Origin: Patescibacteria group bacterium
GTDB lineage: Bacteria > Patescibacteriota > Patescibacteriia > Patescibacteriales > JBAZCA01
Assembly (NCBI GenBank): GCA_041661405.1
Contig: JBAZUL010000001.1
Span: 92,403-156,402, forward strand
DNA length: 64,000 nt
Direction of reading: 5' to 3'
Shown: one piece after another, positions 1 through 64,000 of the stretch
How the letters are laid out: the number at the start of each line of letters is the position of its first letter
Position numbering within the stretch: the first letter of the stretch is position 1
The notes under the pieces: model-generated
Databases searched by the model: none
What the model saw: only the letters and a program-made list of their open reading frames with translations
Told to the model about the DNA's origin: nothing
Program-made: the position numbers and the translations under genes

Positions 1-1944
1 GCCAGCCAGAAATATTTCGGCAAAAGCGTGAAAGACGTGAGTCTCGCTGAAGCCGCGATTTTAGCCGCTCTGCCCCAGGCGCCGAGCAAATATTCACCCT
101 ACGGGCCGAACTCGGAACTGCTCCTTGGCCGCCAGCACTATATTCTTGATAAGATGGCGGAGCAGAACTATGTTACTAAAGACGAGGCTCTAGCCGCCAA
201 AAATGAAAAACTGGTTTTCCGCGAACAGGAGAATAACATCCTCGCCCCGCATTTTGTCATGTACGTAAAATCCATTCTTTCTGAAAAGTACGGAGAAAAA
301 ATGCTGGAGCAAGGCGGCTTGAAGATTTATACCACCCTTGATCTCTATAAACAGACCGCGGCCGAAGACGCCATAAGCGGAAGGATGCCGTCTAACCAGT
401 CAAGATACGACGCCTGGAACGCGTCGCTCGTTTCCATTGACCCGAAAACCGGGCAAGTGCTCGCCATGGCCGGTTCAAAAGATTATTTTGGCAAATCCGA
501 ACCCGAAGGCTGCGTCTCGGGAAAAAACTGCCGCTTTGAACCTAAAGACAACGTTGCTTTGCGATCCCGCCAACCAGGATCTTCCTTAAAGCCGCTAGTT
601 TACGCCACCTCCTTTTTAAAAGGCTACACGCCCGAAACCGTCCTTTATGACGTGAATACCAACTTTTCAAGCGACCCGGCCAATCCTTATGAACCGCATA
701 ACTACGATTTAAAAGAACACGGCCCAGTGACTATGCGCCAGGCGCTTGCCGGCTCGCTTAATATTCCGGCGGTAAAAACCATCTACCTCGCCGGCATGGA
801 TAATGTCATAGACGTGGCGAACGACATGGGCTATTCCACCCTGAAAGACAAAAACCGTTTCGGCCTGTCCCTGGTTTTGGGCGGCGGCGAAGTCAAACTT
901 TTGGAACACGCGAACGCCTTTGGAGTTTTTGCCCGGGACGGCGTTTACCATCCGGTTTCGGTAATATTAAAAGTTGAAGACAAAGACGGCAACACGCTTG
1001 AAGAATTTAAAAACGAAGAAAAAACCGTCTTAAACTCCCAAACCGCCCGCCAGATTAATAGCATCCTTTCCGATAACAGCGCCCGTTCCTTTATCTTTGG
1101 TTCGGATAATTTCCTAACTTTGGGCAGCCGGCCGGTCGGCGCTAAAACCGGGACAACCAACGATTATCATGACGCCTGGACTTTGGGTTATACGCCTTCG
1201 CTCGTCGCCGGAGTCTGGGTCGGCAATAACGACAACTCAGAGATGAAGCGCGGGGCGGACGGCTCGGTCGTAGCCGCGCCGATCTGGAACGCTTACATGA
1301 AAAAAGTCCTCGGCGACACGCCAATGGAATATTTTAAAGAGCCGGATAAAACCCCGGCTGGAAAACCGGTCCTGGACGGGAATATTGGCGGCGAAACAAC
1401 GGTAAAAATTGATAAAATTTCCGGCCTGCTCGCGACCGAATTTACCCCGCCGGAACTGGTTGAAGAAAAAACTTTCAAAGACCCGCACTCCATTTTATAC
1501 TACGTTAACAAAGACGACCCCCGGGGCGATTACCCGAAGAATCCGCAAAGCGATCCGCAGTTTAATTTATGGGAAGGAGCGGTTTTAAACTGGGCGAGCC
1601 GGTCTAATTTCGCGAGTTCTACGCCGCCGACTGAAAGCGACAACATCCACCGGCCGGAAAACCAACCCCAAATCAATGTCACCAACTTTAGCGACGGCCA
1701 AACGGTCACTAATCCGGACTTAACCGTTACCGTAAACCCGCAGGCACCCCGCGGCATTGCCAAAGTGGAATATTATTTTGACGGCGTACTCGCTAGCGCC
1801 GTAAACCAATTTCCTTTTGGCTTCAACGGTAACGTAACCTTTTTGGCGAACGGCTACCATAAGTTAACCATCCGCGCCTGCGATGACGCGGAAAATTGCT
1901 CCAGCGCGGATTATAACATCATTGTCAGTATAAACTCCCGCTGA
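1..1944 (+). CDS. Class A penicillin-binding protein (PBP1A type), 5' end cut by window edge
   Basis: Frame is open from base 1 (ASQKYFGKSV..LAEAAILAALPQAPSKYSP, the end of a glycosyltransferase domain). Transpeptidase motifs SSLK (SxxK) and KTGTT follow, then an Ig-like tail. The ORF-track start at 28 is an internal GTG. Confidence 0.85.
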   Translation, partial: ASQKYFGKSVKDVSLAEAAILAALPQAPSKYSPYGPNSELLLGRQHYILDKMAEQNYVTKDEALAAKNEKLVFREQENNILAPHFVMYVKSILSEKYGEKMLEQGGLKIYTTLDLYKQTAAEDAISGRMPSNQSRYDAWNASLVSIDPKTGQVLAMAGSKDYFGKSEPEGCVSGKNCRFEPKDNVALRSRQPGSSLKPLVYATSFLKGYTPETVLYDVNTNFSSDPANPYEPHNYDLKEHGPVTMRQALAGSLNIPAVKTIYLAGMDNVIDVANDMGYSTLKDKNRFGLSLVLGGGEVKLLEHANAFGVFARDGVYHPVSVILKVEDKDGNTLEEFKNEEKTVLNSQTARQINSILSDNSARSFIFGSDNFLTLGSRPVGAKTGTTNDYHDAWTLGYTPSLVAGVWVGNNDNSEMKRGADGSVVAAPIWNAYMKKVLGDTPMEYFKEPDKTPAGKPVLDGNIGGETTVKIDKISGLLATEFTPPELVEEKTFKDPHSILYYVNKDDPRGDYPKNPQSDPQFNLWEGAVLNWASRSNFASSTPPTESDNIHRPENQPQINVTNFSDGQTVTNPDLTVTVNPQAPRGIAKVEYYFDGVLASAVNQFPFGFNGNVTFLANGYHKLTIRACDDAENCSSADYNIIVSINSR

Positions 1945-2091
1945 ATTGCGCCGACAAAGCGCGGTTCCCGCGCCATAAATATCCGCTTCATTTAAAATTA
2001 ATCGCCACTTAATACAATATCCTTGCGCTCCTGCTTGCGCTTGACAGCAGGCAAAAACCGGAATAAAACAGGAGTTCGGAGTTTAAAACGC

Positions 2092-2613
2092 ATGGATAAA
2101 AACAACAAAAACTTTTCAAGGGCGTTTAGCGATTACGCGCCTGTAATATTAAAGCATATCTTTTTCCGGGTCTCAAACTGGGAAGTCGCCCAGGATCTGA
2201 CCCAGGAGGCGTTTTTTAAAACCTGGCAATACCTTTCCGCGAAAAAGAAAATCCGCGACTACAAAAAATTCATCTACATGGTCGCCAACAACCTGATAAT
2301 TGACCATTACCGGAGAAAGGACAAGCTGCCGGTTTCCATTGAAAACATCAGCCCGAAAAAAATGCTTTTTGACGCGGCGCAGGAAAAAGAAATGGATCAG
2401 TCAATTGAGCTGGAAACTTTTAAAAAAAACCTTTCTAAATTAAAAGACGAGTATCGGGAAATAATAACTTACCGTTATTTAAAAGAGCTGAGCATCGCGG
2501 AAATCAGCCGGCTTACCGGACGTTCAAAAAATAACATTAGCGTCATGATCCACCGGGGAATGAAAACGATAAAAAACAATCTCGCCGATATAAAAAATAA
2601 ACGTCCCGCTTAA
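2092..2613 (+). CDS. ECF-type RNA polymerase sigma-70 family factor
   Basis: Region 2 (DLTQEAFFKTWQYL, IDHYRRK) and a region 4 HTH (LSIAEISRLTGRSKNNISVMIHRGMKTIK). The in-frame ATG at 2092 is preferred over the TTG at 2023. Confidence 0.8.
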   Translation: MDKNNKNFSRAFSDYAPVILKHIFFRVSNWEVAQDLTQEAFFKTWQYLSAKKKIRDYKKFIYMVANNLIIDHYRRKDKLPVSIENISPKKMLFDAAQEKEMDQSIELETFKKNLSKLKDEYREIITYRYLKELSIAEISRLTGRSKNNISVMIHRGMKTIKNNLADIKNKRPA

Positions 2614-2633
2614 AACGGGACGGTTTTATTTTA
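2602..2633 (+). terminator. Rho-independent terminator of the sigma factor gene
   Basis: Stem cgtcccg/cgggacg with the stop codon in the loop, followed by gttttatttta. Confidence 0.7.
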
Positions 2634-2717
2634 TCTGGATTTGGAATAATTATTAGCCGCATTAAAACACCTGCGATATTCTGCGTCCCATGAAGCTCCG
2701 CCAGTCTCCCGGCATAC

Positions 2718-2891
2718 CTAGTACCTGGGGCGGAGCAGGCGAAAATTAATCCCTAACTGCCGGATGCTTTTTGCGAGCTTATTAAAACCGTTTTCCCTCC
2801 GACCGGAATGGATATTTTCATAAAACAGAAAACGGGAAAAAGCGTTCCTCTCTGCTCGGCGTTCATTAATTTTAATTTCTTTGTAGCTCAT
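2718..2891 (-). CDS. Small hypothetical protein (57 aa, below ORF-track cutoff)
   Basis: ATG at 2891-2889 is preceded by GGAGGTG at ideal spacing (aacggaggtgaaaatATG). Hand translation gives MSYKEIKINERRAERNAFSRFLFYENIHSGRRENGFNKLAKSIRQLGINFRLLRPRY. No family recognised. Confidence 0.3.
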   Translation of the reverse strand: MSYKEIKINERRAERNAFSRFLFYENIHSGRRENGFNKLAKSIRQLGINFRLLRPRY

Positions 2892-3095
2892 ATTTTCACC
2901 TCCGTTCTTTTTGCCCCTCGTCAGCTGTGAAATAATATTTACGGCAGAGCGTCTAACTCTAATATGCGGAATATCCGGTAAATATTAATTAATCACGGGG
3001 CAAATTTATAAATAAACTTGAATTAACAATAACAAAGGGTTATTAAAATCAGATTAATTCAGTTTAACGCCTCACAACACATAACAATAAAACAT

Positions 3096-3302
3096 ATGAA
3101 AATGAAAAAAAGCGCTAAAAGGACGGCCATGCGGGGATTTGCTTCCATGGATCCGGCCAAGCAGAAAAAAATCGCCTCTAAAGGCGGCAAAGCGGCTCAT
3201 GCCAAAGGCACGGCTCATGAATTTACTTCCGAAGAGGCTCGCAAAGCCGGCCGGAAAGGCGGCAAAGCCCGGGCTAAATCCATGAAAAAGAAGGGTTGGT
3301 AA
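3096..3302 (+). CDS. KGG-repeat general stress protein (YciG/Con-10-like)
   Basis: Repeated SKGGKAAH / RKGGKARA motifs in a small, Lys/Ala/Gly-rich 68-aa protein. Confidence 0.7.
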   Translation: MKMKKSAKRTAMRGFASMDPAKQKKIASKGGKAAHAKGTAHEFTSEEARKAGRKGGKARAKSMKKKGW

Positions 3303-3343
3303 AACGGCTTACTTAAAACAAAAGGCTTGTTAAAAGAAGCAAC

Positions 3344-3374
3344 AAAAAAACAGAGTTTAGGCTCTGTTTTTTTT
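3344..3374. terminator. Bidirectional hairpin terminator between convergent genes
   Basis: aaaaaaacagag-tttagg-ctctgtttttttt. The A-run and T-run flanks allow termination from both strands. Confidence 0.65.
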
Positions 3375-3423
3375 ATGCATCCGGTACTATCTAAAAATTA
3401 ATTTTTTTCGTTATCCAATCAAC

Positions 3424-4038
3424 TTAAATCTCTCTTTGTCCCATGAACCGTAAAACCGCCTTTCCGGCTGTTTCGGCGTCGGAACCAAAAGTCATTAAAC
3501 CCTCGCGATGGCCGGCCATTACAAGAATATGTTTGTCCTTTACGTCCGTTTGTTTAAATAATTTTTCTATTTCCCAAGCCATCTCCGGCGTGCCGTAAGC
3601 GGCTTTGGCCGACGTTGTCGGTACTTTATTCTTTAGTTTTTTCCATAATTTTAAATTATGTAAATGCATTACATAATTAATATTTTTATCCATCCGGTAA
3701 ATTATCGCGTGAGACAAAGATTCGGAAGATGCTTTGATTGGCCCGCGGCAGGTTAAACGGTTTTTTTCAAAATTATGACCGACAACCCTCGCATAATGAT
3801 TGGCGCTTAAAATTTTAAATCTGCCGGTTTCACTGCCGGTAATGATAAAATTGCCGGTCTTGCCGGATCTAACGCTCAGATTTCCAAAACCGATGCCGTT
3901 ATTGTATAAGCCGATCAGTCCGAGACCATACAATTTTTTTCGCCACTGGTTAAGCTTTTTTATCTTCGCCGAAGGAACCGGCCTGCCTTTAATCCACTTC
4001 AGCTGGAATTTTATATAACCATCATTGGCGCTTTTCAT
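3424..4038 (-). CDS. Class II aldolase/adducin family protein (MtnB-like dehydratase candidate)
   Basis: GNLSVR, ITGSETG, SSESLSHAIIY and HLH motifs are typical of the class II aldolase fold. There is a 4-bp ATGA overlap with upstream mtnA. Confidence 0.55.
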   Translation of the reverse strand: MKSANDGYIKFQLKWIKGRPVPSAKIKKLNQWRKKLYGLGLIGLYNNGIGFGNLSVRSGKTGNFIITGSETGRFKILSANHYARVVGHNFEKNRLTCRGPIKASSESLSHAIIYRMDKNINYVMHLHNLKLWKKLKNKVPTTSAKAAYGTPEMAWEIEKLFKQTDVKDKHILVMAGHREGLMTFGSDAETAGKAVLRFMGQREI

Positions 4039-5156
4039 GATTTTTCCGGAAATAAATTTAATATGCTTTTTTCGTCCGGTTCACAGATTCCCCGCTCGGT
4101 TACGAGGCCGGTAACAAGCCTTCGGGGAGTAACGTCAAAAGCGAAATTGGCGGCCGGACTTTTTTCAGGCGTAATCAGAACTTTTTTTACATCGCCATTT
4201 TCCAGACCTTGAACATATTTCACTTCGTCCGCGCTTCTTTCCTCAATCAAAATCTCTTTAATTCCGTCCCGCAAATTCCAGTCAAAGGTAGAAGAAGGCA
4301 GGGCAACGTAAAACGGCACGTTATTATCTTTGGCGGCCAGAGCTTTTAAATAAGTGCCGATTTTATTGGCAACGTCCCCGGTTCTAGTAGTCCTGTCCGT
4401 ACCGACGATTACCATATCCACGAGCCCGTGTTGCATTAGATGCCCGCCGGCATTATCGGTAATAACCGTGTGCGCTACTCCGTGCTGTCCAAGTTCCCAG
4501 GCCGTGAGTCCGGCGCCCTGGTTTCTTGGCCGGGTTTCGTCCACCCAGACATGAATTTTAATCCCCTTGTCAAAAGCCGCGTAAATCGGCGCGATAGCTG
4601 AACCATAATCTACAAACGCCAGCCAGCCGGCATTGCAATGGGTAAGGATATTTACGACCTCGTTATTTTTTCTTCGGCTTAAATTTTCAATTATTTTTAA
4701 GCCGTGTTCGCCGATTTTTTTGCAGTTTAAAGCGTCTTCGTCAGCGATTTCATTAGCGGTCTTTAACGCGACCGCGATTTTTTCTCTTACGCTTTCCGCG
4801 CCATTCATGGCCTTAAGCTGACGTTCCACCGCCCAGGCCAGGTTTACCGCCGTCGGCCGGGCGGCGATTAACTTTTTTCCGGCTTGAAGAACGCGTTCGT
4901 TATAAGCTCGCGCGTCATCCTCAGCCGCCAAACCGGCTTCCAGCGCTGCCAGATACATGCCATATCCGGCTGTCGCGCCAATCAATCCGGCCCCCCGAAC
5001 CCTCATCTCGCTAATCGTTAAAACCGCGTCATCCGCGGTTTTCAAATCCTCAATAATAAATTCATGCGGCAAGCGGGTCTGGTCAATGATTTGAATTATT
5101 TTCGGATCGTCCGGCTTTAGCCAAATTGTCCGGTAATGTTTGTTATGCACTCTCAT
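4035..5156 (-). CDS. mtnA: S-methyl-5-thioribose-1-phosphate isomerase (eIF-2B alpha/beta/delta family)
   Basis: IIDQTRLP N-terminal motif, MRVRGAGLIGATAGYG, THCNAGWLA and GTDRTTRTGDVANKIGTY. Confidence 0.8.
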   Translation of the reverse strand: MRVHNKHYRTIWLKPDDPKIIQIIDQTRLPHEFIIEDLKTADDAVLTISEMRVRGAGLIGATAGYGMYLAALEAGLAAEDDARAYNERVLQAGKKLIAARPTAVNLAWAVERQLKAMNGAESVREKIAVALKTANEIADEDALNCKKIGEHGLKIIENLSRRKNNEVVNILTHCNAGWLAFVDYGSAIAPIYAAFDKGIKIHVWVDETRPRNQGAGLTAWELGQHGVAHTVITDNAGGHLMQHGLVDMVIVGTDRTTRTGDVANKIGTYLKALAAKDNNVPFYVALPSSTFDWNLRDGIKEILIEERSADEVKYVQGLENGDVKKVLITPEKSPAANFAFDVTPRRLVTGLVTERGICEPDEKSILNLFPEKS

Positions 5157-5248
5157 GGTTTAAAGAATAACAGCTAGCTTGGTTAATAGTCAATTGAGTC
5201 AGTTAAAAGAAAATAAAAAACTGGGCAATAGCCCAGTTTTTATGCGTG

Positions 5249-5320
5249 TAGTCCCTAGGGGAGTCGGACCCCTGTTACCAGGATGAAAACCTGGTGTCCT
5301 AACCGTTAGACGAAGGGACC
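5249..5320 (-). tRNA. tRNA-Glu (anticodon UUC)
   Basis: Reverse complement GGTCCCTTCGTCTAACGGTTAGGACACCAGGTTTTCATCCTGGTAACAGGGGTCCGACTCCCCTAGGGACTA folds as a cloverleaf. The anticodon loop is TTTTCAT. A hairpin ctgggc-aata-gcccag with a T-run follows at 5211-5236. Confidence 0.85.
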
Positions 5321-5597
5321 ATAATTAGTTTTCAATTGTCAGTTTTCAATTTTCAATTATTTTTTGTCCTCAAATAAACGGTAATACACTAACAATTGAA
5401 CTTGGATTTTTGATAAAACAAAAGCTCTTTGCCAGAGCTTATGTTATTATAACAAAAAACCGCGGCTTGTCAATAATTTCGCTAAAATTGAGGCAATATT
5501 TTACTTGTTAAATTTACTAAGGTATAATAAAATCAGCTAAATAAAACATAAGCGGTTTTTTCTAACCGCTAAACGCTACATCCTATTCCCTGAATTT

Positions 5598-8552
5598 ATG
5601 TCCGATAAAAAACCAAAACTCTTAATAATTGACGGCAACGCCCTGATCCACCGGAGCTTTCACGCCCTGCCGGAAACTATGATGACTAAAACCGGGGAGC
5701 AAACCAACGCGGTTTACGGTTTTATCATGGTGCTTTTAAAATCTTTAAAAGACATAAAGCCCGAATACGTGGCCTTGACCCTGGATAAAAAAGGCCGGAC
5801 TTTTCGCCACGAAGCCTTTGACGACTACAAAGCCCATAGAGTAGCCGCGCCCATGGAATTATATAAGCAAATCCCGCGGATAAAAGAGCTCGCCCGGGCT
5901 TTTAATATCCCTATCTATGAGATGTCCGGCTACGAGGCAGATGACCTGATCGGGACGATTTCGCGGCATGTTGATGGGAGCGTTGAAAAAATCATCGTAA
6001 CCGGGGACTTGGACACCTTACAGCTCGTAAACGACCACACCAAAGTCTATACCATGAGCCATGGATTGTCGGATAATGTAATTTACGACGAAAAAAAAGT
6101 CCGGGAACGTTTTGACGGACTCGGGCCGGATCAGATGGTAGACTACAAAGGCTTGCGCGGCGACCCGTCGGACAATATTCCGGGCGTGCCGGGCATTGGC
6201 GAAAAAACCGCCATTGAACTATTAACAAAATTTAAAACTTTGGACGGGGTTTATAAATATCTGGAAAACAGACGACAGAAAACAGACGACAGAAAACCTG
6301 CCTCGCCGGCAGGCAAGCAGACGACAGAAAAGTCTGAAGAGATGATTAAACCTCGCATTGCCGAACTTTTGAAAACCCACAAAAAACAAGCTTATTTAAG
6401 CCAGAAACTCGCCCGGATTGAATGCGAAGCCAAAATTGAATTTAGCCTGGACGAAACTAAATTCGGCCGATTTGATAATGAAAAAATCATAAAATTATTC
6501 AGTGAACTGGAATTTAAATCGCTTATCCCAAGAATAAAAGAAATCGGGACTAAGGACGGCGGAATTGCGGCCGGGGATGAAAGTCCGGCTGAAGATAAGT
6601 TTGAAAGGAATAAAAAAACATTCAAATACCGGCTCATAGACAGCGAAAAATCTTTCCAAAAATTCATCATTGCGTTAAAAAAGCAAAAAATATTCAGCCT
6701 GGATACGGAAACTTCGGGCTTTGACGCCCACTGTTCCAGCCTCTTAGGCATCAGCTTCAGCTGGAAAGAGGGCGAAGCCTGGTTTATTAAAGTTAAAAAC
6801 CATGTCAGTAAAGAATGCGTAAAAAGCGCGAGAAACCTTAATTTGTTCGGTAGCCCTGAGAGCGAAGACACTCTTCCGCCGGTTGTTTTAGGAAAAAAAG
6901 GCATTGGCCTGAATAAAATCGTTGACGCGCTAAAGCCGGTTTTAGCCGACCCGAAAATAAAAAAAACCGGCCACAATATCAAATTTGATTACAAAATCCT
7001 AAAAATGTCCGGCATGGAAACAACGGGAATTTATTTTGACACCATGATCGCCTCCTACCTTTTAAATCCCGGCAGCCGCCAGCACGGTCTTGACGCTTTA
7101 ACTCTTTCGGAACTCGGCTTTGAAAAAATTTCTAAAGAAGACCTTTTAGGCAAAGGAAAAATTAAAATCGGCTTTTCGGAGATTAGCGCGGAAAAGCTAA
7201 GCCTTTATTCATGCGAAGACGCTGACTTTACTTTCCGACTTTTTATGAAACTCAAAAAAGAATTACCCGATCGCGGCCAAAAAAAACTTTTCCATGAGAT
7301 TGAAATGCCTTTGGTTCCGATACTTGGGGACATGGAACTCGCCGGCATAAAAATTGACGCGCTGTTTTTAGAAAACATGGGGGAGAAAGTAAAAAAAGAA
7401 ATCGCGAAGCTCAAAGAAAAAATCTGGCAATCAGCCGGCCTTGAATTCAATATCAATTCAACCAAACAGTTAAAAGAAATCCTTTTTGAAAAACTCGCTA
7501 TTTCCACCCTTGGCGTCGGAAAAGGAAAAACCGGCTTTTCCACTTCAGCCGGCGAGCTATTCAAATTAAAGGACAAGCACCCGATTATCCGGCCTTTGAT
7601 GGAATACCGGGAATTAGCCAAACTCCAAAGCACCTATATTAAAGCCCTGCCCGATCTCATTAATGGAAAAACCGGCCGGGTCCATACCAGCTTCAACCAG
7701 TCCGTCACCTCCACCGGCCGGCTCTCCTCAACCGAGCCGAATCTGCAGAACATCCCGATCCGCACTGAACTAGGGCGGGAAATAAGGAAAGCTTTTGTCG
7801 CCGAACCCGGCTTTAAGCTCCTTTCGGCCGATTACTCGCAGATTGAGCTCCGGCTCGCGGCCCACGCTTCCGGCGACAAAAAAATGCTTAAGGCTTTTCG
7901 CGACGGATTAGATATCCATTCAGCCACGGCCGCGGAAATAAACAACCTGGCGCTTGATAAGGTAACGCACGAAATGCGGCGCGAAGCCAAAGCCGTAAAC
8001 TTCGGCATAATCTACGGCCAAGGGCCGCGCGGCCTTTCCGAATCAGCCGACATCCCTTACGACCGGGCTAGAGAATTTATCAGCGGATATTTTAACGTTT
8101 ACGCGGACGTAAAAAAATATATTGACGAAAGCATAGAAAGCGCGCGGGTAAAAGGCTTTGCCGAAACCATGTTCGGCCGGAAAAGATACCTTCCGGAAAT
8201 AAATTCCCCGGCCATACAAATTAAAAAAGCGGCCGAGCGCATGGCCATCAACACTCCGCTTCAGGGCGCGGCCGCCGACATGATTAAAATCGCCATGATT
8301 AATATCTCGCGAATGATAAACGAATTTAATGCGGATGGCGGCGAATCATCCTCGCGCGAGGAAAACAAGGAAATCCGGATGCTTCTGCAGGTCCATGACG
8401 AGTTGCTTTTTGAAGTCCGAGAGGATAAAATCCAGGAGTGGGCGAAAAAGATCAAAGCCGCCATGGAGGGCGTCGCCAGACTTAAAGTGCCAATTATCGC
8501 CGATCTTAAAACCGGAAAAAATTGGGGCGAGATGGAAAAGATAGAAATATGA
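5598..8552 (+). CDS. polA: DNA polymerase I (5' nuclease + 3'-5' exonuclease-like + polymerase domains)
   Basis: N-terminal LLIIDGNALIHRSFHA and GVPGIGEKTA, then polymerase motifs DYSQIELR, RREAKAVNFGIIYG and QVHDELLFE. Confidence 0.95.
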   Translation: MSDKKPKLLIIDGNALIHRSFHALPETMMTKTGEQTNAVYGFIMVLLKSLKDIKPEYVALTLDKKGRTFRHEAFDDYKAHRVAAPMELYKQIPRIKELARAFNIPIYEMSGYEADDLIGTISRHVDGSVEKIIVTGDLDTLQLVNDHTKVYTMSHGLSDNVIYDEKKVRERFDGLGPDQMVDYKGLRGDPSDNIPGVPGIGEKTAIELLTKFKTLDGVYKYLENRRQKTDDRKPASPAGKQTTEKSEEMIKPRIAELLKTHKKQAYLSQKLARIECEAKIEFSLDETKFGRFDNEKIIKLFSELEFKSLIPRIKEIGTKDGGIAAGDESPAEDKFERNKKTFKYRLIDSEKSFQKFIIALKKQKIFSLDTETSGFDAHCSSLLGISFSWKEGEAWFIKVKNHVSKECVKSARNLNLFGSPESEDTLPPVVLGKKGIGLNKIVDALKPVLADPKIKKTGHNIKFDYKILKMSGMETTGIYFDTMIASYLLNPGSRQHGLDALTLSELGFEKISKEDLLGKGKIKIGFSEISAEKLSLYSCEDADFTFRLFMKLKKELPDRGQKKLFHEIEMPLVPILGDMELAGIKIDALFLENMGEKVKKEIAKLKEKIWQSAGLEFNINSTKQLKEILFEKLAISTLGVGKGKTGFSTSAGELFKLKDKHPIIRPLMEYRELAKLQSTYIKALPDLINGKTGRVHTSFNQSVTSTGRLSSTEPNLQNIPIRTELGREIRKAFVAEPGFKLLSADYSQIELRLAAHASGDKKMLKAFRDGLDIHSATAAEINNLALDKVTHEMRREAKAVNFGIIYGQGPRGLSESADIPYDRAREFISGYFNVYADVKKYIDESIESARVKGFAETMFGRKRYLPEINSPAIQIKKAAERMAINTPLQGAAADMIKIAMINISRMINEFNADGGESSSREENKEIRMLLQVHDELLFEVREDKIQEWAKKIKAAMEGVARLKVPIIADLKTGKNWGEMEKIEI
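6269..6331 (+). repeat. In-frame insert: 3x CAGACGACAGAAAA plus palindrome CCTGCC-TCGCC-GGCAGG
   Basis: The 14-mer lies at 6269-6282, 6283-6296 and 6318-6331. The palindrome lies at 6297-6313. The tract encodes NRRQKTDDRKPASPAGKQTTEK in the linker after the 5' nuclease domain. Confidence 0.9.
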
Positions 8553-9904
8553 AGTTAAACCAACTGAGCAATAAAAGAAAATCTAAAGCGAAGACTTTTG
8601 TTTTTGACAGTTTTTTTCTGGATAAAAACAAAGGTGAAATAAAATTTCATTACAATCTGGGAAGTAATTATCGTTTCACGGAAACCTTAAGGCTTACTGA
8701 TAAAAAAATTAACTGGCAAAAAGTAAATAATGAAGCGCTTAACCAAACCTTATTCAGCCTGCATCTCATCATCGGCATAAGCTACTGGAAAACCTTTTGC
8801 CCGAAAAAAATCATTATTAATTCCGGTAATTTAACCAAAAAACAAGCTGAATTTTGGAACGGAGTTTACGGGATCGGGCTGGGAGAATTTTACTACAAAA
8901 ATAAAATTGACTTCAGGGAGCTCGTAAAATTCCCTTACAAAAATAACCAATCGGCGTCCGTCCGCCTGAAAATAAAAAACCGGGCGCTAGTGCCTTTGGG
9001 AGGAGGAAAAGACTCTATCGCGGCGGCGGAAATTTTAAAAGAAAATAATATTGATTTTACATTATTCAGTTTGCGGAACAGTAAAATACATAAAAACGTC
9101 ACTAGAATTATCGGCAAACCGAGAATCATGATTGACAGGGAAATGGACAAAAATTTTTTTGAAATAAGCAAAAAAGGCTATCAGGGTCATATTCCCGTTT
9201 CATTTATTTTTTCCTTTACCGCTCTCTTGGCGGCTATTTTGTACGACTATAAATACATAATTTTTGCCAATGAACACAGCTCCAATTTCGGCAATGTTAA
9301 ATATCTTGGTCATAATATTAATCACCAATATTCAAAATCGCTCGAAGCCGAAAGAAATTTCATCAATTACGCGCATAGCTTCATCACTCCCGATATTCAC
9401 CCTTTTAGCCTGCTGAGGCCTTTTTCCGAATTAAAAATCGTTCAAATTTTCTCCAAATATAAAAAGTATTTTTCTTCGTTTTCCAGTTGCAGTAAAAGTC
9501 TGAAATTCATGAATCCTGACGCCCGAAGATGGTGCGGCGAATGCGCTAAATGCGCCTTTGTTTTTTCTCAGCTCGCCGCCTTCCTGTCAAAAGCGGAGCT
9601 TAAGAAAATCTTTGGCAAAAACCTTTACGCCGATAAAAAACTGTTGACTCTTTATCTTGAATTGCTCGGCGAAAAGGATATCAAGCCTTTTGACTGCGTT
9701 GGAACGCCGGAGGAAGTAAAAGCGGCGATGATAATCGCGCAGGAAAATAAAGAGTTTTTGAATGACTATATAATCAGGCATTTCCGCGATAATATAATGC
9801 CCCGGATAAAGAATCAAAAAGCGCTGGTTAAAAAAGCCCTAAACGTCCGCGGAAGCAATTGCGCCCCAAAAAAATTTCAATCAATAATTAACCAGATAAA
9901 ATAA
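8549..9904 (+). CDS. PP-loop (adenine nucleotide alpha-hydrolase-like) protein; candidate MurL-type UDP-MurNAc-L-Ala-L-Glu epimerase
   Basis: PLGGGKDS resembles the SGGxDS PP-loop, and there is a C-terminal CGECAKCAF cysteine cluster. The ATGA start overlaps the polA stop, and the gene lies 3 nt upstream of murD. The MurL assignment is by context only. Confidence 0.45.
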   Translation: MKLNQLSNKRKSKAKTFVFDSFFLDKNKGEIKFHYNLGSNYRFTETLRLTDKKINWQKVNNEALNQTLFSLHLIIGISYWKTFCPKKIIINSGNLTKKQAEFWNGVYGIGLGEFYYKNKIDFRELVKFPYKNNQSASVRLKIKNRALVPLGGGKDSIAAAEILKENNIDFTLFSLRNSKIHKNVTRIIGKPRIMIDREMDKNFFEISKKGYQGHIPVSFIFSFTALLAAILYDYKYIIFANEHSSNFGNVKYLGHNINHQYSKSLEAERNFINYAHSFITPDIHPFSLLRPFSELKIVQIFSKYKKYFSSFSSCSKSLKFMNPDARRWCGECAKCAFVFSQLAAFLSKAELKKIFGKNLYADKKLLTLYLELLGEKDIKPFDCVGTPEEVKAAMIIAQENKEFLNDYIIRHFRDNIMPRIKNQKALVKKALNVRGSNCAPKKFQSIINQIK

Positions 9905-9907
9905 GCT

Positions 9908-11230
9908 ATGCCTCATAGAAAAATTATCATCCTCGGCTACGGAGTAGAAGGAAAAAGCCTCTATAAATATTTAAAGAAACGATATCCTGAAGACACATTG
10001 GCAATTGCCGATAAAAATAAAATTACTGCTCCCGGCCATGTTAAATTATACAGCGGAAAAAATTATCTGAAAAATATCGGCGAATATGATCTTATCGTAA
10101 AAACCCCGGGCATCTCGCCGAACACCGAAGAAATAAAAGAAGCGCTTTTAAAAGGAGCCGAAATCACTTCGGCCGCCAACATTTTCTTTAACAATTGCAA
10201 GGGAAAAATAATCGGCGTTACCGCTACCAAAGGGAAAAGCACCACTTCAACTCTGATTTATAAAATATTAAGAGCCGCCAAAAAGGACGCGTATTTGGTA
10301 GGCAATATAGGAAACCCGCCGCTTAAATACTTAGCCTCGAATATGGGAAAAGGAAAAATTTTCGTTTACGAACTTTCCAGTTATCAGCTTCATGATTTAA
10401 AAAAGAGCCCGCATATCAGCGTTTTTCTTACTATTTTTCCCGAACACATGCCTTATCACGGAAGTTACGAGAATTATCGCGAAGCCAAGGCCAATATCGT
10501 GCGGTATCATAATAAAAACAACTACTTTGTTTACAACTCCGGCTATGATTTTTTAAAAAAGCTAGCAAAACAGTCTAAGGCGAAACCTGTTGATTACCTG
10601 AAGGTCTGCCAGGCAAATAACGGATGGATTTATTATAAAAACAAAAAAATAATCCCCTTAAAGGAAATCAAGCTTTTAGGAAAACATAATATGGAAAATA
10701 TCTGCGCCGGCATCGCGGTTGCAAAAATCCTCCGCCTTTCAGATAAGGATATTCGCCGGGCGGTGAAAAATTTTAAGGGCTTGGAGCACCGAATAGAGCT
10801 TGTTGCCGAACGCAAAGGCATAAAATTTTACGACGATGCTATCTCTACTACTCCCGAATCAACAATGGCCGCCATGGATATTTTTAAGGAAACCCTGGGA
10901 ACAATTCTGCTTGGCGGAGAAGACCGCGGCTATAACTTTTCCCGGCTGGCCAAAAGCATTTACCGTTATCGCGTTAAAAATATCGTAATATTTCCCGACT
11001 CAGGCGCTGAAATCTGGAAAGAAATAGTTAAAGTATATAAAAAATATAAATCCGGCCTGCCGCGTAAAATTATGACCAGGGACATGGGCGAAGCGGTGAG
11101 GTTCGCCTCAAAAAATACGGCTAAAGGCGAGGTCTGCCTCCTTTCTACAGCCTCGCCGAGCTACAGCGTATTTAAGAATTTCATTGAAAAAGGGAATTTG
11201 TTTAAAAAAGAAGTCCGCAGATTGAAATAA
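9908..11230 (+). CDS. murD: UDP-N-acetylmuramoyl-L-alanine--glutamate ligase (MurD family)
   Basis: Rossmann-like N-terminus IIILGYGVEGKS, Mur ligase P-loop GVTATKGKSTTSTL, and GLEHRIE. Confidence 0.85.
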   Translation: MPHRKIIILGYGVEGKSLYKYLKKRYPEDTLAIADKNKITAPGHVKLYSGKNYLKNIGEYDLIVKTPGISPNTEEIKEALLKGAEITSAANIFFNNCKGKIIGVTATKGKSTTSTLIYKILRAAKKDAYLVGNIGNPPLKYLASNMGKGKIFVYELSSYQLHDLKKSPHISVFLTIFPEHMPYHGSYENYREAKANIVRYHNKNNYFVYNSGYDFLKKLAKQSKAKPVDYLKVCQANNGWIYYKNKKIIPLKEIKLLGKHNMENICAGIAVAKILRLSDKDIRRAVKNFKGLEHRIELVAERKGIKFYDDAISTTPESTMAAMDIFKETLGTILLGGEDRGYNFSRLAKSIYRYRVKNIVIFPDSGAEIWKEIVKVYKKYKSGLPRKIMTRDMGEAVRFASKNTAKGEVCLLSTASPSYSVFKNFIEKGNLFKKEVRRLK

Positions 11231-11231
11231 C

Positions 11232-12245
11232 ATGATTATATTCCTTTACGGCCCGGACGATTTTCGCGCCAAGAAAAAATTAAACGAATTAAAAGAAAAA
11301 TTCCGCCGGGAAATTGACAAAACCGGAACCGACCTCGCGGAAATTGACGGTGAAAAAGCCTCGCTCAGGGACATTAACGAGCTTATCGCTCCGGCTTCTT
11401 TGTTTTCGAAAAAAAGGATGGTGGCGGTGGAAAATGTTTTTCAAAATAAATCCGCGAGCATCTTCGCCGAACTCGCAAAACTCTTAAAGAGGGAGGAAAA
11501 AGGGGAAAATATAACCATCTTCCGCGATTCAATATCGGGAAAAGATAAATTAACCGGCCCAAAATCCGAGCTCTTTAAGTTTCTCTCCGGCCAGAAATAC
11601 TCGCAGGAATTTTTAAACCTTTCGCGAAGCGACCTGGTAAAATGGATTAAAAGCGAAGCCGATGCCGCGGGAGCCGAAATTAGCGCCGGCGCCGCGACCC
11701 TCCTTTCGGCCCTGGCGGAAAATCTCTGGCAGGTTCATAACGAACTGGAAAAAATTATCGCTTTTAAAAAATCCGGCCTTATAAAAAACGTTGCCAAAGA
11801 GGGTTCTGAAGAAAAAAACTTACCCCGGCCGATGATTGAAGAGAGTGAAGTCTACGAAATGGTCCGGGGAAAACTGGATACCAGCATCTTTTCTTTAACC
11901 GACGCGATAGGCGCGAGAAACAAAGGCCAAGCCTTAAAACTTCTGGAAGAGCAGATTGAATCCGGCGCGGCCGAGACTTATCTTCTCTCCATGATCCTCC
12001 GCCAGTTTAAAATCATCCTCCGGATTAGAGCGGCCCTGGATCTCGGCGGCAACAGCCGGAGCATGTCCGCCTCCTTAAAACTCCATCCCTTCATCGTCCA
12101 AAAAGGGGTCGGCCAAGCCCGTTTTTTCAGTCTTGGTTCATTAAAAAAAATACTAAGCCGGCTCGTCCGGATGGATTTTGAACTGAAAACCGGACAAGGG
12201 GATTTAAAAACAGGGCTGAGTCTTTTAATCGCGGAACTAAAGTAA
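11232..12245 (+). CDS. holA: DNA polymerase III delta subunit
   Basis: N-terminus MIIFLYGPDDF..KKKL and a length and architecture typical of HolA. Confidence 0.7.
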   Translation: MIIFLYGPDDFRAKKKLNELKEKFRREIDKTGTDLAEIDGEKASLRDINELIAPASLFSKKRMVAVENVFQNKSASIFAELAKLLKREEKGENITIFRDSISGKDKLTGPKSELFKFLSGQKYSQEFLNLSRSDLVKWIKSEADAAGAEISAGAATLLSALAENLWQVHNELEKIIAFKKSGLIKNVAKEGSEEKNLPRPMIEESEVYEMVRGKLDTSIFSLTDAIGARNKGQALKLLEEQIESGAAETYLLSMILRQFKIILRIRAALDLGGNSRSMSASLKLHPFIVQKGVGQARFFSLGSLKKILSRLVRMDFELKTGQGDLKTGLSLLIAELK

Positions 12246-12364
12246 GGCATTGCTTTTTACCTATCTTTTTCAGCCGTAAAACTTTAAAATTCAAATGTCT
12301 AATTTCAAACAAAATCCAAAATTAAAAACCCGGCATTTTTGACATTTAACATTCCGCTAAAAAC

Positions 12365-12395
12365 AAAAAGCCCGCTTTTAAACGGGGCTTTTTTA
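12365..12395. terminator. Bidirectional terminator between holA and rpsT
   Basis: aaaaagcccg-cttttaaa-cggggctttttt. Confidence 0.6.
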
Positions 12396-12415
12396 ACTAA
12401 AAAATTTTTTTAATT

Positions 12416-12691
12416 TTATTTCGTCTTGACCGCGAACACTTTATTAAACCGCGCGTGCAAACGGGATTTTTTCCGATCCCGCGTATTCGGCTTAAGGATT
12501 CTTTTTTTTGCCGCCTTATCAATGGCTTGGAGCGACTCCCTGAGCAGTTCTTTGGCTTTTTCGTCTTTGGCAACGATAGCTTTATCGGTTTTTTTCAAAA
12601 GTTTTTTTAACTCAGCTTTAACCTTTGAATTTTTCGCGTTTCGGACAACATTCTTTCTTAATTCTTTCTTGGCTGATGGTAGATTGGGCAT
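12416..12691 (-). CDS. rpsT: 30S ribosomal protein S20
   Basis: MPNLPSAKKELRKNVVRNAKN.. is a typical S20 N-terminus. The protein is basic and 91 aa long. Confidence 0.9.
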   Translation of the reverse strand: MPNLPSAKKELRKNVVRNAKNSKVKAELKKLLKKTDKAIVAKDEKAKELLRESLQAIDKAAKKRILKPNTRDRKKSRLHARFNKVFAVKTK

Positions 12692-12794
12692 AGATAGTTT
12701 ATTTAATTACGAATTAGGGGTAAATTATTATTTTTAATTCATAATTGATAATTACTTAGGCGTGAGAGATGATATCTTTTTATCATAATTTTAA

Positions 12795-13652
12795 TTATTT
12801 TTCAAGACCTCCATCCTTTTTCGGCTTGGCGCCCAGTCTTCCGGCCGCGAGCGTGAGGCCGGCGAGGATAATAACCACGAGGCTTATGACCTGCTCATGT
12901 CTTAGGCCGAAAAAATAATAAGCCTGATCAATTCGGATGAATTCGGTAAAAAATCTGAGGATTGAATAGAGGATAAGGTAGCCGGCGACTAATAATTTAA
13001 AATTAAAACTCTTTTGCCAGCCTCTTTTTATTATCAGCCAGTGCGCGAAAACCAAAATAGCGAAAATAAGCAAATCGCCAAGGCTCTCGTATAAAAATGC
13101 CGGGTGAAAATAATTTTTAGCCATGTACTGGAACGGCCGGTTTATCATGTCAATCGGGATGCCCCAGGGAAGGTTAGTCGGAGCGCCAAAAAGTTCCTGG
13201 TTAAAATAATTTCCCCATCTGCCGATGGCTTGGCCGATGGCCAGACCGGGAACGATTATCGCCGTTAATTTCCAAAAGTTAATTTTACTTTTTTGGATAA
13301 ACCAATAAACAACCATGAGTCCAGCGATGATGCCTCCGTGAATAGCGAGTCCCCCTTGCCAGACTTTGAATATTTCAAGCGGATGGCTTAAATAATATTG
13401 CCATTCAATAAAAACATGAAAAGCTCTGGCTCCGATTATCCCGAAAATAACGAGAAAAAAGCTTAAATCCAGAATATCATCTTTTAAAATTTTATAATAT
13501 TTCCCAAGCTTCACGGCTGTTATGATCGCCGCCAAAATTCCGCAAACAATAAAAAACCCGTACCAATAAATCTCTATCGGCCCGAAAGAAATTAAAATCG
13601 GGTTGGGGTGGAAGGTGTGGAGGAAGTTGATCATAATAACACAAAAAAACAT
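12795..13652 (-). CDS. lgt: Prolipoprotein diacylglyceryl transferase
   Basis: IEIYWYGFFIVCGILAA, GARAFHV, GGLAIHGG and GRWGNYFNQELFG. An alternative start lies at 13634. Confidence 0.9.
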   Translation of the reverse strand: MFFCVIMINFLHTFHPNPILISFGPIEIYWYGFFIVCGILAAIITAVKLGKYYKILKDDILDLSFFLVIFGIIGARAFHVFIEWQYYLSHPLEIFKVWQGGLAIHGGIIAGLMVVYWFIQKSKINFWKLTAIIVPGLAIGQAIGRWGNYFNQELFGAPTNLPWGIPIDMINRPFQYMAKNYFHPAFLYESLGDLLIFAILVFAHWLIIKRGWQKSFNFKLLVAGYLILYSILRFFTEFIRIDQAYYFFGLRHEQVISLVVIILAGLTLAAGRLGAKPKKDGGLEK

Positions 13653-13801
13653 TTAAAATTTCGTTTCAGCTAATTTATTTCAGTATATCATTGCGAAGCC
13701 AAAAATAAAACAAGGCCGGAATCAAGCGTTGTTTACGATGCGTCATAATGCACGCATCACACGTTTGACTCCGGCCTCGGAGGCTGGGTCGTCGGCTGTC
13801 A

Positions 13802-14149
13802 TCATAGGAGAAATTCATCCTCCAGCTTGATAACATTGCCATACAACTCAGCCTCCTCGTTTGAGGCAAGGAGATTGGGGTGCCACCCCCCAGACTCCTC
13901 CTCCTCGGGTTCCGGCGGGTTCGGCGGCAGGACCGCCGGCTCCTTCCACTCGGCTTGGCTGGCAAACCAAGCAAGAAAAGAAAAAACCGCAACGCCCGCC
14001 ACCAAGGTGGCGTAAAGCCAGTAGGGGGTGCGTCCAAACTGCTCTCCTAGCTGTTTTGCGCCGCCATCGATCACGAGAAGTAATGTAATACCGCCCGTCG
14101 TGATCGCCGCCGAAATCCCGAAGAACCCGGACAAAATTTTAAAAATCAT
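13802..14149 (-). CDS. Hypothetical two-TM membrane protein with Pro/Glu-rich tail, in a GC-rich islet
   Basis: ATG at 14149 is preceded by AAGGAGGG. Hydrophobic helices are followed by PPNPPEPEEEESGG. No family recognised. Confidence 0.45.
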   Translation of the reverse strand: MIFKILSGFFGISAAITTGGITLLLVIDGGAKQLGEQFGRTPYWLYATLVAGVAVFSFLAWFASQAEWKEPAVLPPNPPEPEEEESGGWHPNLLASNEEAELYGNVIKLEDEFLL

Positions 14150-14442
14150 TCTACCCTCCTTGAGCCCCCGCACCTAGCGCGCGGACAGGCTCTGAAAAAA
14201 GAAAAAAACATACATTGCCCAACAAAAGCCAAAAAACTAGCCCAAGGCTCTGCTGAGCGCTTCCAATGAACCGCGACAAATCATAAACCGATATTAAACA
14301 TACATGATCAGTTAATTATTTAGCGCGGCTATTGGTTCTACATTTTTAAAGGAGCAAATATGCGCGAAAAACGCACTTTTTAATATAGCATGAAACAATT
14401 AACCTGTCAATGACTAAGCCTTAAAATTTATCTATTATTAGC

Positions 14443-14471
14443 AAAAAGGGCGGAAAAATTCCGCTCTTTTT
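14443..14471 (-). terminator. Terminator downstream of ppsA
   Basis: On the minus strand: aagagcgg-aattttt-ccgccc followed by ttttt. Confidence 0.55.
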
Positions 14472-14523
14472 ATGTTTTCTTAATATATTCAGTTTATCTT
14501 CCGAGCCAACAAAAAACATTTTC

Positions 14524-16896
14524 TTATTTCCCTCCTAATCTCATCATCGTCTTTATCACTGTATCCGGATTTAAGGAAATACTGTCTATCCCCTCGCTTA
14601 GAAGGAAATCGGCAAAATCAGGGAAGTCGCTCGGACCCTGGCCGCAGATGCCGACTTTCCGGCCGGTCTTTTTTCCGACTTCAATAAGATGCTTGATTAA
14701 AGACTTAACCGCCGCGTTCTTTTCGTTTGATTCGCCGTCAACGTGAAAGTCGCCGCCTGAATCGCGGTCAATGCCGAGCGTAAGCTGAGTGAGGTCGTTA
14801 GAGCCGATGGAAAAGCCGTCAAAAATTTTCGCGAATTCCTCGGCTAAAATAATATTAGCCGGAATTTCAGCCATGACATAAATTTCCAGTCCGTTTTCGC
14901 CTTGTTTTAAACCGTTTTCTTTCATGATCTCAATCACTCTTTTTCCTTCTTCAACCGTCCGGCAAAAAGGCACCATGATTTTTACGTTGGTGAGTCCCAT
15001 TTCATCGCGGACTTTTTTCAGAGCCGCGCATTCCATCTCAAAAGCCGGCCGGTATTTTTCATCATAATAGCGGCTCGCTCCACGCCAGCCGATCATCGGG
15101 TTTGATTCTTCGGGCTCATAGCATTGGCCGCCGATTAAATTCCGGTATTCGTTAGTTTTAAAATCCGAAAGCCGGACAATAACGTCTTTTGGAAAAAAAG
15201 CCGCGCCGATTACCGCTACTCCCTCGGCCAGCTTATCAATAAAAAATTGCTTTTTGTCCTTATAGCCGAACGTTAAGTCGTCAATTTTTTTCTTTACCGT
15301 CTTATCCTTGATTTTAGCGTAATTTAAAAGAGCTAAAGGATGGATTTTTATGGAATCATTAATAATAAATTCCTCCCTCGCGAGGCCGACTCCATCGTTC
15401 GGGAAAAAAGAAAAGCCGAACGCCGATTTCGGGGTGCCGATGTTCATCATAATTTTCACCGAGGGCTTTTTCAATTCTTTGACGTTTATCTTATTAATCT
15501 TGAAATCAACTTTTCCGTCGTAAACGATTCCCTCTTCGCCTTCGGTACAGCTTACGGTAATTGCCTGACCGGTTTTTATCTTTTTGCTCGCGTCGTTAGT
15601 GCCGACGACGCAGGGGATGCCGAGTTCGCGCGATACTATGGCCGCGTGGCAGGTCCGGCCGCCTTTGTCGGTTACGATGGCCGAAGCGATTTTCATGATC
15701 GGCTGCCAGTCCGGATCAGTCATCTCGGTAACGAGCACTTCGCCGGGCCTGAATTTTCCGATTTCTTTAGCGCTCATGATCCGGTTAGCCTTGCCGGCTC
15801 CGACTTTATAGCCGACGCTTTTTCCCCGGGCGATTATTTTCCCTTTCTTCTCCATTTTGTATTCTTCAATAATATTATAATCGCGGGTTGAATGGATTGT
15901 TTCCGGCCGGGCCTGAATGATAAAAAGCTCTTTGGTCTTACCGTCTAAAGCCCACTCAATATCCATGGGCCGGTTGTAATGTTTTTCTATGGCCATGCCC
16001 CATTCTGCGAGCTTTAAAACTTCGCTGTCGCTTATAGAAGGTTTTTTGGAATCCTGTTCGCTTACTTTTATGTCTTTCACAGGGACTTTCGGATCATTAT
16101 TATAGATCATTTTCAGAGCCTTTTTGCCGATAGTCCGGGAAATAATGCTTTTTGTAGTTTTAAAAACATAAAATTCGTCCGGATTGACTTTGCCCTGGAC
16201 GATATTTTCCCCTAAGCCAAAAATGGAATTGATTAAGACCACGTCGCGAAAACCCGATTCCGTATCAATCGTGAACATGACGCCGGAAGCGCCAAGATCG
16301 CTTCGCACCATTTTCTGCACGCCGACTGAAAGCGCGATGTCAAAATGATCAAAGCCTTTGTCGTGCCGGTAAGAAATCGCCCGGTTGGTAAAAAGCGAAG
16401 CAATGCATTTTTTTACGGCGATTAACAGTTCTTTTTCTCCCCGGATGTTTAAAAAAGTTTCCTGCTGTCCGGCGAACGAAGCGTCCGGAAGGTCTTCGGC
16501 GGTCGCGGAAGATCGCACCGCGACGTCCGTTCCGGACTGTCCGGCTTTTTCGCCATACTCGGCTGACAATTTTTTATAGCACTCAACAATTTCTTTTTTT
16601 AAATCATCGGGAATTTCCGCTTTAATAATCGCCGCGCGCGCCGCCGCCCCCTTCTTCGCGAGCGAGGCCATATTTTTTGTATTGAGGCCCTTAAAAATAT
16701 CCCTGATCTTTTTGTCCAGACCGGTTTCTTTGACAAAATAATTGTAAGCTTCGGAAGTAGTGGCAAACCCGTTAGGGACTTTTATGCCGTCCGCGGAAAG
16801 ATTCTGATACATCTCGCCGAGCGACGCGTTCTTGCCGCCGACCATGGGAACGTCTTTAATTCCGATTTCGTTAAAAAATTTTACAAACTTGGACAT
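14524..16896 (-). CDS. ppsA: Phosphoenolpyruvate synthase (pyruvate, water dikinase)
   Basis: VGGKNASLGEMY N-terminus, phosphohistidine region GGRTCHAAIVSRELGIPCVVG, and a C-terminal PEP-utilising domain. Confidence 0.95.
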   Translation of the reverse strand: MSKFVKFFNEIGIKDVPMVGGKNASLGEMYQNLSADGIKVPNGFATTSEAYNYFVKETGLDKKIRDIFKGLNTKNMASLAKKGAAARAAIIKAEIPDDLKKEIVECYKKLSAEYGEKAGQSGTDVAVRSSATAEDLPDASFAGQQETFLNIRGEKELLIAVKKCIASLFTNRAISYRHDKGFDHFDIALSVGVQKMVRSDLGASGVMFTIDTESGFRDVVLINSIFGLGENIVQGKVNPDEFYVFKTTKSIISRTIGKKALKMIYNNDPKVPVKDIKVSEQDSKKPSISDSEVLKLAEWGMAIEKHYNRPMDIEWALDGKTKELFIIQARPETIHSTRDYNIIEEYKMEKKGKIIARGKSVGYKVGAGKANRIMSAKEIGKFRPGEVLVTEMTDPDWQPIMKIASAIVTDKGGRTCHAAIVSRELGIPCVVGTNDASKKIKTGQAITVSCTEGEEGIVYDGKVDFKINKINVKELKKPSVKIMMNIGTPKSAFGFSFFPNDGVGLAREEFIINDSIKIHPLALLNYAKIKDKTVKKKIDDLTFGYKDKKQFFIDKLAEGVAVIGAAFFPKDVIVRLSDFKTNEYRNLIGGQCYEPEESNPMIGWRGASRYYDEKYRPAFEMECAALKKVRDEMGLTNVKIMVPFCRTVEEGKRVIEIMKENGLKQGENGLEIYVMAEIPANIILAEEFAKIFDGFSIGSNDLTQLTLGIDRDSGGDFHVDGESNEKNAAVKSLIKHLIEVGKKTGRKVGICGQGPSDFPDFADFLLSEGIDSISLNPDTVIKTMMRLGGK

Positions 16897-17003
16897 AAAT
16901 AAAAATTGAGACGATTAAGATTTTTGGGATAGTTGAGATTTTTGGGATAAAAAATATCCCGATTATCCCAATAATCCTAAAAATCCCAACAATCCCGTAA
17001 ATA

Positions 17004-17372
17004 TTACAAATTTATCTTCTTGCTCCATTCGTAAATATAGGGTATTTCCCACCATTCGCCGTTTAAGGCCTTAACAATCCCCATAACCGATATTATTAAA
17101 AGAGCCAGCATGGCTAGCTGACCCAATAATGGAACCCAGATGAACATGGATACCAACAATTCTACGGCAAACAATACCAATCCCTGTTTGGCGTGAAATT
17201 GGGCGAACTTAGAATCTCTTTTACCGAGCAAAGGGACTAAAAAAAGGATAAAAACATAAGACATGGCCCCTAAAGTTTTATTGGCCTCTGCGTCGCTGTT
17301 TTTTTCGCCGCCGGACACTGTTTCGCCGGCGTTATCCGCGCTATTGCTTTGGGATTTATTATCATCCGTCAT
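17004..17372 (-). CDS. DUF4870-like small membrane protein
   Basis: The FAQFHAKQGLVLF motif sits between TM helices, and the N-terminus is disordered. Confidence 0.6.
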   Translation of the reverse strand: MTDDNKSQSNSADNAGETVSGGEKNSDAEANKTLGAMSYVFILFLVPLLGKRDSKFAQFHAKQGLVLFAVELLVSMFIWVPLLGQLAMLALLIISVMGIVKALNGEWWEIPYIYEWSKKINL

Positions 17373-17520
17373 ATTGGTTTGGCTGTTATAATGAGTTAAT
17401 TTACTATATTCAGTTTATCAATTTTTTTTATATATATCAAGAGTAAAATTCCTTAAATTTCCGGCATTTCCTTGACATCGGATAACAATTAGCCGAAAAT
17501 AAAGAAATAATAAATATTTA

Positions 17521-17601
17521 GCCGCGGTGGTGAAATGGTATACACGCATGCCTTAGGAGCATGTGGGGCAACCCGTGAGAGTTCGAGTCTCTCCCGCGGC
17601 A
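17521..17601 (+). tRNA. tRNA-Leu (anticodon UAG), class II with long variable arm
   Basis: Acceptor GCCGCGG/CCGCGGC, anticodon stem CATGC/GCATG with loop CTTAGGA, variable arm TGGGGCAACCCGTG, T arm GAGAG-TTCGAGT-CTCTC. Confidence 0.9.
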
Positions 17602-17715
17602 CACACAACAGACACGTCCCGCCGTCATGGCGGGATGGGGCAACCCGTGTCCCGCCTTTTTACGAAAGGCGGGGTCTCGCCCACCAGCAAGCAATAATTA
17701 AAGACTTTAGCGCTA

Positions 17716-17763
17716 TTGCCAAAACCAAACGATTAATATATAATAAAAACATACCATATGGTA
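17716..17763 (+). promoter_or_regulatory. Promoter (TTGCCA-17-TATAAT) plus 12-bp perfect palindrome TACCATATGGTA, candidate operator
   Basis: -35 at 17716-17721, -10 at 17739-17744, palindrome at 17752-17763, immediately upstream of the wHTH-MNT gene. Confidence 0.45.
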
Positions 17764-17777
17764 AATTTTTATTATAT

Positions 17778-18389
17778 ATGAGATACTCGCTATTTTTGGA
17801 CAATATATTGGCTCGGAAATCAAAGGTTAAGGCTTTGCGTTATTTGTCCGGCTATAAGCCGGAAGCTTCAGTCAGGGAAATTTCAAGAGCTATAGGCATT
17901 TCCCACCCCAACACTTCAATCGCGTTGAAAGAGCTGGAAGCGGAGGGGGCGCTAAAATCGGTGCGAGTCGGCCAGTCAACAATTTATTCTTTGAATTTAG
18001 GCCATTATATTGTAGAAAAAATAATAAAACCCGCGTTTGAAAAAGAACGGGAAGCTAAAAACGAATTAATCAGCCGGATAAAGAAGAATATCGGGATTTC
18101 TTTTGAATCAATCATACTGTTCGGCAGTGTCAGGCGCGGCAAAGAAAAACCACTTAGCGACATCGATTTGGCCATAGTTATTAACGACCGCGAAGATCCG
18201 GTAAAACTTGAAGAAAGCATCGCCGCCTTAAACCCTTCTGTTGCGGAAGAGTTTGGCAATACCCTGTCTCCGGTAATTTTTAGTAAAAGCGGCTTTGTAA
18301 AAAAGATTAAAGATAATGACGGATTAGTCAGGGAAATCGTGAAAAACGGCGAAGTAATCGCGGGCAAGTTAATAAGCGAATTACTATGA
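17778..18389 (+). CDS. wHTH-fused minimal nucleotidyltransferase (MNT antitoxin-type)
   Basis: N-terminal winged-helix region (SVREISRAIGISHPNTSIALKELEAEGAL) and an NTase core (ILFGSVRRGKEKPLSDIDLAIV). The ORF-track start at 17535 runs through tRNA-Leu and is rejected. Confidence 0.75.
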   Translation: MRYSLFLDNILARKSKVKALRYLSGYKPEASVREISRAIGISHPNTSIALKELEAEGALKSVRVGQSTIYSLNLGHYIVEKIIKPAFEKEREAKNELISRIKKNIGISFESIILFGSVRRGKEKPLSDIDLAIVINDREDPVKLEESIAALNPSVAEEFGNTLSPVIFSKSGFVKKIKDNDGLVREIVKNGEVIAGKLISELL

Positions 18390-18787
18390 CAACTGTTAAA
18401 ACCCGGGAGGAATCCAACTGGAAAAACTATTTAACCAAAGCGGAACAGTTTTTAGAAACCGCTAGAGACGCCTATTTTAAAAAGAACTGGAACGCCGTCG
18501 GCTTGAACGCGGTGCACGCGGCCATTTCAGCCAATGATTCTATATGCGTTTACTTCGGTAAAATCAGGTCTATTAGTGAAAAACACAGTGACGCGGCAGT
18601 CTTATTGTTAAGGATATTGAAGCACGGAGCTGATGCTAAAAATTATTCTAAACATTTATCCTGGCTTATTAATAGAAAAAACCTGATTGAATATGAATCC
18701 AGACTATTTTATGCGAAAGAAGCGGAAGAGGCGCTTGTCCACGCTGAAAGATTTTTAAAATGGGCAAAAGAAAAACTGGCGCAATAA
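18386..18787 (+). CDS. HEPN domain protein (toxin-type partner of MNT)
   Basis: R-x5-H motif in IRSISEKH, an all-helical 133-aa protein, and a 4-bp ATGA overlap with the MNT gene. Confidence 0.7.
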   Translation: MTTVKTREESNWKNYLTKAEQFLETARDAYFKKNWNAVGLNAVHAAISANDSICVYFGKIRSISEKHSDAAVLLLRILKHGADAKNYSKHLSWLINRKNLIEYESRLFYAKEAEEALVHAERFLKWAKEKLAQ

Positions 18788-18930
18788 AAAAATTTATTCA
18801 TGCGAACGGCATCTTTGCCGACTAGAATATTTCTATTTTTTTACATATCCTTGCATCGCCTTGACATTCTTTTTTTCTTGTGTTAACGTGGTAATACGTT
18901 AATACAAACGGCAAGTCCCGTTAGCTTAAT

Positions 18931-19278
18931 ATGAAATCATATAAACCCGACAAAAAAACCGACGATTTACTGGAAACCATCCTGGGCTTAGAAAATCTAA
19001 CCGAAGCCCGGGCGTTTTTCCGCGATCTCTGCACCTTAAAAGAACTAAAAGACTTAAGCGAACGCTGGGAAATAGCAAAAATGATTGAGCGCGGCCTTCC
19101 CTACCGCGAAATTGCCGAAAAACTCAAAGTTAGTACAACTACGGTCAGCCGGGTGGCACTTTGGTTAAATAACGGCCTGGGCGGCTACCGGTTAATACTG
19201 AACCGATTAAATTTAAACCCAGCCGACAAACATCACCCTAACTCTTCTTTTGGGAAAGGGTTGCGTGTTTATAATTAA
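18931..19278 (+). CDS. TrpR-like YerC/YecD family DNA-binding protein
   Basis: LSERWEIAKMIERGLPYREIAEKLKVSTTTVSRV is typical of the YerC/TrpR fold. Confidence 0.7.
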   Translation: MKSYKPDKKTDDLLETILGLENLTEARAFFRDLCTLKELKDLSERWEIAKMIERGLPYREIAEKLKVSTTTVSRVALWLNNGLGGYRLILNRLNLNPADKHHPNSSFGKGLRVYN

Positions 19279-19303
19279 AATATCAACATAATATTTAGCG
19301 CTC

Positions 19304-19333
19304 AACCCCTTCTCAAAAGAGAGGGGGTTTTTC
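19304..19333 (+). terminator. Rho-independent terminator after the YerC-like gene
   Basis: aacccttctc-aaaa-gagagggggtt followed by ttttc. Confidence 0.7.
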
Positions 19334-19423
19334 GTTTCGCGGTTTGGCGGAACGAAGTCCCGCGCCTGCGGGATTCTCAGATTGAGAGAACTCGGTGTTC
19401 TTTACAACAGAGGAGAAGGTAAA

Positions 19424-20512
19424 ATGAATGAAAACAAAATTTCCAGTAGATACGAAAATCGACCCGACCCCAAAGGCCTCCGGTACGGAATCATTGAAGC
19501 CACTACCCGCTGCCAATGCGCCTGCCCGGGCTGTTACATGGTTCGACGAAATGTGCTCAACAAGGGCGAGATGTCGCTGGCCGAAGCGGTCCGTGTTCTG
19601 GATCTCTGCAGGGATTATGCCGGCAGAGAGCTCGAGACAATGGACATTCTAGGCGGTGAACCACTGCTTTGGCCGCACCTTAAGGATTATATTCAAGTAC
19701 TCCTGGGCCGCGGTATACTTCCCTGGATTTTCACCAACATGCTGGCCATCACGCCCGATCTGGCCAAATGGTTGTACGAACGTGATATTAACATCACAGG
19801 CAAGCTCAATATCAATCCAGATTGGAAAGAGTATTGGATATTGCAGGCCTGGATGATTGGCAGGGACTTAGAAACGGTCGTAAGAATGTTTGAAGCAATC
19901 GGCATTTTCAAAGCGGCCGGCTACCGTGAACCACTGTTCCGATTACAGAATCTCATCAGGAAGCAGAACATAGGCATCGTACCCGGCTACTACCGCTGGT
20001 GTTTAGAAAATGAGATTGGAACCGACTTGGAGCTTATGGGATCCGGGGAGACGGTAGACGCTGAATACTGGAAAATCGCACCGACGCCTAAGCAAGTCGC
20101 CAGAATGATCGGCATAATCCAGTCAACCCGGGAGGACTTCGGTCTGCCCAAGGCCGAAGTACTCATGCCTCACGTCTTCGGAGCCTGTCCGTTCTACGAC
20201 AAAGGGCTTTACTTTGCCGTGGACGGGCACATTCGGGCTTGTTCCAATTCCACCGTGACTTTAAGCTGGATTGATCGGACCGATCCTATCCGCGAGGCAT
20301 ATGAATCTAATCTGATCTGTAATCGCTTGCGGCTCACCAAAGACACGGTCGGCGAACCTTGCGGATCCTGCGACAAGTGGGACAAGTGTCGCGGCGGTTG
20401 TCGGGCCACGACGGAAGGCCTTGGCGACCCATTGGGTGGGTATCCGCTTTGCCCTGTTCCATTTTTCAGTGGGAACGGCAATCCTTACGAAAACGGCGGC
20501 TATAACGAATAG
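19424..20512 (+). CDS. Radical SAM enzyme with complete C-terminal SPASM domain
   Basis: CQCACPGC contains CxxxCxxC. The SPASM signature is present as CPFYDKGLYFAVDGHIRAC (C..Gx4C) then CGSCDKWDKCRGGC (Cx2Cx5Cx3C) and a late Cys in YPLCP. The ATG at 19424 has the SD AGGAGAAGG. Confidence 0.85.
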   Translation: MNENKISSRYENRPDPKGLRYGIIEATTRCQCACPGCYMVRRNVLNKGEMSLAEAVRVLDLCRDYAGRELETMDILGGEPLLWPHLKDYIQVLLGRGILPWIFTNMLAITPDLAKWLYERDINITGKLNINPDWKEYWILQAWMIGRDLETVVRMFEAIGIFKAAGYREPLFRLQNLIRKQNIGIVPGYYRWCLENEIGTDLELMGSGETVDAEYWKIAPTPKQVARMIGIIQSTREDFGLPKAEVLMPHVFGACPFYDKGLYFAVDGHIRACSNSTVTLSWIDRTDPIREAYESNLICNRLRLTKDTVGEPCGSCDKWDKCRGGCRATTEGLGDPLGGYPLCPVPFFSGNGNPYENGGYNE

Positions 20513-20538
20513 TCCTTTCAAGAATTGACACTACTCAT

Positions 20539-20578
20539 GGGGGGCGTGAGGTCTTTCTTCACGCTCCCCAACTTTTTA
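20539..20578 (+). terminator. Rho-independent terminator after the radical SAM gene
   Basis: An 11-bp stem ggggggcgtga/tcacgctcccc followed by aacttttt. Confidence 0.7.
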
Positions 20579-21096
20579 TGAACAAAAAAATACTAAAAAT
20601 CGCTAAAATAGAATTAAAGGAGCTATCAAAACGATATGACGGACTAATTAATGTTGTGCTGGACGATTGGCGAGGGTATCGCTTTATATTTGATACTAAA
20701 GACGTTAGAAACTGCAAAAACAATTGCCTGAACTGTAATTTATATAAGGCGGTAAATAACGAAAAGAAAGGAAAATTTGAACCCGGCTTATATCTAGCCA
20801 ACGGAAAAGACAAAAAAATGTTTGGTCCTCAAAACTTTTTAAACTGCAAAACGCTTAGCCAATATCAAAACTGCTATGCTTTTTTTCTGGTAAAAGTTGC
20901 CAATACTAAAAACGAAATAAAAAATGAAATTTGTCTAATCAGAAATCTAAAACTTATTTACGCCAAAAGGGGTGGCAATCTGCCAAAAGCCGAAAATAAA
21001 TTCAAAAAGCGCATATTTAGACAAGCTCTAAGCTTATGCTCCGAAAGAAAAAGGTGTCTGCTAACAGGCATGTTGAAACCAAAAGAGTACTCTTAA
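20578..21096 (+). CDS. Hypothetical Lys/Asn-rich protein with CKNNCLNC motif
   Basis: A 172-codon open frame in very AT-rich DNA. There is a CxxxCxxC-like cluster (NCKNNCLNCNLY), no SD, and the start abuts the upstream terminator T-run. Confidence 0.45.
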   Translation: MNKKILKIAKIELKELSKRYDGLINVVLDDWRGYRFIFDTKDVRNCKNNCLNCNLYKAVNNEKKGKFEPGLYLANGKDKKMFGPQNFLNCKTLSQYQNCYAFFLVKVANTKNEIKNEICLIRNLKLIYAKRGGNLPKAENKFKKRIFRQALSLCSERKRCLLTGMLKPKEYS

Positions 21097-21127
21097 AATG
21101 TATTCAAGCACCAATCAGAATATCGCG

Positions 21128-21151
21128 TTATGTCCAGAGAACTGTGGACAT
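21128..21151. repeat. Palindrome family copy 1 (TTATGTCCAGAG-AA-CTGTGGACAT)
   Basis: Read directly. It is part of a 27-nt exact direct repeat, 21125-21151 = 21181-21207. Confidence 0.9.
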
Positions 21152-21183
21152 TGCGCTTGTGGATAACTTTTTGTAAAAATGCG

Positions 21184-21209
21184 TTATGTCCAGAGAACTG
21201 TGGACATAA
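21184..21209. repeat. Palindrome family copy 2 (TTATGTCCAGAG-AA-CTGTGGACATAA)
   Basis: Read directly. It is centred in a larger inverted repeat, 21158-21180 / 21217-21239, whose tips are DnaA boxes. Confidence 0.9.
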
Positions 21210-21317
21210 CTCCGATAAAAATTTACAAAGTTATCCACAGCAATTATTGTCCATATTGCCATATAATCGCCATTATAATGCTAAAATTAGCTACCATATA
21301 TTATAACATAAAAAGAG

Positions 21318-21343
21318 CTATGTCCACAAAACTCTAGACATAA
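21318..21343. repeat. Palindrome family copy 3, degenerate (CTATGTCCACAA-AA-CTCTAGACATAA)
   Basis: Read directly. Confidence 0.75.
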
Positions 21344-21549
21344 CTCCCTTATTGAACATCTCAATTTTTCCTCTGTGGATAACCTGTGAATCAAAATTTA
21401 TTCACAGTCGTTTATGAAAAAACGACTGCCCATAAACCTGTATCGGGTGCTTACTTGTAAGAGCGTATCCTTGACTAGATATGAGTAAAATAAATAACTC
21501 AAAATTGTGTTCACATCACCTAGCTCCTGGTAATACGAGGAGTGTACAG

Positions 21550-21567
21550 TGGGCTTAGTGGGACTCG
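21550..21567 (-). repeat. Duplicated 3'-end fragment of tRNA-Ala (att-like direct repeat)
   Basis: tgggcttagtgggactcg matches the tRNA-Ala 3' end tggacttagtgggactcg (21627-21644) at 17 of 18 positions. No complementary T-stem or 5' half accompanies it. Confidence 0.7.
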
Positions 21568-21626
21568 GCCGGCAAACGCCGGGCGGGAAGCGGATGCTCA
21601 CCGAATCTGATTAAGCAAATTATGTG

Positions 21627-21700
<74 letters not shown>

Positions 21701-21732
21701 GTGTATAGTCTTTCAATCTATTTCCAATTTTA

Positions 21733-21881
21733 ATAAAGGGAAATCTGTTTCGTTTTTGAAGCGAGGACATGTATCTCGCTGAGGATACATAATTAGTTTA
21801 CTCAGACTAACCGTACAGATGCCTAAATTAATGGCAGGTGTAGATTTCCGGAGCAAAAAAACGAAACAAATTTCCCTTTAT
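21733..21881 (-). other. About 150-nt element closed by a 25-bp inverted repeat (candidate structured ncRNA or MITE-like element)
   Basis: Arms at 21733-21757 and 21857-21881. The single non-Watson-Crick position is C-A on the plus strand but G-U on the minus strand. Internal hairpins are gcgag/ctcgc and tgcc/ggca. Confidence 0.4.
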
Positions 21882-22047
21882 CTTAACACCTTATCCACAG
21901 CTTAATCAAAACTTAATTAATATTGAATAATTCGCTAATATTAGCAAATATTACTGGGTGATGTTTTATCTTTATCCTTGACTTTCTCTACTTATCTCCA
22001 GTTTATCCACAACTTAATCAGACTTTACTTTTTTCTTGATTTTGGAC

Positions 22048-22073
22048 TTATGTCCAGAGAACTCTGGACATAA
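22048..22073. repeat. Palindrome family copy 4, perfect (TTATGTCCAGAG-AA-CTCTGGACATAA)
   Basis: Read directly; 12-bp arms with a 2-nt centre. Confidence 0.9.
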
Positions 22074-22131
22074 AAACCCGACTTTTCCACAGCTCAGCCT
22101 TCCGTCAAGGAGAAATATTATCATCCGTATG

Positions 22132-22203
22132 TGTCCTCAACAGGAATCGAACCTGTATCTAGGGCTTAGGAGTCCCTTGTTCTATCCATTAAACTATGAG
22201 GAC
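22132..22203 (-). tRNA. tRNA-Arg (anticodon CCU)
   Basis: Reverse complement GTCCTCATAGTTTAATGGATAGAACAAGGGACTCCTAAGCCCTAGATACAGGTTCGATTCCTGTTGAGGACA. The anticodon loop is CTCCTAA, and the 31:39 position is mismatched. Confidence 0.8.
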
Positions 22204-22514
22204 AAGTGACGATCCCGCGATCATCCGTGAACCCAGCCGACACTATAACTAATTTAGTCTCAAACTTTTTCCCCGACTTAAAGCCTGCCTGGTAATTCTC
22301 CCGGAAATTGTATCCCAAAAAAACACACAAACATAGCTCCGGCTATGCTTATTGTTAATATAGTTAATTGCCCGGTAAATGTCAATGTTGTTTTTCCCGC
22401 GGATTTGCTTTAAACTTTAACTAGCTTCCGTATGCGACCGGGAAAACTCAATCGCGGACTAAAAACGGCATAATTTAAAATGAAAAAATTTATAAAATAA
22501 ATAACCATAAAACT

Positions 22515-22919
22515 ATGTTTGCCAAAACAAGCGATAATTCCAGCATGAATTTAAAAGAAGTAGAAACCATTGTCGGTCCGTCAGTAAAAGTAAAGGGCGA
22601 CTTCCATTGCGGAGGCAACATTATTGTTGAAGGCGAGGTGGAGGGGAACCTGATTTGCGGAAACATGCTCCAGATAAAAAGCGGATCAAAAATAACTGCC
22701 GATGTCACGGCCAAAGAAGCGGTGATCGGAGGCGAGATAAAAGGCAACGTAAAAATTATCGGTTTTCTGGAAATCACGGAAACCGCGAAAATTTTCGGCG
22801 ATATTGAAGCCGGAATAATTTCCATTGCCAAAGGCGCTTTTTTCAACGGCAACTGCGCTATGAATAAAGAGAGCCGGAACGGAAAAGAAGGGAAAAAAGC
22901 CGAGGAGCGCCGCGAATAA
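22515..22919 (+). CDS. Bactofilin (DUF583 polymer-forming cytoskeletal protein)
   Basis: Repetitive beta-helix pattern: VKGDFHCGGNIIVEGEVEGNL..ITADVTAKEAVIGGEIKGNVK..KIFGDIEAG. Confidence 0.8.
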   Translation: MFAKTSDNSSMNLKEVETIVGPSVKVKGDFHCGGNIIVEGEVEGNLICGNMLQIKSGSKITADVTAKEAVIGGEIKGNVKIIGFLEITETAKIFGDIEAGIISIAKGAFFNGNCAMNKESRNGKEGKKAEERRE

Positions 22920-22971
22920 AAAGACGGTTTCAACGAGCACCTTCCTTTTTAGGAAAAACGCTCCTATTATT

Positions 22972-23721
22972 ATGCATGTTTATATCTATGACACATTTTT
23001 GAGTGATAAGAAATTTGCGCGAATACTAGCTAAAATTGAAGCAAGAATTACTGATCTAGGTCTAAACGGAAAAATTGGCCGACTCGGCGTTACAAAAAAA
23101 ATTTTTGACCTGGTGAAAGACGAAATTAAAAGAGGCGCAAAAACTATTATCGCTGTTGGAAATGACGAAACTGTGGAAAAAATAGTCCGCTGTATGTCTG
23201 GATCCGAGACTCCGCTCGGCATCATCCCAGTCGGCAAAAACAACCTAATTGCCGAAAGCCTTGGCATCCCGGCCGAATTGGAAGCCTGTGACATCCTGTC
23301 GGCCCGGCGAGTAGAAAGGCTCGGTCTCGGTGTGATCGGCGACTTTCATTTCCTTTCAAAAATTTCTACCAACTCCGATAATTTAAAGCTCCTGCTGGAC
23401 AGCGGCTATTCGGTTGAGCTGAAGCGAAGCGGACCGATTATCAGCATCGTCAATTTGCCCACCGCCGATATTGCGCTTCCGGAGGGTCTTTGTTTCAGCC
23501 CGCGGGACGGACTATTAAGACTCTTGATTGAAGGCCGCGAAAAAAGAAACGTTATTTTCAGCCGTAAAAATTTTGAAAGCGTTTTCGCTTTCCGTAAGGC
23601 GACCATAAAAAGCGCCAAGCCGATAATTTTTAACAACCTCATTAAAGTGAGCGGCGCGATTGAAATTGAGGCCAAAAAAAACGCCATAAGCGTTATTGTC
23701 GGGAAAAACCGGAAGTTCTGA
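22972..23721 (+). CDS. Diacylglycerol kinase catalytic-domain family lipid kinase (YegS-like)
   Basis: IIAVGNDETVEKIV is a variant of the GGDGT motif, and LGIIPVGKNNLIAESLGIP is also present. Confidence 0.65.
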   Translation: MHVYIYDTFLSDKKFARILAKIEARITDLGLNGKIGRLGVTKKIFDLVKDEIKRGAKTIIAVGNDETVEKIVRCMSGSETPLGIIPVGKNNLIAESLGIPAELEACDILSARRVERLGLGVIGDFHFLSKISTNSDNLKLLLDSGYSVELKRSGPIISIVNLPTADIALPEGLCFSPRDGLLRLLIEGREKRNVIFSRKNFESVFAFRKATIKSAKPIIFNNLIKVSGAIEIEAKKNAISVIVGKNRKF

Positions 23722-23775
23722 ATTGTTTTAGATAATCGCGAAGAAAAAACCCGTGGCTAATTTTTTAGGCAGTTA

Positions 23776-24525
23776 TTATCCGGCGGAATTATCGCCGGTT
23801 TTTTTCTGCTTAAAAATATAGACCTGCTGCAAGGCCGTTAAAACGGTAGTGATAAGCCAGTAAAGCGCCAGACCGGCTGGCAGAGTCGCCCCGATAAACA
23901 CCGTCATAGCCGGCATGAAATAAAGCATTTGTTTGTTCATGATAGCGGCAAAATCTTCATCTTTGGCGCCCGGTGCCTTTATTTCCGCCCGCTTGGTGCT
24001 CATCATTTTCGCCTGCCAGAATTGAGCCGCTCCGGCCAGAATTGCTAGGATGTAATTAGGCTTGTTCAAATCTAAAATACTCAAAAATATCGTATTTACC
24101 TGATCGGGTTTACTTACAAAAGAATAAAGCAGGTTGGAAGTTTGATCATTAATGCCGGCTTTAAAAACCTGAAAAATCGCGATTAGAAAAGGAAACTGGA
24201 TGAGTAATGGCAGACAGGATGAAAATGGGTTGACTTTATGCTCTTTATAGAGGGCGAGCATAGCCCGACCCATCTCATCTTTTTTATCCTTATATTTGGC
24301 TTTTACTTCATCAATTTTCGGCTGAAGATCCTGCAAGGATTTCTGGGATTTTATGGAACTTTTAGAAAGCGGTAGAAGCGCCAATCTGATAAGGACGGTG
24401 AGGATAATGATCGCAAAGCCAAGATCGTGGCCCGGCATGTGGCTCGTTATATAAACCAGCAAATTCAGGATGGGGCGATAGAATATTTCATGATAAAGAA
24501 ATGTCATAAACTTGATTCTCCACAA
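23776..24525 (-). CDS. yidC: Membrane protein insertase YidC (short form)
   Basis: GFAIIILTVLIRLALLPLS, KYKDKKDEM, NPFSSCLPLLIQFPFLIA and PAGLALYW. An alternative ATG lies at 24507. Confidence 0.9.
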   Translation of the reverse strand: MWRIKFMTFLYHEIFYRPILNLLVYITSHMPGHDLGFAIIILTVLIRLALLPLSKSSIKSQKSLQDLQPKIDEVKAKYKDKKDEMGRAMLALYKEHKVNPFSSCLPLLIQFPFLIAIFQVFKAGINDQTSNLLYSFVSKPDQVNTIFLSILDLNKPNYILAILAGAAQFWQAKMMSTKRAEIKAPGAKDEDFAAIMNKQMLYFMPAMTVFIGATLPAGLALYWLITTVLTALQQVYIFKQKKTGDNSAG

Positions 24526-24630
24526 AACACGAAAGTCACAAAATATTAATCCCGAGCGCTCGGGACGTATTTAGTTGTTTTCGTATTTCGTAGACGTAAA
24601 TCTGTAATTAATAATTAGCGGTTATTTAAG

Positions 24631-24885
24631 TTAAGCCGGATCATGGCCGCCTTTATTCCAAGGATTACAACGCAATACTCGCCAAAAAGCCCTGATGCCG
24701 CCTTTTACGAGACCATGTTTTGTAATCGCGTCAATAGCGTACTGCGAGCAGGTGGGCTGAAAACGGCAATAGCCGTAAGGAAACATGTACTTAAAGAGGC
24801 CGTGGTCAAAAGAAAGGGTTTTTTGGTAAATCCTTATCAAAACTATGGCAAGCTGGCGAGGGTAATATTTAATCAGATTTCTCAT
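24631..24885 (-). CDS. yidD: Membrane protein insertion efficiency factor YidD
   Basis: CRFQPTCSQYAIDAI..HG..KG...RVLRCNPW..GGHDP. Confidence 0.9.
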   Translation of the reverse strand: MRNLIKYYPRQLAIVLIRIYQKTLSFDHGLFKYMFPYGYCRFQPTCSQYAIDAITKHGLVKGGIRAFWRVLRCNPWNKGGHDPA

Positions 24886-24902
24886 TTTTAAACTGCTCCG
24901 GC

Positions 24903-25256
24903 TTACCTGGCCGCTTTTTTATATAGCTTCAGCCTGGCGAATAAGTGCCTCAAGTTAATTTTAATCTCCCGGTAATCTTTTTCAACAATCGCCGGCCGAC
25001 AAATTATCGCGCAATCGTAGCCAGACTTTAAAAGATCCATTTCTGTCAAAAGTATCTGGCGGATTCTTCTCTTTATTTTGTTTCTTATGGTGGCTTTTTT
25101 TGAAACTTTAACGCTCGTTAAAATGCCAAAACGGCTTATTTCTAAGCTATTTTTCGCGCACTTTATTCCGACAAAATCCGTATAAGCGGCTTTACCTCTG
25201 GAAAACACCCGGTCAAACTCTTTGCTTTTGGTTAATTTTAGCGGTTTAGGGAGCAT
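24903..25256 (-). CDS. rnpA: Ribonuclease P protein component
   Basis: LKLTKSKEFDRVF N-terminus, basic RNR-like KIKRRIR, and position between rpmH and yidD. Confidence 0.85.
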   Translation of the reverse strand: MLPKPLKLTKSKEFDRVFSRGKAAYTDFVGIKCAKNSLEISRFGILTSVKVSKKATIRNKIKRRIRQILLTEMDLLKSGYDCAIICRPAIVEKDYREIKINLRHLFARLKLYKKAAR

Positions 25257-25284
25257 AGGGCAAGCCGAAAAATGGCGGTTCGCT

Positions 25285-25422
25285 TTACTTGGTAAGTTTT
25301 TTTCTTCCTTTATCCTTTCTCCGTTTTATTACTTTTCGTCCGTCCTTGGTAAGCATTCTTTTTCTAAAACCGTGTTTTCTCTTAGCCTGTTTCTTTTTAG
25401 GCTGGAAAGTTCTTTTTGGCAT
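25285..25422 (-). CDS. rpmH: 50S ribosomal protein L34 (45 aa, below ORF-track cutoff)
   Basis: Hand translation gives [45 protein letters not shown]. Confidence 0.9.
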
Positions 25423-25582
25423 ACACTAAAAGTTTAAAATTTTAACTCTCAACTGTTTTTAAAGATAACATCCAAAGCCGTATTAGTCAATTAAAATCAA
25501 ACGCGCGGATCTTCTAATAAATATCTATTGCTTATTTTTTTCTCTCCCTATAGAATAGGGAGACGAAGGTTTTTAAAAAACT

Positions 25583-25611
25583 TTATCCACTCTATCCACA
25601 GCTTATCAACA
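25583..25611 (+). promoter_or_regulatory. Three tandem one-mismatch DnaA boxes upstream of dnaA
   Basis: TTATCCACT at 25583-25591, CTATCCACA at 25592-25600, and TTATCAACA at 25603-25611. Confidence 0.6.
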
Positions 25612-25757
25612 GGTTGTGAACTTTCCATTTTTATTTCTTTACACTATAATTCATTTTATCGGCTTTGCGTCATCTTATACCGGCGCCGGCGAGGCTCAAC
25701 GCATTTTTTAAAACTACGATTTTCTCATAAAACTTTCTAATTTTTAAACAGTGTCCT

Positions 25758-27101
25758 ATGGAAAAGGAGCAAATTTGGCAAGTGGTTCTCGGAGAAATTG
25801 AACTTACTTTGTCGCGGGCGAATTTCACCACCTGGTTTAAAAACACATCCATATCCGACATCCAGGAAGACCGGATAATTATCAGCGTGCCTAATAATTT
25901 TACAAAAACCTGGCTGGAAAAAAAATACCATAAGGAAATTTCTCTGGCTTTGGAGCGGATTATTAATAAAAAAATTAAGGAAATCATTTATAAAATTGAA
26001 ACTATAAAAAGAGATAATGGCGGCAGTCGGCCGGCCGGATCGGCTAATAACGGCTATAGTTCTTTTGAACCCCAGCCGCAAAATCGTTTTGGCCTTAATA
26101 ACCGTTATACCTTTGAAAATTTTATTGTCGGCAAAGGGAATGAGCTGGCCCACGCGGCTTGTCAGGCGGTAGCAGCCAACCCCGGCCGGGCTTATAATCC
26201 GCTATTCATTTATGGCGGTGTCGGCCTCGGAAAAACCCACCTGATCCAGGCGGTCGGACATGAATTAGCAAAAAAAACCAGTAAGATCCTTTTTGTTACC
26301 AGTGAAAAATTCACCAATGACTATATTCAGGCGGTGCGAAACGGCCGGGCCAAGGAATTTAAAGACACTTACCGGAACGTTGATTTGTTTCTGGTGGACG
26401 ATATCCAGTTCATCAGCGGCAAAGAAAGCACCCAGGAAGAGTTTTTCCACACCTTTAACGAGCTCCACCAATCCAACAAGCAAGTCGTGGTCGCCTCTGA
26501 CCGGCCGCCAAAATCCATCCCTTACCTGGAAAAACGCCTCCTATCCCGTTTTGAGTGGGGCATGATTGCCGATGTGTCCCAGCCAGACCTGGAAACCCGC
26601 GTCGCTATTTTAGACGCCAAATGCCGGGAGCGGAATTTCCTCATCCCAATAGACCTTCTAAATTATGTAGCCGAAAACGTGGTCTCTAATATCAGAGAGT
26701 TGGAAGGCGTATTAAACCGCCTAATCGCTTACCACGAATTTAATAACACCAAGCCCACCTTGGACAGTTTAAAGCAGGTTTTAGGCGGTATTGTCGCGGC
26801 GTCAGTTCGCCCAACCTCCTCAAAAAGGATTATTGAGGCTGTGTCCGGATTTTATGAAGCGCCAATTAATGACATAACCGGAAAAAGCCGAAAAAAAGAA
26901 CTGGTTAAACCGCGGCAGATAATCATGTACCTTCTGCGCACCGAACTAAATATTTCTTACCCAACCATCGGCAATGAGCTTGGAGGAAGGGACCATACTA
27001 CTGCCATGCACGCTTTTGTAAAAGTAAGCAAAGAGGTGGGAGAAAATGCCCGCGTTAAGCAAGAAATTGACGCAATTAAACAGTTGCTTAGTTGTGGATA
27101 A
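25758..27101 (+). CDS. dnaA: Chromosomal replication initiator DnaA
   Basis: YNPLFIYGGVGLGKTHL (Walker A), LLVDDIQF, and the C-terminal DNA-binding motif GGRDHTTAMHA. Confidence 0.97.
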   Translation: MEKEQIWQVVLGEIELTLSRANFTTWFKNTSISDIQEDRIIISVPNNFTKTWLEKKYHKEISLALERIINKKIKEIIYKIETIKRDNGGSRPAGSANNGYSSFEPQPQNRFGLNNRYTFENFIVGKGNELAHAACQAVAANPGRAYNPLFIYGGVGLGKTHLIQAVGHELAKKTSKILFVTSEKFTNDYIQAVRNGRAKEFKDTYRNVDLFLVDDIQFISGKESTQEEFFHTFNELHQSNKQVVVASDRPPKSIPYLEKRLLSRFEWGMIADVSQPDLETRVAILDAKCRERNFLIPIDLLNYVAENVVSNIRELEGVLNRLIAYHEFNNTKPTLDSLKQVLGGIVAASVRPTSSKRIIEAVSGFYEAPINDITGKSRKKELVKPRQIIMYLLRTELNISYPTIGNELGGRDHTTAMHAFVKVSKEVGENARVKQEIDAIKQLLSCG

Positions 27102-27335
27102 GCTGTGCGCCAAAAAGGTAAAAGATTTTTACTTATCCCCACAATTTCTACCCCAAGCCGCTTTTTCGCCTTATGCACTTTTAATCAACAGCGTCCGTCC
27201 ATAGGCTATACACAGTTTATCAGTAGATAAATACAGCTAACATTAAAGTTTAATTAAGCCTTTTCCAGCTTGTCCACAGCCCTTATTATTATTACTATAA
27301 TATATAAATAATATATCTTTAATTATTAACAAGCC
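27093..27335 (+). promoter_or_regulatory. dnaA-dnaN intergenic DnaA boxes plus AT-rich tract (candidate DUE)
   Basis: A perfect TGTGGATAA at 27093-27101 overlaps the dnaA stop. TTGTCCACA lies at 27270-27278. A nearly pure A/T run spans 27283-27330. Confidence 0.55.
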
Positions 27336-27383
27336 GCATCTTAGGGGATAACTTCTTTACCGATAACATGCCGGTTAGTGATT

Positions 27384-28520
27384 ATGAAAATTTCCATACT
27401 CCAAAAAAATTTTAAACAAGGCCTTGGGCTGGTGGGAAGTATTACCGGCAAGCATGTTAATTTACCAATCCTGAACAATATACTGATTCGGGCGGAAAAT
27501 GGCATAATTAATTTAGTCTCTACGAATTTGGAAATTGGTGTTACGCACGTTATTAGGGGAAAAATAGAAAAAGAAGGCGGCTATACTGTAGATTCAAAAA
27601 TACTCGCCAATTACGTCGGGCTTTTGCCGAACGAAAAGGTGGAGATAGAACAGAAAGATGCGCAAATTATTATTCGTTGCGGAAAATATAATACAAAGAT
27701 AAATGGTCAGCCGGTTGACGACTTTCCGCTTATCCCAGTTATTGGGCGGGAAATTTTTTACGCGATAAAAAACGTCGATGACTTTAAAAACGCCCTTTCC
27801 CAGGTAATTTTTTCTGTTTCAACCAGCGAATCGCGGCTGGAACTCTCCGGGGCGCTTTTTTCTTTTTCCGGCGATAAGCTGGTTCTCGCGGCCACCGATA
27901 GTTACCGGCTGGCGGAAAAAAGAATAACTGTAAAAACCAATGCCAAGGACGGCGCGGAACGGAAAGTTATTGTCCCGGCCAGGACTATTCAGGAAATGAT
28001 AAGAATTCTTTCCGGGCTTGGGGAGAGCGAGATGATGGAGGAGGAAAAAGAAATTAAATGTTTTTTTTCAGAAAACCAAATACTGTTTAAAATCGGCGGA
28101 ACCGAGCTGGTTTCCCGGCTGATTGACGGGCAGTTTCCTGATTACGCGCAGATTATTCCGGAAAAACCAAGGACAACGATTATTGTTAATCGCCAGGAGT
28201 TTTTAAGAGCGGTAAAGGCTTCGTCAATATTTACCCGAAGCGATGTGAATGATATTAACCTGGATATTCCCGAAGGCAAGTCAAAATTGGTTATATCGTC
28301 ATCTTCGGATTTTGTCGGCGAGAACGTGGTTGAAGTTGAGGCGGCGGCCAAAGGCGCGGATAATTGCCTGGTTTTAAATTACCGCTACCTGATTGACGGC
28401 CTGAATAATATTAAAGACGAAACCGTGATAATGGAAATCGTGGATAATAATTCGCCCTGCGTAATCAGGCCGGAAAGCGATTCGGATTATCTCTATATAA
28501 TCATGCCGATTAAAAGATAG
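27384..28520 (+). CDS. dnaN: DNA polymerase III beta sliding clamp
   Basis: MKISILQKNF..., LPILNNILI, ATDSYRLA, and position after dnaA. The ATG at 27384 is preferred to the GTG at 27378. Confidence 0.93.
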   Translation: MKISILQKNFKQGLGLVGSITGKHVNLPILNNILIRAENGIINLVSTNLEIGVTHVIRGKIEKEGGYTVDSKILANYVGLLPNEKVEIEQKDAQIIIRCGKYNTKINGQPVDDFPLIPVIGREIFYAIKNVDDFKNALSQVIFSVSTSESRLELSGALFSFSGDKLVLAATDSYRLAEKRITVKTNAKDGAERKVIVPARTIQEMIRILSGLGESEMMEEEKEIKCFFSENQILFKIGGTELVSRLIDGQFPDYAQIIPEKPRTTIIVNRQEFLRAVKASSIFTRSDVNDINLDIPEGKSKLVISSSSDFVGENVVEVEAAAKGADNCLVLNYRYLIDGLNNIKDETVIMEIVDNNSPCVIRPESDSDYLYIIMPIKR

Positions 28521-28546
28521 TTGCCGGATTTAAAAAATTCCAGAAA

Positions 28547-28584
28547 TAAAAAACACCCCGCCGAATTGGCGGGGTGTTTTAAGC
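28547..28584. terminator. Bidirectional terminator between dnaN and glyQS
   Basis: A 12-bp stem aaacaccccgcc/ggcggggtgttt with A and T flanks. Confidence 0.75.
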
Positions 28585-28607
28585 TGATAGTAGATTGTGC
28601 GATTAAA

Positions 28608-30014
28608 TTACTTCAATTTTTCAGCCAGATATTTTTTTAGTTCGCTGATTTTTATCCGTTCCTGTTTCATGGAGTCGCGGTCGCGAACGGTAACGGCCTG
28701 GTCTTTTAGAGTGTCGTAATCAATGGTAACGCAGAAAGGCGTGCCGATTTCGTCCTGCCGGCGGTAGCGTTTGCCGATTGAGCCGGTTTCGTCGTATTCA
28801 GAAACAAAAGATTCTTTTAAGTCGTCAAAAATTTCTTTGGCGGCTTTTACGAGCTCATCTTTTTTCATCAGGGGAAAAACCGCTACCTTAATCGGGGCGA
28901 TTTTTTTCGGAAACTTCATAACCACCCGGGTTTCACCCTCCACTTCTTCTTCCTTGTAAGCGGCGTGTAGGGCCGCGAGAACGCTCCGGTCAACCCCGAA
29001 AGTCGGTTCTAAAACGTGCGGAACGTAGCGGCTGCCCGCCTCGGCATCATAATATTCCAGTTTTTCGCCGGAGAATTTAGCGTGCTGGGTCAGGTCAAAA
29101 TCGCTCCGGTGCGCCAAGCCATATAACTCCTTAACACCAAAAGGAAAATTATACATGGTATCAATGGTTTTCTTTGAGTAATGGGAAAGCTTTTCTTTTG
29201 GGTGTTCGTAGCGCGAAACATTATTTTTCGCGAGCCCTAATTCCAGAGCGAATTCTTCCTGCAGTTTTAGCCAGTTTTCAAACAGCGGCTCCCAATCAAT
29301 TTCCGGATGGATAAAATATTCAATCTCCATCTGCTCAAACTCCCTTAAGCGGAAGATGAAATTTCCGGCAACTATTTCATTCCTAAAGGCTTTGCCGATC
29401 TGGGCGATGCCAAAAGGAATTTTTACCCGCATGGAATCAAGAATGTTTTTAAATTCAACAAAAATAGCGCCGGCGGTTTCCGGTCGGAGATAAACCGGAA
29501 TATATTCACCCTTGTCGTCAACAATGCCGTTCATTTCGGTTTTAAACATCATGTTGAATTTCCTGGTTTCGGTCCAATCCGAAGCTCCGCAATTCGGGCA
29601 TTTGATTTTTTCTTCTTTTAAAACTTTATCCATGCCCGGCAGATCGCCTTCCAGGTCGCGTCCAGTCGCGTCCTCAACGACATGGTCGGCCCGGTAGCGC
29701 TTCTTACACTTCCTGCAGTCCACCATAGCGTCGTTAAATCCTCCGACGTGTCCTGAAGCCTCCCAGAGCCTTGGGTGCAGAAGTATAGGTCCGTCAATGC
29801 CGACGATATCCGGCCGATCCTGGATGAATTTTTTCCACCAGAGTTTTTTAATGTTATTCTTCAGCTCGGTTCCGTATGGCCCGTAAGAATAAGCGTTGGC
29901 GAACCCGCCGTAAATTTCGCAGGCCGAAAAAATAAATCCCCTTCTTTTGCAGAGCGATACGATTTTTTGCATTTGATCCTGGTTGTTTTCTTTTGACATA
30001 TTTTTATCTGGCAT
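28608..30014 (-). CDS. glyQS: Glycine--tRNA ligase (dimeric class II GlyQS type)
   Basis: RRGFIFSACEIYGGFANAYSYGPYG, FRNEI, and an anticodon-binding C-terminus. Confidence 0.93.
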   Translation of the reverse strand: MPDKNMSKENNQDQMQKIVSLCKRRGFIFSACEIYGGFANAYSYGPYGTELKNNIKKLWWKKFIQDRPDIVGIDGPILLHPRLWEASGHVGGFNDAMVDCRKCKKRYRADHVVEDATGRDLEGDLPGMDKVLKEEKIKCPNCGASDWTETRKFNMMFKTEMNGIVDDKGEYIPVYLRPETAGAIFVEFKNILDSMRVKIPFGIAQIGKAFRNEIVAGNFIFRLREFEQMEIEYFIHPEIDWEPLFENWLKLQEEFALELGLAKNNVSRYEHPKEKLSHYSKKTIDTMYNFPFGVKELYGLAHRSDFDLTQHAKFSGEKLEYYDAEAGSRYVPHVLEPTFGVDRSVLAALHAAYKEEEVEGETRVVMKFPKKIAPIKVAVFPLMKKDELVKAAKEIFDDLKESFVSEYDETGSIGKRYRRQDEIGTPFCVTIDYDTLKDQAVTVRDRDSMKQERIKISELKKYLAEKLK

Positions 30015-30094
30015 AAATCACATATCCGGCACAAATTAACAAATCAGATAATTGTTTGTAAATTTGTCAGATTCTTGTAATTCGCAGTATTAAT

Positions 30095-30266
30095 AAAAAA
30101 CCTCGTTTTAATACCGCAATACTGCGGTACTAGAACGAGGTTTTATATAAACTCCCGCGGTTCCATCTAGCTTCCCCGCATTTGCGGGGCACCTTAATTA
30201 TCCTTGTAGCTCCGCCCGAGGCGGAAGCGCGAAAGGGCGCCAATCTCCTTTCTTTAAGAGGAATAT
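30095..30266 (-). promoter_or_regulatory. T-box riboswitch leader (glycine-type) of glyQS
   Basis: On the minus strand, a stem III hairpin ccccgca-aat-gcgggg precedes a T-box core AGAUGGAACCGCGGG (30154-30168) that fits UGGNACCGCG. A terminator aaaacctcgtt...aacgaggtttttt follows at 30095-30144. A candidate GGC specifier lies at 30239-30241. Confidence 0.7.
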
Positions 30267-30272
30267 GGTTTG

Positions 30273-30302
30273 ATTATAGCTGGATATTTAAGGTTTTGTC
30301 AA
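30273..30302 (-). promoter_or_regulatory. Consensus sigma-70 promoter TTGACA-18-TATAAT driving the T-box leader
   Basis: -35 at 30302-30297 and -10 at 30278-30273 on the minus strand. Confidence 0.65.
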
Positions 30303-30376
30303 ATTTGGCGGGTTCAAAGTTGGTTTGCGGCTAAATTCACATGATTAATGTATTTGTCTGGATTATGATAATTTAT

Positions 30377-30406
30377 TTGTAAATTCTAACCCATTCGCGT
30401 TATAAT
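30377..30406 (+). promoter_or_regulatory. Candidate promoter TTGTAA-18-TATAAT for the 30.4-32.8 kb cluster
   Basis: -35 at 30377-30382 and -10 at 30401-30406. Confidence 0.4.
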
Positions 30407-30429
30407 AAACACACGGCTTTACTGTTTGC

Positions 30430-30774
30430 ATGTTAAAGTTCAATAATTTTACTGCTTATTGTTTAAATTTATTTATGATAAACAAAAAATGTAAACATAA
30501 ATGGATTCCGATGACCTCAGAGAAGATTTACGCTGTTAACAAAGAACAAGCTGAAAAATTTGATATTGACCATATTAAAGAGAGCACTATTCTTGGTTTT
30601 ATATATAGTAAGTGCAAATTTACTCTATCGCCAAACGATTTCAAGGAATATGCTTCGTTTGAAAAAACAAAATTCTACATAAAGCACACCAGGCTAGCTA
30701 GCTTCGTTTCCGTTATCGCAATAATTATATCCATAATTTCATTTGTGATTGTGATAATAAATAAAAAACCATGA
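30430..30774 (+). CDS. Hypothetical protein with C-terminal TM anchor
   Basis: The ORF ends in the hydrophobic stretch LASFVSVIAIIISIISFVIVII. Its stop overlaps the next start by 4 bp. No family recognised. Confidence 0.45.
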   Translation: MLKFNNFTAYCLNLFMINKKCKHKWIPMTSEKIYAVNKEQAEKFDIDHIKESTILGFIYSKCKFTLSPNDFKEYASFEKTKFYIKHTRLASFVSVIAIIISIISFVIVIINKKP

Positions 30775-31655
30775 ATAAGGACCAAAAAATTGAAATTTGT
30801 AAAAGAACGAGAAAATACGCCCAGGAATCGTTTTTTAAAGTGATGCGAAAAATTTTAACTGATAATCTGAAAGTGTCCGAAGCCGGGATAAGGGATATGT
30901 GGCTTTTTGAGCTTCGGAAAAACGAAGCGATTTTTAAGGACGGGTGGTATTCTCCGCCGCCTCACGGAATCGGCGTTTTAATTGGAACTGATAATGATGG
31001 AGAAGAAAGCAGGCTAAATTATAAAAGCATGCGGCCGGAAGAAATCTGGCCGAGAGATAATATTTATCTGAATACTAAAAATGGCCTGATTTACGCCTAC
31101 GCTTCTCCGATAGACAAAAAGACAGGGATTATCGGGGATTTTGGCATGACGCTTTACTTTGGTAAAAAGAAAGAAATCGTTGATCATCTGATTTCATGCT
31201 ACAGGATCGTCCAGGAAATTTATGAATACGTAAAGCCGGGGCTCGCTTTTTCCGAGATTGCCGGGTATGCGAAAGATTTAATTAGTTCGCGCGGGCTAAA
31301 TAACGAAATTGAAGCGAGAACCAACCCTTCCCCGGCGGATGATGTCGGGCATACGATTCCGTTTATTATGGAAGAGATGACAGAAAAAGAAATGGAAATT
31401 TTAAAAAGCGAAAGTTGTGATAAAATAAAATCTATGATAAGCGAAAAAAGAATTTTTGTCCGGGCTTCCGAAGTTCAAACCGTGAAAAACGGCATGGCTT
31501 TTACTATTGAGCCGAGGCCGAGGGTAGTTAATAATACCAAAATCCCCATGGTTTCGTTCCATTCAATATGCGCGATAGGCGAAAACGGAGAGAAAGAACT
31601 GATTACAAATTTTAACGAACTTTTTCAATTGGCGGGGATGGGATATATGAAGTAG
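30771..31655 (+). CDS. Pita-bread (M24 peptidase/creatinase-like) fold protein, possibly with degenerate metal ligands
   Basis: DDVGHTIPF and MAFTIEPRP resemble the M24 His and Glu motifs. The usual D..D pair is not obvious. Confidence 0.35.
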   Translation: MNKDQKIEICKRTRKYAQESFFKVMRKILTDNLKVSEAGIRDMWLFELRKNEAIFKDGWYSPPPHGIGVLIGTDNDGEESRLNYKSMRPEEIWPRDNIYLNTKNGLIYAYASPIDKKTGIIGDFGMTLYFGKKKEIVDHLISCYRIVQEIYEYVKPGLAFSEIAGYAKDLISSRGLNNEIEARTNPSPADDVGHTIPFIMEEMTEKEMEILKSESCDKIKSMISEKRIFVRASEVQTVKNGMAFTIEPRPRVVNNTKIPMVSFHSICAIGENGEKELITNFNELFQLAGMGYMK

Positions 31656-31936
31656 ATAAAACAAAGAAACTATTAATAAAACTTTCAGCCATATTAAAAA
31701 ATGACGGTCAAATTCTGGCTATTTCAAGAAATATTAGCGGCAAAGATTATTTTTCGATTAAACTTAGCCCTGTGTGGAAAAATAAAATTGGGTTGAAGTT
31801 TAGCTGGATACATTTTAATAAAAATTATCTATCAGATTTATGCGAGCAAGCCGGGCTTCGACTTAATGTGTTGCAAGGTAATCAGCATGGATGTCTTGTA
31901 AAAATAGTAAAAAATAATTTGCGTAAAATTTCATAA
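31655..31936 (+). pseudogene. Met-less open frame resembling the C-terminal part of a class I SAM methyltransferase (gene remnant)
   Basis: Reads ..LLIKLSAILKNDGQILAISRNISGKDYF...LCEQAGLRLNVLQGNQHGCLVKIVK, with no start codon and no N-terminal SAM-binding motifs. Confidence 0.3.
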
Positions 31937-31939
31937 AAC

Positions 31940-32809
31940 ATGTTGAACGTGAAAGAAAAAATTAAAGAGATACAAGAAGCCACGGGTCTTAAAATAAGTT
32001 CATATAAGATAATAAATAGAGGATTTGAAAGCCTGATTATTGAAGTAAATAAAAAATGGATTTTTCGGTTTCCCCGAAATCAGGGTTTAAGAAAAAAAAC
32101 AAAAGAACGGCTGAATTATTTAGCTTCATTCTCCATGGTATCGCCTCTAAAAATACCAGAGCCGAAATTTATAGAAAACGGGTTTATTGGCTATAAAAAA
32201 ATACCCGGCAAACCGTTTTATCCGGCCAACTTTAAAAAATTAACTGAAAAAGAAAAGACTAAAACAGCAAAACAGATCGGTTTATTTTTAAAAACCCTTC
32301 ACGCTCATAAGAACAAACGCATAGATTTTAATACAGGATATTTAGTCATGCGAAAAGAAGACTATAAGACGCCTCCCTTAACTATTGCTAAACGCTTGAA
32401 TTTGGATGAGCGAAAAGCCCTTAAAGCCAAGATCGGAATTATTGCGAAAAACCCTTTGAATTTTAAAAAACCGTCATCAATAATACATGGAGATTTGAAC
32501 TTCAATAATATTCTTTGGGATCCAGAGAAAAAGAGCATTACCGGTATAATAGATTGGGCGGAGCTTGGGCTCGGTATGCCAGCCATGGATTTTATAATGC
32601 TGGCTGATTTTAATGTAAAGAAAAACGATAAATTCTTAAAAGAAATTTTAAAATATTACGGCGTAAAAGGAAATGATTTATTATTTCAAATAAAAGAAAA
32701 CGCCATCATAGACGTAATGAATTGGTTTTGGTCTTACCATAAAGAGAAGAACCAAAAAGGTATGGCGAGGATGATTGGAAAATTAAAGAGGATATTAGCT
32801 CACAAGTAA
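31940..32809 (+). CDS. Aminoglycoside phosphotransferase (APH)/choline kinase family kinase
   Basis: Brenner motif IIHGDLNFNNILW followed by GIIDWAELGLGMPAMDF. Confidence 0.75.
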   Translation: MLNVKEKIKEIQEATGLKISSYKIINRGFESLIIEVNKKWIFRFPRNQGLRKKTKERLNYLASFSMVSPLKIPEPKFIENGFIGYKKIPGKPFYPANFKKLTEKEKTKTAKQIGLFLKTLHAHKNKRIDFNTGYLVMRKEDYKTPPLTIAKRLNLDERKALKAKIGIIAKNPLNFKKPSSIIHGDLNFNNILWDPEKKSITGIIDWAELGLGMPAMDFIMLADFNVKKNDKFLKEILKYYGVKGNDLLFQIKENAIIDVMNWFWSYHKEKNQKGMARMIGKLKRILAHK

Positions 32810-32862
32810 ATTCCCTAAAATGTATATTATTTTGGGGAATTCATTCGCCAATTGCGCTATTC

Positions 32863-34584
32863 CTACATCTCCTCCAAAGTCTCAATGCCTAAAATATAGA
32901 GTCCGTTTTTTATAACTTGGTTGGCGGATTTAAGCAAAACCAGGCGGGCGGCTCTGTCTTTTGGATCGGCCTTTAATACCGGCACGTCGTGGTAATAATC
33001 ATTAACCGCCTGCGCGAGTTCAAATAAATATTTGGCGATTTCGGCCGGGTCATAATTGGCGCCGGCTTTTTCTATGATTTCTGGGTATTTGGCGAGCTTA
33101 AGGATAATCGCGTGTTCTTTTGGGTGGGACAGGTTTTTTAAATCAGCCTTGATTTTCTTGACTGACAAAGTTTTTGCTTTCCGGAAGATGCTTTCAATCC
33201 TCGCGAAAGTGTATTGAATGTACGGGCCGCTCGCGCCGGAAAGGTTTATAGACTCGTCAATGTCAAAAACGATTTCTTTGCCGATGCTTGATTTTAAAAT
33301 TGAGTATTTTACCGCCGAGAGGCTTACCTTCCTTATCACCTCTTTAGTATCGGCCGCGTTTTTATTTTCTTTGGTGATGGCGGCGATTTTTTCCGCCACG
33401 GTATCTAAAAGCCATTCCCCCAAGACGACATTTCCGAGGCGCGAACTCATTTTACCGTCTTTTAATCTTACCCAGCCGTATGGCAGATGGACTTCTTTGT
33501 CTTTTAGTTTGGGAAAAACCTCTTCAATGGCTTTGAAGATCACTTTAAAATATTCGTTTTGTTCGGTCGCGACGATGTGGATGATTTTTTCCGGTTTATA
33601 TTCTTTATATTGCAGTTCAGCCAGTCCCATATCCTTGCCCTCGTAAGTTGGAAAGCCTTCGGAATTGATGAATACACGGTTATGGAGACCGTAATTTTCG
33701 CCCGGGAAGATTATGGCGCCGTCGCTTTTTATAAATATATTGGTTTTAATATTGGCCAAGACGATTTTTTTGCCGCTTTCCTGGGTTTGCGATTCAAAGT
33801 AAAGCCGGTCAAATTTCGTGTCCATTCTTTCGTAGATTTTATCAAAATATTCCAGACTCCAGGCCCGGGTGGTCTCATAAACCTCCATAATCTTTTTGTC
33901 CCGGGAATAAATGAGTTTGTTAATTTCAATTATTTCGATTTTTGCTTCCGGATTTTCTTCATAGTTTTTACTGCCCAAAGCATATGCCTGGCCGAGGAAT
34001 TTAACTTTTTCAGCAATTGGTTTTTTTGCCGCTCCTTCGTATTGGTCATTAAGCCGGTTTATTCCCCAAAGGCACTTGGCGATATGCAACCCGACATCGC
34101 CCTGGTAGTTAGCGCGTATCACCTTATATCCGCTGACTCCCATGATCCGGGCGACAGCCTCGCCGGTGATAATGTTTCTTAAATGCCCGATATGGAAAGC
34201 TTTATGGGTGTTCGGGTGGGCGTATTCCAGCATGATTTTTCCCCCTTTACCGCTCTTATTCGCGCCGTAGTTATTTTTTTCTTTGGAGATTTCTTTTAAG
34301 GTGATTTCAGCGAGTTCAAGTTTGTTTAAAGTAAAATTCAAGTACGGTCCAACGGCTTTTGCTTCGTTTACCGTCTTGTCCGCGACAATTTTTTCCGCGA
34401 GAACTTTTGCCGCTTCAATCGGATTTATTTTTAATTCTTTGGCAATGTTAAAGCAGGCCAGGCTTAAATCGCCGAACTGGGAATTTTGGGGATATATAAA
34501 ATCGTCCGGCTTAACAAAATTGTTTTTTGTTTCCGCGTTAACCAATTCTGCAAGATAAATTTTTATTTTGTTTAGCGGATTCAT
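32863..34584 (-). CDS. argS: Arginine--tRNA ligase
   Basis: HPNTHKAFHIGHLRN (HIGH), a class I core, and a DALR-type C-terminus. Confidence 0.93.
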   Translation of the reverse strand: MNPLNKIKIYLAELVNAETKNNFVKPDDFIYPQNSQFGDLSLACFNIAKELKINPIEAAKVLAEKIVADKTVNEAKAVGPYLNFTLNKLELAEITLKEISKEKNNYGANKSGKGGKIMLEYAHPNTHKAFHIGHLRNIITGEAVARIMGVSGYKVIRANYQGDVGLHIAKCLWGINRLNDQYEGAAKKPIAEKVKFLGQAYALGSKNYEENPEAKIEIIEINKLIYSRDKKIMEVYETTRAWSLEYFDKIYERMDTKFDRLYFESQTQESGKKIVLANIKTNIFIKSDGAIIFPGENYGLHNRVFINSEGFPTYEGKDMGLAELQYKEYKPEKIIHIVATEQNEYFKVIFKAIEEVFPKLKDKEVHLPYGWVRLKDGKMSSRLGNVVLGEWLLDTVAEKIAAITKENKNAADTKEVIRKVSLSAVKYSILKSSIGKEIVFDIDESINLSGASGPYIQYTFARIESIFRKAKTLSVKKIKADLKNLSHPKEHAIILKLAKYPEIIEKAGANYDPAEIAKYLFELAQAVNDYYHDVPVLKADPKDRAARLVLLKSANQVIKNGLYILGIETLEEM

Positions 34585-34587
34585 AAT

Positions 34588-35802
34588 TTATGAAAGGGAA
34601 ATTTTTATAAATTGCCTTTTACCCCTCTGGATAATCATCCCGTCTTTCAGTTCAATGCTTTTAAAAGGGTCTCTTACGGCTTCGCCGCTGATTTTTATTC
34701 CTCCCTGCTCAATAAGCCTTCGAGCCTCCCCCTTGCTAACGGATAAATTTGTTTTTACGAGCAACTCAATAATGTTCCATGTTCCATGTTCCATGTTCCA
34801 TTCTTTAATTTCATCCGGAATTTCCTTTTTTTGGACGGTTTTTATAAAATGCTTTTCGGCTTTTTTCGCCTTCCCTTCCCTGTGTATTATTTTAGTGATT
34901 TCCAGAGCCAGTTTCATTTTTAAATCGCGCGGATTAACGCCCGAATCCTTCAGCTGTTCCTGGATTTTTTTAATTTCATTAAAAGAAATTTTAGTCGCGA
35001 GTTCAAAAGCGGCGCCGATTACGCCGTCCGGCCAGCTCATTACCTGGCCGTAGACGTTTTCCGGGGTTTCGCTCATGAATATGGCGTTGCCTTCGGTTTT
35101 CCCCATTTTTACTCCACCCGGATCAGCGAGTAATTTTGTCGTTAAAACGTATTTTTCCTTATTTTTCATGGTTCGCAGGAGATCGCGTCCGCAGAGCATG
35201 TTAAACATCTGGTCGTTCCCGCCGATTTCCAGATCAACATCCATGGCGACTGAATCATAGCCCTGGGCGATTGGATAAAGGAACTCGTGGAAGTGAATCG
35301 GCTTTTCCTCTTTCATTCTAACTTGGAACATATCGCGCTGAATCATCTGCTGAACCGTAAAATTGGAGGTGATTTCAATTAAATCCTTAAAAGTAATTTT
35401 GTCCGACCATTTGGAATTGTACATCACCTTGGCCGGATTCTCGCCCTTGAAATTCAGGTAGGCCGCGGCCTGTTTTTTATAGTTTTTGGCGTTAGCGCGC
35501 ACCTCAACACGGGTAAGTTTTTTCCGGGTGGCTTTTTTGTCGGTCGGGTCGCCGATCATGCCGGTAAAATCGCCTATTAGAAAAATAACTTCATGACCGA
35601 GCTCCTGGAACTGCCTTAATTTATTTAACTGGATGGCGTTGCCGATATGGAGAGCCGGAGCGCTCGGATCAAAACCGCAATAAAGTCGGATTCTTTGGCC
35701 GGACATAAGGACTTTTTCCAAGGCCTCATAAGACGGGAAAATTTTTTCCACTCCCCGGGTTAATACTTCCTTAATTTTTTCCTGGTTAGTTATAGTTGCC
35801 AT
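34588..35802 (-). CDS. tyrS: Tyrosine--tRNA ligase
   Basis: GFDPSAPALHIGN (HIGH), KMGKTEGN (KMSKS) and a C-terminal S4 domain. Confidence 0.93.
   Translation of the reverse strand: MATITNQEKIKEVLTRGVEKIFPSYEALEKVLMSGQRIRLYCGFDPSAPALHIGNAIQLNKLRQFQELGHEVIFLIGDFTGMIGDPTDKKATRKKLTRVEVRANAKNYKKQAAAYLNFKGENPAKVMYNSKWSDKITFKDLIEITSNFTVQQMIQRDMFQVRMKEEKPIHFHEFLYPIAQGYDSVAMDVDLEIGGNDQMFNMLCGRDLLRTMKNKEKYVLTTKLLADPGGVKMGKTEGNAIFMSETPENVYGQVMSWPDGVIGAAFELATKISFNEIKKIQEQLKDSGVNPRDLKMKLALEITKIIHREGKAKKAEKHFIKTVQKKEIPDEIKEWNMEHGTWNIIELLVKTNLSVSKGEARRLIEQGGIKISGEAVRDPFKSIELKDGMIIQRGKRQFIKISLS
34772..34799. repeat. Perfect 7-nt tandem repeat (ATGTTCC)x4 inside tyrS
   Basis: Read directly. It encodes EWNMEHGTWNI just before the S4 domain. 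Confidence 0.9.
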
Positions 35803-35944
35803 AAAGATAAGATTTTGCCTCAGATTATCAATAATTATGGGTTTATTTTAGCGGAAAAATTATTAATGCGCAATCCCTTCCGGCCAAAATCGCGGTCCGT
35901 ATTTCAATCTTGTGTTTTTTTGTTTTAATGATTAGAATAGAAAT

Positions 35945-36289
35945 ATGGCTAAACAGATTTTAATTATCATCGGAATAATCGCGGCCGGCGCTCTTGGCTA
36001 TCTGCTTTTGTTTGATAAAAAAGCCGCCGCCAAGACCATTCTTTATTTTGGCGACACCTGCCCGCATTGCGAAAACGTTGAAAAATACATAAAAGATAAT
36101 GGCATTGACAATAAAATTGAAATTGTGAGAAAGGAAGTTTATGAGAATCAGGCAAACGCCCGGGAAATGGCTAAAAGAGCCGAACAATGCGGCCTGCCAA
36201 CCGATAAGATCGGCGTGCCTTTTTTGTGGGATAATAATCAGTGCGTTTTAGGCGATCAGCCGATTATTGAATATCTGGGAAAGAAATAA
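35945..36289 (+). CDS. Membrane-anchored glutaredoxin/thioredoxin-fold protein (CPHC)
   Basis: An N-terminal TM helix, then ILYFGDTCPHCENVEKYI and GVPFLW, typical of the Grx/NrdH fold. Confidence 0.65.
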   Translation: MAKQILIIIGIIAAGALGYLLLFDKKAAAKTILYFGDTCPHCENVEKYIKDNGIDNKIEIVRKEVYENQANAREMAKRAEQCGLPTDKIGVPFLWDNNQCVLGDQPIIEYLGKK

Positions 36290-36312
36290 TTTTTGGGAGC
36301 AACTTAAAATTT

Positions 36313-36816
36313 ATGCGGAAAGCTTTTTACATAATATTACCAGGGCTGGCATTTTTTAAAGCCGCCGCCGTGAGCGCCATCTGTCCGCTTTGCACGGTCA
36401 CGGTCGTCGCGGCTACCGGATTGTCGCGCTGGCTTGGGATTGATGACGTAATTTCCGGACTTTGGATCGGCGGGGTGACAATTTCCATGATTGTCTGGAC
36501 GCTTGATTATTTCGGAAAAAAGAATTGGCGTTTTAAGTATGACATTCCCGTCGTCTGGCTCGGTTATTATGTTTTGATTTACGCCTCGCTGATTTTCGGC
36601 GACCTGGTCTTTCATCCGGGCAATATTCTCTGGGGAATTGACAAACTTATTTTAGGGGTTATTATCGGCAGTATCTTTTTCATAACAGCGGTTTATGGTT
36701 ATGAATATTTAAAAAAGAAAAACCAGGGCAAAGCCCATTTTCCTTACGAAAAAGTCGCTATGCCGGTCGGTACGCTTTTAGTTTTAAGCGGAATATTTTA
36801 TTTTATCACGAGATGA
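36313..36816 (+). CDS. Polytopic membrane protein with N-terminal CPLC motif
   Basis: Signal-like N-terminus, AICPLCTV, and at least 4 predicted TM helices. No family recognised. Confidence 0.45.
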   Translation: MRKAFYIILPGLAFFKAAAVSAICPLCTVTVVAATGLSRWLGIDDVISGLWIGGVTISMIVWTLDYFGKKNWRFKYDIPVVWLGYYVLIYASLIFGDLVFHPGNILWGIDKLILGVIIGSIFFITAVYGYEYLKKKNQGKAHFPYEKVAMPVGTLLVLSGIFYFITR

Positions 36817-37355
36817 ATTCTGCGAAATATATGGACAGCCAAAAATTAAACGAGTTCATAACAAAAGTTGATAACATGAAAAAACAGGACAAAATGGATT
36901 TGTCTTCGGATCAGGATTTATCAATTGCCATTATGAATTTAGTGAGCATAGAAGAGCATTTTTTCTTTACCGGCGCGAAACTCGGAAAGCCGGAATATTT
37001 TAATTTACTGCAGGAAGCCCGGGCAATGCGCGGCGAACTTTTAAAAAAAATCGTAAAGAATCCGCAGGGCGAAGAGTGGTGCATATCAAAGCATCTTTTA
37101 GCCGCCTCCATGCGCTTGATGGAAGTCGGCACCAAACAGCATAAAATGGGAAGAAAGGAAGACGCTGAAGATTTATTTCAAAAGGCCTACAACCTGTATT
37201 CGCTTTTTTGGGGACTGAATTTAAAAGTGATTAATACCGATGGCATTAGGAAAATAGACGATGACGCGGTCAATAAGCATGACAAAGAGAAGAAAGGGTT
37301 TATGGGAAAATTAGGGGAACTGGTAAAAAAAGCGATTGATTGCTGCATTGAGTGA
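36813..37355 (+). CDS. Hypothetical soluble helical protein
   Basis: 180-aa ORF overlapping the upstream stop by 4 bp. No motif recognised. Confidence 0.45.
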   Translation: MNSAKYMDSQKLNEFITKVDNMKKQDKMDLSSDQDLSIAIMNLVSIEEHFFFTGAKLGKPEYFNLLQEARAMRGELLKKIVKNPQGEEWCISKHLLAASMRLMEVGTKQHKMGRKEDAEDLFQKAYNLYSLFWGLNLKVINTDGIRKIDDDAVNKHDKEKKGFMGKLGELVKKAIDCCIE

Positions 37356-37383
37356 CTGAATTGATAATTAAGCGCAGTAAAGT

Positions 37384-37418
37384 AAAACATCCCCTGACTA
37401 ATCTTGAGGATGTTTTTT
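37384..37418 (+). terminator. Terminator after the 36.8-37.4 kb gene
   Basis: aaaacatcc...ggatgtttttt. Confidence 0.55.
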
Positions 37419-37451
37419 AGCCCAAGAACTTTTAATGAATAACATGTCTTT

Positions 37452-38822
37452 ATGATGAAAAAAATTATTATACCTATCAAAGGCATGCACTGCAAATCCT
37501 GCGAAATGCTTATTGAGGACAAACTCTCAAGAATCAGCGGCGTAAAGGAATCAAAAATTAACCATAAAACCGGCTCGGCGGAAATTTATTATGGAGCCGC
37601 TAAGCCTAAAGGCGCTGAAATTGAAGAAGCCATTAGTTCTGCCGGCTACGCGATCGGCGAGGAAAAAAAACCGGGCTGGATAAATAAAAACCCTGGCGAC
37701 TATAAAGATTTAGGTATTGCTTTTGTTTTCTTATTGGGGATATATTTTGTCCTGAAAAGTTTCGGGCTGACAAATATTTCCATAAGCGGCGCGGGCGAGG
37801 ATCCGGAAAGTTTCGGCGTAGTGCTCTTAGTCGGCTTGACCGCCGGATTTTCTTCTTGCATGGCCTTGGTCGGCGGCCTGGTTCTCGGAGCGTCAACCAA
37901 ATTCGCCGAAAAGCATCCGGGGGCGAGCGCCCTGGAAAAGTTTAAACCGCATATATTTTTTAATCTGGGGAGGATTATCGGCTTTGCCGCGCTCGGGGGA
38001 GCCTTGGGCGCGCTCGGCTCCATCTTCCAGTTTTCCAGTTTCAGTCTTGGGATTCTTACTATTCTCGTCGGTCTCGTCATGCTCGTAATGGGACTGCAAC
38101 TTATTAATATCTTCCCCCGTCTAAGTAATATTAAGATTGCCTTGCCAAAAGCCGTGAGCCGGGCGCTTGGCATCAAAGGCGATAGCGGTTATAGTCATAA
38201 AGGCGCGGCGCTATTAGGCGCGTTTACTTTTTTTCTCCCTTGCGGCTTTACCCAGGCCATGCAATTATTTGCCGTTTCCACCGGTAATTTTTTAGTCGGC
38301 GCTTTGGTGATGGGAATTTTCGCGATCGGCACCGCGCCCGGGCTTTTAGGGATTGGAGGCCTTACATCAATTGTCAAAGGAGTTTTTGCCAAAAGATTTT
38401 TTAAGCTGGCCGGAATCCTGGTTATTATTTTCGCTTTCTTTAACTTTACTAGCGGCTGGAATTTAACCGGTATTTCTATCGGTTCGTCAGACGAAAGAAC
38501 CAATGCCAATGCCGAGACTAGCGATCCCAACGTTAGTCTGGAAGACGGCATCCAGATCGTCCGGATGGCCGAAGTCGCGAACGGCTACGAGCCGAACATA
38601 TTTACCATTAAAAAAGGTGTGCCGGTTAAATGGATTATTGACGCGAAGGCTCCTTATTCGTGCGCTTCTTCTTTAGTCCTGCCGAAACAAAACATCAGAA
38701 AGCAATTAAAAGCCGGAGAAAATATCATTGAGTTCACGCCGACTGAAATCGGAGCTTTGAAATTTTCCTGTTCCATGGGCATGTACACCGGAGTATTTAA
38801 TGTTATTGATGATAAAAAATAA
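37452..38822 (+). CDS. HMA domain - DsbD_2/TauE-like permease - cupredoxin-like domain fusion
   Basis: N-terminal GMHCKSCEMLIE, a polytopic core with FFLPCGFTQAMQLF, and a C-terminal beta domain with conserved Cys/Met (YSCASSL, FSCSMGMYTG). Confidence 0.7.
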   Translation: MMKKIIIPIKGMHCKSCEMLIEDKLSRISGVKESKINHKTGSAEIYYGAAKPKGAEIEEAISSAGYAIGEEKKPGWINKNPGDYKDLGIAFVFLLGIYFVLKSFGLTNISISGAGEDPESFGVVLLVGLTAGFSSCMALVGGLVLGASTKFAEKHPGASALEKFKPHIFFNLGRIIGFAALGGALGALGSIFQFSSFSLGILTILVGLVMLVMGLQLINIFPRLSNIKIALPKAVSRALGIKGDSGYSHKGAALLGAFTFFLPCGFTQAMQLFAVSTGNFLVGALVMGIFAIGTAPGLLGIGGLTSIVKGVFAKRFFKLAGILVIIFAFFNFTSGWNLTGISIGSSDERTNANAETSDPNVSLEDGIQIVRMAEVANGYEPNIFTIKKGVPVKWIIDAKAPYSCASSLVLPKQNIRKQLKAGENIIEFTPTEIGALKFSCSMGMYTGVFNVIDDKK

Positions 38823-38839
38823 TTTACTAACTTAAAAAT

Positions 38840-39049
38840 ATGGCGACCATAAAATTTCGCATTAAGAATTTTAATTGCAAGGCTTGCATAGAACTTTCCC
38901 AATCAATGATTTTGGAAATTGAAGGCGTAAAAGCGGTTAACATAAAAGGTATGGGCGGTGAAACCGAAGTCGCGGCCGAACGGGAAATATCTCTGGATGA
39001 GATCAGAAAAGCTCTTGAAGGAACGAATTATGAAGTCGTGAGCCAATAA
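38840..39049 (+). CDS. copZ: HMA-domain metallochaperone (CopZ-like)
   Basis: A 69-aa ferredoxin-like fold with a CKAC metal-binding motif. Confidence 0.7.
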   Translation: MATIKFRIKNFNCKACIELSQSMILEIEGVKAVNIKGMGGETEVAAEREISLDEIRKALEGTNYEVVSQ

Positions 39050-39065
39050 TTAAGCGGATAACCTT

Positions 39066-41432
39066 ATGAAAACTTTAAAATTAGACGTAAGCGGCATGCA
39101 CTGCGCGTCTTGCGCGGCGATTATTGAGCGCAGTCTGAAAAAAACGGCTGGCGTGAAAAACGCTAGCGTGAATCTGGCTTCGGAAAAAGCCACGGTTATT
39201 TTTGATGAAAAAAAGCTGGATGCCGAATTAATAATCAAAGCGATAGAAAAGGCCGGGTACGGCGCGAAGTCCCCCGGCGGCGAAAAAGAAGAAGCGAAAA
39301 GTAAAAGAGAAGAATTAAAAAGCCAGTTTAATAAACTTTTAGCCAGCTTGATTTTATCCTTGCCGATGTTTTATTTCATGCTCATGGATTTTTTGCCCGC
39401 CTTGCCTGGCCGCGCCTCCCTGCCTTACCATGGCGTTATTTCCCTGCTTCTCACCCTTCCGATCCAATTCGTTATCGGCGCCCGATTTTACAAGGGCATG
39501 TGGTCGGCGCTCCGAATGAAAACTTTTAACATGGATTCGCTCGTTGCCATCGGCACTTCCACAGCTTTTTTTTACAGCTTGGCGAACCTCTTGATTTACG
39601 CGACAAAAACCGGTTCAGTAATCGGCCAAAACGGGGAGATGGTGCCGGATCTATATTTTGAAACTGCGGCCTTCTTAATCACTTTCGTGATACTGGGCAA
39701 ATGGCTGGAAACGCGGACTAAAGGAAAAACTTCGGATGCCATAAAAAAGCTCATGGGGCTAAAGGCGAAAACCGCGAGAGTACTTAGCGGTAGCGGCGCG
39801 GCTGATTTGCCGATTGAAGCCGTGAAAAAAGGCGATATAATAATTGTCCGGCCCGGGGAAAGCATCCCGGTTGACGGTAAAATTACTAAAGGCCATTCTT
39901 CGGTTGATGAATCCATGCTCTCCGGCGAATCCATTCCGGTTGAGAAAAACGCCGGCGACATAGTTATTGGCGGGACGATCAACAAAACCGGAAGTTTTGA
40001 ATTTAGCGTCTCAAGAGTAGGCGAAGAAACAACTTTAGCGCAAATTATCCGGGTGGTGGAAGAAGCCCAGGGTTCAAAAGCGCCGATTCAGGGTTTTGCC
40101 GACCGGATTTCGGCCTATTTTGTTCCGGCCGTGATTGGCATCGCAATCCTCACTTTCCTCGTTTGGTACTTTTTATTAAGCGCGACAATCGCTTTTTCAT
40201 TAATGGCTTTTACCGCTGTTATTGTTATTGCCTGTCCTTGCGCTTTGGGGCTCGCTACCCCGACCTCGCTCATGGTCGGAACCGGCAAGGGCGCTCAATA
40301 CGGAATTCTTATTAAAGGCGGAGAACCGCTGGAAGCGGCGCAAGGCATCAAGGCAATCGTTTTTGATAAAACCGGAACAATTACCAAAGGCAAGCCGGAA
40401 GTGACTGACGTGATTAAATTCCAAATCCCAAATTCCCTGCCTCGCCGGCCGGCAGGCAAATTCCAAAATTTGGATATTATTAAAATTGCCGCGGCTTTGG
40501 AAAATAATTCCGAACATCCGCTAGCAGAGGCTATAATTAGAAAGTCCAAAGAGGAAAACTTGGAAGTATTGCCAGTAGATAATTTTATGGCCATTCCCGG
40601 CCAGGGCGTAACCGGAGAAGTCGGCGGAAAAAAATATTATCTTGGCAACCGGAAATTGGCGGTTGAAGCGACCAAAGTGTCTTTAGGAAAATTCGAAGCC
40701 GAAATATCAAAGCTGGAAAGCGAGGGCAAAACAGTGATGGTTCTGACTGACGAAAAGGAAATTCTAGGCGCCGTAGCAGTCGCTGATACGATTCGGGAAA
40801 CTTCGCGCGAAGCGATTGAAAAGTTAAAGAAAATGGGGCTGGAAGTATATATGATTACGGGTGACAATGAAAAAACCGCCAAAGCCATAGCGAGTCAGGC
40901 CGGGATTGACAGCGTGTTGTCAGAAGTCCTGCCCGAAGACAAAGCCAGCGAAATTAAAAAATTACAGCTGGCCGGAAAAAAAGTCGCGATGGTCGGCGAC
41001 GGGATAAATGACGCTCCGGCTTTGGCGAGAGCCGATTTAGGCATTGCCATGGGCGGCGGCACGGACGTCGCCATGGAAACCGGCGGGATAATTATTATGC
41101 GAAACGACTTACGGGACGTTGTCACCGCCTTTGAGCTCTCCCGCGAAACCATGGTGAAAATAAAACAGAACATGTTTTTCGCCCTGTTCTATAACGTCAT
41201 CGGCATTCCGATTGCCGCCCGGGTGTTTATGGGCTTTAGCCTGGTCTTAAAGCCGGAACTGGCCGGCCTCGCTATGGCCTTAAGCTCCGTATCGGTAGTT
41301 TCTAATTCCCTTCTTCTCCGCCTATTCCGACCCGGAAAAAGAAATTATTTATCGCTTGCCGCGCCGATTATCATGGTCATCCTTTTTAGCTTTCTCTTTT
41401 ACGAATTCGCCAGGTTCAGTTCCGGGATGTAA
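39066..41432 (+). CDS. copA: Copper-translocating P1B-type ATPase
   Basis: [19 protein letters not shown], the CPC in TM6, DKTGTIT, SEHPLA, and [10 protein letters not shown]. Confidence 0.95.
40416..40473 (+). repeat. In-frame insert: palindrome CCTGCCTCGCCGGCCGGCAGG flanked by AAATTCCAAA-type words
   Basis: The core at 40436-40456 shares CCTGCCTCGCCGG..GGCAGGCAA with polA 6297-6316. It encodes [13 protein letters not shown] between DKTGT..VTD and SEHPLA. Confidence 0.85.
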
Positions 41433-41462
41433 GGTTCAAAGCAATATAGACTGTAAAGCATG

Positions 41463-41487
41463 CCCGGCATCCAGCCGGGTATTTTAT
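41463..41487 (+). terminator. Terminator after copA
   Basis: cccggc-atcca-gccggg followed by tattttat. Confidence 0.65.
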
Positions 41488-41491
41488 CGGC

Positions 41492-41520
41492 TTGACAGGA
41501 ATAAAAGTTTTAGATATGCT
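41492..41520 (+). promoter_or_regulatory. Candidate promoter TTGACA-17-TATGCT for the Rrf2/isc block
   Basis: -35 at 41492-41497 and -10 at 41515-41520. Confidence 0.4.
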
Positions 41521-41561
41521 TAACCCATACTTAATTGGTAGGGATTAAAATTATATAATAA

Positions 41562-41957
41562 ATGAAATTTTCAACCAAGGCGGAATACGGGTTAAAGGCG
41601 ATTATTAATCTGGCTAACGCCTATCCGGAACAAAGAAGCATTTCCGAAATTGCCAAAGAAGAGCGAATTTCCGTTAAATATCTGGAAAGGATCATGGGTG
41701 AGTTCAGAAAAAGCGATTTGGTAAAAAGCTCTAAGGGCAAAGCCGGCGGATACGCCTTAATAAGGCAGCCTTCCCGGGTAGCGGTCGGAGAAGTAATTGA
41801 AATTGTTGAAGGGCCGATTTCACCGATGAAGTGCGTGGGCATGGATTGCGCGAAAAAACATATCTGTCCTTCCGGCAGAGTCTGGACAAAGCTCGGAGCG
41901 CAGATAAAAAAAACTTTATATGGGATTAAGCTTAGCGAATTAATTAGAAGTAATTAG
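41562..41957 (+). CDS. Rrf2 family transcriptional regulator (IscR-like, three clustered Cys)
   Basis: MKFSTKAEYGLKAIINLA, a wHTH, and the Cys cluster CVGMDCAKKHIC. Confidence 0.8.
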   Translation: MKFSTKAEYGLKAIINLANAYPEQRSISEIAKEERISVKYLERIMGEFRKSDLVKSSKGKAGGYALIRQPSRVAVGEVIEIVEGPISPMKCVGMDCAKKHICPSGRVWTKLGAQIKKTLYGIKLSELIRSN

Positions 41958-42071
41958 TTAGTCGGTTCAAATAATTTAATAAATTATTTTGACATAAACG
42001 TTGCGAGCGGAACGACATACCCCGTCCTCTTACGGCGAGGTAATTGATTTTTTACGCCCAAATTAAATTAT

Positions 42072-42734
42072 ATGGCAGAAAGACAATTTGAATACCATGA
42101 TAGAGAATACCAAGCTTCTCGTCATGAGTATGTCGAAAGAATAAGAAAAATTGTTGAACGCGGACTCCCCAGACCAAAACCCGACTGGAATATGGTTTGG
42201 GTGCTGGGTGGACCTGAAGAAAAATTTGAAGACCCAGGCGAAGATAGGCAAATTAACCAAACAAAAAATAGATTTGAAACAGGCATAGACATCGCAAAAA
42301 TGGTTGCTAAACTTCGTGCCGGCGAGACGTCAAATAATGCTAAACTACCCGACATTACCAATCTATATCCCCATATCTACTTTAACGGCAGGGACGAACA
42401 AAACGACTATATCAGAAAAATGATATCAGAGAAAGTGTTTGAAGAAAAATACTCTTTTCCTTCGGAGAAAATAATTGTCTCACCGAATCAAGGAATTAAG
42501 CACACAGGGGATCAGTTTTCGCTATTTCCGAAGGAGTATATGCCCGACAAAGGAAAATTAGTGACAGTGACTGATCTATACCATATTCCACGCGTAGAAA
42601 AGTATTTTAAAAAATATTTGATAGATCATGAAAAAATAGTCATGTACCAAGCAACGCCTACAATTCTGCCGGTACAAAGAGCGTTATCCGAAGCAAAAAA
42701 AATATTCCCATACCTACAGCAAGGCATTCTATAA
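42072..42734 (+). CDS. Hypothetical protein, DUF218/YdcF-like
   Basis: VWVLGG and VTVTDLYHIPRVEKYF resemble the DUF218 motifs. The gene interrupts an otherwise standard Rrf2-iscS-iscU arrangement. Confidence 0.35.
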   Translation: MAERQFEYHDREYQASRHEYVERIRKIVERGLPRPKPDWNMVWVLGGPEEKFEDPGEDRQINQTKNRFETGIDIAKMVAKLRAGETSNNAKLPDITNLYPHIYFNGRDEQNDYIRKMISEKVFEEKYSFPSEKIIVSPNQGIKHTGDQFSLFPKEYMPDKGKLVTVTDLYHIPRVEKYFKKYLIDHEKIVMYQATPTILPVQRALSEAKKIFPYLQQGIL

Positions 42735-42866
42735 AGTTAGTATAGCTCGCAAACATTTACAATTTCTACTGCGGAACTCGTCCCGCCAGCCCGCCCGCCC
42801 GCGGGCGGGATTCAGACAGTCCTCGCACGAAATTGCAAATATTTTTGCTCGCTATTAAATAAAAAC

Positions 42867-44117
42867 ATGACTAAAAAGAAAATATACTTAGACCACGGAG
42901 CGACAACGCCGGTTGATAAGGAGGTCTTAGAGGCCATGCTTCCCTATTTTAGCGAGAAGTACGGCAACGCGGCTTCGCATCATTTTTTTGGCAAAGACGG
43001 CTGTAAGGCGGTGGAAGCGGCGCGCAACGAGGCGGCGATATTTTTTCACGCTAACCCCGAAGAAATAATTTTTACGAGCGGCGCGACCGAATCCAATAAT
43101 TTAGCGGTCAAAGGAATTATAAAACGGGCGAAAATTGAAGGCGCGAAACCCCATATCATTACCACCGCTTTTGAGCATCATTGCGTATTGGACGCCTGCG
43201 GAGCGATGCAAAAAGAGGGTTTGGCGGAAGTGACTTTTCTTAATCCGGAAGCCGATGGCGTCATAAGCGTGAAGAGCGTGGAAGAAGCTATAAAGCCGAA
43301 TACGGTTTTAATATCCGTTATGTATGTTAATAATGAAATCGGAACGCTCCAGCCGATTGCCGCAATCGGTGCTATGATAAAAAAGGAAAACGCCAGCCGG
43401 GAGAATAAAATATACTTCCATACCGACGCCACCCAGGCCGTTAACTATTTTAATTGCGATGTGGATGATTTGGGCGTTGATATGTTATCCATGTCCGCCC
43501 ATAAAATTTACGGGCCCAAAGGCGTTGGTTTGCTCTATATTCGCAAAGGCACGCTGATCGCGAGGATCCAGGACGGCGGCGATCATGAAGGAGGAAAGCG
43601 GGCCGGAACCTTAAACGTCCCGGGAATCGTTGGTCTCGGCAAAGCTTTGGAACTTGCCGGAAAAAACAATAAAAAGGACGCCAAGAAAATCGCCAAATTA
43701 AGAGATAGGCTAATTGACCGGGCGCTCGCTGAAATACCGGATACTTTTTTAAACGGGTCGCGCGAGTTTCGTTCTCCTAATAACGCGAATATCAGTTTTA
43801 GGAATGTTGAAGGCGAAAGCCTTTTGATGCTTTTAGACATGGCCGGTATAGCGGTCTCTACCGGCTCGGCCTGCTCGTCCGATTCTTTGGCGCCGTCGCA
43901 TGTATTACTCGCTATTGGCCGCAAAGCTGAAGAAGCTCACGGCTCTATCCGGATGACTTTGGGAAAAAATAATACTGAAGAAGAGATTGATTACACGGTT
44001 GAAAAATTAAAAGAATCAGCGGAAAAAATCAGGAAAATTTCCGGGCAGGTTTTAGATGATTTTTATAAAGCAAAGGAGAAAGGCGTTGTGGAAGAAGAGC
44101 ATGAACGTAGGCATTAA
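42867..44117 (+). CDS. iscS: Cysteine desulfurase (NifS/IscS class I)
   Basis: SGATESNN, HTDATQA, SAHKIYGPKGVG (PLP lysine), and SSGSACSS. Confidence 0.92.
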   Translation: MTKKKIYLDHGATTPVDKEVLEAMLPYFSEKYGNAASHHFFGKDGCKAVEAARNEAAIFFHANPEEIIFTSGATESNNLAVKGIIKRAKIEGAKPHIITTAFEHHCVLDACGAMQKEGLAEVTFLNPEADGVISVKSVEEAIKPNTVLISVMYVNNEIGTLQPIAAIGAMIKKENASRENKIYFHTDATQAVNYFNCDVDDLGVDMLSMSAHKIYGPKGVGLLYIRKGTLIARIQDGGDHEGGKRAGTLNVPGIVGLGKALELAGKNNKKDAKKIAKLRDRLIDRALAEIPDTFLNGSREFRSPNNANISFRNVEGESLLMLLDMAGIAVSTGSACSSDSLAPSHVLLAIGRKAEEAHGSIRMTLGKNNTEEEIDYTVEKLKESAEKIRKISGQVLDDFYKAKEKGVVEEEHERRH

Positions 44118-44164
44118 CGATAACAGTATTAACCAATTAACTAATTAACCAACTAACAAATAGC

Positions 44165-44536
44165 ATGCAGTATTCAAAAAAACTAATTGACCATTTTACC
44201 AACCCGCGCAACCAGGGACGGCTGGACAAGCCTTCGGCGACCGGCATTGTCGGCAATCCGGTTTGCGGGGATCTGATGAAAATTTATCTTGACGTAAAGG
44301 ACGGCGTGATTAATGACATTAAATTTGAAACTTTAGGCTGCGCTTCGGCCATTGCTACATCTTCCATGGTAACCGAACTCGCCAAAGGGAAAACTTTGGA
44401 TGAGGCCGAAAAGATTACGAGAAACGACGTAGCGAACGCCCTGGAAGGCCTGCCTCCGATAAAAATGCACTGCTCCAATCTCGCGGCCGACGCCCTTCGG
44501 AAGGCCATTGCGGAATATAGGGAGAAGAATAAATAA
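44165..44536 (+). CDS. iscU: Fe-S cluster assembly scaffold (IscU/NifU N-terminal type)
   Basis: GNPVCGDLMKIYL, FETLGCASAIATSS and MHCSNLAADAL, providing three ligand Cys. Confidence 0.92.
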   Translation: MQYSKKLIDHFTNPRNQGRLDKPSATGIVGNPVCGDLMKIYLDVKDGVINDIKFETLGCASAIATSSMVTELAKGKTLDEAEKITRNDVANALEGLPPIKMHCSNLAADALRKAIAEYREKNK

Positions 44537-44560
44537 AATTAAATTTATATACAAAAATCG

Positions 44561-45076
44561 TCAGTCCAATAACCGGCGGTTTTTTTGTTCTGAGAGATTT
44601 TGATAATGACGTCGATAAATTTTTTCCAATTCATTTCCCAGCTTATTTTTAAAACGAATCTGAATTATTTTTTTATGTTTTAATATCGGGTCATTCAATA
44701 AAATATTATAAGTTTCATTTTTATCAGTAATAACGTAATCCAAGCCGCCTTTAATCATCCAGTCCCTTAACCATGATAACTGATCGCTTATGAATATAAC
44801 GAGCGGTTTTTTGGAATTGGAATACCAACCGGTTTCCCAGGCGCAATCTTTGCCAAATTCAGGCAGGCATAGTCCAATATGCGACCATTTAAGGGCTTCT
44901 AAATCAATATCAAAGACGTCTTTAGAAAATTTTTCATGCGCACCATTCCAAGGGTTATGCTCATGAGGTTTAAACACGCCAAACTTACTGCAATCAAGCA
45001 TTCCGCAAATTCTATTATTCCACTCATGCGCATCTTTAGATATCCGGGCGATTAGATATATATTAATTTTATTCAT
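44561..45076 (-). CDS. Hypothetical protein, nucleoside 2-deoxyribosyltransferase-like fold (tentative)
   Basis: N-terminal IYLIARIS and the acidic motif CAWETGWY loosely recall NDT-like Rossmann proteins. Confidence 0.3.
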   Translation of the reverse strand: MNKINIYLIARISKDAHEWNNRICGMLDCSKFGVFKPHEHNPWNGAHEKFSKDVFDIDLEALKWSHIGLCLPEFGKDCAWETGWYSNSKKPLVIFISDQLSWLRDWMIKGGLDYVITDKNETYNILLNDPILKHKKIIQIRFKNKLGNELEKIYRRHYQNLSEQKNRRLLD

Positions 45077-45274
45077 AGATTAATATAACTTTAGTATTGT
45101 AGTATATGTTCATAATATTGTCAATATTAAATAACAAAAATAATAAATAATAATACTTAAAATAAAGAATAATAATTAATTAATATAAATATTGTGTAAA
45201 AATATTGACACAATTTAAAGTTTAGTATATACTCAAAATAGAGCCTAAATAGGTGTTATTTATAGGATTAATTT

Positions 45275-46045
45275 ATGATCAGCCAAAAAGAGTTAATTGA
45301 GCTAGGATTTAACAAAAAAGAGGCCAAAGTATATTTGGCCATACTAGAATTAGGGCCGGGAACGGCCACAGAAATCTCCCGCAAAGCCGGGATTAATCGA
45401 ACGACAAGCTATGATATTTTAGAGTCGCTTGCCAGTGAAGGACTGGTGCATTTAATAGGTGAAACCAAGGTGCAGAAGTATGTGGCCGAAAACCCGGAAA
45501 AAGTAATATCTGTTCTGGAAAAGAAAATCCAAAAAACTCAAGAGCAATTGAAAACGGCTCATGTCCTTTTGCCCCAGCTATTATCTATTTACAGCACCAA
45601 AGAAAAACCAAAGGTTAAATATTTTGAAGGAGTGGGTCGAATGAGAGAGGGTTTTGAAGATACTCTAACTGCGGAAGGCGAGATTTTGGCCTATGCGGTA
45701 GGAGAAGATGTGTTTAAGGCGGTTGGCGAGAAATATATGAGAGATTATTTTAAGAGAAGAACCTTGAAAAATATTTCTGTCCGGGTAATCGCACCAGATA
45801 CTCCCGAATCGCGGGCAGTAGCGAAAAATAATATAAAGGAGCTTCGCACTTCTCTTCTAGTGCCATCCGACAAATTTTGTTTTTCTGTGGAAATAAACAT
45901 TTATAATAATAAAATTATGGTAGCCAGTTGGCGGGAAAAGTTTGCAATTATAATTGAATCAGAAGAGATTGCATCAGCGCAGAAAAAGATTTTTGAATTG
46001 GCTTGGGAAGGAGCAAAGCATATAAATTCTATTAATCTAAATTGA
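45275..46045 (+). CDS. TrmB family transcriptional regulator
   Basis: LIELGFNKKEAKVYLAILELGPGTATEISRKAGINRTTSYDILESLASEGLV. Confidence 0.8.
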   Translation: MISQKELIELGFNKKEAKVYLAILELGPGTATEISRKAGINRTTSYDILESLASEGLVHLIGETKVQKYVAENPEKVISVLEKKIQKTQEQLKTAHVLLPQLLSIYSTKEKPKVKYFEGVGRMREGFEDTLTAEGEILAYAVGEDVFKAVGEKYMRDYFKRRTLKNISVRVIAPDTPESRAVAKNNIKELRTSLLVPSDKFCFSVEINIYNNKIMVASWREKFAIIIESEEIASAQKKIFELAWEGAKHINSINLN

Positions 46046-46240
46046 AATGATTAAGCTAGAAGCGAACAATAAGTTTTCCCAAAACCTCCGTATACTCCAT
46101 ACCGTAAATTCCGGCTTCCGGAATGACATCGAGCGTATCCGCAAAACCGTTCCGATAACGAAACTCTATATGTCGTAGCCAGAGGAAAATACAGGAATCG
46201 GTCAAGATAAAATTGGCCTTAAAAATATCCTTGAACTCAC

Positions 46241-46277
46241 AAAAAAACCGCCAGTCAGTTGACCGGCGGTTTTTTTA
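46241..46277 (-). terminator. Hairpin terminator downstream of tRNA-Ala(UGC)
   Basis: aaaaaaaccgccagtca-gt-tgaccggcggttttttt. Confidence 0.65.
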
Positions 46278-46280
46278 GTG

Positions 46281-46353
46281 TGGACTCTGGGAGACTCGAA
46301 CTCCCCGCCTCCTGCGTGCAAAGCAGGCGCTCTACCAGATGAGCTAAGAGCCC
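46281..46353 (-). tRNA. tRNA-Ala (anticodon UGC)
   Basis: Reverse complement GGGCTCTTAGCTCATCTGGTAGAGCGCCTGCTTTGCACGCAGGAGGCGGGGAGTTCGAGTCTCCCAGAGTCCA. It carries G3:U70 and the loop TTTGCAC. A candidate promoter TTGACA-17-TAAATT lies at 46407-46379. Confidence 0.9.
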
Positions 46354-46552
46354 TCTTTCGGGCAATCACAATAGTTGTAATTTACCGGTTAAACAGCGGA
46401 CTGTCAATTATTTTTGCCCGCGCTTCCCCTGGGGGCGCGGTGCGATCTACGTTTTCGTTTAATCTTAACTTAATGGTTTAACTGTATATTAACGCATGAA
46501 CTATCGCGGGAAATTATTTATTCCTGTATTTTAAAATTCAAACTAAAAAAAT

Positions 46553-47161
46553 ATGAAGAACATCAGTAAAAACCAAAGGGGTTTTAACGCCACAGGCGCG
46601 GTAATCGCTTTAATCGCGATTTTTGTTATTGCCGGTCTGGCTTATGGTATTGTTAATATCGGAGGAGATAATAATAAAAGCGCGGGAAATTCATCAAACA
46701 CCGAAATCAATAATGCCGTCGATAATTCAATTGGCAATGGATTGAACAATGAAGCCGGGAATTTTATCGGCAACGAAACCGCCAATGATACGGGAAATTC
46801 AATTGGCAATGAAACCGGAAACAGTATTGGTAATGTAGATGATAGTGGCCAAAACCGGGGACCGGGCGGCGGAGACGACGACGTTCGGACCAAAGTATTT
46901 AATGTTGAAGGAAAGCCTTTTTCCTTTACTCCGAATGAAATCCGGGTAAAAAAAGGCGACCGAGTGAGGATAGTTTTTTCCAACGTGGAAGGCTTCCATG
47001 ACTGGAAAATTGATGAATTCAATGCCGCGACAAAGAAAATTAACGCCGGAGAAACCGATACTATTGAATTTATTGCCGGTAAAACAGGGACTTTTGAATT
47101 CTATTGCTCGGTCGGCACTCACCGCCAGATGGGCATGAAGGGCAATCTGATTGTTGAATAA
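46553..47161 (+). CDS. Membrane-anchored type-1 copper (cupredoxin/plastocyanin-like) protein with GN-rich repeat linker
   Basis: Candidate ligand pattern GFHDW...YCSVGTHRQMGM (H, C, H, M), an N-terminal TM helix, and a repetitive NSIGNE/TGN linker. Confidence 0.75.
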   Translation: MKNISKNQRGFNATGAVIALIAIFVIAGLAYGIVNIGGDNNKSAGNSSNTEINNAVDNSIGNGLNNEAGNFIGNETANDTGNSIGNETGNSIGNVDDSGQNRGPGGGDDDVRTKVFNVEGKPFSFTPNEIRVKKGDRVRIVFSNVEGFHDWKIDEFNAATKKINAGETDTIEFIAGKTGTFEFYCSVGTHRQMGMKGNLIVE

Positions 47162-47168
47162 GAAAAGT

Positions 47169-47423
47169 TTAAACAGGATTACTCGCTTTGATTAAAGGTT
47201 CGAGTACCCAGCCTAAAAATCCGCCGATCAGGTTGGTAAAAATCAGGATGCCAATAAAAGCTATGAACATGCCGAGCAGTTTATAGCCAAGCCGCGACCC
47301 GCCTTCAACGCCGAGGTAGCGTTCAAAAAATCCAATCCGGCCAAAAGCCCTGAGCATGGCTTCGGATTTTACTGTCATAAAAGCGCCGGCCGCCAGAATA
47401 AAAATTCCGAGGATAAAATGCAT
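47169..47423 (-). CDS. Small hypothetical membrane protein
   Basis: 84 aa with 2-3 hydrophobic helices. No family recognised. Confidence 0.45.
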   Translation of the reverse strand: MHFILGIFILAAGAFMTVKSEAMLRAFGRIGFFERYLGVEGGSRLGYKLLGMFIAFIGILIFTNLIGGFLGWVLEPLIKASNPV

Positions 47424-47502
47424 ACTTAGGAAGTAAGGAATAAACAGTAAATAGTAAACAGATTTTCAGATGCTCTGTTTACTGTTATCTATTTACTGTT
47501 TA

Positions 47503-48918
47503 CTATTTAATATAGTTAAGCGGATTATATTTGGTTCCATTGATGATTATTTCAAAATGCAGATGCGATCCGGTTGACCAGCCGGTAGAACCCATGGCGC
47601 CGATAGTTTCTCCCTTTGAGACTTGCTGGCCTTTCTTGGTGAAGAATTTGGAAAGGTGGGCGTAGCGGGTTTTCTTTCCGCCGCCGTGGTCAATAACAAT
47701 CTGGTTGCCATAGCCGGTTCCCCAGCCAATAAACTCAATGGTTCCGGCGTCAGCCGCGTAAATCGGGGTACCGATTTTGTTGGCAATATCCACCGCGGTA
47801 TGCCGCCAGGAATAATATTGGGTAATCCGGTAGCCGGCGGTCGGCCAGTTCATCTTGTTGCCGGATATCGGTTTTGAGTTGCCGGGCTTGATAATCTTTC
47901 CGAGGTCTTTTAAGACGGAAATGCCCGAATAAGACGGCTGGCGGTAAGCGACCGCTTCAATTCTCCGGCCGCCCGGAATGATTAATTTTTGTCCGGCCTG
48001 AAGAGTCCCTCCGGCCAGCTTGTTGGCCTTCGCGATTTCATCCTGACTCACTCCATATTTATTGGCTATGTTAACCAGCGTGTCGCCTCGCGCCACTTTA
48101 TAGGAAATGCCGGATGTCGGGAGAATATTGAGCTTATCGCCGGGCCGGATAATGCTGTAAGCGGTGAGGTCATTTTCCCAAAGAATAGTGTTAACGCTCA
48201 CGGCAAATTTTTGGGCGATAGTTGAGACCGTATCGCCTTCTTCCACGGCGTAAGTCATGGCGCTTTCGCGGAGCCGGATTATTTTGTCCGTAGAAACCAT
48301 CTCCGGCTTTTGCAAAGCCGTTCCGCCCTGGTTAAGGACGGCTAGTTCGTCTTCGGCGTTTAAATCGTCTTCGGTGAGCGTCGGCTGGGAGCGGAAACTT
48401 GAAAGGTTTTCAAGATAGCTTTGCTGAATCGGCGATATGGTTACTTCCTGGTCAAAGAATTCTTCAATCAGCCGTTCGTCTTCAACCGTTCCAAACTCAT
48501 TTTGGATTAAGCTGGAAAGGATGGTTTGTCCCGAACCCGCGCCCTGGCTTACGGCGGACGTGGGTTCGGTTATATTAAAAAAAACAATAGCCAGGGAAAT
48601 AAAAACCATTAAAAGGTGAACCATCTTTTGGTTTAAAAAACTCCAGGCTGGAGAGCCTGACCAGCCACTTTTTTTTGTGATATAGAGATATAGGCGGTAT
48701 ATTTTTACCACTAATTTGTAAAAAATAAATTTTAGGCCCGGCCGGCCGGCTGTTTGGTAAAAATAAAAAACGCTTCTGGCTATGACGTTTATTGTGAGTT
48801 TGCCCAGATTTAAAATCCGGATCAGCAATTCAATAAAAAAAATGATTACGCTTTTTAACAAACGGCTTTTTTCCTTTCTTTTTTGAGGTTTGTAATATCG
48901 GATATAATCGATTGCCAA
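47503..48918 (-). CDS. LysM-repeat M23 family peptidoglycan endopeptidase
   Basis: LysM repeats (YAVEEGDTVSTIAQKF, YKVARGDTLVNIANKYGV) and the M23 motifs HTAVDIA and GSTGWSTGSHLHFEI. Confidence 0.88.
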   Translation of the reverse strand: MAIDYIRYYKPQKRKEKSRLLKSVIIFFIELLIRILNLGKLTINVIARSVFYFYQTAGRPGLKFIFYKLVVKIYRLYLYITKKSGWSGSPAWSFLNQKMVHLLMVFISLAIVFFNITEPTSAVSQGAGSGQTILSSLIQNEFGTVEDERLIEEFFDQEVTISPIQQSYLENLSSFRSQPTLTEDDLNAEDELAVLNQGGTALQKPEMVSTDKIIRLRESAMTYAVEEGDTVSTIAQKFAVSVNTILWENDLTAYSIIRPGDKLNILPTSGISYKVARGDTLVNIANKYGVSQDEIAKANKLAGGTLQAGQKLIIPGGRRIEAVAYRQPSYSGISVLKDLGKIIKPGNSKPISGNKMNWPTAGYRITQYYSWRHTAVDIANKIGTPIYAADAGTIEFIGWGTGYGNQIVIDHGGGKKTRYAHLSKFFTKKGQQVSKGETIGAMGSTGWSTGSHLHFEIIINGTKYNPLNYIK

Positions 48919-49010
48919 TTACCAATTGTTAACTACGAATATTATTGCCCGCCTTTTTGCAGTATCATTCGTAATTGAAAAATTGGTAATTGAATATTGA
49001 TAATTGATGC

Positions 49011-49083
49011 TGTGCGCCCACCAGGGGTCGAACCTGGAACCTTGGACTTAAGAGGTCCCTGCTCTGCCAGTTGAGCTATGGGC
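49011..49083 (-). tRNA. tRNA-Lys (anticodon CUU)
   Basis: Reverse complement GCGCCCATAGCTCAACTGGCAGAGCAGGGACCTCTTAAGTCCAAGGTTCCAGGTTCGACCCCTGGTGGGCGCA, with loop CTCTTAA. Confidence 0.88.
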
Positions 49084-49229
49084 GCCCGACTTTATTAAAA
49101 CGCTGGATCCCGCATGCCTTCGGCTGCGGGATAATTTACTCACACGTAAATTAATTTATAGCATAGCAGGCGGCATTTTTCAACTCAAGGAATTTATTAA
49201 GAAGTTAATTTATCACCAGGGCTTTACGG

Positions 49230-50204
49230 TTAGATTATCTTCCAGCCTTTCGGACCGGATAAAAGCCTGCCTTTAAGGGAAAAGCCAGCCGCGGCTTTAT
49301 GGCCTCCGCCGCCAAGAATCCGGGCCAAGGCGGAGACATCATCGCCGGCCAAGCCCGCTCTGAGACTGCCCCTGACGATGCCGGGTTCGGTTTGGCGCAG
49401 GAATAAAACCGCCCGGACACCGGAGAGGTTGCTGATAAAGCCTGATAGCCCTTCATACTCCTCTTCGGAAATATTTTTCTCCGTAAACTGTTCGTGGGTT
49501 AAAATAGCGACACCGATGCTATATTGCCGGTTAATTAACATCTTATCAAGAATATCGCCCCAGCCTTTTAAAGCCGGAAGACTTTTGTTTCTCAGATATT
49601 TATCAATGATTTTCGCGTGGCAGGCGCCTGACAACAGCATTTCAGAGCCAATTTTTATGGATTTCAAAGTCGCTGACGGATAAAGAAAAGCTCCAGTATC
49701 AGTTACAATTCCCGTTAAAATACAGGTTGCCGCTCTAGGCCCGATTTTTATTCCGTTGGCCTTGAAAAAATTGTAAATTACTTCGGACGTGGAAGAAGCC
49801 AAAGTGTCTCTTAATTCAATTTGAGCATAAGTCTCAACTCCCGGATGATGATCAAACTCAATAATTTTTTGGCTTAAAGGCCGACGGCCTATTTTTGCTA
49901 CGGCAGTCCTTTCCTTCTCGGCGCAGTCAAAAATAAGAATTAAATCAAAATCATCCAGTATTTTTTTGTCGCCAAGATCAATTTCTCCCGAATTTTTTAT
50001 TTTACCCGCATGGGGAATAAATTTATAAAGTTTTGGCACCGGCGTATGGCAAAAAGCCAGATATTCCTTTTTTTTGCTTTCCAAGTAGTCAATCATGGCG
50101 CAGACTGAAGCAATGGCATCTCCGTCCGGATTGAAATGGGTGATTAGGAGTATGTTTTTTGCCTGGTTTATCTCTTTGCCGGCTTTATGAAAAAAGTGAT
50201 TCAT
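49230..50204 (-). CDS. DHH/DHHA1 phosphoesterase (NrnA-like oligoribonuclease/pAp phosphatase)
   Basis: HFNPDGDAIAS, DHH, and GGGGHKAAAGF. Confidence 0.85.
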   Translation of the reverse strand: MNHFFHKAGKEINQAKNILLITHFNPDGDAIASVCAMIDYLESKKKEYLAFCHTPVPKLYKFIPHAGKIKNSGEIDLGDKKILDDFDLILIFDCAEKERTAVAKIGRRPLSQKIIEFDHHPGVETYAQIELRDTLASSTSEVIYNFFKANGIKIGPRAATCILTGIVTDTGAFLYPSATLKSIKIGSEMLLSGACHAKIIDKYLRNKSLPALKGWGDILDKMLINRQYSIGVAILTHEQFTEKNISEEEYEGLSGFISNLSGVRAVLFLRQTEPGIVRGSLRAGLAGDDVSALARILGGGGHKAAAGFSLKGRLLSGPKGWKII

Positions 50205-50205
50205 T

Positions 50206-50526
50206 TTATTCCGGATTTTTTTCGGGGGCGGTGTTAGTTAACAGTCCTTGATCAATTATCCAGTTAAGTTTATGCAGTCGGCTTAACCGGATCCTTTTTT
50301 GAATCAGCTTTAATAAATACGGCCCTGACTTGCGAAGTTTTTTTAGGGCGAAAAAAGTCTTTTCATCCGGCAAAACCGAAAATCCCACTTCGGCTGATTG
50401 GAAATCAGGAGAGCATTTAACATAACTGATGGAAATAAAACCTTCTTCCATCGGTATTTCCCGGGAAATGACCTGGGCGAGTTCGCGCATTAGAAGTTCG
50501 TTTACTTGTTCAATATTTCTAGACAT
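50206..50526 (-). CDS. rbfA: Ribosome-binding factor A
   Basis: RNIEQVNELLMRELAQVISREI and a size typical of RbfA. Confidence 0.8.
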   Translation of the reverse strand: MSRNIEQVNELLMRELAQVISREIPMEEGFISISYVKCSPDFQSAEVGFSVLPDEKTFFALKKLRKSGPYLLKLIQKRIRLSRLHKLNWIIDQGLLTNTAPEKNPE

Positions 50527-50527
50527 A

Positions 50528-51004
50528 TTACTGGTTAATTGGATTTTCGCCCTTGTTCGGTCTGAAGCCGGTGAAGAAAAGGCCTAAAACTCCAAAGGTC
50601 ACCATCGCGTCGGCTAAATTAAAAATCGCGAAAAATGATAAATTAAAATAATCAACTACATAGCCATAGCTTAAGCGGTCATACAAGTTGCTCGCGCCAC
50701 CGACAAGGATGAGGATAAAAAAAGCGGTTTTTTGCCCCAATTCCCTGCTCTTTGTTATTACCAGAATGAGAATAGCCGCCAATAGGATTAAAATGGCCAT
50801 TTCCAGGGCGGGTCCGGATAAAGGGATGGAAAAGGCAATATTTTCATTTTTACTTAAGCTAAAAGAAAGGAAATTCTTAATAAGCAAAATTTTTTTATCC
50901 GGCGCTCCGTGCGAAGCCAGCCATTTAAGCCATCGGTCGGCAAAAATAAAAAAGACAACAACCAAATAAAAAGTTATCATCTTTTTTTTATGCCCGGCTA
51001 TCAT
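50528..51004 (-). CDS. lspA: Lipoprotein signal peptidase II
   Basis: NENIAFS, GGASNLYDR, DYF and FNLAD. Confidence 0.88.
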   Translation of the reverse strand: MIAGHKKKMITFYLVVVFFIFADRWLKWLASHGAPDKKILLIKNFLSFSLSKNENIAFSIPLSGPALEMAILILLAAILILVITKSRELGQKTAFFILILVGGASNLYDRLSYGYVVDYFNLSFFAIFNLADAMVTFGVLGLFFTGFRPNKGENPINQ

Positions 51005-51017
51005 ACTTTAGAGTTAT

Positions 51018-51392
51018 TCAAGAACCGCTTTGAAGTTTTTTTTTGCAATCCACGCAGGCGCTGGCAAAAGGGCGAGCAATCAATCTTTTTGGGTTAATTT
51101 CATTTTTGCAGTATTTGCAGATTCCGTAAGCTCCGTCTTTTATTCTTTTTAAGGCCGATTCAATATCACGTAAAGTGCCTTCAAGAATTTTTTCGGTTAC
51201 GATATTGGCTGAATATTCGCTTATTTCTTGGGCGTTTTCATCGCTCTTGTTGCCGTATTCCGGGAACATGGTTTTATGATCGTCCTTGTCGTGTCCGCTT
51301 TTTGAGGTGAAGTTCCCTAGTTCTTTAAGGACTTTTTTTTTCTGCACGAGTAATTCCTTCTCAATTTGCGAGAGGGTTTTTTTATCTATCAT
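51018..51392 (-). CDS. DksA/TraR family C4 zinc-finger protein
   Basis: C-terminal CKYCKNEI...CVDCKKK follows a coiled-coil region. Confidence 0.8.
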   Translation of the reverse strand: MIDKKTLSQIEKELLVQKKKVLKELGNFTSKSGHDKDDHKTMFPEYGNKSDENAQEISEYSANIVTEKILEGTLRDIESALKRIKDGAYGICKYCKNEINPKRLIARPFASACVDCKKKLQSGS

Positions 51393-51994
51393 ATTGGTTT
51401 TTAAATAAATAAAAGCCTTTTTGGCTTAACGGCTACTGCGGTTATTATAAGTTAAAACATCCATAATTGCAAGCCGGCCGTTAAAAAAAAGTCAAATAAA
51501 AAGGGGCCCAGACGGGCCCAAATAAAATAAATAATTTTGTGGCCTATGTCTTGAGCCCCAGCCCTAAGAGTTTATTCTTGGCCATCTTTATGATGGTTTA
51601 AGAAAATCCCTACCCTCAGGGTTTAGGCGCAGTTCCGCCAATTTGGAAAATGCTCTCTTTTTACCGATCTTTAGCCAGATTTGGGCGGTTTTTTGTTTTG
51701 CCCATTCCAGCAGTTTTTTTATTTTTATTTTTTTGCCGGTATTGGCTCCCGGCAATTTAGATCAGTTCAAAGATGTACACAACTGAATTCAATTGTGCAT
51801 CCGGCTTCTCGAATTAATGAATCCAGAAAAGCCAATAAATTGTCAATGCACTATCTGAATCAATTATATCAAAATTGTCTACCTGAGTCAAACCTCAACG
51901 ATGATTTTGTTTATTAGCCGTAAATAAGACAATATTTTGCTAAATTTAGACAAAATACTTTATTTAATGACTAGCTATGCGATTTTTAAGGTAC

Positions 51995-52020
51995 TTATGT
52001 CCAGAGTTCTCTGGACATAA
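51995..52020. repeat. Palindrome family copy 5, perfect (TTATGTCCAGAG-TT-CTCTGGACATAA)
   Basis: Read directly. It is the reverse complement of copy 4 at 22048-22073. Confidence 0.9.
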
Positions 52021-52029
52021 AATCATGAG

Positions 52030-52038
52030 TTATCCACA
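52030..52038 (+). promoter_or_regulatory. Perfect DnaA box TTATCCACA between palindrome copies 5 and 6
   Basis: Read directly. A one-mismatch TTATCCGCA also occurs near 52124. Confidence 0.5.
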
Positions 52039-52059
52039 GTTTCCACTGGCCATGCACAG

Positions 52060-52083
52060 TTATGTCCAGAGTTTTGTGGACAT
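52060..52083. repeat. Palindrome family copy 6 (TTATGTCCAGAG-TT-TTGTGGACAT)
   Basis: Read directly. Confidence 0.85.
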
Positions 52084-52169
52084 TGGTAAAATTATGTTAT
52101 AATATTTTTTGTATTACTTCACGATCTTTATCCGCAGATTTTTTATAATAATTTTAAAGAGTTTAATTA

Positions 52170-52243
52170 TGGAGGCCAGGAGGGGAATCGAACCCCTGAT
52201 AAAAGTTTTGCAGACTCTCGCCTTACCACTTGGCTACCTGGCC
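52170..52243 (-). tRNA. tRNA-Cys (anticodon GCA), CCA encoded
   Basis: Reverse complement GGCCAGGTAGCCAAGTGGTAAGGCGAGAGTCTGCAAAACTTTTATCAGGGGTTCGATTCCCCTCCTGGCCTCCA, with loop CTGCAAA. Confidence 0.88.
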
Positions 52244-52408
52244 TAAAGAATTGAAGATAAAGACTGCTTATTTTTAGACATAAAACAAAAACAGCCTGTA
52301 TTGAGAACTGTTATTTAATTTTACCAGAAATAGTACAAAAAACAAGTTTATAAAACCCCTTATTTAAGGGGTTTTATGCTAGATATGAAGCTGGAATTAA
52401 TGGCAGAT

Positions 52409-52990
52409 TTATTTTAAAATCTCAATCTTTGCGGTTTTTAGGCCGAATTTAACCGCATCTTTATGATTTAGCATCCAAACATCAACCCGATCACGATAGC
52501 GCGAATTCATCCGGTCGCGCACAATAAAAATTCGATCGCCGAAAAGTTCGGGAATGCGGATTTTTGTGCCAAAAGGCAAGCTATTAGCGGCAACAGTGTC
52601 CTCAATCCCATGCGTGCAAACATTAAATCCGTTGGCCGTCGTGCAGGGATCACCGTCGCACTGCCCTATTTCCGAGTTATAAGCCGTAATTTGGACAACT
52701 TTAATTATAACAGGCAGGGCGTCGGTGTTTTTCGGAAGATTAGCCAACGGAGCAATATTTTTATCTTCGGCGGCGGAATTTTGGTTAACCGAATCAACAA
52801 GCTCAGTTATGGCACCGTTAGCGGAAGAATCCGCTTCTGCTTGGGCTAAAGCTGGCAGAGGAAATAGAAAATAATCAAAGACCAGTACAATCATCAGAAA
52901 AGAAAGAATAGGAGTTCTGTGTTTTGCTGTTTTTCTGCTAAGATAAGCAAAAAATTGGCTAATTTTGTTTTTATTTTTGTTTAAGTCCAT
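52409..52990 (-). CDS. 3D-domain (RlpA-like double-psi beta-barrel) cell-wall protein
   Basis: ITAYNSEIGQCDGDPCTTANG, VAANSLPFGTKIRIP, FIVRDRM, and DVWM. An N-terminal TM/signal sequence is present. Confidence 0.75.
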   Translation of the reverse strand: MDLNKNKNKISQFFAYLSRKTAKHRTPILSFLMIVLVFDYFLFPLPALAQAEADSSANGAITELVDSVNQNSAAEDKNIAPLANLPKNTDALPVIIKVVQITAYNSEIGQCDGDPCTTANGFNVCTHGIEDTVAANSLPFGTKIRIPELFGDRIFIVRDRMNSRYRDRVDVWMLNHKDAVKFGLKTAKIEILK

Positions 52991-53177
52991 AGATGAACTT
53001 TATTTTTGTTTTTTGCCTTTGACTATTATAAATAAAAATTTCGCTAATACTCCAGCATTTTTATAATAAAAAAATCCCTATTCCTCACTTCAAATTGAGG
53101 CATAGGGATTTTCTTATCTTTCTTAAGCATAGCAAATTAGTCCGCAAAAGTCAACTATAAGAACTAAAAATCCTAGC

Positions 53178-53206
53178 TTTACAAGAAGTGTCATTTTTGA
53201 TATAAT
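53178..53206 (+). promoter_or_regulatory. Candidate promoter TTTACA-17-TATAAT
   Basis: -35 at 53178-53183 and -10 at 53201-53206, upstream of the 53.3 kb small ORF. Confidence 0.45.
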
Positions 53207-53315
53207 AGAATAAGATTAGTTAAAAAATAAAAAAACAAGCGAGGAGCAACCTGTCCTTTATAAGCAAACGATAAACCAGATAAAAATCAAGCGATTAAAA
53301 CAAAAACAAAACCTC

Positions 53316-53633
53316 ATGCAAAATCAAAACGCGAGCGCTGGTATTAGGAAATTCGGAAATGTTAGCTGGCGCTATTACAATTTATTAAAAAAGAAGGCAA
53401 TGGATAAGGAGTCGGGCATGACCGGGCTTCTCATAAGTTTGTCCATTGCTTTTTTTATTGTTGTCGGCGGAGCTGAAGGCCTCAATCTGTCTTTTAAAAT
53501 GTATACTGACGTCGATAAACCAGCCAAAACCACCGAAGAAGCGCCGGGTGAGAGAAAAATGATTAACAGGTACGAAAATGTTTTTCAATATGTCGCCAGA
53601 TTCCGAGAATTTTCCGGAACAAAAAACTCTTAA
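53316..53633 (+). CDS. Hypothetical small membrane-anchored protein (likely true start 53418)
   Basis: AAGGAG lies 6 nt before the ATG at 53418, giving MTGLLISLSIAFFIVVGGAEG... with a single TM helix. No family recognised. Confidence 0.45.
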   Translation: MQNQNASAGIRKFGNVSWRYYNLLKKKAMDKESGMTGLLISLSIAFFIVVGGAEGLNLSFKMYTDVDKPAKTTEEAPGERKMINRYENVFQYVARFREFSGTKNS

Positions 53634-53908
53634 GCGACAACGCGAAACGCCGGATGGTCCGGAAAATTAGTTTTAGTTAAGAAGCGCTCTTTCAAAACAA
53701 AATATCTAACAACCCACGGATCCTCCCGTCCTTCACAAAAGGCGGGGGGATTTTGTTGTTTGAGGTAAATATTGTATAATGGCATTAACAGAAAAAATTC
53801 GGATGAATTAATTTTTTGAACTTTGAGCTTTGTCTGTTCTTCGTGGTTTTTTTGTTTTATGTGTCTAACAAACAGAAGGCTGAAGAAGGAACTTTGAGCT
53901 TACTCAAT

Positions 53909-56713
53909 ATGCATCTTGAGCGACTGGAAATTCAGGGATTTAAATCATTTGCCAGCAAAAACGTTCTCATATTTCCCGATCCTAACGGCGAAAGTAAGGG
54001 TATAACAGCGATTGTCGGACCCAACGGATCGGGTAAATCTAACATTGCCGACGCAGTTAGATGGGCTTTGGGCGAGCAAAGCATGAAGACGCTCCGGGGA
54101 AAAAAATCCGAAGACGTTATTTTCTCTGGCTCGGACAGAAAAGGAAAGCTCGGTATGGCTGAAGTTTCTCTTTATTTTAACAATGAAAATTCCGGGCAAT
54201 CCAAAAAGCGCGTTCAAACTTCCAAAAAGTCGTTGCCGTTGGAATTAAAAAGGAAAGAGCGGGAGGAAAACGAGGATGCTGAAATTTCCGGCCGGGAAAT
54301 AGAAGACGAAATTGTTTACTCGCAAATTGTTCTTACCCGGCGGCTTTTTCGCGATGGGGAGAGCGAATATCTCTTAAACGGTTCAAAAGCCAGGCTTTTG
54401 GATATTCAAATGCTTCTTGCCAAAGCCAAGTTCGGCCAACGCACTTATAGCGTTATCGGGCAGGGAACGGTAGAAGGGTTTCTAAATACCAGTCTCGCCG
54501 AGCGGAAGGAATTCTTTGACGAAGCGACGGGTGTTAAACAGTTTCAGATCAAAAGAGATGACTCGTTGAATAAACTTCGGGCAAGCTATGAAAATTTAAA
54601 CCAGGCTCGACTGCTCCTTGACGAAATATCTCCCCGGCTACGGACTTTGACCCGACAGGTAGAAAAATTGAAAAAACGTGATGAAATTGAGGCTGATTTA
54701 AAAGAACTTCAGTTAAAATATTACGGCAGGGAATGGCAGGAAATAAACGGTAGATTCAGCGAGTATAATAGGAAGTTTTTGGAACTGGAAAAGACAAAAA
54801 AAGAAAAAGAGAAAAAAATGGAAATTCTTGAAAGAGAGCATTCCCGACTGGAGGCCGAAGGGGAAAAAGGCGGCAAGTCCGACCTCTCACAAACAGAATT
54901 GTCTGAATCGCAGGGTGAAAAGGAAAAAATAGTTAGTGAGCTGGCCCGGCTTGAAGCGCGGGCGCAGGTGAAACTAGAGGCCGAGGGAAAATTTGACCTT
55001 TCCTGGATGAAAGAAAAAGTTGAGGAGATCGGCCGGGAACTTATAAAAATCGCCGAGGAAAAAAGAAAGGTAGCGGCCGAAGGGGAGAGCCATCAAAAGG
55101 AAAAAAATGGCTTGCAAGAAGATCTGCGCAAACTTAACGAAGAAATTGAGGAATTGGAAAAAAGATACCGACAGATTGGCATCGTATCACAAAGCGGGGA
55201 CGAAAAGATAATCTTAAAAAAAATTGAAGGGTTCCTCGCGAAATTAACCCGGCTGGAGTATGGCGCTGATTTAGCGGGGATGAAAAAAGTCATCGCCGAA
55301 GTGAGAAGCGAAATGGAGAAAATTATTTTCAGGAAAGAAGGTGATGATGACGGGATAAAAGCGATCCAGGAAGAATTGGAAATAAAAATAAAATTAAGAG
55401 GAGATCTCGCGGAGAAAGCCAATAAGGTCTTCCTTAAAGCGGGAATGGCGAGAGAAAAAGAAAAAATGATTATTGAAAAAGAAAAGGAAGTGAAAAATGA
55501 ATTATTAAAGCTGGAGAGGAAGCTCCGGGAAAATGGGAATGAGAAAAACGGAAACGGCGGGGAGGAAGATTATGAAGAATTAAAGAATAAATTAGTTGAA
55601 ATAAACGGACGGATTATAAAAATTAAGGAAAAAATTGAAGAAAACTCTCGGGCCGGCGAAGAAGAACGGAAACATTTATTCAGGATTCAGCGCGCGATTC
55701 AGGAAGTTCAGAATGAATTGAACATTCTCGGCAACCGGCTTAGCGAACTCCGGGTTTCGGCGGCTCGCTTTGAGACCAGACTGGAGGACTTGGAAAAAGA
55801 AATCAGGGAAAATTTTGTTGACATAAAAAGCGTAAAGAATTACCCGGTAGCCGGGGATGATTTTAACGCGCGGGCGGCTGAAGAAAAAATAGGCGCTTTT
55901 AAAAAGCAACTGGATTTAATCGGCGGGATTGATCCGGAAATAGAAAAAGAATATTTATCAACCAAGGAGCGGCATGATTTTTTAAGCGAACAGGCCGGAG
56001 ACCTGGCTCGGGCCATAGCCTCGCTTGAAAAGATTATACGCGAACTGGATGTAAACATAAAGGAACGTTTTGACAGGGAATTTAAAATTATAAGCGCCAA
56101 ATTTGAGGAATATTTTAAAATTTTATTTTCCGGCGGTAGCGCGAAAATCGTCAAAGTCATGGAATCGGCTTTGGATGAAGATCAGGAGGCGGGGGGCGTT
56201 CCGGCCGGAGAAGAGGAAGCGGAAGAAACCGAAGGGGCGGACGCCGGTTCTCATATTAAAGAAAAATATGGGTCTTCGGAAAAAGTAAAAAATCCTGCCG
56301 AAGATCGAATCGCGGGATTGAATAAAATAAAGTTTTTGCAGAAGCGTAACGCGACCGGCCTGGCAGGCATTGAAATTCAGGCCACTCCACCCGGGAAGAA
56401 AATTCGTTCCATTTCCATGCTTTCGGGCGGGGAAAGGGCTCTGACCGCTATCGCGCTCATTTCGGCCATTATCAGTGCGAACCCTTCTCCCTTTGTTGTT
56501 CTGGACGAGGTGGACGCGGCTTTGGATGAATCCAATTCCGAGCGGCTGGCGAAAATTTTGGATGATCTTTCTCATAAAACTCAATTCATAGTCATTACCC
56601 ATAACCGGGCTTCAATGCGCCGCGCCAATATTTTGTACGGGGTAACCATGCAGGATGACGGCGCCTCAAAGTTGCTTTCAGTAAAGTTGGAAGAAATAAA
56701 GCCCCGAAGCTAG
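53909..56713 (+). CDS. smc: Chromosome segregation protein SMC
   Basis: MHLERLEIQGFKSF, GPNGSGKSN (Walker A), a long coiled coil, LSGGERALTAIAL (signature) and VLDEVDAALD (Walker B). The upstream TTG start at 53816 is rejected. Confidence 0.92.
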   Translation: MHLERLEIQGFKSFASKNVLIFPDPNGESKGITAIVGPNGSGKSNIADAVRWALGEQSMKTLRGKKSEDVIFSGSDRKGKLGMAEVSLYFNNENSGQSKKRVQTSKKSLPLELKRKEREENEDAEISGREIEDEIVYSQIVLTRRLFRDGESEYLLNGSKARLLDIQMLLAKAKFGQRTYSVIGQGTVEGFLNTSLAERKEFFDEATGVKQFQIKRDDSLNKLRASYENLNQARLLLDEISPRLRTLTRQVEKLKKRDEIEADLKELQLKYYGREWQEINGRFSEYNRKFLELEKTKKEKEKKMEILEREHSRLEAEGEKGGKSDLSQTELSESQGEKEKIVSELARLEARAQVKLEAEGKFDLSWMKEKVEEIGRELIKIAEEKRKVAAEGESHQKEKNGLQEDLRKLNEEIEELEKRYRQIGIVSQSGDEKIILKKIEGFLAKLTRLEYGADLAGMKKVIAEVRSEMEKIIFRKEGDDDGIKAIQEELEIKIKLRGDLAEKANKVFLKAGMAREKEKMIIEKEKEVKNELLKLERKLRENGNEKNGNGGEEDYEELKNKLVEINGRIIKIKEKIEENSRAGEEERKHLFRIQRAIQEVQNELNILGNRLSELRVSAARFETRLEDLEKEIRENFVDIKSVKNYPVAGDDFNARAAEEKIGAFKKQLDLIGGIDPEIEKEYLSTKERHDFLSEQAGDLARAIASLEKIIRELDVNIKERFDREFKIISAKFEEYFKILFSGGSAKIVKVMESALDEDQEAGGVPAGEEEAEETEGADAGSHIKEKYGSSEKVKNPAEDRIAGLNKIKFLQKRNATGLAGIEIQATPPGKKIRSISMLSGGERALTAIALISAIISANPSPFVVLDEVDAALDESNSERLAKILDDLSHKTQFIVITHNRASMRRANILYGVTMQDDGASKLLSVKLEEIKPRS

Positions 56714-56750
56714 TAAGAGTGATAACTAATTGATTTTTGACCTATTTTTT

Positions 56751-58274
56751 ATGTCTTCCAAAGTGTTCTCATCCGCCGTCATCGGGCTGGACGCGGAAGT
56801 AATTGAGGTTGAAGCCGATCTGGGCGGAGGGGAGCTTGGGAAATTTACCGTGGTGGGATTGCCGGACGCGGCAATCAGCGAGTCCCGGGAACGGGTGCGT
56901 AGCGCCATTAAAAATTCAAATTTTTATTTTCCCAAACTTAAAGTAACGGTAAATCTCGCCCCGGCGGACTTAAGGAAACATGGTCCGAATTACGACCTGC
57001 CTATCGCCGTTAGCGTTCTGCTTTTAACCAAGGAGATTAGTCCGGCGGAAGACATCAGCAAAATGATGTTCGTCGGCGAGCTGGCATTGTCCGGAAACTT
57101 GCGGCCGATTATTGGGGTATTACCGATAGCCATTAAAGCTCAAAAAGAGAAATTCAAATATCTTTTTGTTCCCGAGGCCAACGCTAAAGAAGCGAAATTG
57201 GCCAGCGGATTGAAAGTAATACCGGTGAGAAGTATTTTTGAATTAGCAGAGCATTTAAACGGTCGGAAAATTATTTCTCCCTCGGTTGCGCATGAATTTG
57301 ATTTTTCTTCTCCGCCGTCGGCTTTTGACATGTCGCACGTTAAAGGTCAGGAGCACGTGAAACGGGCCGTAGAAATAGCCGCGGCCGGCGGTCATAATGT
57401 TTTAATGAGCGGAGCGCCGGGGTCGGGAAAAACTTTAATCGCGAGGACTTTGCCCTCCATTCTTCCGGATTTAAGCCTCGGCGAAGCTTTGGAAGTAACC
57501 AAAATATATAGTGTAGCCGGAAAATTACCCCAAAGCGCGGCTTTGATTACTTCCCGACCCTTCCGCTCGCCTCATCATACGGCTTCGGGGGTGGCGTTGA
57601 TTGGCGGTGGCGCCTGGCCTAAGCCAGGAGAAATTTCTCTTGCCCACAGAGGCATTCTTTTTCTTGATGAATTCGGAGAATTTCCCCGGGCAGTGCTGGA
57701 GAATTTACGCCAGCCGCTGGAAGACGGAGTTATTCATGTAAGCCGGGCGGCGGGCAATCTAAGCTTTCCGGCCAAATTCATGCTGATTGCCGCCATGAAT
57801 CCCTGTCCTTGCGGTTTTTTGGGAGACAAAGAGAGGGATTGTTCCTGTTCCGCTTCGCAAATATTAGGCTATAAGAGGGGGGTCTCCGGTCCGATCCTTG
57901 ACCGGATTGACATGCACATTGAAGTGCCGAGAATAAAGTTTGAAAAACTTACCTCGGAGAGCTACGGAGAGACATCCTCAGAAATAAAAGCCAGAGTAGA
58001 CGCGGCCAGAGAGGTTCAAGGAAAAAGATTTAAAGATTTGCCTTTTATAACCAATTCGGAAATGAGTTCCGACGCGGTCCGGAAATTTTGTCCGGTTGAC
58101 CCGGTTTCGGTAAATCTTCTTCGGGGAGCCGTGGATCAGCTTCACCTCTCGGCCCGTTCCTATTTTCGGGTCTTAAAGCTGGCGAGGACCGTAGCTGATC
58201 TCGCGGGCGAAAACAGGATATTAATGCCTCATCTCGCCGAAGCGTTGCAGTACCGGCCGAAGTTGGAATATTAG
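56751..58274 (+). CDS. comM: YifB/ComM family Mg-chelatase-like AAA+ ATPase
   Basis: Lon-like N-terminus (VEADLGGG..FTVVGLPD), GAPGSGKT, LFLDEF and a C-terminal helical domain. The ATG at 56751 is preferred. Confidence 0.88.
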   Translation: MSSKVFSSAVIGLDAEVIEVEADLGGGELGKFTVVGLPDAAISESRERVRSAIKNSNFYFPKLKVTVNLAPADLRKHGPNYDLPIAVSVLLLTKEISPAEDISKMMFVGELALSGNLRPIIGVLPIAIKAQKEKFKYLFVPEANAKEAKLASGLKVIPVRSIFELAEHLNGRKIISPSVAHEFDFSSPPSAFDMSHVKGQEHVKRAVEIAAAGGHNVLMSGAPGSGKTLIARTLPSILPDLSLGEALEVTKIYSVAGKLPQSAALITSRPFRSPHHTASGVALIGGGAWPKPGEISLAHRGILFLDEFGEFPRAVLENLRQPLEDGVIHVSRAAGNLSFPAKFMLIAAMNPCPCGFLGDKERDCSCSASQILGYKRGVSGPILDRIDMHIEVPRIKFEKLTSESYGETSSEIKARVDAAREVQGKRFKDLPFITNSEMSSDAVRKFCPVDPVSVNLLRGAVDQLHLSARSYFRVLKLARTVADLAGENRILMPHLAEALQYRPKLEY

Positions 58275-58370
58275 ACTGGAAATGATATAATGACTTAAGA
58301 AATCAGCCGCCGCCAGTAATCGGCTCGCAATAAAGTTTTTAATCAATAATAGCGAGCGGCAAGTCACTCT

Positions 58371-59768
58371 ATGTTTAGAAAAATTATTCCGTTTTTATTG
58401 CTTTTTATTTTTCTTTTAACCTCGGGTTTTGGTTGCGCGTTCATCGGCACGGAAACGCAAAACGCCATGAAGCCGATCAGTTTAAAATACTGGCGGGTTT
58501 TTGACGGGGAAGACGCTTTTGATGAAATAATAAAAAATTATAAGCTTCTTCATCCTTATATAAGCATTGAATACCGGAAACTCCGGTACGCCGAGTATGA
58601 AAAAGAACTTTTGGAAGCAATGGCCGAAGACAAAGGGCCGGACATTTTTTCCATCAGCAACTCCTGGGTCGGAAAATATGAGTCAAAAATTGAGACTCTG
58701 CCGGAAAAAATAACCATGGTTTATCCGGTGGAAAAAGGCACTCTGAAAAAAGAGATAATACCTGAACTTCGGACTGCCAAAACCATGAGTCTGAAGGACT
58801 TTAAAGATCAATTTGTTGACGTGGTGATTGATGACGCCGTAATAAACGCTAAAGACGGGGAAACCGGAAAACTAAAAGAAACGATAATGGGAATGCCGCT
58901 TTCGGTTGACGTTCTGGCGGTTTACTATAACCGCGATCTGCTTAATAATTCCGGCATAGCCGTCCCGCCGGCGTATTGGAATAAGAGTTTTCAGGAGGCA
59001 ATAAAAGGATTAACCAAGCAGGATATAAACGGCCAGATAATACAATCGGGCATTTCGCTCGGCGGCGGTAAAAATATAGAACGTTCAGGCGATATCCTGG
59101 CCGCGCTGATGTTGCAAAACGGCGCCGAATTGATGATTGACAACCGGGTGACTTTTGACCGGATACCGGCGGCTTTTGCCGGCGAAAAGTACAATCCGGG
59201 AATTGAGGCGCTTCGATTCTACACGGATTTTTCCAACCCGGCCAAAGAAGTCTATACCTGGAACAAGGACATAACCGGGTCGCTTCAAATGTTTTTATCC
59301 GGCCGGCTGGCCATGATGATCGGCTATGCCTATCATCTGCCGACCATCAAGTCCCAGGCCCCGAAGCTAAAAATCGGTATTGCCAAACTGCCGCAGATAG
59401 AAGGGAGCGGCCAAACCGTAAACTTTGCCAATTATTGGCTTGAGGTAGTGTCAAAAAAGAGTCAGTATAAAGATGAAGCTTGGGATTTCATCCAGTTCGC
59501 GGCTAAAGCGGAGAACGCGAAAACTTATCTCGCGAAGACCGGCAAGCCGCCGGCTCTGCGCTCGCTTATTGATGAGATGAAAGAAGCGGAAGAAACCGGA
59601 ATTTTTTCCGATGAAGTGTTAACCGCGAAAAGCTGGTATCATGGAAAAGATGCCCTGGCCGCCGATGAAATAATGGCCGCGTTGATTGACAATACGGCTG
59701 CGGGAGCCGATAAGATTGAAAATCTTATGAGCCAGGCGGCGACCAAGGTTCAGCAGACAATAGACTAA
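58371..59768 (+). CDS. ABC transporter extracellular solute-binding lipoprotein (family 1, sugar-type); no permease or ATPase adjacent
   Basis: Lipobox LTSGFGC, and a size and pattern (GPDIFSISNSW, MPLSVDVLAVYYN) typical of SBP_bac_1. Confidence 0.7.
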   Translation: MFRKIIPFLLLFIFLLTSGFGCAFIGTETQNAMKPISLKYWRVFDGEDAFDEIIKNYKLLHPYISIEYRKLRYAEYEKELLEAMAEDKGPDIFSISNSWVGKYESKIETLPEKITMVYPVEKGTLKKEIIPELRTAKTMSLKDFKDQFVDVVIDDAVINAKDGETGKLKETIMGMPLSVDVLAVYYNRDLLNNSGIAVPPAYWNKSFQEAIKGLTKQDINGQIIQSGISLGGGKNIERSGDILAALMLQNGAELMIDNRVTFDRIPAAFAGEKYNPGIEALRFYTDFSNPAKEVYTWNKDITGSLQMFLSGRLAMMIGYAYHLPTIKSQAPKLKIGIAKLPQIEGSGQTVNFANYWLEVVSKKSQYKDEAWDFIQFAAKAENAKTYLAKTGKPPALRSLIDEMKEAEETGIFSDEVLTAKSWYHGKDALAADEIMAALIDNTAAGADKIENLMSQAATKVQQTID

Positions 59769-59882
59769 ATTTCCAATTTTCAATAAAATGGTCAATGCTT
59801 AAATGTCCAATATCTTAAATGGGTTAGTTGCTTTAAATATTGAGCTTTGAGAATCGGGAATTAGGAATTTATAGATAGCGTT

Positions 59883-60464
59883 ATGAAAAAATATAAACAT
59901 TTAGTCTTTCTGTTTTCTGTTTTCTGTTTTCTGTTTTCTGTTAATATCTGTTCGGCGGCGATAATTGATGGGCTGATTTGCGCGACTGATACAACCGGGG
60001 CGTCAAATTGCAGTTTAAACGATTTTGTCCGTATTGGTACTAACGTTGTCCAGCTGATTTTCGGGCTGGCCGGTTCTTTGGCCTTGCTGTTCTTTATCTA
60101 CGGGGGTATAATGTGGGTGATTTCGGGCGGCAATCCGGACCGGGTTAAAAAGGGGCTGGATGCCATAAAGAACGCGGTAATCGGTCTAATAATAATTTTC
60201 GCGAGCTACATGATAATAAACTTTGTCATGACTTCGCTCGGGTATAAGATGAACGGCGGAGTCTGGAATACCACGCCGTCGGGTTCAACTACCACAGGTA
60301 TTACGCCGCCGCCGACTAGCCCTACCCCCACGCCGCCGCAGGGAGGATGTTGTCTAATATCCGATGCCGGCAGGTTTAATGAAACCTGCTCTAATAGCAG
60401 TTGTCCGGCGCAGTGCCCTAAAATCAATTGTCTACCCGTTAGCTGTCCTTGTGACTCTGATTAA
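59883..60464 (+). CDS. TrbC/VirB2-like pilin-family membrane protein with Pro/Thr linker and Cys-rich C-terminal tail
   Basis: A signal peptide, then two TM helices with GGIMWVISGGNPDRVKKGLDAIKNAVIGLIIIF (pilin-like), and a tail GGCCLISDAGRFNETCSNSSCPAQCPKINCLPVSCPCDSD. Confidence 0.6.
   Translation: MKKYKHLVFLFSVFCFLFSVNICSAAIIDGLICATDTTGASNCSLNDFVRIGTNVVQLIFGLAGSLALLFFIYGGIMWVISGGNPDRVKKGLDAIKNAVIGLIIIFASYMIINFVMTSLGYKMNGGVWNTTPSGSTTTGITPPPTSPTPTPPQGGCCLISDAGRFNETCSNSSCPAQCPKINCLPVSCPCDSD
59907..59940. repeat. 7-nt tandem repeat (TTTTCTG)x4 plus a 6/7 partial unit inside the pilin-like signal peptide
   Basis: Read directly: tttctg then ttttctg x4. It encodes FLFSVFCFLFSV. Confidence 0.9.
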
Positions 60465-60540
60465 TTTTTGGCGTATTCGTTTATTGTAAAAAATAAAGAG
60501 GTAATACGAGATTTCAAGGTTTTTTCCAACTTCAATTTCT

Positions 60541-61206
60541 ATGGTTAGTTTTAAAGCGACAAAAATTTTAGTCCACTCCGAGGTTTTAGCCGAAGAGTTT
60601 AAAAAGGCGCGCCGCGCCCGAGGTTTAGGCGTTCCCGAGGCGGCTCGGAAATCGCAGATCGGAATTAAATATATTAAAGCCATAGAAGCCGGCAGGCTGG
60701 AGCTTCTGCCGGCCGGAATTTACCGGAAGAATTTTTTAAGGGAATACGCCGATTTTCTCGGCTATGATTCAAGGGAGCTTTTAAAAAATTTTCCCGAAAA
60801 TGATAATGATAGAGAAACCGGCAATCCTTTTTCCTGCCGCGTCGCACGAACCAGAACTATTATTATCCCGAAGATAATGAGGGGGATCGGGGTCGCCGCC
60901 ATTGCCGTAGTATGCCTTTTTTACCTGCAGACCCGTTTTTCCGTAGTAGTTTCGCCACCAAGCCTATCAATCGCCAATCCGCCCGAAGACATGAAGCTTA
61001 ATTCCCGGGAAATAAACATCATCGGCACGACCGATCCGGAGACAGAGGTAACTATTAATGACAACTTGGTTTTGACCGGCGTTAACGGCGATTTTTCCAA
61101 AATAATTAATCTGCGCGAAGGGATAAATATTATCACCATAATCGCGAAAAATAAATTCGGTCCGGAAAAGAAAATTGTTAAGCAGATATTAGTAAGCAAA
61201 AATTGA
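60541..61206 (+). CDS. RodZ-like cytoskeleton protein (HTH + TM + C-terminal beta domain)
   Basis: HTH RGLGVPEAARKSQIGIKYIKAIEAG, YRKNFLREYADFLG, a single TM helix, and an Ig-like C-terminus. Confidence 0.7.
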   Translation: MVSFKATKILVHSEVLAEEFKKARRARGLGVPEAARKSQIGIKYIKAIEAGRLELLPAGIYRKNFLREYADFLGYDSRELLKNFPENDNDRETGNPFSCRVARTRTIIIPKIMRGIGVAAIAVVCLFYLQTRFSVVVSPPSLSIANPPEDMKLNSREINIIGTTDPETEVTINDNLVLTGVNGDFSKIINLREGINIITIIAKNKFGPEKKIVKQILVSKN

Positions 61207-61308
61207 AATCCGGCGGGATTTGTGATAACATCTTTGAAAGTTAAAAAAATAAAATTGATCGTTGGCCGTCCAAAAAAATAGTCTGTCGGCTGACAGTCAG
61301 GGATTTAT

Positions 61309-62433
61309 ATGGCTGAAGAAAAAAAAGCGTCTAAGGCCGGGGAGGAAGAAACTTTTTCCGGCGCCGCGGCCGAAGTTTCGGCCGGGAAATCGGCGGGCAA
61401 GAAGTCCGCGGACGACAAGGAAAAGGATGAAAAAATGAAAGCGGCTCTTACGGCTATTGACCAGATAAAAGAGCGGTTCGGTGAGGGTTCAATCATGCGG
61501 TTCGGTGAAGTGAAGGCGGCCCAGGTCGAAGCGGTTCCGACCGGTTGCCTGTCTTTGGATATTGCCTTGGGAGTGGGCGGCGTGCCCCGCGGCCGGGTCG
61601 TGGAAATTTTTGGGCCCGAGGCTTCGGGCAAAACCACCCTGGCCCAGCATATCGTCGCCGAAGTGCAAAAACTCGGAGGCATCGCGGCTTTTGTCGACGC
61701 CGAGCACGCCCTGGATCCCGATTACGCGGTAAAAATCGGCATTAATATCAAGGATCTTTTGATTTCCCAGCCGGATACGGGCGAGCAGGCCCTGGAAATC
61801 GTTGAAACTCTCGTCCGTTCCAACGCCGTTGACGTAATCGTCATAGATTCAGTCGCCGCGCTTGTTCCCCAAAAAGAAATAGAAGGCGATATTGGCGATT
61901 CGCACATGGGACTCCAGGCTCGCCTCATGAGCCAGGCTCTGCGCAAACTCACCGGCGTTATTTCCAAGAGTAAAACCATTGTTATTTTTATCAACCAGAT
62001 TCGCTTAAAAATCGGCGTCTTTTTTGGCAATCCGGAAACCACGACCGGGGGCATGGCGCTGAAATTTTATTCTTCGGTGCGGATTGAAGTCCGGCGGGCG
62101 GCTCAGATCAAGCAGGGCGACCGGATTATTGGTAGCCGGGTAAAATGTAAAGTGGTGAAAAATAAAGTGGCGGCGCCTTTCCGGACGACCGAATTTGACA
62201 TCATGTATAATGAGGGGATTTCTTTATCCGGTGATTTAATTGATACCGGAGTGTTGCATAAAGTAATTGCCAAATCCGGCAACTCATACAGTTATGGAGA
62301 CATTAAGCTCGGGGTAGGCCGGGAAAACGCCAAGCGGACGCTCAGGGAAGACAAAAAACTCATGAAAGAACTTCGGGCCAAAATTTGGACCACGGTTAAA
62401 GAGGAAGAAGTGAAAGAGTCAAACCAGAGATAA
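61309..62433 (+). CDS. recA: Recombinase RecA (possible shorter form starting at 61435)
   Basis: [29 protein letters not shown], and IVIDSVAAL. The 42-aa low-complexity N-extension is uncertain, because AAGGA precedes the ATG at 61435. Confidence 0.93.
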
Positions 62434-62471
62434 TGAATCCGGAACCGAAAATAAAGATTTAACTAACCGAC

Positions 62472-62501
62472 AAAAAATCCCCTCTTATGAGGGGATTTTT
62501 A
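62472..62501. terminator. Bidirectional terminator between recA and efp
   Basis: aaaaatcccctc-ttat-gaggggattttt. Confidence 0.8.
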
Positions 62502-62534
62502 ATATTTCCAATTGCTAATCTTAATTCTAATTTA

Positions 62535-63092
62535 TCAGGCTCGTTCAACATATTCGCCCGAATCGGTATTAATAATAATTTCATCGCCTTCTTTTACAAA
62601 CATCGGGACGCCGATTTCCGTTCCGGTTTCCAGCGTAACTTTTTTAGTTACGCTCCCGGCTGAATTGCCTTTTACTCCCGGCGGGGCGGAAATGACTTTA
62701 AGTTTTATTTTTATGGGCAGGTCAATGGCCGCCGCCTTGCCTTCGAAATACAGGGCGTCAACGTCAATCCCCTCTTTCAAGAAGTTAATTTTTTCTCCCA
62801 AGTTTTCATTATCCAGGGAAAACTGATCATAGCTTTCATTGTCCATAAAGTAAGCCTGATGATCATCTTTGTACAAATAATTAACTTTGCGTTTTTCGGT
62901 CTGCGCCTCATCCAGCTTTTCGTTGCCCTGGATGGTCTTGTCCAGAATGTTGCCGGTTAAAAGGTTGCGAATTTTAATTTTTAAGACCGCTCCGCCCCGT
63001 CCCATTTTATGGTGGTCGGTTCTGATGACGGCGTAAGGCTCGCCGGAAATCCGAACCAGGCGGCCGACTTTTATTTCACTCATGCTCAGCAT
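62535..63092 (-). CDS. efp: Elongation factor P
   Basis: EIKVGRLVRISGEPYAVI..HHKMGRGGAVLKIKIRNLLTG and a three-domain length. Confidence 0.92.
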   Translation of the reverse strand: MLSMSEIKVGRLVRISGEPYAVIRTDHHKMGRGGAVLKIKIRNLLTGNILDKTIQGNEKLDEAQTEKRKVNYLYKDDHQAYFMDNESYDQFSLDNENLGEKINFLKEGIDVDALYFEGKAAAIDLPIKIKLKVISAPPGVKGNSAGSVTKKVTLETGTEIGVPMFVKEGDEIIINTDSGEYVERA

Positions 63093-63096
63093 ATTT

Positions 63097-63333
63097 TTAT
63101 CTTGAGGTGAACGGAACCAGGGCCATAATTCGCGCCCGTTTAACCGCTAAAGAGAGTTTTCTCTGGTGTGTGCCGCAAATGCCAGTCCTTCTTTTGGGTA
63201 GAATTTTTGAATAGTAATTCATGAATTTGCGGAGGTTCTCCGTATCCTTGTAATCAATGCTTTCAATGTTATTTTCGCAAAAAAAGCATTTTTTTTCTTT
63301 TTTAATTGGTGTTGTCATGGAATTAATTTCCAA
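63097..63333 (-). CDS. rpsR: 30S ribosomal protein S18
   Basis: CFFCENNIESIDYKD...LPKRRTGICGTHQRKLSLAVKRARIMALVP. Confidence 0.92.
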   Translation of the reverse strand: MEINSMTTPIKKEKKCFFCENNIESIDYKDTENLRKFMNYYSKILPKRRTGICGTHQRKLSLAVKRARIMALVPFTSR

Positions 63334-63429
63334 ATCCCAAAATCTGTATTTAAGAATTTGTCCCGAGGATCGGTGATCCCGATTTCTCGGGACTCGGGAT
63401 TGAAATTTGGAATTTGGAGCTTGGGATTT

Positions 63430-63891
63430 CTAAAAAGGTATATCTTCAACTTTTATCTCATCTTCAGCCGCTTCAACCGCCTGGAAACCGCGGGATGCCG
63501 GCGCTGACGGCTCTTCGTAGGAAGGGGCATCCTGAGCGCTGGACTGGCTATTTTGGCGATTACCCGGCCGGTCCAGTAAAATCATGTTTTCGGTTACGAT
63601 TTCAGTCCGGTATCTTTTTACCCCATCCTGGCCAACCCAGTCACGCGTCTGGAGCCGACCCTCAATATAGACTTTTCCACCCTTCTTCAGATACTGGCCG
63701 CAGATTTCCGCGAGCCTTCTCCAGGCGACAACGTTATGGAATTCGGCTCGATCCTGCCGCTGGCCCGAAGCATCGGTCCAGACTAAATTGGTGGCAACTG
63801 AAAAGCTCGCGACGGTCGCGCCAGCCGGAGTATTCCGGATTTCCGGATCCCGGGTAACATGCCCGATAATCATAACTTTGTTGAGAGTCAT
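63430..63891 (-). CDS. ssb: Single-stranded DNA-binding protein
   Basis: NKVMIIGHVTRDPEIR, an OB fold, and an acidic tail ending DIPF. Confidence 0.93.
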   Translation of the reverse strand: MTLNKVMIIGHVTRDPEIRNTPAGATVASFSVATNLVWTDASGQRQDRAEFHNVVAWRRLAEICGQYLKKGGKVYIEGRLQTRDWVGQDGVKRYRTEIVTENMILLDRPGNRQNSQSSAQDAPSYEEPSAPASRGFQAVEAAEDEIKVEDIPF

Positions 63892-63942
63892 AATTTTTAG
63901 GCCTAAGCCCCCGGTCTTAGCGGTAGCTTAAGCGGTAATGAA

Positions 63943-64000
63943 TTAATCAACGCACCTCAGAATGTGTTTAAAAACTCTTTCCGCTTCGGCTCCGACTTCG
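63943..64000 (-). CDS. rpsF: 30S ribosomal protein S6, 3' end only (runs off the window)
   Basis: The open minus-strand frame ends ..EVGAEAERVFKHILRCVD-stop, and its position upstream of ssb-rpsR fits the conserved operon order. Too little sequence is present for a firm call. Confidence 0.4.
   Translation of the reverse strand, partial: EVGAEAERVFKHILRCVD

Follow-up and report, generated by a model that had tools for sequence, protein, structure and literature searches.

Structure of the polA and copA sites

The window, the whole 64,000-nt stretch of Patescibacteria group bacterium DNA that was analysed, carries a short GC-rich near-palindrome inside each of two genes, polA (5598–8552) and copA (39066–41432). 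In polA it forms the centre of a cassette at 6269–6331 consisting of two copies of CAGACGACAGAAAA, the 21-nt core CCTGCCTCGCCGGCAGGCAAG at 6297–6317 and a third copy of CAGACGACAGAAAA; the three copies are exact and occupy 6269–6282, 6283–6296 and 6318–6331. In copA the core CCTGCCTCGCCGGCCGGCAGG lies at 40436–40456, with AAATTCC/CAAATTC words on its flanks. A preliminary description, made from the sequence alone, had reported a palindrome and repeat cassette in polA with a twin in copA, and exact repeats and cores were indeed located at both sites. The features of the two sites, together with two arrays that lack a core, are as follows.

6264–6296, + strand: left heptamer array of polA, (GAAAA)CAGACGA CAGAAAA CAGACGA CAGAAAA, also readable as two 14-mers
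6297–6317, + strand: 21-nt hairpin module, polA copy CCTGCCTCGCCGGCAGGCAAG, encoding PASPAGK
6318–6331, + strand: right heptamer array of polA, CAGACGA CAGAAAA
40416–40435, + strand: left heptamer words of copA, AAATTC CAAATCC CAAATTC
40436–40456, + strand: 21-nt module, copA copy CCTGCCTCGCCGGCCGGCAGG, with the in-frame peptide (S)LPRRPAG
40457–40470, + strand: right heptamer words of copA, CAAATTC CAAAATT
59907–59942, − strand: core-free (CAGAAAA)x5 array of the polA word, inside a T4SS-pilin-like ORF
63400–63429, − strand: core-free array of copA-type words, AAATCCC AAGCTCC AAATTCC AAATTTC

The pattern CCTGCC-N(3–12)-GGCAGG occurred at two sites in the 64 kb, those in polA and copA, against a shuffle expectation of 0 (100 shuffles). 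The consensus of the 21-mer, CCTGCCTCGCCGGCAGGCAGG, is a GC-rich near-palindrome with arms CCTGCCT/AGGCAGG, a GCCGGC centre and one extra C. The two cores had been taken to differ by a CC indel; they are better read as equal-length 21-mers, each one substitution away from this widespread consensus, G20->A in polA and A15->C in copA, the latter variant being found also at loci L054 and L118. As single-stranded DNA the polA core was predicted to fold into a 6-bp stem with a 5-nt loop (−5.9 kcal/mol).

Both ORFs remain open across the core, in agreement with the earlier reading that the frame is kept and that both copies encode a P(A/R)xPAGK peptide (KPASPAGK in PolA, LPRRPAGK in CopA). The PAGK common to the two proteins results from the internal GGCA periodicity of the core. 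The left polA array was detected by TRF at 6264–6297 with periods of 14 and 7 and 100 % matches, and the polA 14-mers, built from CAGACGA/CAGAAAA heptamers, are translated in three different frames (RRQK, TDDRK and QTTEK), indicating a repeat at the DNA rather than the protein level. At the copA right flank, AAATTCCAAAATTT is common to the window and an 81 %-identical CopA relative.

The polA site had been placed in the linker after the 5' nuclease domain and was found instead in a variable loop inside Pfam 5_3_exonuc (residues 176–294). In an AlphaFold model of PolA residues 1–340 the mean pLDDT was 88.7, with values of only 61–68 for residues 231–250, which are predicted to lie between helices at 215–230 and 252–260; the length of this loop varies across 40 orthologues. 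The module adds PASPAGK to this loop of the PolA 5'-nuclease domain, within the predicted read-through peptide ...DDRKPASPAGKQTTEK...; in CopA it adds LPRRPAG to the loop that follows the DKTGT...TD motif. As the 21 nt make up seven codons without a stop codon, excision at the RNA level is not required, and nothing points to it.

The genes dnaA and dnaN lie at ~26 kb, so that polA and copA fall on opposite replichores, their cores sharing one orientation. With n=2, there was no consistent relation between core orientation and replication.

Gain and loss of the core among relatives

Among close relatives the core varies in presence, position and orientation. In a PolA of 86 % identity, exactly 21 nt are missing at the place of the core and an array of six heptamers is retained, with (CAGACAA)x3 CAGACGA at the position of the left array; the whole cassette is missing from a PolA of 82 % identity. 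Proteins 90 % identical to CopA are without the insert segment. In the 81 %-identical CopA the core occupies another site and has the opposite orientation, in the layout (TCGTCAA)x3, antisense core and TCGTCAA, ahead of a 12-residue protein segment. Two further PolA orthologues, both confirmed at the DNA level, have core variants, one antisense in the same loop (P0053), the other within the exonuclease region (P0076). A third orthologue (P0105) may have an N-terminal copy, on the basis only of a one-mismatch match to the peptide LPAGKAG.

The absence of the insert in close relatives and its occurrence at other sites in others point, on sequence comparison, to an insertion module that is gained and lost rather than to ordinary protein evolution. 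The alignment of PolI orthologues proposed in the preliminary description showed no homologous residues at the segment, with the exact gap and the missing cassette noted above. Neither of the two observations held there to speak against an insertion, a core confined to these loci and homologous residues in the orthologues, was made. Entry of the module into DNA is precise, in a unit of 21 nt, and does not need a target-site duplication. For polA, the parsimonious order is array first and core later. Essential, highly conserved enzymes, Pol I and a Cu-ATPase, would appear to have been repeatedly invaded, in relatives also at further sites of these proteins, by a stop-free palindrome of seven codons with the frame left intact.

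Distribution and sequence context of the 21-mer

A wider search, as had been suggested, showed that the core is not confined to polA and copA, with more than 240 further loci in many phyla. The 24-mer consisting of the 21-mer and CAA was found at at least 118 genome loci, a pattern that forces CAA after the core and so biases the apparent 'CAA...' flanking words, and the 21-mer itself at at least 120 metagenome loci; the chance expectation for the 21-mer is ~0.3 (2 x 596 Gb / 4^21). Carriers among the matches listed included Patescibacteria, Bacteroidota, Elusimicrobia, Planctomycetes and others, and the isolates among them were a cultured Maribacter (Bacteroidota), with the core on its complete chromosome, Xanthomarina and Arenibacter. 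Complete or closed genomes with the core include Maribacter sp. LLG6340-A2 (NZ_CP159332.1) and, among Patescibacteria, the 998-kb contig Ga0074195_1000003. Copy density was ~1 per 30–60 kb, with two copies in the 64-kb window and ~1 extra copy per 60 kb in the flanks of other carriers. Nearly all copies are singletons, and core-word-word-core tandems were seen at L080, L092 and L183. Variants of the core differed mostly in the central or loop bases and at the 3' terminus, in a set subject to ascertainment bias. In viral contigs the 24-mer was absent and the 21-mer was found at 3 loci in 2.9 M contigs (2 distinct, both in GC-rich contexts), while PLSDB plasmids gave chance partial matches only.

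The 150-nt flanks of 178 copies had nothing in common beyond word arrays and a few same-genus pairs, which rules out a larger conserved element around the core; the flank consensus was ..ATC, core, C... An all-against-all BLASTP comparison of 2028 ORFs from 238 loci revealed no enriched linked gene. The clusters recovered were housekeeping only (glycosyltransferase, ABC transporter, aminoacyl-tRNA synthetases and similar), and in the same set neither a cluster of transposase, reverse transcriptase or nuclease families nor a RAYT was found near the core. Rfam gave no match at either site, tRNAs only across the whole window and nothing at the gathering threshold for eight carrier loci. No description of the core was found in the full-text literature searched.

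The heptamer words on the flanks are a genome-wide feature separate from the core, namely pre-existing tandem arrays. The window holds at least nine heptamer or octamer arrays, of which only two contain a core, and their independence of the core follows from the recurrence of the CAGAAAA and AAATTCC words as core-free arrays (59907–59942 and 63400–63429) and from the array without a core in the 86 % relative. The same observations contradict the earlier view that the bracketing words are duplications made by the insertion, as does the lack of a flanking direct repeat at most copies elsewhere. The word AAACTTC occurs at four loci of one Shapirobacteria MAG. Within a single genome, cores can also lie in arrays of different words, as for polA and copA and for two word types in an Elusimicrobia MAG.

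The core is nonetheless strongly enriched inside tandem arrays of 7-nt words. A flush exact direct repeat of 7 or 14 nt was present in 11 of 118 unbiased instances versus ~0.3 expected, and direct repeats of at least 6 nt, with slack allowed at the boundary, in 28 of the 118 versus ~3 expected. An obligatory target-site duplication was ruled out by the 98 of 118 unbiased copies in which the flush repeat was at most 1 nt (k=0–1). Some 75–80 % of the unbiased copies lie outside arrays. Flanking inverted repeats were visible by eye at some copies, the formal count being 4/118 without a chance control. Overall, about three quarters of copies have no array or clear hairpin context, so target choice is only partly explained.

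The core is also widely tolerated inside genes. Open frames of at least 150 aa contained 72 of 118 unbiased copies (~60 %), 47 in sense and 25 in antisense orientation, and the other 46 lay outside a long ORF. The 21-mer, whose seven codons equal three heptamers, is free of stop codons in all six frames. Reading frames were always preserved; copies within genes use all three frames and either orientation, and others are intergenic. Sense-frame use favoured LPRRQAG (20) and PASPAGR (17) over CLAGRQ (10). Tolerance in essential genes is attributed to a length of seven codons, the absence of stop codons and a position in a loop, and the module is probably without a function of its own. Such inserts are lineage-specific indels in marker genes, which may pass for protein features or disturb alignments.

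Origin of the module and known repeat families

We consider it reasonably probable that polA and copA each harbour a copy of one very small, non-autonomous insertion module, the 21-nt near-palindrome CCTGCCTCGCCGGCAGGCAGG, dispersed across the chromosomes of many phyla. Existing copies would be copied by a trans-acting function that recognizes the hairpin or palindrome, copying being suggested by identical 21-mers with unrelated flanks and action in trans by the lack of a linked gene. The most likely route would use the single-stranded DNA of replication forks, in which hairpin loops and slipped arrays of heptamers would lie exposed; a similar logic of single-stranded DNA at forks has been proposed for REP/RAYT, IS200/IS605 and the cyanobacterial SDRs. 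Short-homology recombination could aid spread between arrays with the same word. Surviving copies would be those in variable surface loops, with selection favouring the coding-strand orientation and the two cysteine-free frames. If this reading is correct, the 21-mer would be among the smallest mobile or insertion modules known and would be unusual in having one sequence in very distant phyla, among them the Candidate Phyla Radiation, in which repeat biology is almost unexplored. It would also offer a concrete handle for finding the responsible enzyme.

The preliminary description had left the choice between a tiny insertion element and a repair footprint, and the former gains from the more than 240 further loci and the gaps in orthologues; the rarity of half-sites and the lack of a visible parent element give the latter no support. 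One alternative supposes an excision footprint or minimal MITE: the core would be the ~10-nt terminal inverted repeats of a larger transposon of DDE type, joined after excision, or a derivative of it shortened by internal deletion, with the 7-nt words as its target-site duplication; the parent would end in CCTGCCTCGCC...GGCAGGCAGG. Formally the core does consist of two inverted 10-nt arms, CCTGCCT(C)GCC / GGCAGGCAGG, and in array contexts the layout is W(7)-21-W(7). That layout, however, results trivially from any insertion into a period-7 array, and the 98 of 118 copies with a flush repeat of k=0–1 lack the fixed-length duplication of a MITE, even if the arms are readable as terminal inverted repeats. 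Half-sites are rare (3 solo left and 11 solo right versus ~250 paired), a scan of 1.6 Mb showed neither a pair of halves split by an internal segment nor a parent element, and no transposase family is enriched near copies, all of which makes an excision footprint distinctly unlikely. A process without a dedicated enzyme, in which slippage, template switching or short-homology gene conversion between arrays of the same word carries the core as a passenger, would account for a core length of exactly three heptamers, for words that recur between loci of one genome (AAACTTC in the Shapirobacteria MAG; the core-free polA and copA words) and for the core-word-word-core tandems. We regard it as unlikely, given that most unbiased copies are not in arrays and that array words differ within one genome, and it leaves the sequence identity across phyla unexplained.

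Selection for a cis-acting site, such as a structural element, an uptake-signal-like sequence or the recognition site of a conserved dimeric protein, kept as a binding site or RNA/DNA hairpin and accumulating by drive or selection, would be consistent with the extreme conservation of the core and its mainly central and 3' variation (in the ascertainment-biased set), with its near absence from viral contigs and with a strand bias of 2:1 with respect to genes. Avoidance of cysteine-containing frames accounts, however, for the bias in strand and frame. Copies in unrelated housekeeping ORFs, in all three frames, both orientations and intergenic positions, their absence from the same site in close relatives, the low density and the lack of an Rfam family leave such a site very unlikely. 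The position of both sites in variable loops, and 21 being a common assembler k-mer size, might suggest that low-complexity linkers evolved in place in the ordinary way or that the insert is an artefact of assembly or sequencing. This reading is effectively refuted and scarcely credible: the same 21-mer occurs at more than 240 unrelated loci, including the Maribacter chromosome and the other two isolates; insert-bearing PolA sequences are recorded under NCBI, JGI and ENA, with a longest contig of 191,305 bp; the insert-bearing ENA contig (175,601 bp) differs in length and is not collinear with the window; and frames are always preserved, point variants exist and three reading frames are used. 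It is highly improbable, finally, that the 21-mer and the heptamer arrays are products of one templated synthesis or insertion machinery working in 7-nt steps, for which the candidates would be activities of a reverse-transcriptase/telomerase-like or primase-polymerase kind that copy a conserved template. Such a machinery would account for 21 = 3 x 7, the lack of target duplications, the identity across phyla and the recurring words, and bacterial heptamer repeats (STRR/LSSR) would then be of enzymatic origin.

For the favoured reading of a dispersed insertion module, the closest analogues are the cyanobacterial SDRs, REPs and the Rickettsia RPEs. SDR1–8 of the Nostocaceae are reportedly dispersed modules of 21–27 nt. 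As judged from descriptions, SDRs resemble the core in being too small to encode anything, in precise insertion at small specific targets, in unrelated flanks and in presence or absence between relatives; the core likewise measures 21 nt, leaves an exact gap in the 86 % PolA and occupies different sites in related CopA and PolA. According to PMC4390886, SDR5 inserts between the third and fourth base of HIP1, and SDR features are also given in PMC5861425. In contrast to the HIP1 target and Nostocaceae hosts of SDRs, the core favours heptamer arrays, its hosts are not cyanobacteria and it is identical across Patescibacteria, Bacteroidota, Elusimicrobia, Planctomycetes and others.

REP/REPIN sequences are GC-rich imperfect palindromes of 20–40 nt in tens to hundreds of copies, mobilised by RAYT tyrosine (HUH) transposases (PMC3116915, PMC3733652), with a cognate RAYT (Y1 transposase) gene between repeats in the same genome; they bear a conserved tetranucleotide, GTAG or CGTC, as a tag at one end and occur occasionally in-frame within genes, including DNA-repair genes (PMC3733652). 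The core shares the short, dispersed GC-rich palindrome, as a 21-nt near-palindrome with two copies in 64 kb, and a single-stranded-hairpin mechanism is plausible for both. It starts with CCTG and ends with CAGG, however, with no GTAG or CGTC, and differs from REPs, which are predominantly extragenic and commonly form inverted dimers or clusters, in its largely intragenic (72/118), nearly always single copies. REP sequences are lineage-specific, and one 21-mer that stays identical across phyla fits poorly with the lineage-bound co-evolution of element and transposase seen in REP/RAYT.

RPEs are palindromic repeats tolerated in-frame at surface-exposed positions of essential protein genes; they are ~100–150 bp long, add 30–50 residues and are known only from Rickettsia and relatives. 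The core shares the in-frame location inside essential genes, but at 21 nt rather than 100–150 bp, with seven residues and in many phyla. Yeast mitochondrial GC clusters and the Magnusiomyces 'byp' elements are also GC-rich hairpin modules in an AT-rich genome, including coding sequence. These elements belong to a eukaryotic organelle and measure 30–55 nt, and byps, not being multiples of three, need translational bypassing, whereas the core always spans seven codons, so that read-through suffices.

The flanking words, in turn, are of the same kind as the heptamer tandem arrays described as LSSR (Mrazek 2007, as cited in PMC4679880), the cyanobacterial STRR and the TAACTGA repeats of Beggiatoaceae (PMC4679880), which occur at many intergenic and intragenic loci with a patchy phylogeny. 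This applies to the flanking words only (TRF periods 7/14 at 6264–6297, the other arrays of the window and recurring words), and those descriptions mention no conserved palindromic core within arrays. On the insertion-module reading, the polA and copA sites would tie a discrete palindromic module to a puzzling class of bacterial repeats, the tandem heptamers.

The polA and copA sites and their counterparts in relatives

The window, from a Patescibacteria MAG, has a GC content of ~43%, and the 21-nt GC-rich near-palindrome (the core) lies in two of its genes:

5598-8552, plus strand: polA ORF, all Pol I domains present
39066-41432, plus strand: copA ORF

The polA site (6269-6331) reads CAGACGACAGAAAA CAGACGACAGAAAA CCTGCCTCGCCGGCAGGCAAG CAGACGACAGAAAA and the copA site (40416-40470) reads AAATTC CAAATCC CAAATTC CCTGCCTCGCCGGCCGGCAGG CAAATTC CAAAATT. 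Within the window, the pattern CCTGCC-N3-12-GGCAGG was found at these two sites only, and in none of 100 shuffles. Sequence and pattern count confirm the polA cassette and copA twin of the preliminary description, whose claim of a preserved reading frame also holds, both frames being open. The three copies of the polA 14-mer, which consists of the heptamers CAGACGA and CAGAAAA (TRF), are each read in another frame (RRQK, TDDRK and QTTEK), so the repeat arose at the DNA level and not at the protein level. The insert corresponds to residues 224-244, a length-variable loop within Pfam 5_3_exonuc (176-294). AlphaFold modelling of PolA residues 1-340 with 40 orthologues gave high overall confidence (mean pLDDT 88.7); residues 231-250 are predicted as coil between helix 215-230 and helix 252-260, and their pLDDT falls to 61-68.

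The closest PolA (P0002, 86% identity) reads GAAAA(CAGACAA)x3 CAGACGA AATAAAA ACAAAAA at the same spot, a length of six heptamers, with an alignment gap of exactly 21 columns facing the core. An 82% relative has neither array nor core, and most PolA orthologues have a short ...YKNLDSK-KIKPR... loop. CopA relatives at 90% lack the 11-residue segment. In an 81% CopA relative (P0124), the same site (3336-3380 of its locus L124, equivalent to 40416-40470) holds another hairpin, the 19-nt TCCCGCAGTAAGCGGAATC, flanked by two AAATTCCA repeats, in-frame and 27 nt in all; in related genomes, one codon position therefore carries small palindromes of two kinds. At 190 codons downstream, P0124 has (TCGTCAA)x3, CCCGCCTGCCGGCGAGGCAGG and TCGTCAA, an antisense core encoding NRQSSIVNPPAGEAGRQS, where the window CopA has nothing.

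In the set of 240 PolA and CopA homologues, core-encoded peptides also occur at further positions. An antisense core variant, CCTGCCTTGCCGGCGGGCAGG, in the same PolA loop (P0053) and a variant, CCTGCCTCGCCGGCAGGCGGG, in the exonuclease region (P0076) were confirmed at the DNA level; a candidate copy near the N-terminus of P0105 was identified by peptide match alone (LPAGKAG, one mismatch). In other lineages, the same PolA loop contains different GC-rich palindromes beside word arrays, such as the 34-nt perfect palindrome TTTCCGCCCGAGGCGGATCCGCCTCGGGCGGAAA (P0009) and (CACAAAAA)x3 followed by TCCGCC...GGCGGA (P0011). These observations establish repeated, independent and recent insertion. The preliminary description had favoured an insertion element or repair footprint over ordinary protein evolution and suggested an alignment of PolI orthologues; the core is missing from the 86% and 82% relatives, and presence and absence among relatives do not fit vertical protein evolution. 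The core is very probably an insertion module that is gained and lost.

Distribution, target preference and tolerance of the core

The core was also sought more widely, as had been proposed at the outset. With one genome taken per species, the pattern CCTGCCTCGCC-N0-4-GGCAGGCAA, which requires CAA after the core, matched at least 118 loci; in metagenomes, the 21-mer CCTGCCTCGCCGGCAGGCAGG matched at least 120. By arithmetic, ~0.3 matches to a 21-mer are expected by chance in 596 Gb. Hosts among the matches listed included many lineages of Patescibacteria (Saccharibacteria, Gottesman-, Shapiro-, Roizman-, Falkow-, Moranii- and Magasanikbacteria, Peribacteria), Bacteroidota (cultured Maribacter, with one complete chromosome, Xanthomarina and Arenibacter), Ignavibacteria, Elusimicrobia, Omnitrophota, Planctomycetes and some Gammaproteobacteria MAGs. 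The core was absent from PLSDB plasmids, and 2.9 M viral contigs yielded almost no copies (24-mer with CAA, 0 loci; 21-mer, 3 loci).

In the commonest form, CCTGCCT-C-GCCGGC-AGGCAGG, 7-nt inverted arms enclose the palindrome GCCGGC and an additional C; the sequence folds into a hairpin in either of two registers. Relative to this consensus, polA has the change G20->A and copA the change A15->C, and each variant recurs elsewhere. No Rfam family was matched by the core. The 150-nt flanks of 178 copies had nothing in common except word arrays (7-nt units in tandem) and a few same-genus pairs, so the 21-mer is a free-standing module rather than a piece of a larger repeat. At one metagenome locus (L223), arms CCTGCCTGCC and GGCAGGCAGG lie ~20 nt apart. 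They form a relative of the core with a longer loop, which might represent an intermediate or belong to a sister family.

In the unbiased set (118 cores from the metagenome matches listed), flush exact direct repeats of 7 or 14 nt were found at 11 cores against ~0.3 expected, and direct repeats of at least 6 nt with boundary slack at 28 against ~3 expected. Arrays are strongly preferred by the core, and the word-core-word appearance arises because any insertion into a period-7 array produces it. An obligatory target-site duplication was rejected, the flush repeat being just 0-1 nt at 98 of the 118. Some non-array copies seem, by eye, to lie between flanking inverted repeats; stem extension of at least 6 bp was found at 4 of the 118 in a strict count without chance control, and inverted-repeat preference is therefore not taken as established. 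An NNNCCAA word type was an artefact of the search pattern, which demanded CAA next to the core; in the unbiased set, the flanks agree only in ..A-T-C before and C.. after it, at ~50-58%.

Tolerance of the core within genes is explained by its length, 21 nt or 7 codons, by zero stop codons across six frames and by its position in a loop. Of the unbiased copies, 47 sense and 25 antisense fall within open frames of 150 aa or more, and the other 46 are outside long ORFs. The sense frames are used as LPRRQAG (20), PASPAGR (17) and CLAGRQ (10), and Cys occurs in two of three antisense frames. This usage is consistent with selection against Cys-containing readings.

Proposed mode of spread and comparison with known repeats

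Insertion of the 21 nt is precise and requires no duplication. No linked gene was found among 2028 ORFs from 238 core loci, and in 1.6 Mb scanned for half-sites these were few and no parent element was seen. Identical copies with unrelated flanks point to copying by something in trans, and the copies would have been copied from one another by a function recognising the palindrome or its hairpin form. At replication forks, single-stranded DNA in slipped arrays and at the tips of hairpins would by analogy offer the kind of substrate on which HUH enzymes act (REP/RAYT, IS200/IS605), as in proposals for cyanobacterial small dispersed repeats (SDRs). Short-homology recombination between arrays with a common word may contribute, because the length of the core equals that of three words. 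Identity across phyla would require a conserved template, or else a recognition protein that is widely shared or moves horizontally; neither was found. Our confidence in this way of spreading is moderate, and we consider the explanation as a whole, a non-autonomous tiny insertion module copied in trans, probably via single-stranded DNA, to be reasonably probable.

Yeast mitochondrial GC clusters, Rickettsia RPEs, REPs and SDRs come closest to the core among known systems. Rickettsia RPEs are in-frame and ~100-150 bp long. The core lacks defining features of RPEs, MITEs and REPs; REPs can be intragenic and are lineage-specific, with GTAG/CGTC tags and dimer clusters (PMC3733652, PMC3116915). 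SDRs are 21-27 nt long, insert precisely (SDR5 into HIP1) and are reported from Nostocaceae only (PMC4390886, PMC5861425); compared by description, the core behaves alike but differs in host range and target. No description of the core was found in the literature searched, and we rate its family as one more case of very small palindromic dispersed insertion modules. Its cross-phylum identity, 3x7 = 21 geometry and home in heptamer arrays are surprising.

Word arrays and other features of the window

Besides the core sites, at least nine core-free heptamer or octamer tandem arrays are present in the window, several of them in or beside genes. The arrays include:

34772-34801: perfect (ATGTTCC)x4.3 heptamer array, in the TyrRS ORF 34588-35802, minus strand
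59907-59942: (TTTCTGT)x5, in the T4SS-pilin-like ORF 59883-60464
63400-63429: copA words AAATTCC/AAATCCC as a core-free array
5329-5358: heptamer array directly 5' of tRNA-Glu (5248-5320, minus strand)
48967-49008: heptamer array directly 3' of tRNA-Lys (49012-49085, minus strand)

The TyrRS array lies in-frame in the linker from the catalytic domain to the S4-like C-terminal domain. The array at 59907-59942 encodes a hydrophobic N-terminal segment, VFLFSVFCFLFSV, and its opposite strand reads CAGAAAA, the polA cassette's word, without core. Since both polA and copA words recur without the core, the arrays are an independent, genome-wide feature; LSSR/STRR/TAACTGA repeats are the known kind to which they belong (PMC4679880). 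Inverted word arrays between genes at 16920-16996 (TTGGGAT.../ATCCCAA...) and 47441-47509 ((TAAACAG)x3/(CTGTTTA)x5) form long AT-rich hairpins, which may act as terminators.

Two replication genes lie at the cumulative GC skew minimum:

25758-27101: dnaA
27378-28520: dnaN

The origin of replication therefore probably lies at about 25.3-25.7 kb, which would make polA head-on and copA co-directional with replication. An identical polA is present on a 175.6-kb ENA contig (L119) whose coordinates do not allow collinearity with the window as a whole.

The window contains 44 GC-rich hairpins with a perfect stem of 6 bp or more and a loop of 3-9, against ~4 in composition-matched shuffles; many precede T-runs and, judged by sequence, look like terminators. 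An intergenic GC-rich structured stretch at 30150-30260, with hairpins CCCCGCATTTGCGGGG and TCCGCCCGAGGCGGA, had no Rfam match and is a candidate for an unannotated small RNA or for a further palindrome family; TCCGCCCGAGGCGGA equals half of the 34-nt perfect palindrome that another Patescibacterium (L245) carries in its PolA loop. One of the 44 hairpins, at 51493-51530, lies between AAATAAA repeats.

Follow-up and report, generated by a model that had tools for sequence, protein, structure and literature searches.

A pilin-like gene in the window (the whole 64-kb stretch of DNA analysed here) carries a tandem heptanucleotide repeat within the codons of its signal peptide, and this raises the question of whether the repeat switches the gene off and on, as an earlier note on this DNA had proposed, or whether such repeats arise by a process that has nothing to do with the function of the gene. 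Tandem Repeats Finder confirmed the repeat that had been described as (TTTTCTG)x4 plus a partial unit: a period-7 array of 5.1 copies with 100% matches, whose register reads TTTCTG, then four times TTTTCTG (59913–59940), then TT (Table 1). The array encodes the hydrophobic core of the pilin signal peptide, and all three of its reading frames are open and hydrophobic.

Table 1. Features of the pilin locus (feature; position in the window; strand; basis)
Family-1 solute-binding protein (SBP) with signal peptide, conserved upstream neighbour	58371..59768	+	Pfam SBP_bac_1, SBP_bac_8 in L001
Intergenic region upstream of the pilin gene, imperfect 7–8-base repeats (TTTCCAATTTTCAAT; GGGAATTAGGAATTTA)	59769..59882	+	read from sequence
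VirB2-like (PF18895) pilin-family gene, 193 aa	59883..60464	+	ATG-start ORF; PF18895 49.2 bits
Predicted Sec signal peptide, residues 1–25	59883..59957	+	read from sequence
Perfect heptanucleotide array, 5.1 units, encodes FLFSVFCFLFSV	59907..59942	+	Tandem Repeats Finder
Short N-terminal segment of the mature protein with Cys33 and Cys43, predicted extracytoplasmic	59958..60014	+	alignment; topology inferred
Two-helix membrane hairpin, PF18895 core, residues 45–80 and 85–118	60015..60236	+	AlphaFold2, Pfam
Ser/Thr/Pro-rich linker, residues 119–153	60237..60341	+	read from sequence
Lineage-specific 40-aa tail with 8 Cys, predicted extracytoplasmic	60342..60461	+	Cys count, homology searches
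RodZ-like HTH_25 membrane protein, conserved downstream neighbour	60541..61206	+	domain searches, synteny

The product belongs to a pilin family. Pfam placed PF18895 (T4SS_pilin) at residues 52–115 (E 5.8e-13, 49.2 bits against a cut-off of 26.6), the same domain was present in 39 of the 39 homologues found, and the exact protein is on record (P0001) under the name 'MAG: pilin [Patescibacteria group bacterium]'. The former label 'TrbC/VirB2-like' is thus borne out as far as the pilin family is concerned; TrbC itself (PF04956) stayed below its gathering cut-off with 18.0 versus 27.9 bits. An NCBIfam match to a mycoplasma ICE pilin-like family was sub-threshold. From an input alignment of 20 sequences, AlphaFold2 modelled a leader helix followed by helices at residues 45–80 and 85–118 with block-mean pLDDT values of about 67–85, while residues 132–193 scored below 50, with the tail below 40, and nothing beyond residue 131 was confident. 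When the pilin model was compared with the PDB by Foldseek, no match reached E ≤0.001 (the Aeropyrum pernix conjugation pilus, 8dfu, ranked 11th with a non-significant E of 3.1), and a profile search of PDB sequences with the pilin returned nothing relevant.

As read from the sequence, the leader consists of the n-region MKKYKH, the h-region LVFLFSVFCFLFSV, and the c-region NICSA, with cleavage predicted before A26 and a mature N-terminus AIIDG. Aligned homologues retain the motif S-x-N-x-C-x-A in this c-region. A lipoprotein leader was considered as well and rejected, since VNIC is incompatible with a lipobox. In the alignment blocks, which were read by eye, Cys33 is nearly invariant and the column of C43 holds Cys in most rows. 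The loop between the two membrane helices (SGGNPDRVKKG) is basic. Membrane proteins tend to follow the positive-inside rule, under which this basic loop would place both ends of the mature protein outward, including Cys33, Cys43, and the C-terminal extension; the outward orientation is thus a prediction from the modelled hairpin and its charge.

The C-terminal part of the protein matches its first description—a Pro/Thr linker followed by a 40-aa tail—except that we counted eight Cys in the tail, not nine. The notion that such a tail is unusual for a pilin did not hold, since Cys-rich C- or N-terminal extensions are common in PF18895 ORFs. Among the 290 unique PF18895 ORFs in our loci, 34 carry C-terminal extensions of at least 30 aa (29 of them with at least four Cys), and long N-terminal heads are present in another 54, again mostly with at least four Cys (50/54). 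Extensions this frequent argue that Cys-rich, outward-facing add-ons are a habit of the family. By eye, several of the extensions display a loose GCC...C...C pattern.

The tail of the window pilin has no recognizable relatives in the searches performed. Its close orthologues P0003, P0005, and P0006 have no tail and P0002 and P0004 have a different one, the comparison with the tail of P0002 by BLASTP being non-significant (E 3.7). A word-indexed search for tail homologues found none, and phmmer, run exhaustively against 1.84 billion representatives, returned two matches, both to repeat proteins and both compositional or spurious. Nor did the homology searches find a known knot or metal-binding domain in the tail, as the earlier note had imagined; a fold search of this region would be meaningless given its low pLDDT. 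The best reading of the tail is that of a putative fast-evolving, disulfide-stabilised surface tip. It would perhaps serve as a ligand- or host-recognition module, and metal binding stays among its candidate roles.

To place the gene in its genomic context, we used a set of 163 loci, of which 160 came from metagenomes and GTDB species representatives and three were the relatives L001 (ENA analysis ERZ27249449), L002, and L003 (both JGI 3300033153). The pilin gene adjoins the SBP gene and/or the RodZ-like gene in 159 of these 163 related loci, the records of which are labelled Falkowbacteria, Magasanikbacteria, Parcubacteria, Uhrbacteria, and others. This degree of synteny argues for one conserved orthologue of a broad clade and against a cargo gene of a conjugative element. 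The wider neighbourhood comprises genes for SMC, a ComM-like protein, the SBP, the RodZ-like HTH_25 protein, RecA, EF-P, S18, and SSB, with dnaA at a distance of 33 kb. No VirB4-type ATPase was present among the 16 ORFs of at least 400 aa in the 64-kb window, and the pilin gene thus has no virB4 linkage there; ten of these ORFs were scanned with Pfam (the one at 8522–9904 without a match), five were identified otherwise, and the ORF at 32863–34584 was taken as ArgRS from synteny in L165. The conserved housekeeping surroundings (SMC, ComM, SBP, RodZ-like, RecA) suggest that the pilin is normally needed. A scan of positions 59600–60700 for promoters and terminators gave a number of matches close to that in shuffled DNA.

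We scored an array as present when it was perfect, at least 21 nt long with at least 2.5 copies, and located in the first 105 nt of the gene. Applied to 132 unique orthologues, each of which adjoins the same SBP gene, this criterion identified a perfect array in the signal-peptide region of 18, with a period of 7 in four, of 8 in thirteen, and of 16 in one. The arrays were built from at least nine different unit sequences, including TTTTCTG, TGTTATG, TTTTTGTG, TTGTTTTA, TTGTTATA, and TTATTTTA. The control regions were uniformly devoid of them: none was found in the pilin membrane helices (0/137 and 0/135), none in the signal peptide of the adjacent SBP from the same genomes (0/55, Fisher p 0.002; 0/99 by a run-length criterion), and none in other PF18895 paralogues of the same loci (0/142, p 1e-6), a weaker control because these paralogues stem in part from other lineages. 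Immediately outside the coding sequence, perfect period-7/8 arrays lay in the stretch of 105 nt preceding the pilin start codon in 8 of 128 loci, exemplified by (AATTACG)x10.4 in L094. Of the 53 unique perfect arrays in all loci, 28 were no more than 105 nt away from the pilin ATG, compared with an expectation of 4% (binomial p 4e-25). Since the SBP leader never carries an array, pure tolerance cannot explain the one in the pilin. The SSR hot spot at the 5′ end of the pilin gene is real, and it appears not to have been described before.

We then asked what is conserved when the array is kept. The syntenic orthologues L002 and L003 share 46% and 43% protein identity with the window pilin outside the array and carry the same perfect TTTTCTG array, at 5.6 units each (3029–3067 in L002 and 3031–3069 in L003). 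All 11 of the 11 array codons are identical between these orthologues and the window, versus a codon identity of 0.19–0.20 outside the array and of 0.39–0.40 at conserved residues outside it. Identical array codons in proteins of about 45% identity cannot be explained by selection at the amino-acid level. The earlier note had held that an invariant repeat number, together with amino-acid conservation of the tract with synonymous variation, would speak against its reading; at the codon level the opposite pattern was observed, with no synonymous variation among orthologues about 45% identical. Recent transfer of the 5′ end between the window, L002, and L003 was also considered and rejected, because the leader codons flanking the array differ (e.g., TAT/TAC, TTT/TTC, and ATT/ATC).

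Closer relatives reveal how the array changes. In the closest one (L004, 87% amino-acid identity outside the array) the array has decayed and none of the 11 array codons is in common with the window. Close relatives keep five heptads in the register of the window: L169 reads TTCTG-TCATCTG-TCATCTG-TTATTTG-TCTTCTG, L005 reads TTCTC-TTCTCTC-TTCTCTC-TTTTCTC-CTTTCTT, and L168 reads GTTTTCTG-CTTTCTG-CTTTCT. Each thus has a derived unit next to an identical copy—TCATCTG twice in L169, TTCTCTC twice in L005, and CTTTCTG twice in L168—and such side-by-side copies argue for duplication and loss of units, with slippage having continued while the total stayed at five. A comparable exchange is seen between L079 and L093, whose SBP genes are 99.5% and downstream regions 97.8% identical: a different octamer of the leader has expanded in each and the total length is unchanged, and the intergenic region differs too. 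In L039 and L040 (99.8% identical), an intergenic array that immediately precedes the SBP gene differs in length by a single AATATCC unit, and the SBP start codon is thereby altered from ATG to TTG. In the independent assembly L001, which is 99.945% identical to the window with five mismatches and no gap in 9118 nt, the array has the same length. Across 15 near-identical locus pairs, 7- and 8-base indels were present without being dominant, in a sample too small to gauge SSR instability. By these sequence comparisons, the pilin array qualifies as a real, gene-specific, and evolutionarily active microsatellite.

What would slippage do to the gene? Because a unit of seven bases is not divisible by three and every frame of the array is open, a shift by one or two units keeps the leader and truncates the protein. 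The computed products comprise 24 codons after loss of one unit and 15 after loss of two, 22 after gain of one and 31 after gain of two; a change of three units in either direction stays in frame and leaves an h-region of 7 residues (–3) or 21 residues (+3). Replication slippage by one or two units would accordingly turn the gene OFF through truncation after 15–31 codons, and the frame would be restored only at unit numbers equal to 5 modulo 3. With two units giving an h-region of 7 residues and eight units one of 21, five units are probably the only functional ON state. This would account for an array length that hardly varies between the window, L002, L003, and those relatives in which the array has decayed, and it would do so without implying that the array is stable. 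The outcome would be a stochastic and reversible loss and recovery of the pilin surface protein within a population, in the manner of the opa leader repeat.

The locus indeed has the architecture of a contingency locus, namely a perfect SSR in the 5′ part of the ORF whose unit is not a multiple of three and in which a one-unit change truncates the product. An accepted sign of phase variation is the enrichment of SSRs at the N-terminal end of proteins (PMC3315296). Moreover, an array of 7- or 8-base units that grows or is re-homogenised within an ORF has to pass through out-of-frame states or change by three units at a time, arguing that the OFF state is at least survivable. OFF alleles were absent from the 18 array-bearing orthologues (0/18 out of frame), all of them consensus assemblies in which minority alleles are invisible. 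Among all 163 loci, pilin cores without an in-frame leader were confined to truncated contigs and to L018, the h-region of which is missing through in-frame loss, and the homologue search returned no truncated, near-identical pilin. Hence, the architectural half of the original proposal stands, with the array, the predicted truncation, and the recurrence in 18 of 132 orthologues, and its on/off switching has so far gone unobserved, all 18 arrays being in frame and L001 having the same length. As a side remark, five units make a short tract beside those of classic contingency loci. We consider an opa-like frameshift switch, i.e., phase variation of the pilin gene, the most likely functional reading, and judge the chances of its being right to be evenly balanced. 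It presumes that slippage is frequent enough to matter and that OFF cells occur and are useful.

The best-surviving alternative is non-adaptive: arrays of 7–8-base units would arise everywhere in these genomes, the h-region of the fast-evolving signal peptide would be the one coding site able to accommodate them, since a T-rich unit yields hydrophobic residues whichever frame is read, and frameshifts would be deleterious and purged, with no useful switching. Several observations fit such a view. The window contains just two perfect arrays with a period of at least 5 and at least three copies, and the second, (ATGTTCC)x4.3 at 34772–34801 on the minus strand, lies inside tyrS. This is the similar 7-mer tract that had already been raised as a caveat, and we found it to be perfect; its position in an essential gene means that an array by itself is no proof of a switch. 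L165 and L166, with a nucleotide identity of 83%, also have it in perfect form, and the closer relative L164 shows three point changes in it; with about six synonymous sites in the tract, its retention at 83% identity could be due to chance. The polA linker contains a perfect 14-mer (x2.4, 6264–6297) that includes the complement of the TTTTCTG heptamer. Elsewhere in the window, at 47441–47509, there is a hairpin with arms made of heptamer arrays.

Intergenic arrays are likewise dominated by periods 7 and 8. A preference that is genome-wide indicates that the length of the unit was not selected for frameshifting but mirrors the generating process or a role at the sequence level. The period of an array and its bare presence therefore stem from a process that acts genome-wide, be it mutational or sequence-level. 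The in-frame state of all 18 pilin arrays and the unchanged length of the array in the near-identical assembly L001 would also be expected if frameshifts were purged. Against this stand the equally permissive SBP signal peptide and the other PF18895 paralogues, both free of arrays under every count given above, as well as the out-of-frame intermediates that array growth requires and that must at least have been tolerated. In addition, a perfect array shared at about 45% protein identity needs either ongoing turnover or selection. On balance, we regard a purely non-adaptive origin as possible, but lean against it.

A second alternative, which we think unlikely, is that selection acts on the repeat as an element of DNA or RNA and not on its mutability. 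It could be a U-rich signal in the mRNA that guides membrane targeting or paces translation, or an array of binding sites resembling the heptamer arrays of neighbouring intergenic regions. It would make sense of nucleotide-level conservation without synonymous change, of the heptamer arrays that abut the start codon or sit in the 5′ region in many orthologues—the perfect upstream arrays in 8 of 128 loci and the long AATTACG array of L094 among them—and of intergenic hairpins built of heptamer arrays. Yet the lineages use at least nine units and two periods, and the array decays in close relatives, which argues that no particular sequence is required. Finally, the idea that the array arose by chance as low-complexity sequence or through faulty assembly, for which nothing speaks except the T-richness of signal-peptide codons, can be rejected with near certainty, as (TTTTCTG)x3 with at most two mismatches has four matches in the window versus none in 100 dinucleotide-preserving shuffles and the identical array is present in the independent assembly L001 and in two other species (L002 and L003). 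The 36-nt array is, besides, shorter than typical short sequencing reads.

Returning to the frameshift switch, its clade-wide extension would make the SBP-adjacent pilin a true contingency gene, the 5′ end of which is hypermutable through 7/8-base microsatellites in the leader core or just ahead of the start codon, so that populations of these ultra-small, probably host-dependent bacteria continually make pilin-ON and pilin-OFF cells; this would be the first phase-variation system of the CPR. We put this broader proposal forward tentatively, as somewhat more likely wrong than right. Such a contingency system may be tied to the genome-wide process that makes 7/8-base arrays.

Patescibacteria account for much of the diversity of bacteria, and the majority probably live attached to other cells. 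The hot spot offers a concrete hypothesis on how they vary their surface, namely bet-hedging of a surface appendage in uncultured, ultra-small bacteria, and the on/off switch, if real, may be the first in these organisms to be driven by slippage. The state of the array could further serve as a marker for re-mining existing metagenomes. The bias toward 7/8-base periods raises a second question, which concerns replication or repair in reduced genomes.

As for precedents, the PF18895 protein family is already known and so is the kind of mechanism, a coding repeat in a leader as in opa. What appears to be undescribed is that such a repeat occurs in Patescibacteria, that its units have 7 or 8 bases, that it recurs across the clade at one conserved pilin orthologue, and that the gene is always ON. 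No case of SSR phase variation in Patescibacteria turned up in our literature search; the nearest was a hypervariable gene with an in-frame 9-mer repeat from a Gracilibacterium (PMC6851277). With respect to the protein, a recent preprint describes VirB2-like pilins of PF18895 as widespread, small, highly variable, and often arranged in arrays, based on 1,948 CPR assemblies (bioRxiv 10.1101/2025.01.22.634366). In the same preprint, the pilin array of Southlakia epibionticum is said to have been reported previously as essential, and one genetic study is quoted according to which VirB2-like pilins and T4SS genes are essential for host-dependent growth (bioRxiv 10.1101/2025.01.22.634366). The preprint proposes diversification via paralogue arrays, SSRs being unmentioned in the portion consulted (bioRxiv 10.1101/2025.01.22.634366). 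The window pilin shares its Pfam family and phylum with these proteins; it differs in lying away from virB4, in an SBP–pilin–RodZ-like–recA neighbourhood.

A genome-wide preference for tandem units of seven bases has a parallel in the STRR repeats of cyanobacteria, reportedly described by Mazel et al. in 1990; we know of no case in which STRRs encode signal peptides. These heptanucleotide tandem repeats are mentioned in a later article (PMC4748335). As in the genomes studied here, they are mostly intergenic and without known function; they differ in belonging to another phylum and in their unit sequences.

Closer to surface proteins, the repeats of hmw1A and hmw2A in Haemophilus influenzae act on transcription or mRNA processing in a graded way and leave the reading frame unchanged. 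They have a unit of 7 bp and lie in the promoter or 5′ UTR (PMC8262952, PMC12721329). Such heptanucleotide SSRs 5′ of an adhesin gene resemble the upstream arrays in L094, L042, and L079, whereas the array of the window pilin is situated inside the ORF.

A close counterpart is opa of Neisseria, whose CTCTT repeat in the leader reportedly received its classic description from Stern et al. in 1986. The repeat is a coding one within the leader peptide, and gonococcal isolates have on average 1.7 opa genes in frame versus 3.4 expected by chance (PMC13183285). The two systems differ in several respects: the opa unit has five bases and is present in many more copies, compared with seven (or eight) bases and about five units in the pilin; opa is a multigene family, mostly out of frame, whereas the pilin is a single conserved gene with all sampled alleles in frame; and the opa product is an outer-membrane β-barrel unrelated to a VirB2-like pilin. 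Pfam returned only PF18895 and PF04956 for the pilin and no homology to Opa, so that the resemblance is one of proposed mechanism only. In both, the h-region of a surface protein's leader is encoded by a pyrimidine-rich repeat with a unit length not divisible by three. The repeat reads as hydrophobic in all frames, and a change in unit number shifts the frame of the mature protein.

An orphan gene for a family-1 solute-binding protein (SBP) followed by a PF18895 (VirB2-like) pilin gene and, usually, by a RodZ-like gene was the gene order at 159 of the 163 related loci compared with the window, spanning many Patescibacteria lineages, and in some lineages two to three extra pilin paralogues follow the conserved SBP–pilin set. 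Neither an ABC permease nor an ATPase gene was seen adjoining the SBP gene in these SBP–pilin loci. The pilin orthologue of locus L018 starts with MKFALAQS, entirely without a hydrophobic leader core, and its tail of 110 aa contains 12 Cys. Elsewhere in the window, a gene for an HMA-DsbD_2 fusion protein adjoins that of an HMA-bearing P-type ATPase; this pair may be relevant to extracellular thiol or metal chemistry, the cell exterior being the predicted location of the Cys-rich tail of the window pilin.

Repeats also lie upstream of the pilin. At four related loci (L004, L169, L094, and L096), AATTACG-type heptamer arrays directly abut the pilin ATG, their copy number ranging between species from about three imperfect to 10.4 perfect units, and arrays in this position could tune expression. 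At a further locus (L168), contig CAYPBE010000021.1 breaks off within a heptamer-rich intergenic stretch, 140 nt ahead of the pilin start codon, which hints that assemblies may break in this region.

Near-identical loci differed at several sites. Between L039 and L040, from assemblies that are 99.8% identical, a one-unit AATATCC difference directly upstream of the SBP gene turns its start codon from ATG into TTG and is accompanied by a compensating 7-base difference. When L079 was compared with L093, unrelated sequence was found to replace the SBP–pilin intergenic region between flanks of 99.5% and 97.8% identity, and the two pilin signal peptides contain different types of octamer array. In the 98.8% identical strains of L013 and L015, 7-base and 6-base indels near the pilin 3′ end rewrite the C-terminus of the protein through a frameshift followed by partial compensation.

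Tandem arrays in the window were likewise present in coding genes other than the pilin. The essential tyrS harbors a perfect (GGAACAT)x4.3 array encoding WNMEHGTWN, a motif absent from the TyrS of relatives with 83–85% protein identity; the array is perfect in L165 and L166 at 83% nucleotide identity, and the closer relative L164 (92%) has three point changes within it. In polA, the variable linker of DNA polymerase I contains an in-frame, perfect 14-mer array of 2.4 copies (unit GAAAACAGACGACA), in whose complement TTTTCTG, the heptamer of the pilin array, alternates with TCGTCTG.

Coordinates of the features compared
Sequence	Position	Strand	Feature
Window	6264–6297		polA linker array
Window	34772–34801	−	tyrS array
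Window	37452–38822 and 39066–41432		HMA-DsbD_2 fusion and P-type ATPase
Window	47441–47509		heptamer hairpin
Window	58371–61206		SBP–pilin–RodZ-like set
L018	2265–2876		pilin orthologue
L094	2815–2887		AATTACG-type array
L039/L040	~1360–1395		AATATCC unit difference
L079/L093	~2890–3060		intergenic replacement
L013/L015	~3387–3440		pilin 3′ indels

Between two minus-strand genes, downstream of a LysM-M23 peptidase gene, heptamer arrays form both arms of a hairpin, (TAAACAG)x3 and (CTGTTTA)x5, with a free energy of −25.6 kcal/mol and a z-score of −3.8; similar array-built hairpins precede the pilin gene at L003 and L093. Among the perfect tandem arrays of L001–L163 and the window's Tandem Repeats Finder table, periods of 7 (n = 22), 8 (n = 20), and 16 (n = 4) made up nearly all cases, and none had a period of 5, 6, or 12. 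The same preference was seen in intergenic DNA, and in their period pattern these Patescibacteria arrays resemble the STRR heptamers of cyanobacteria.
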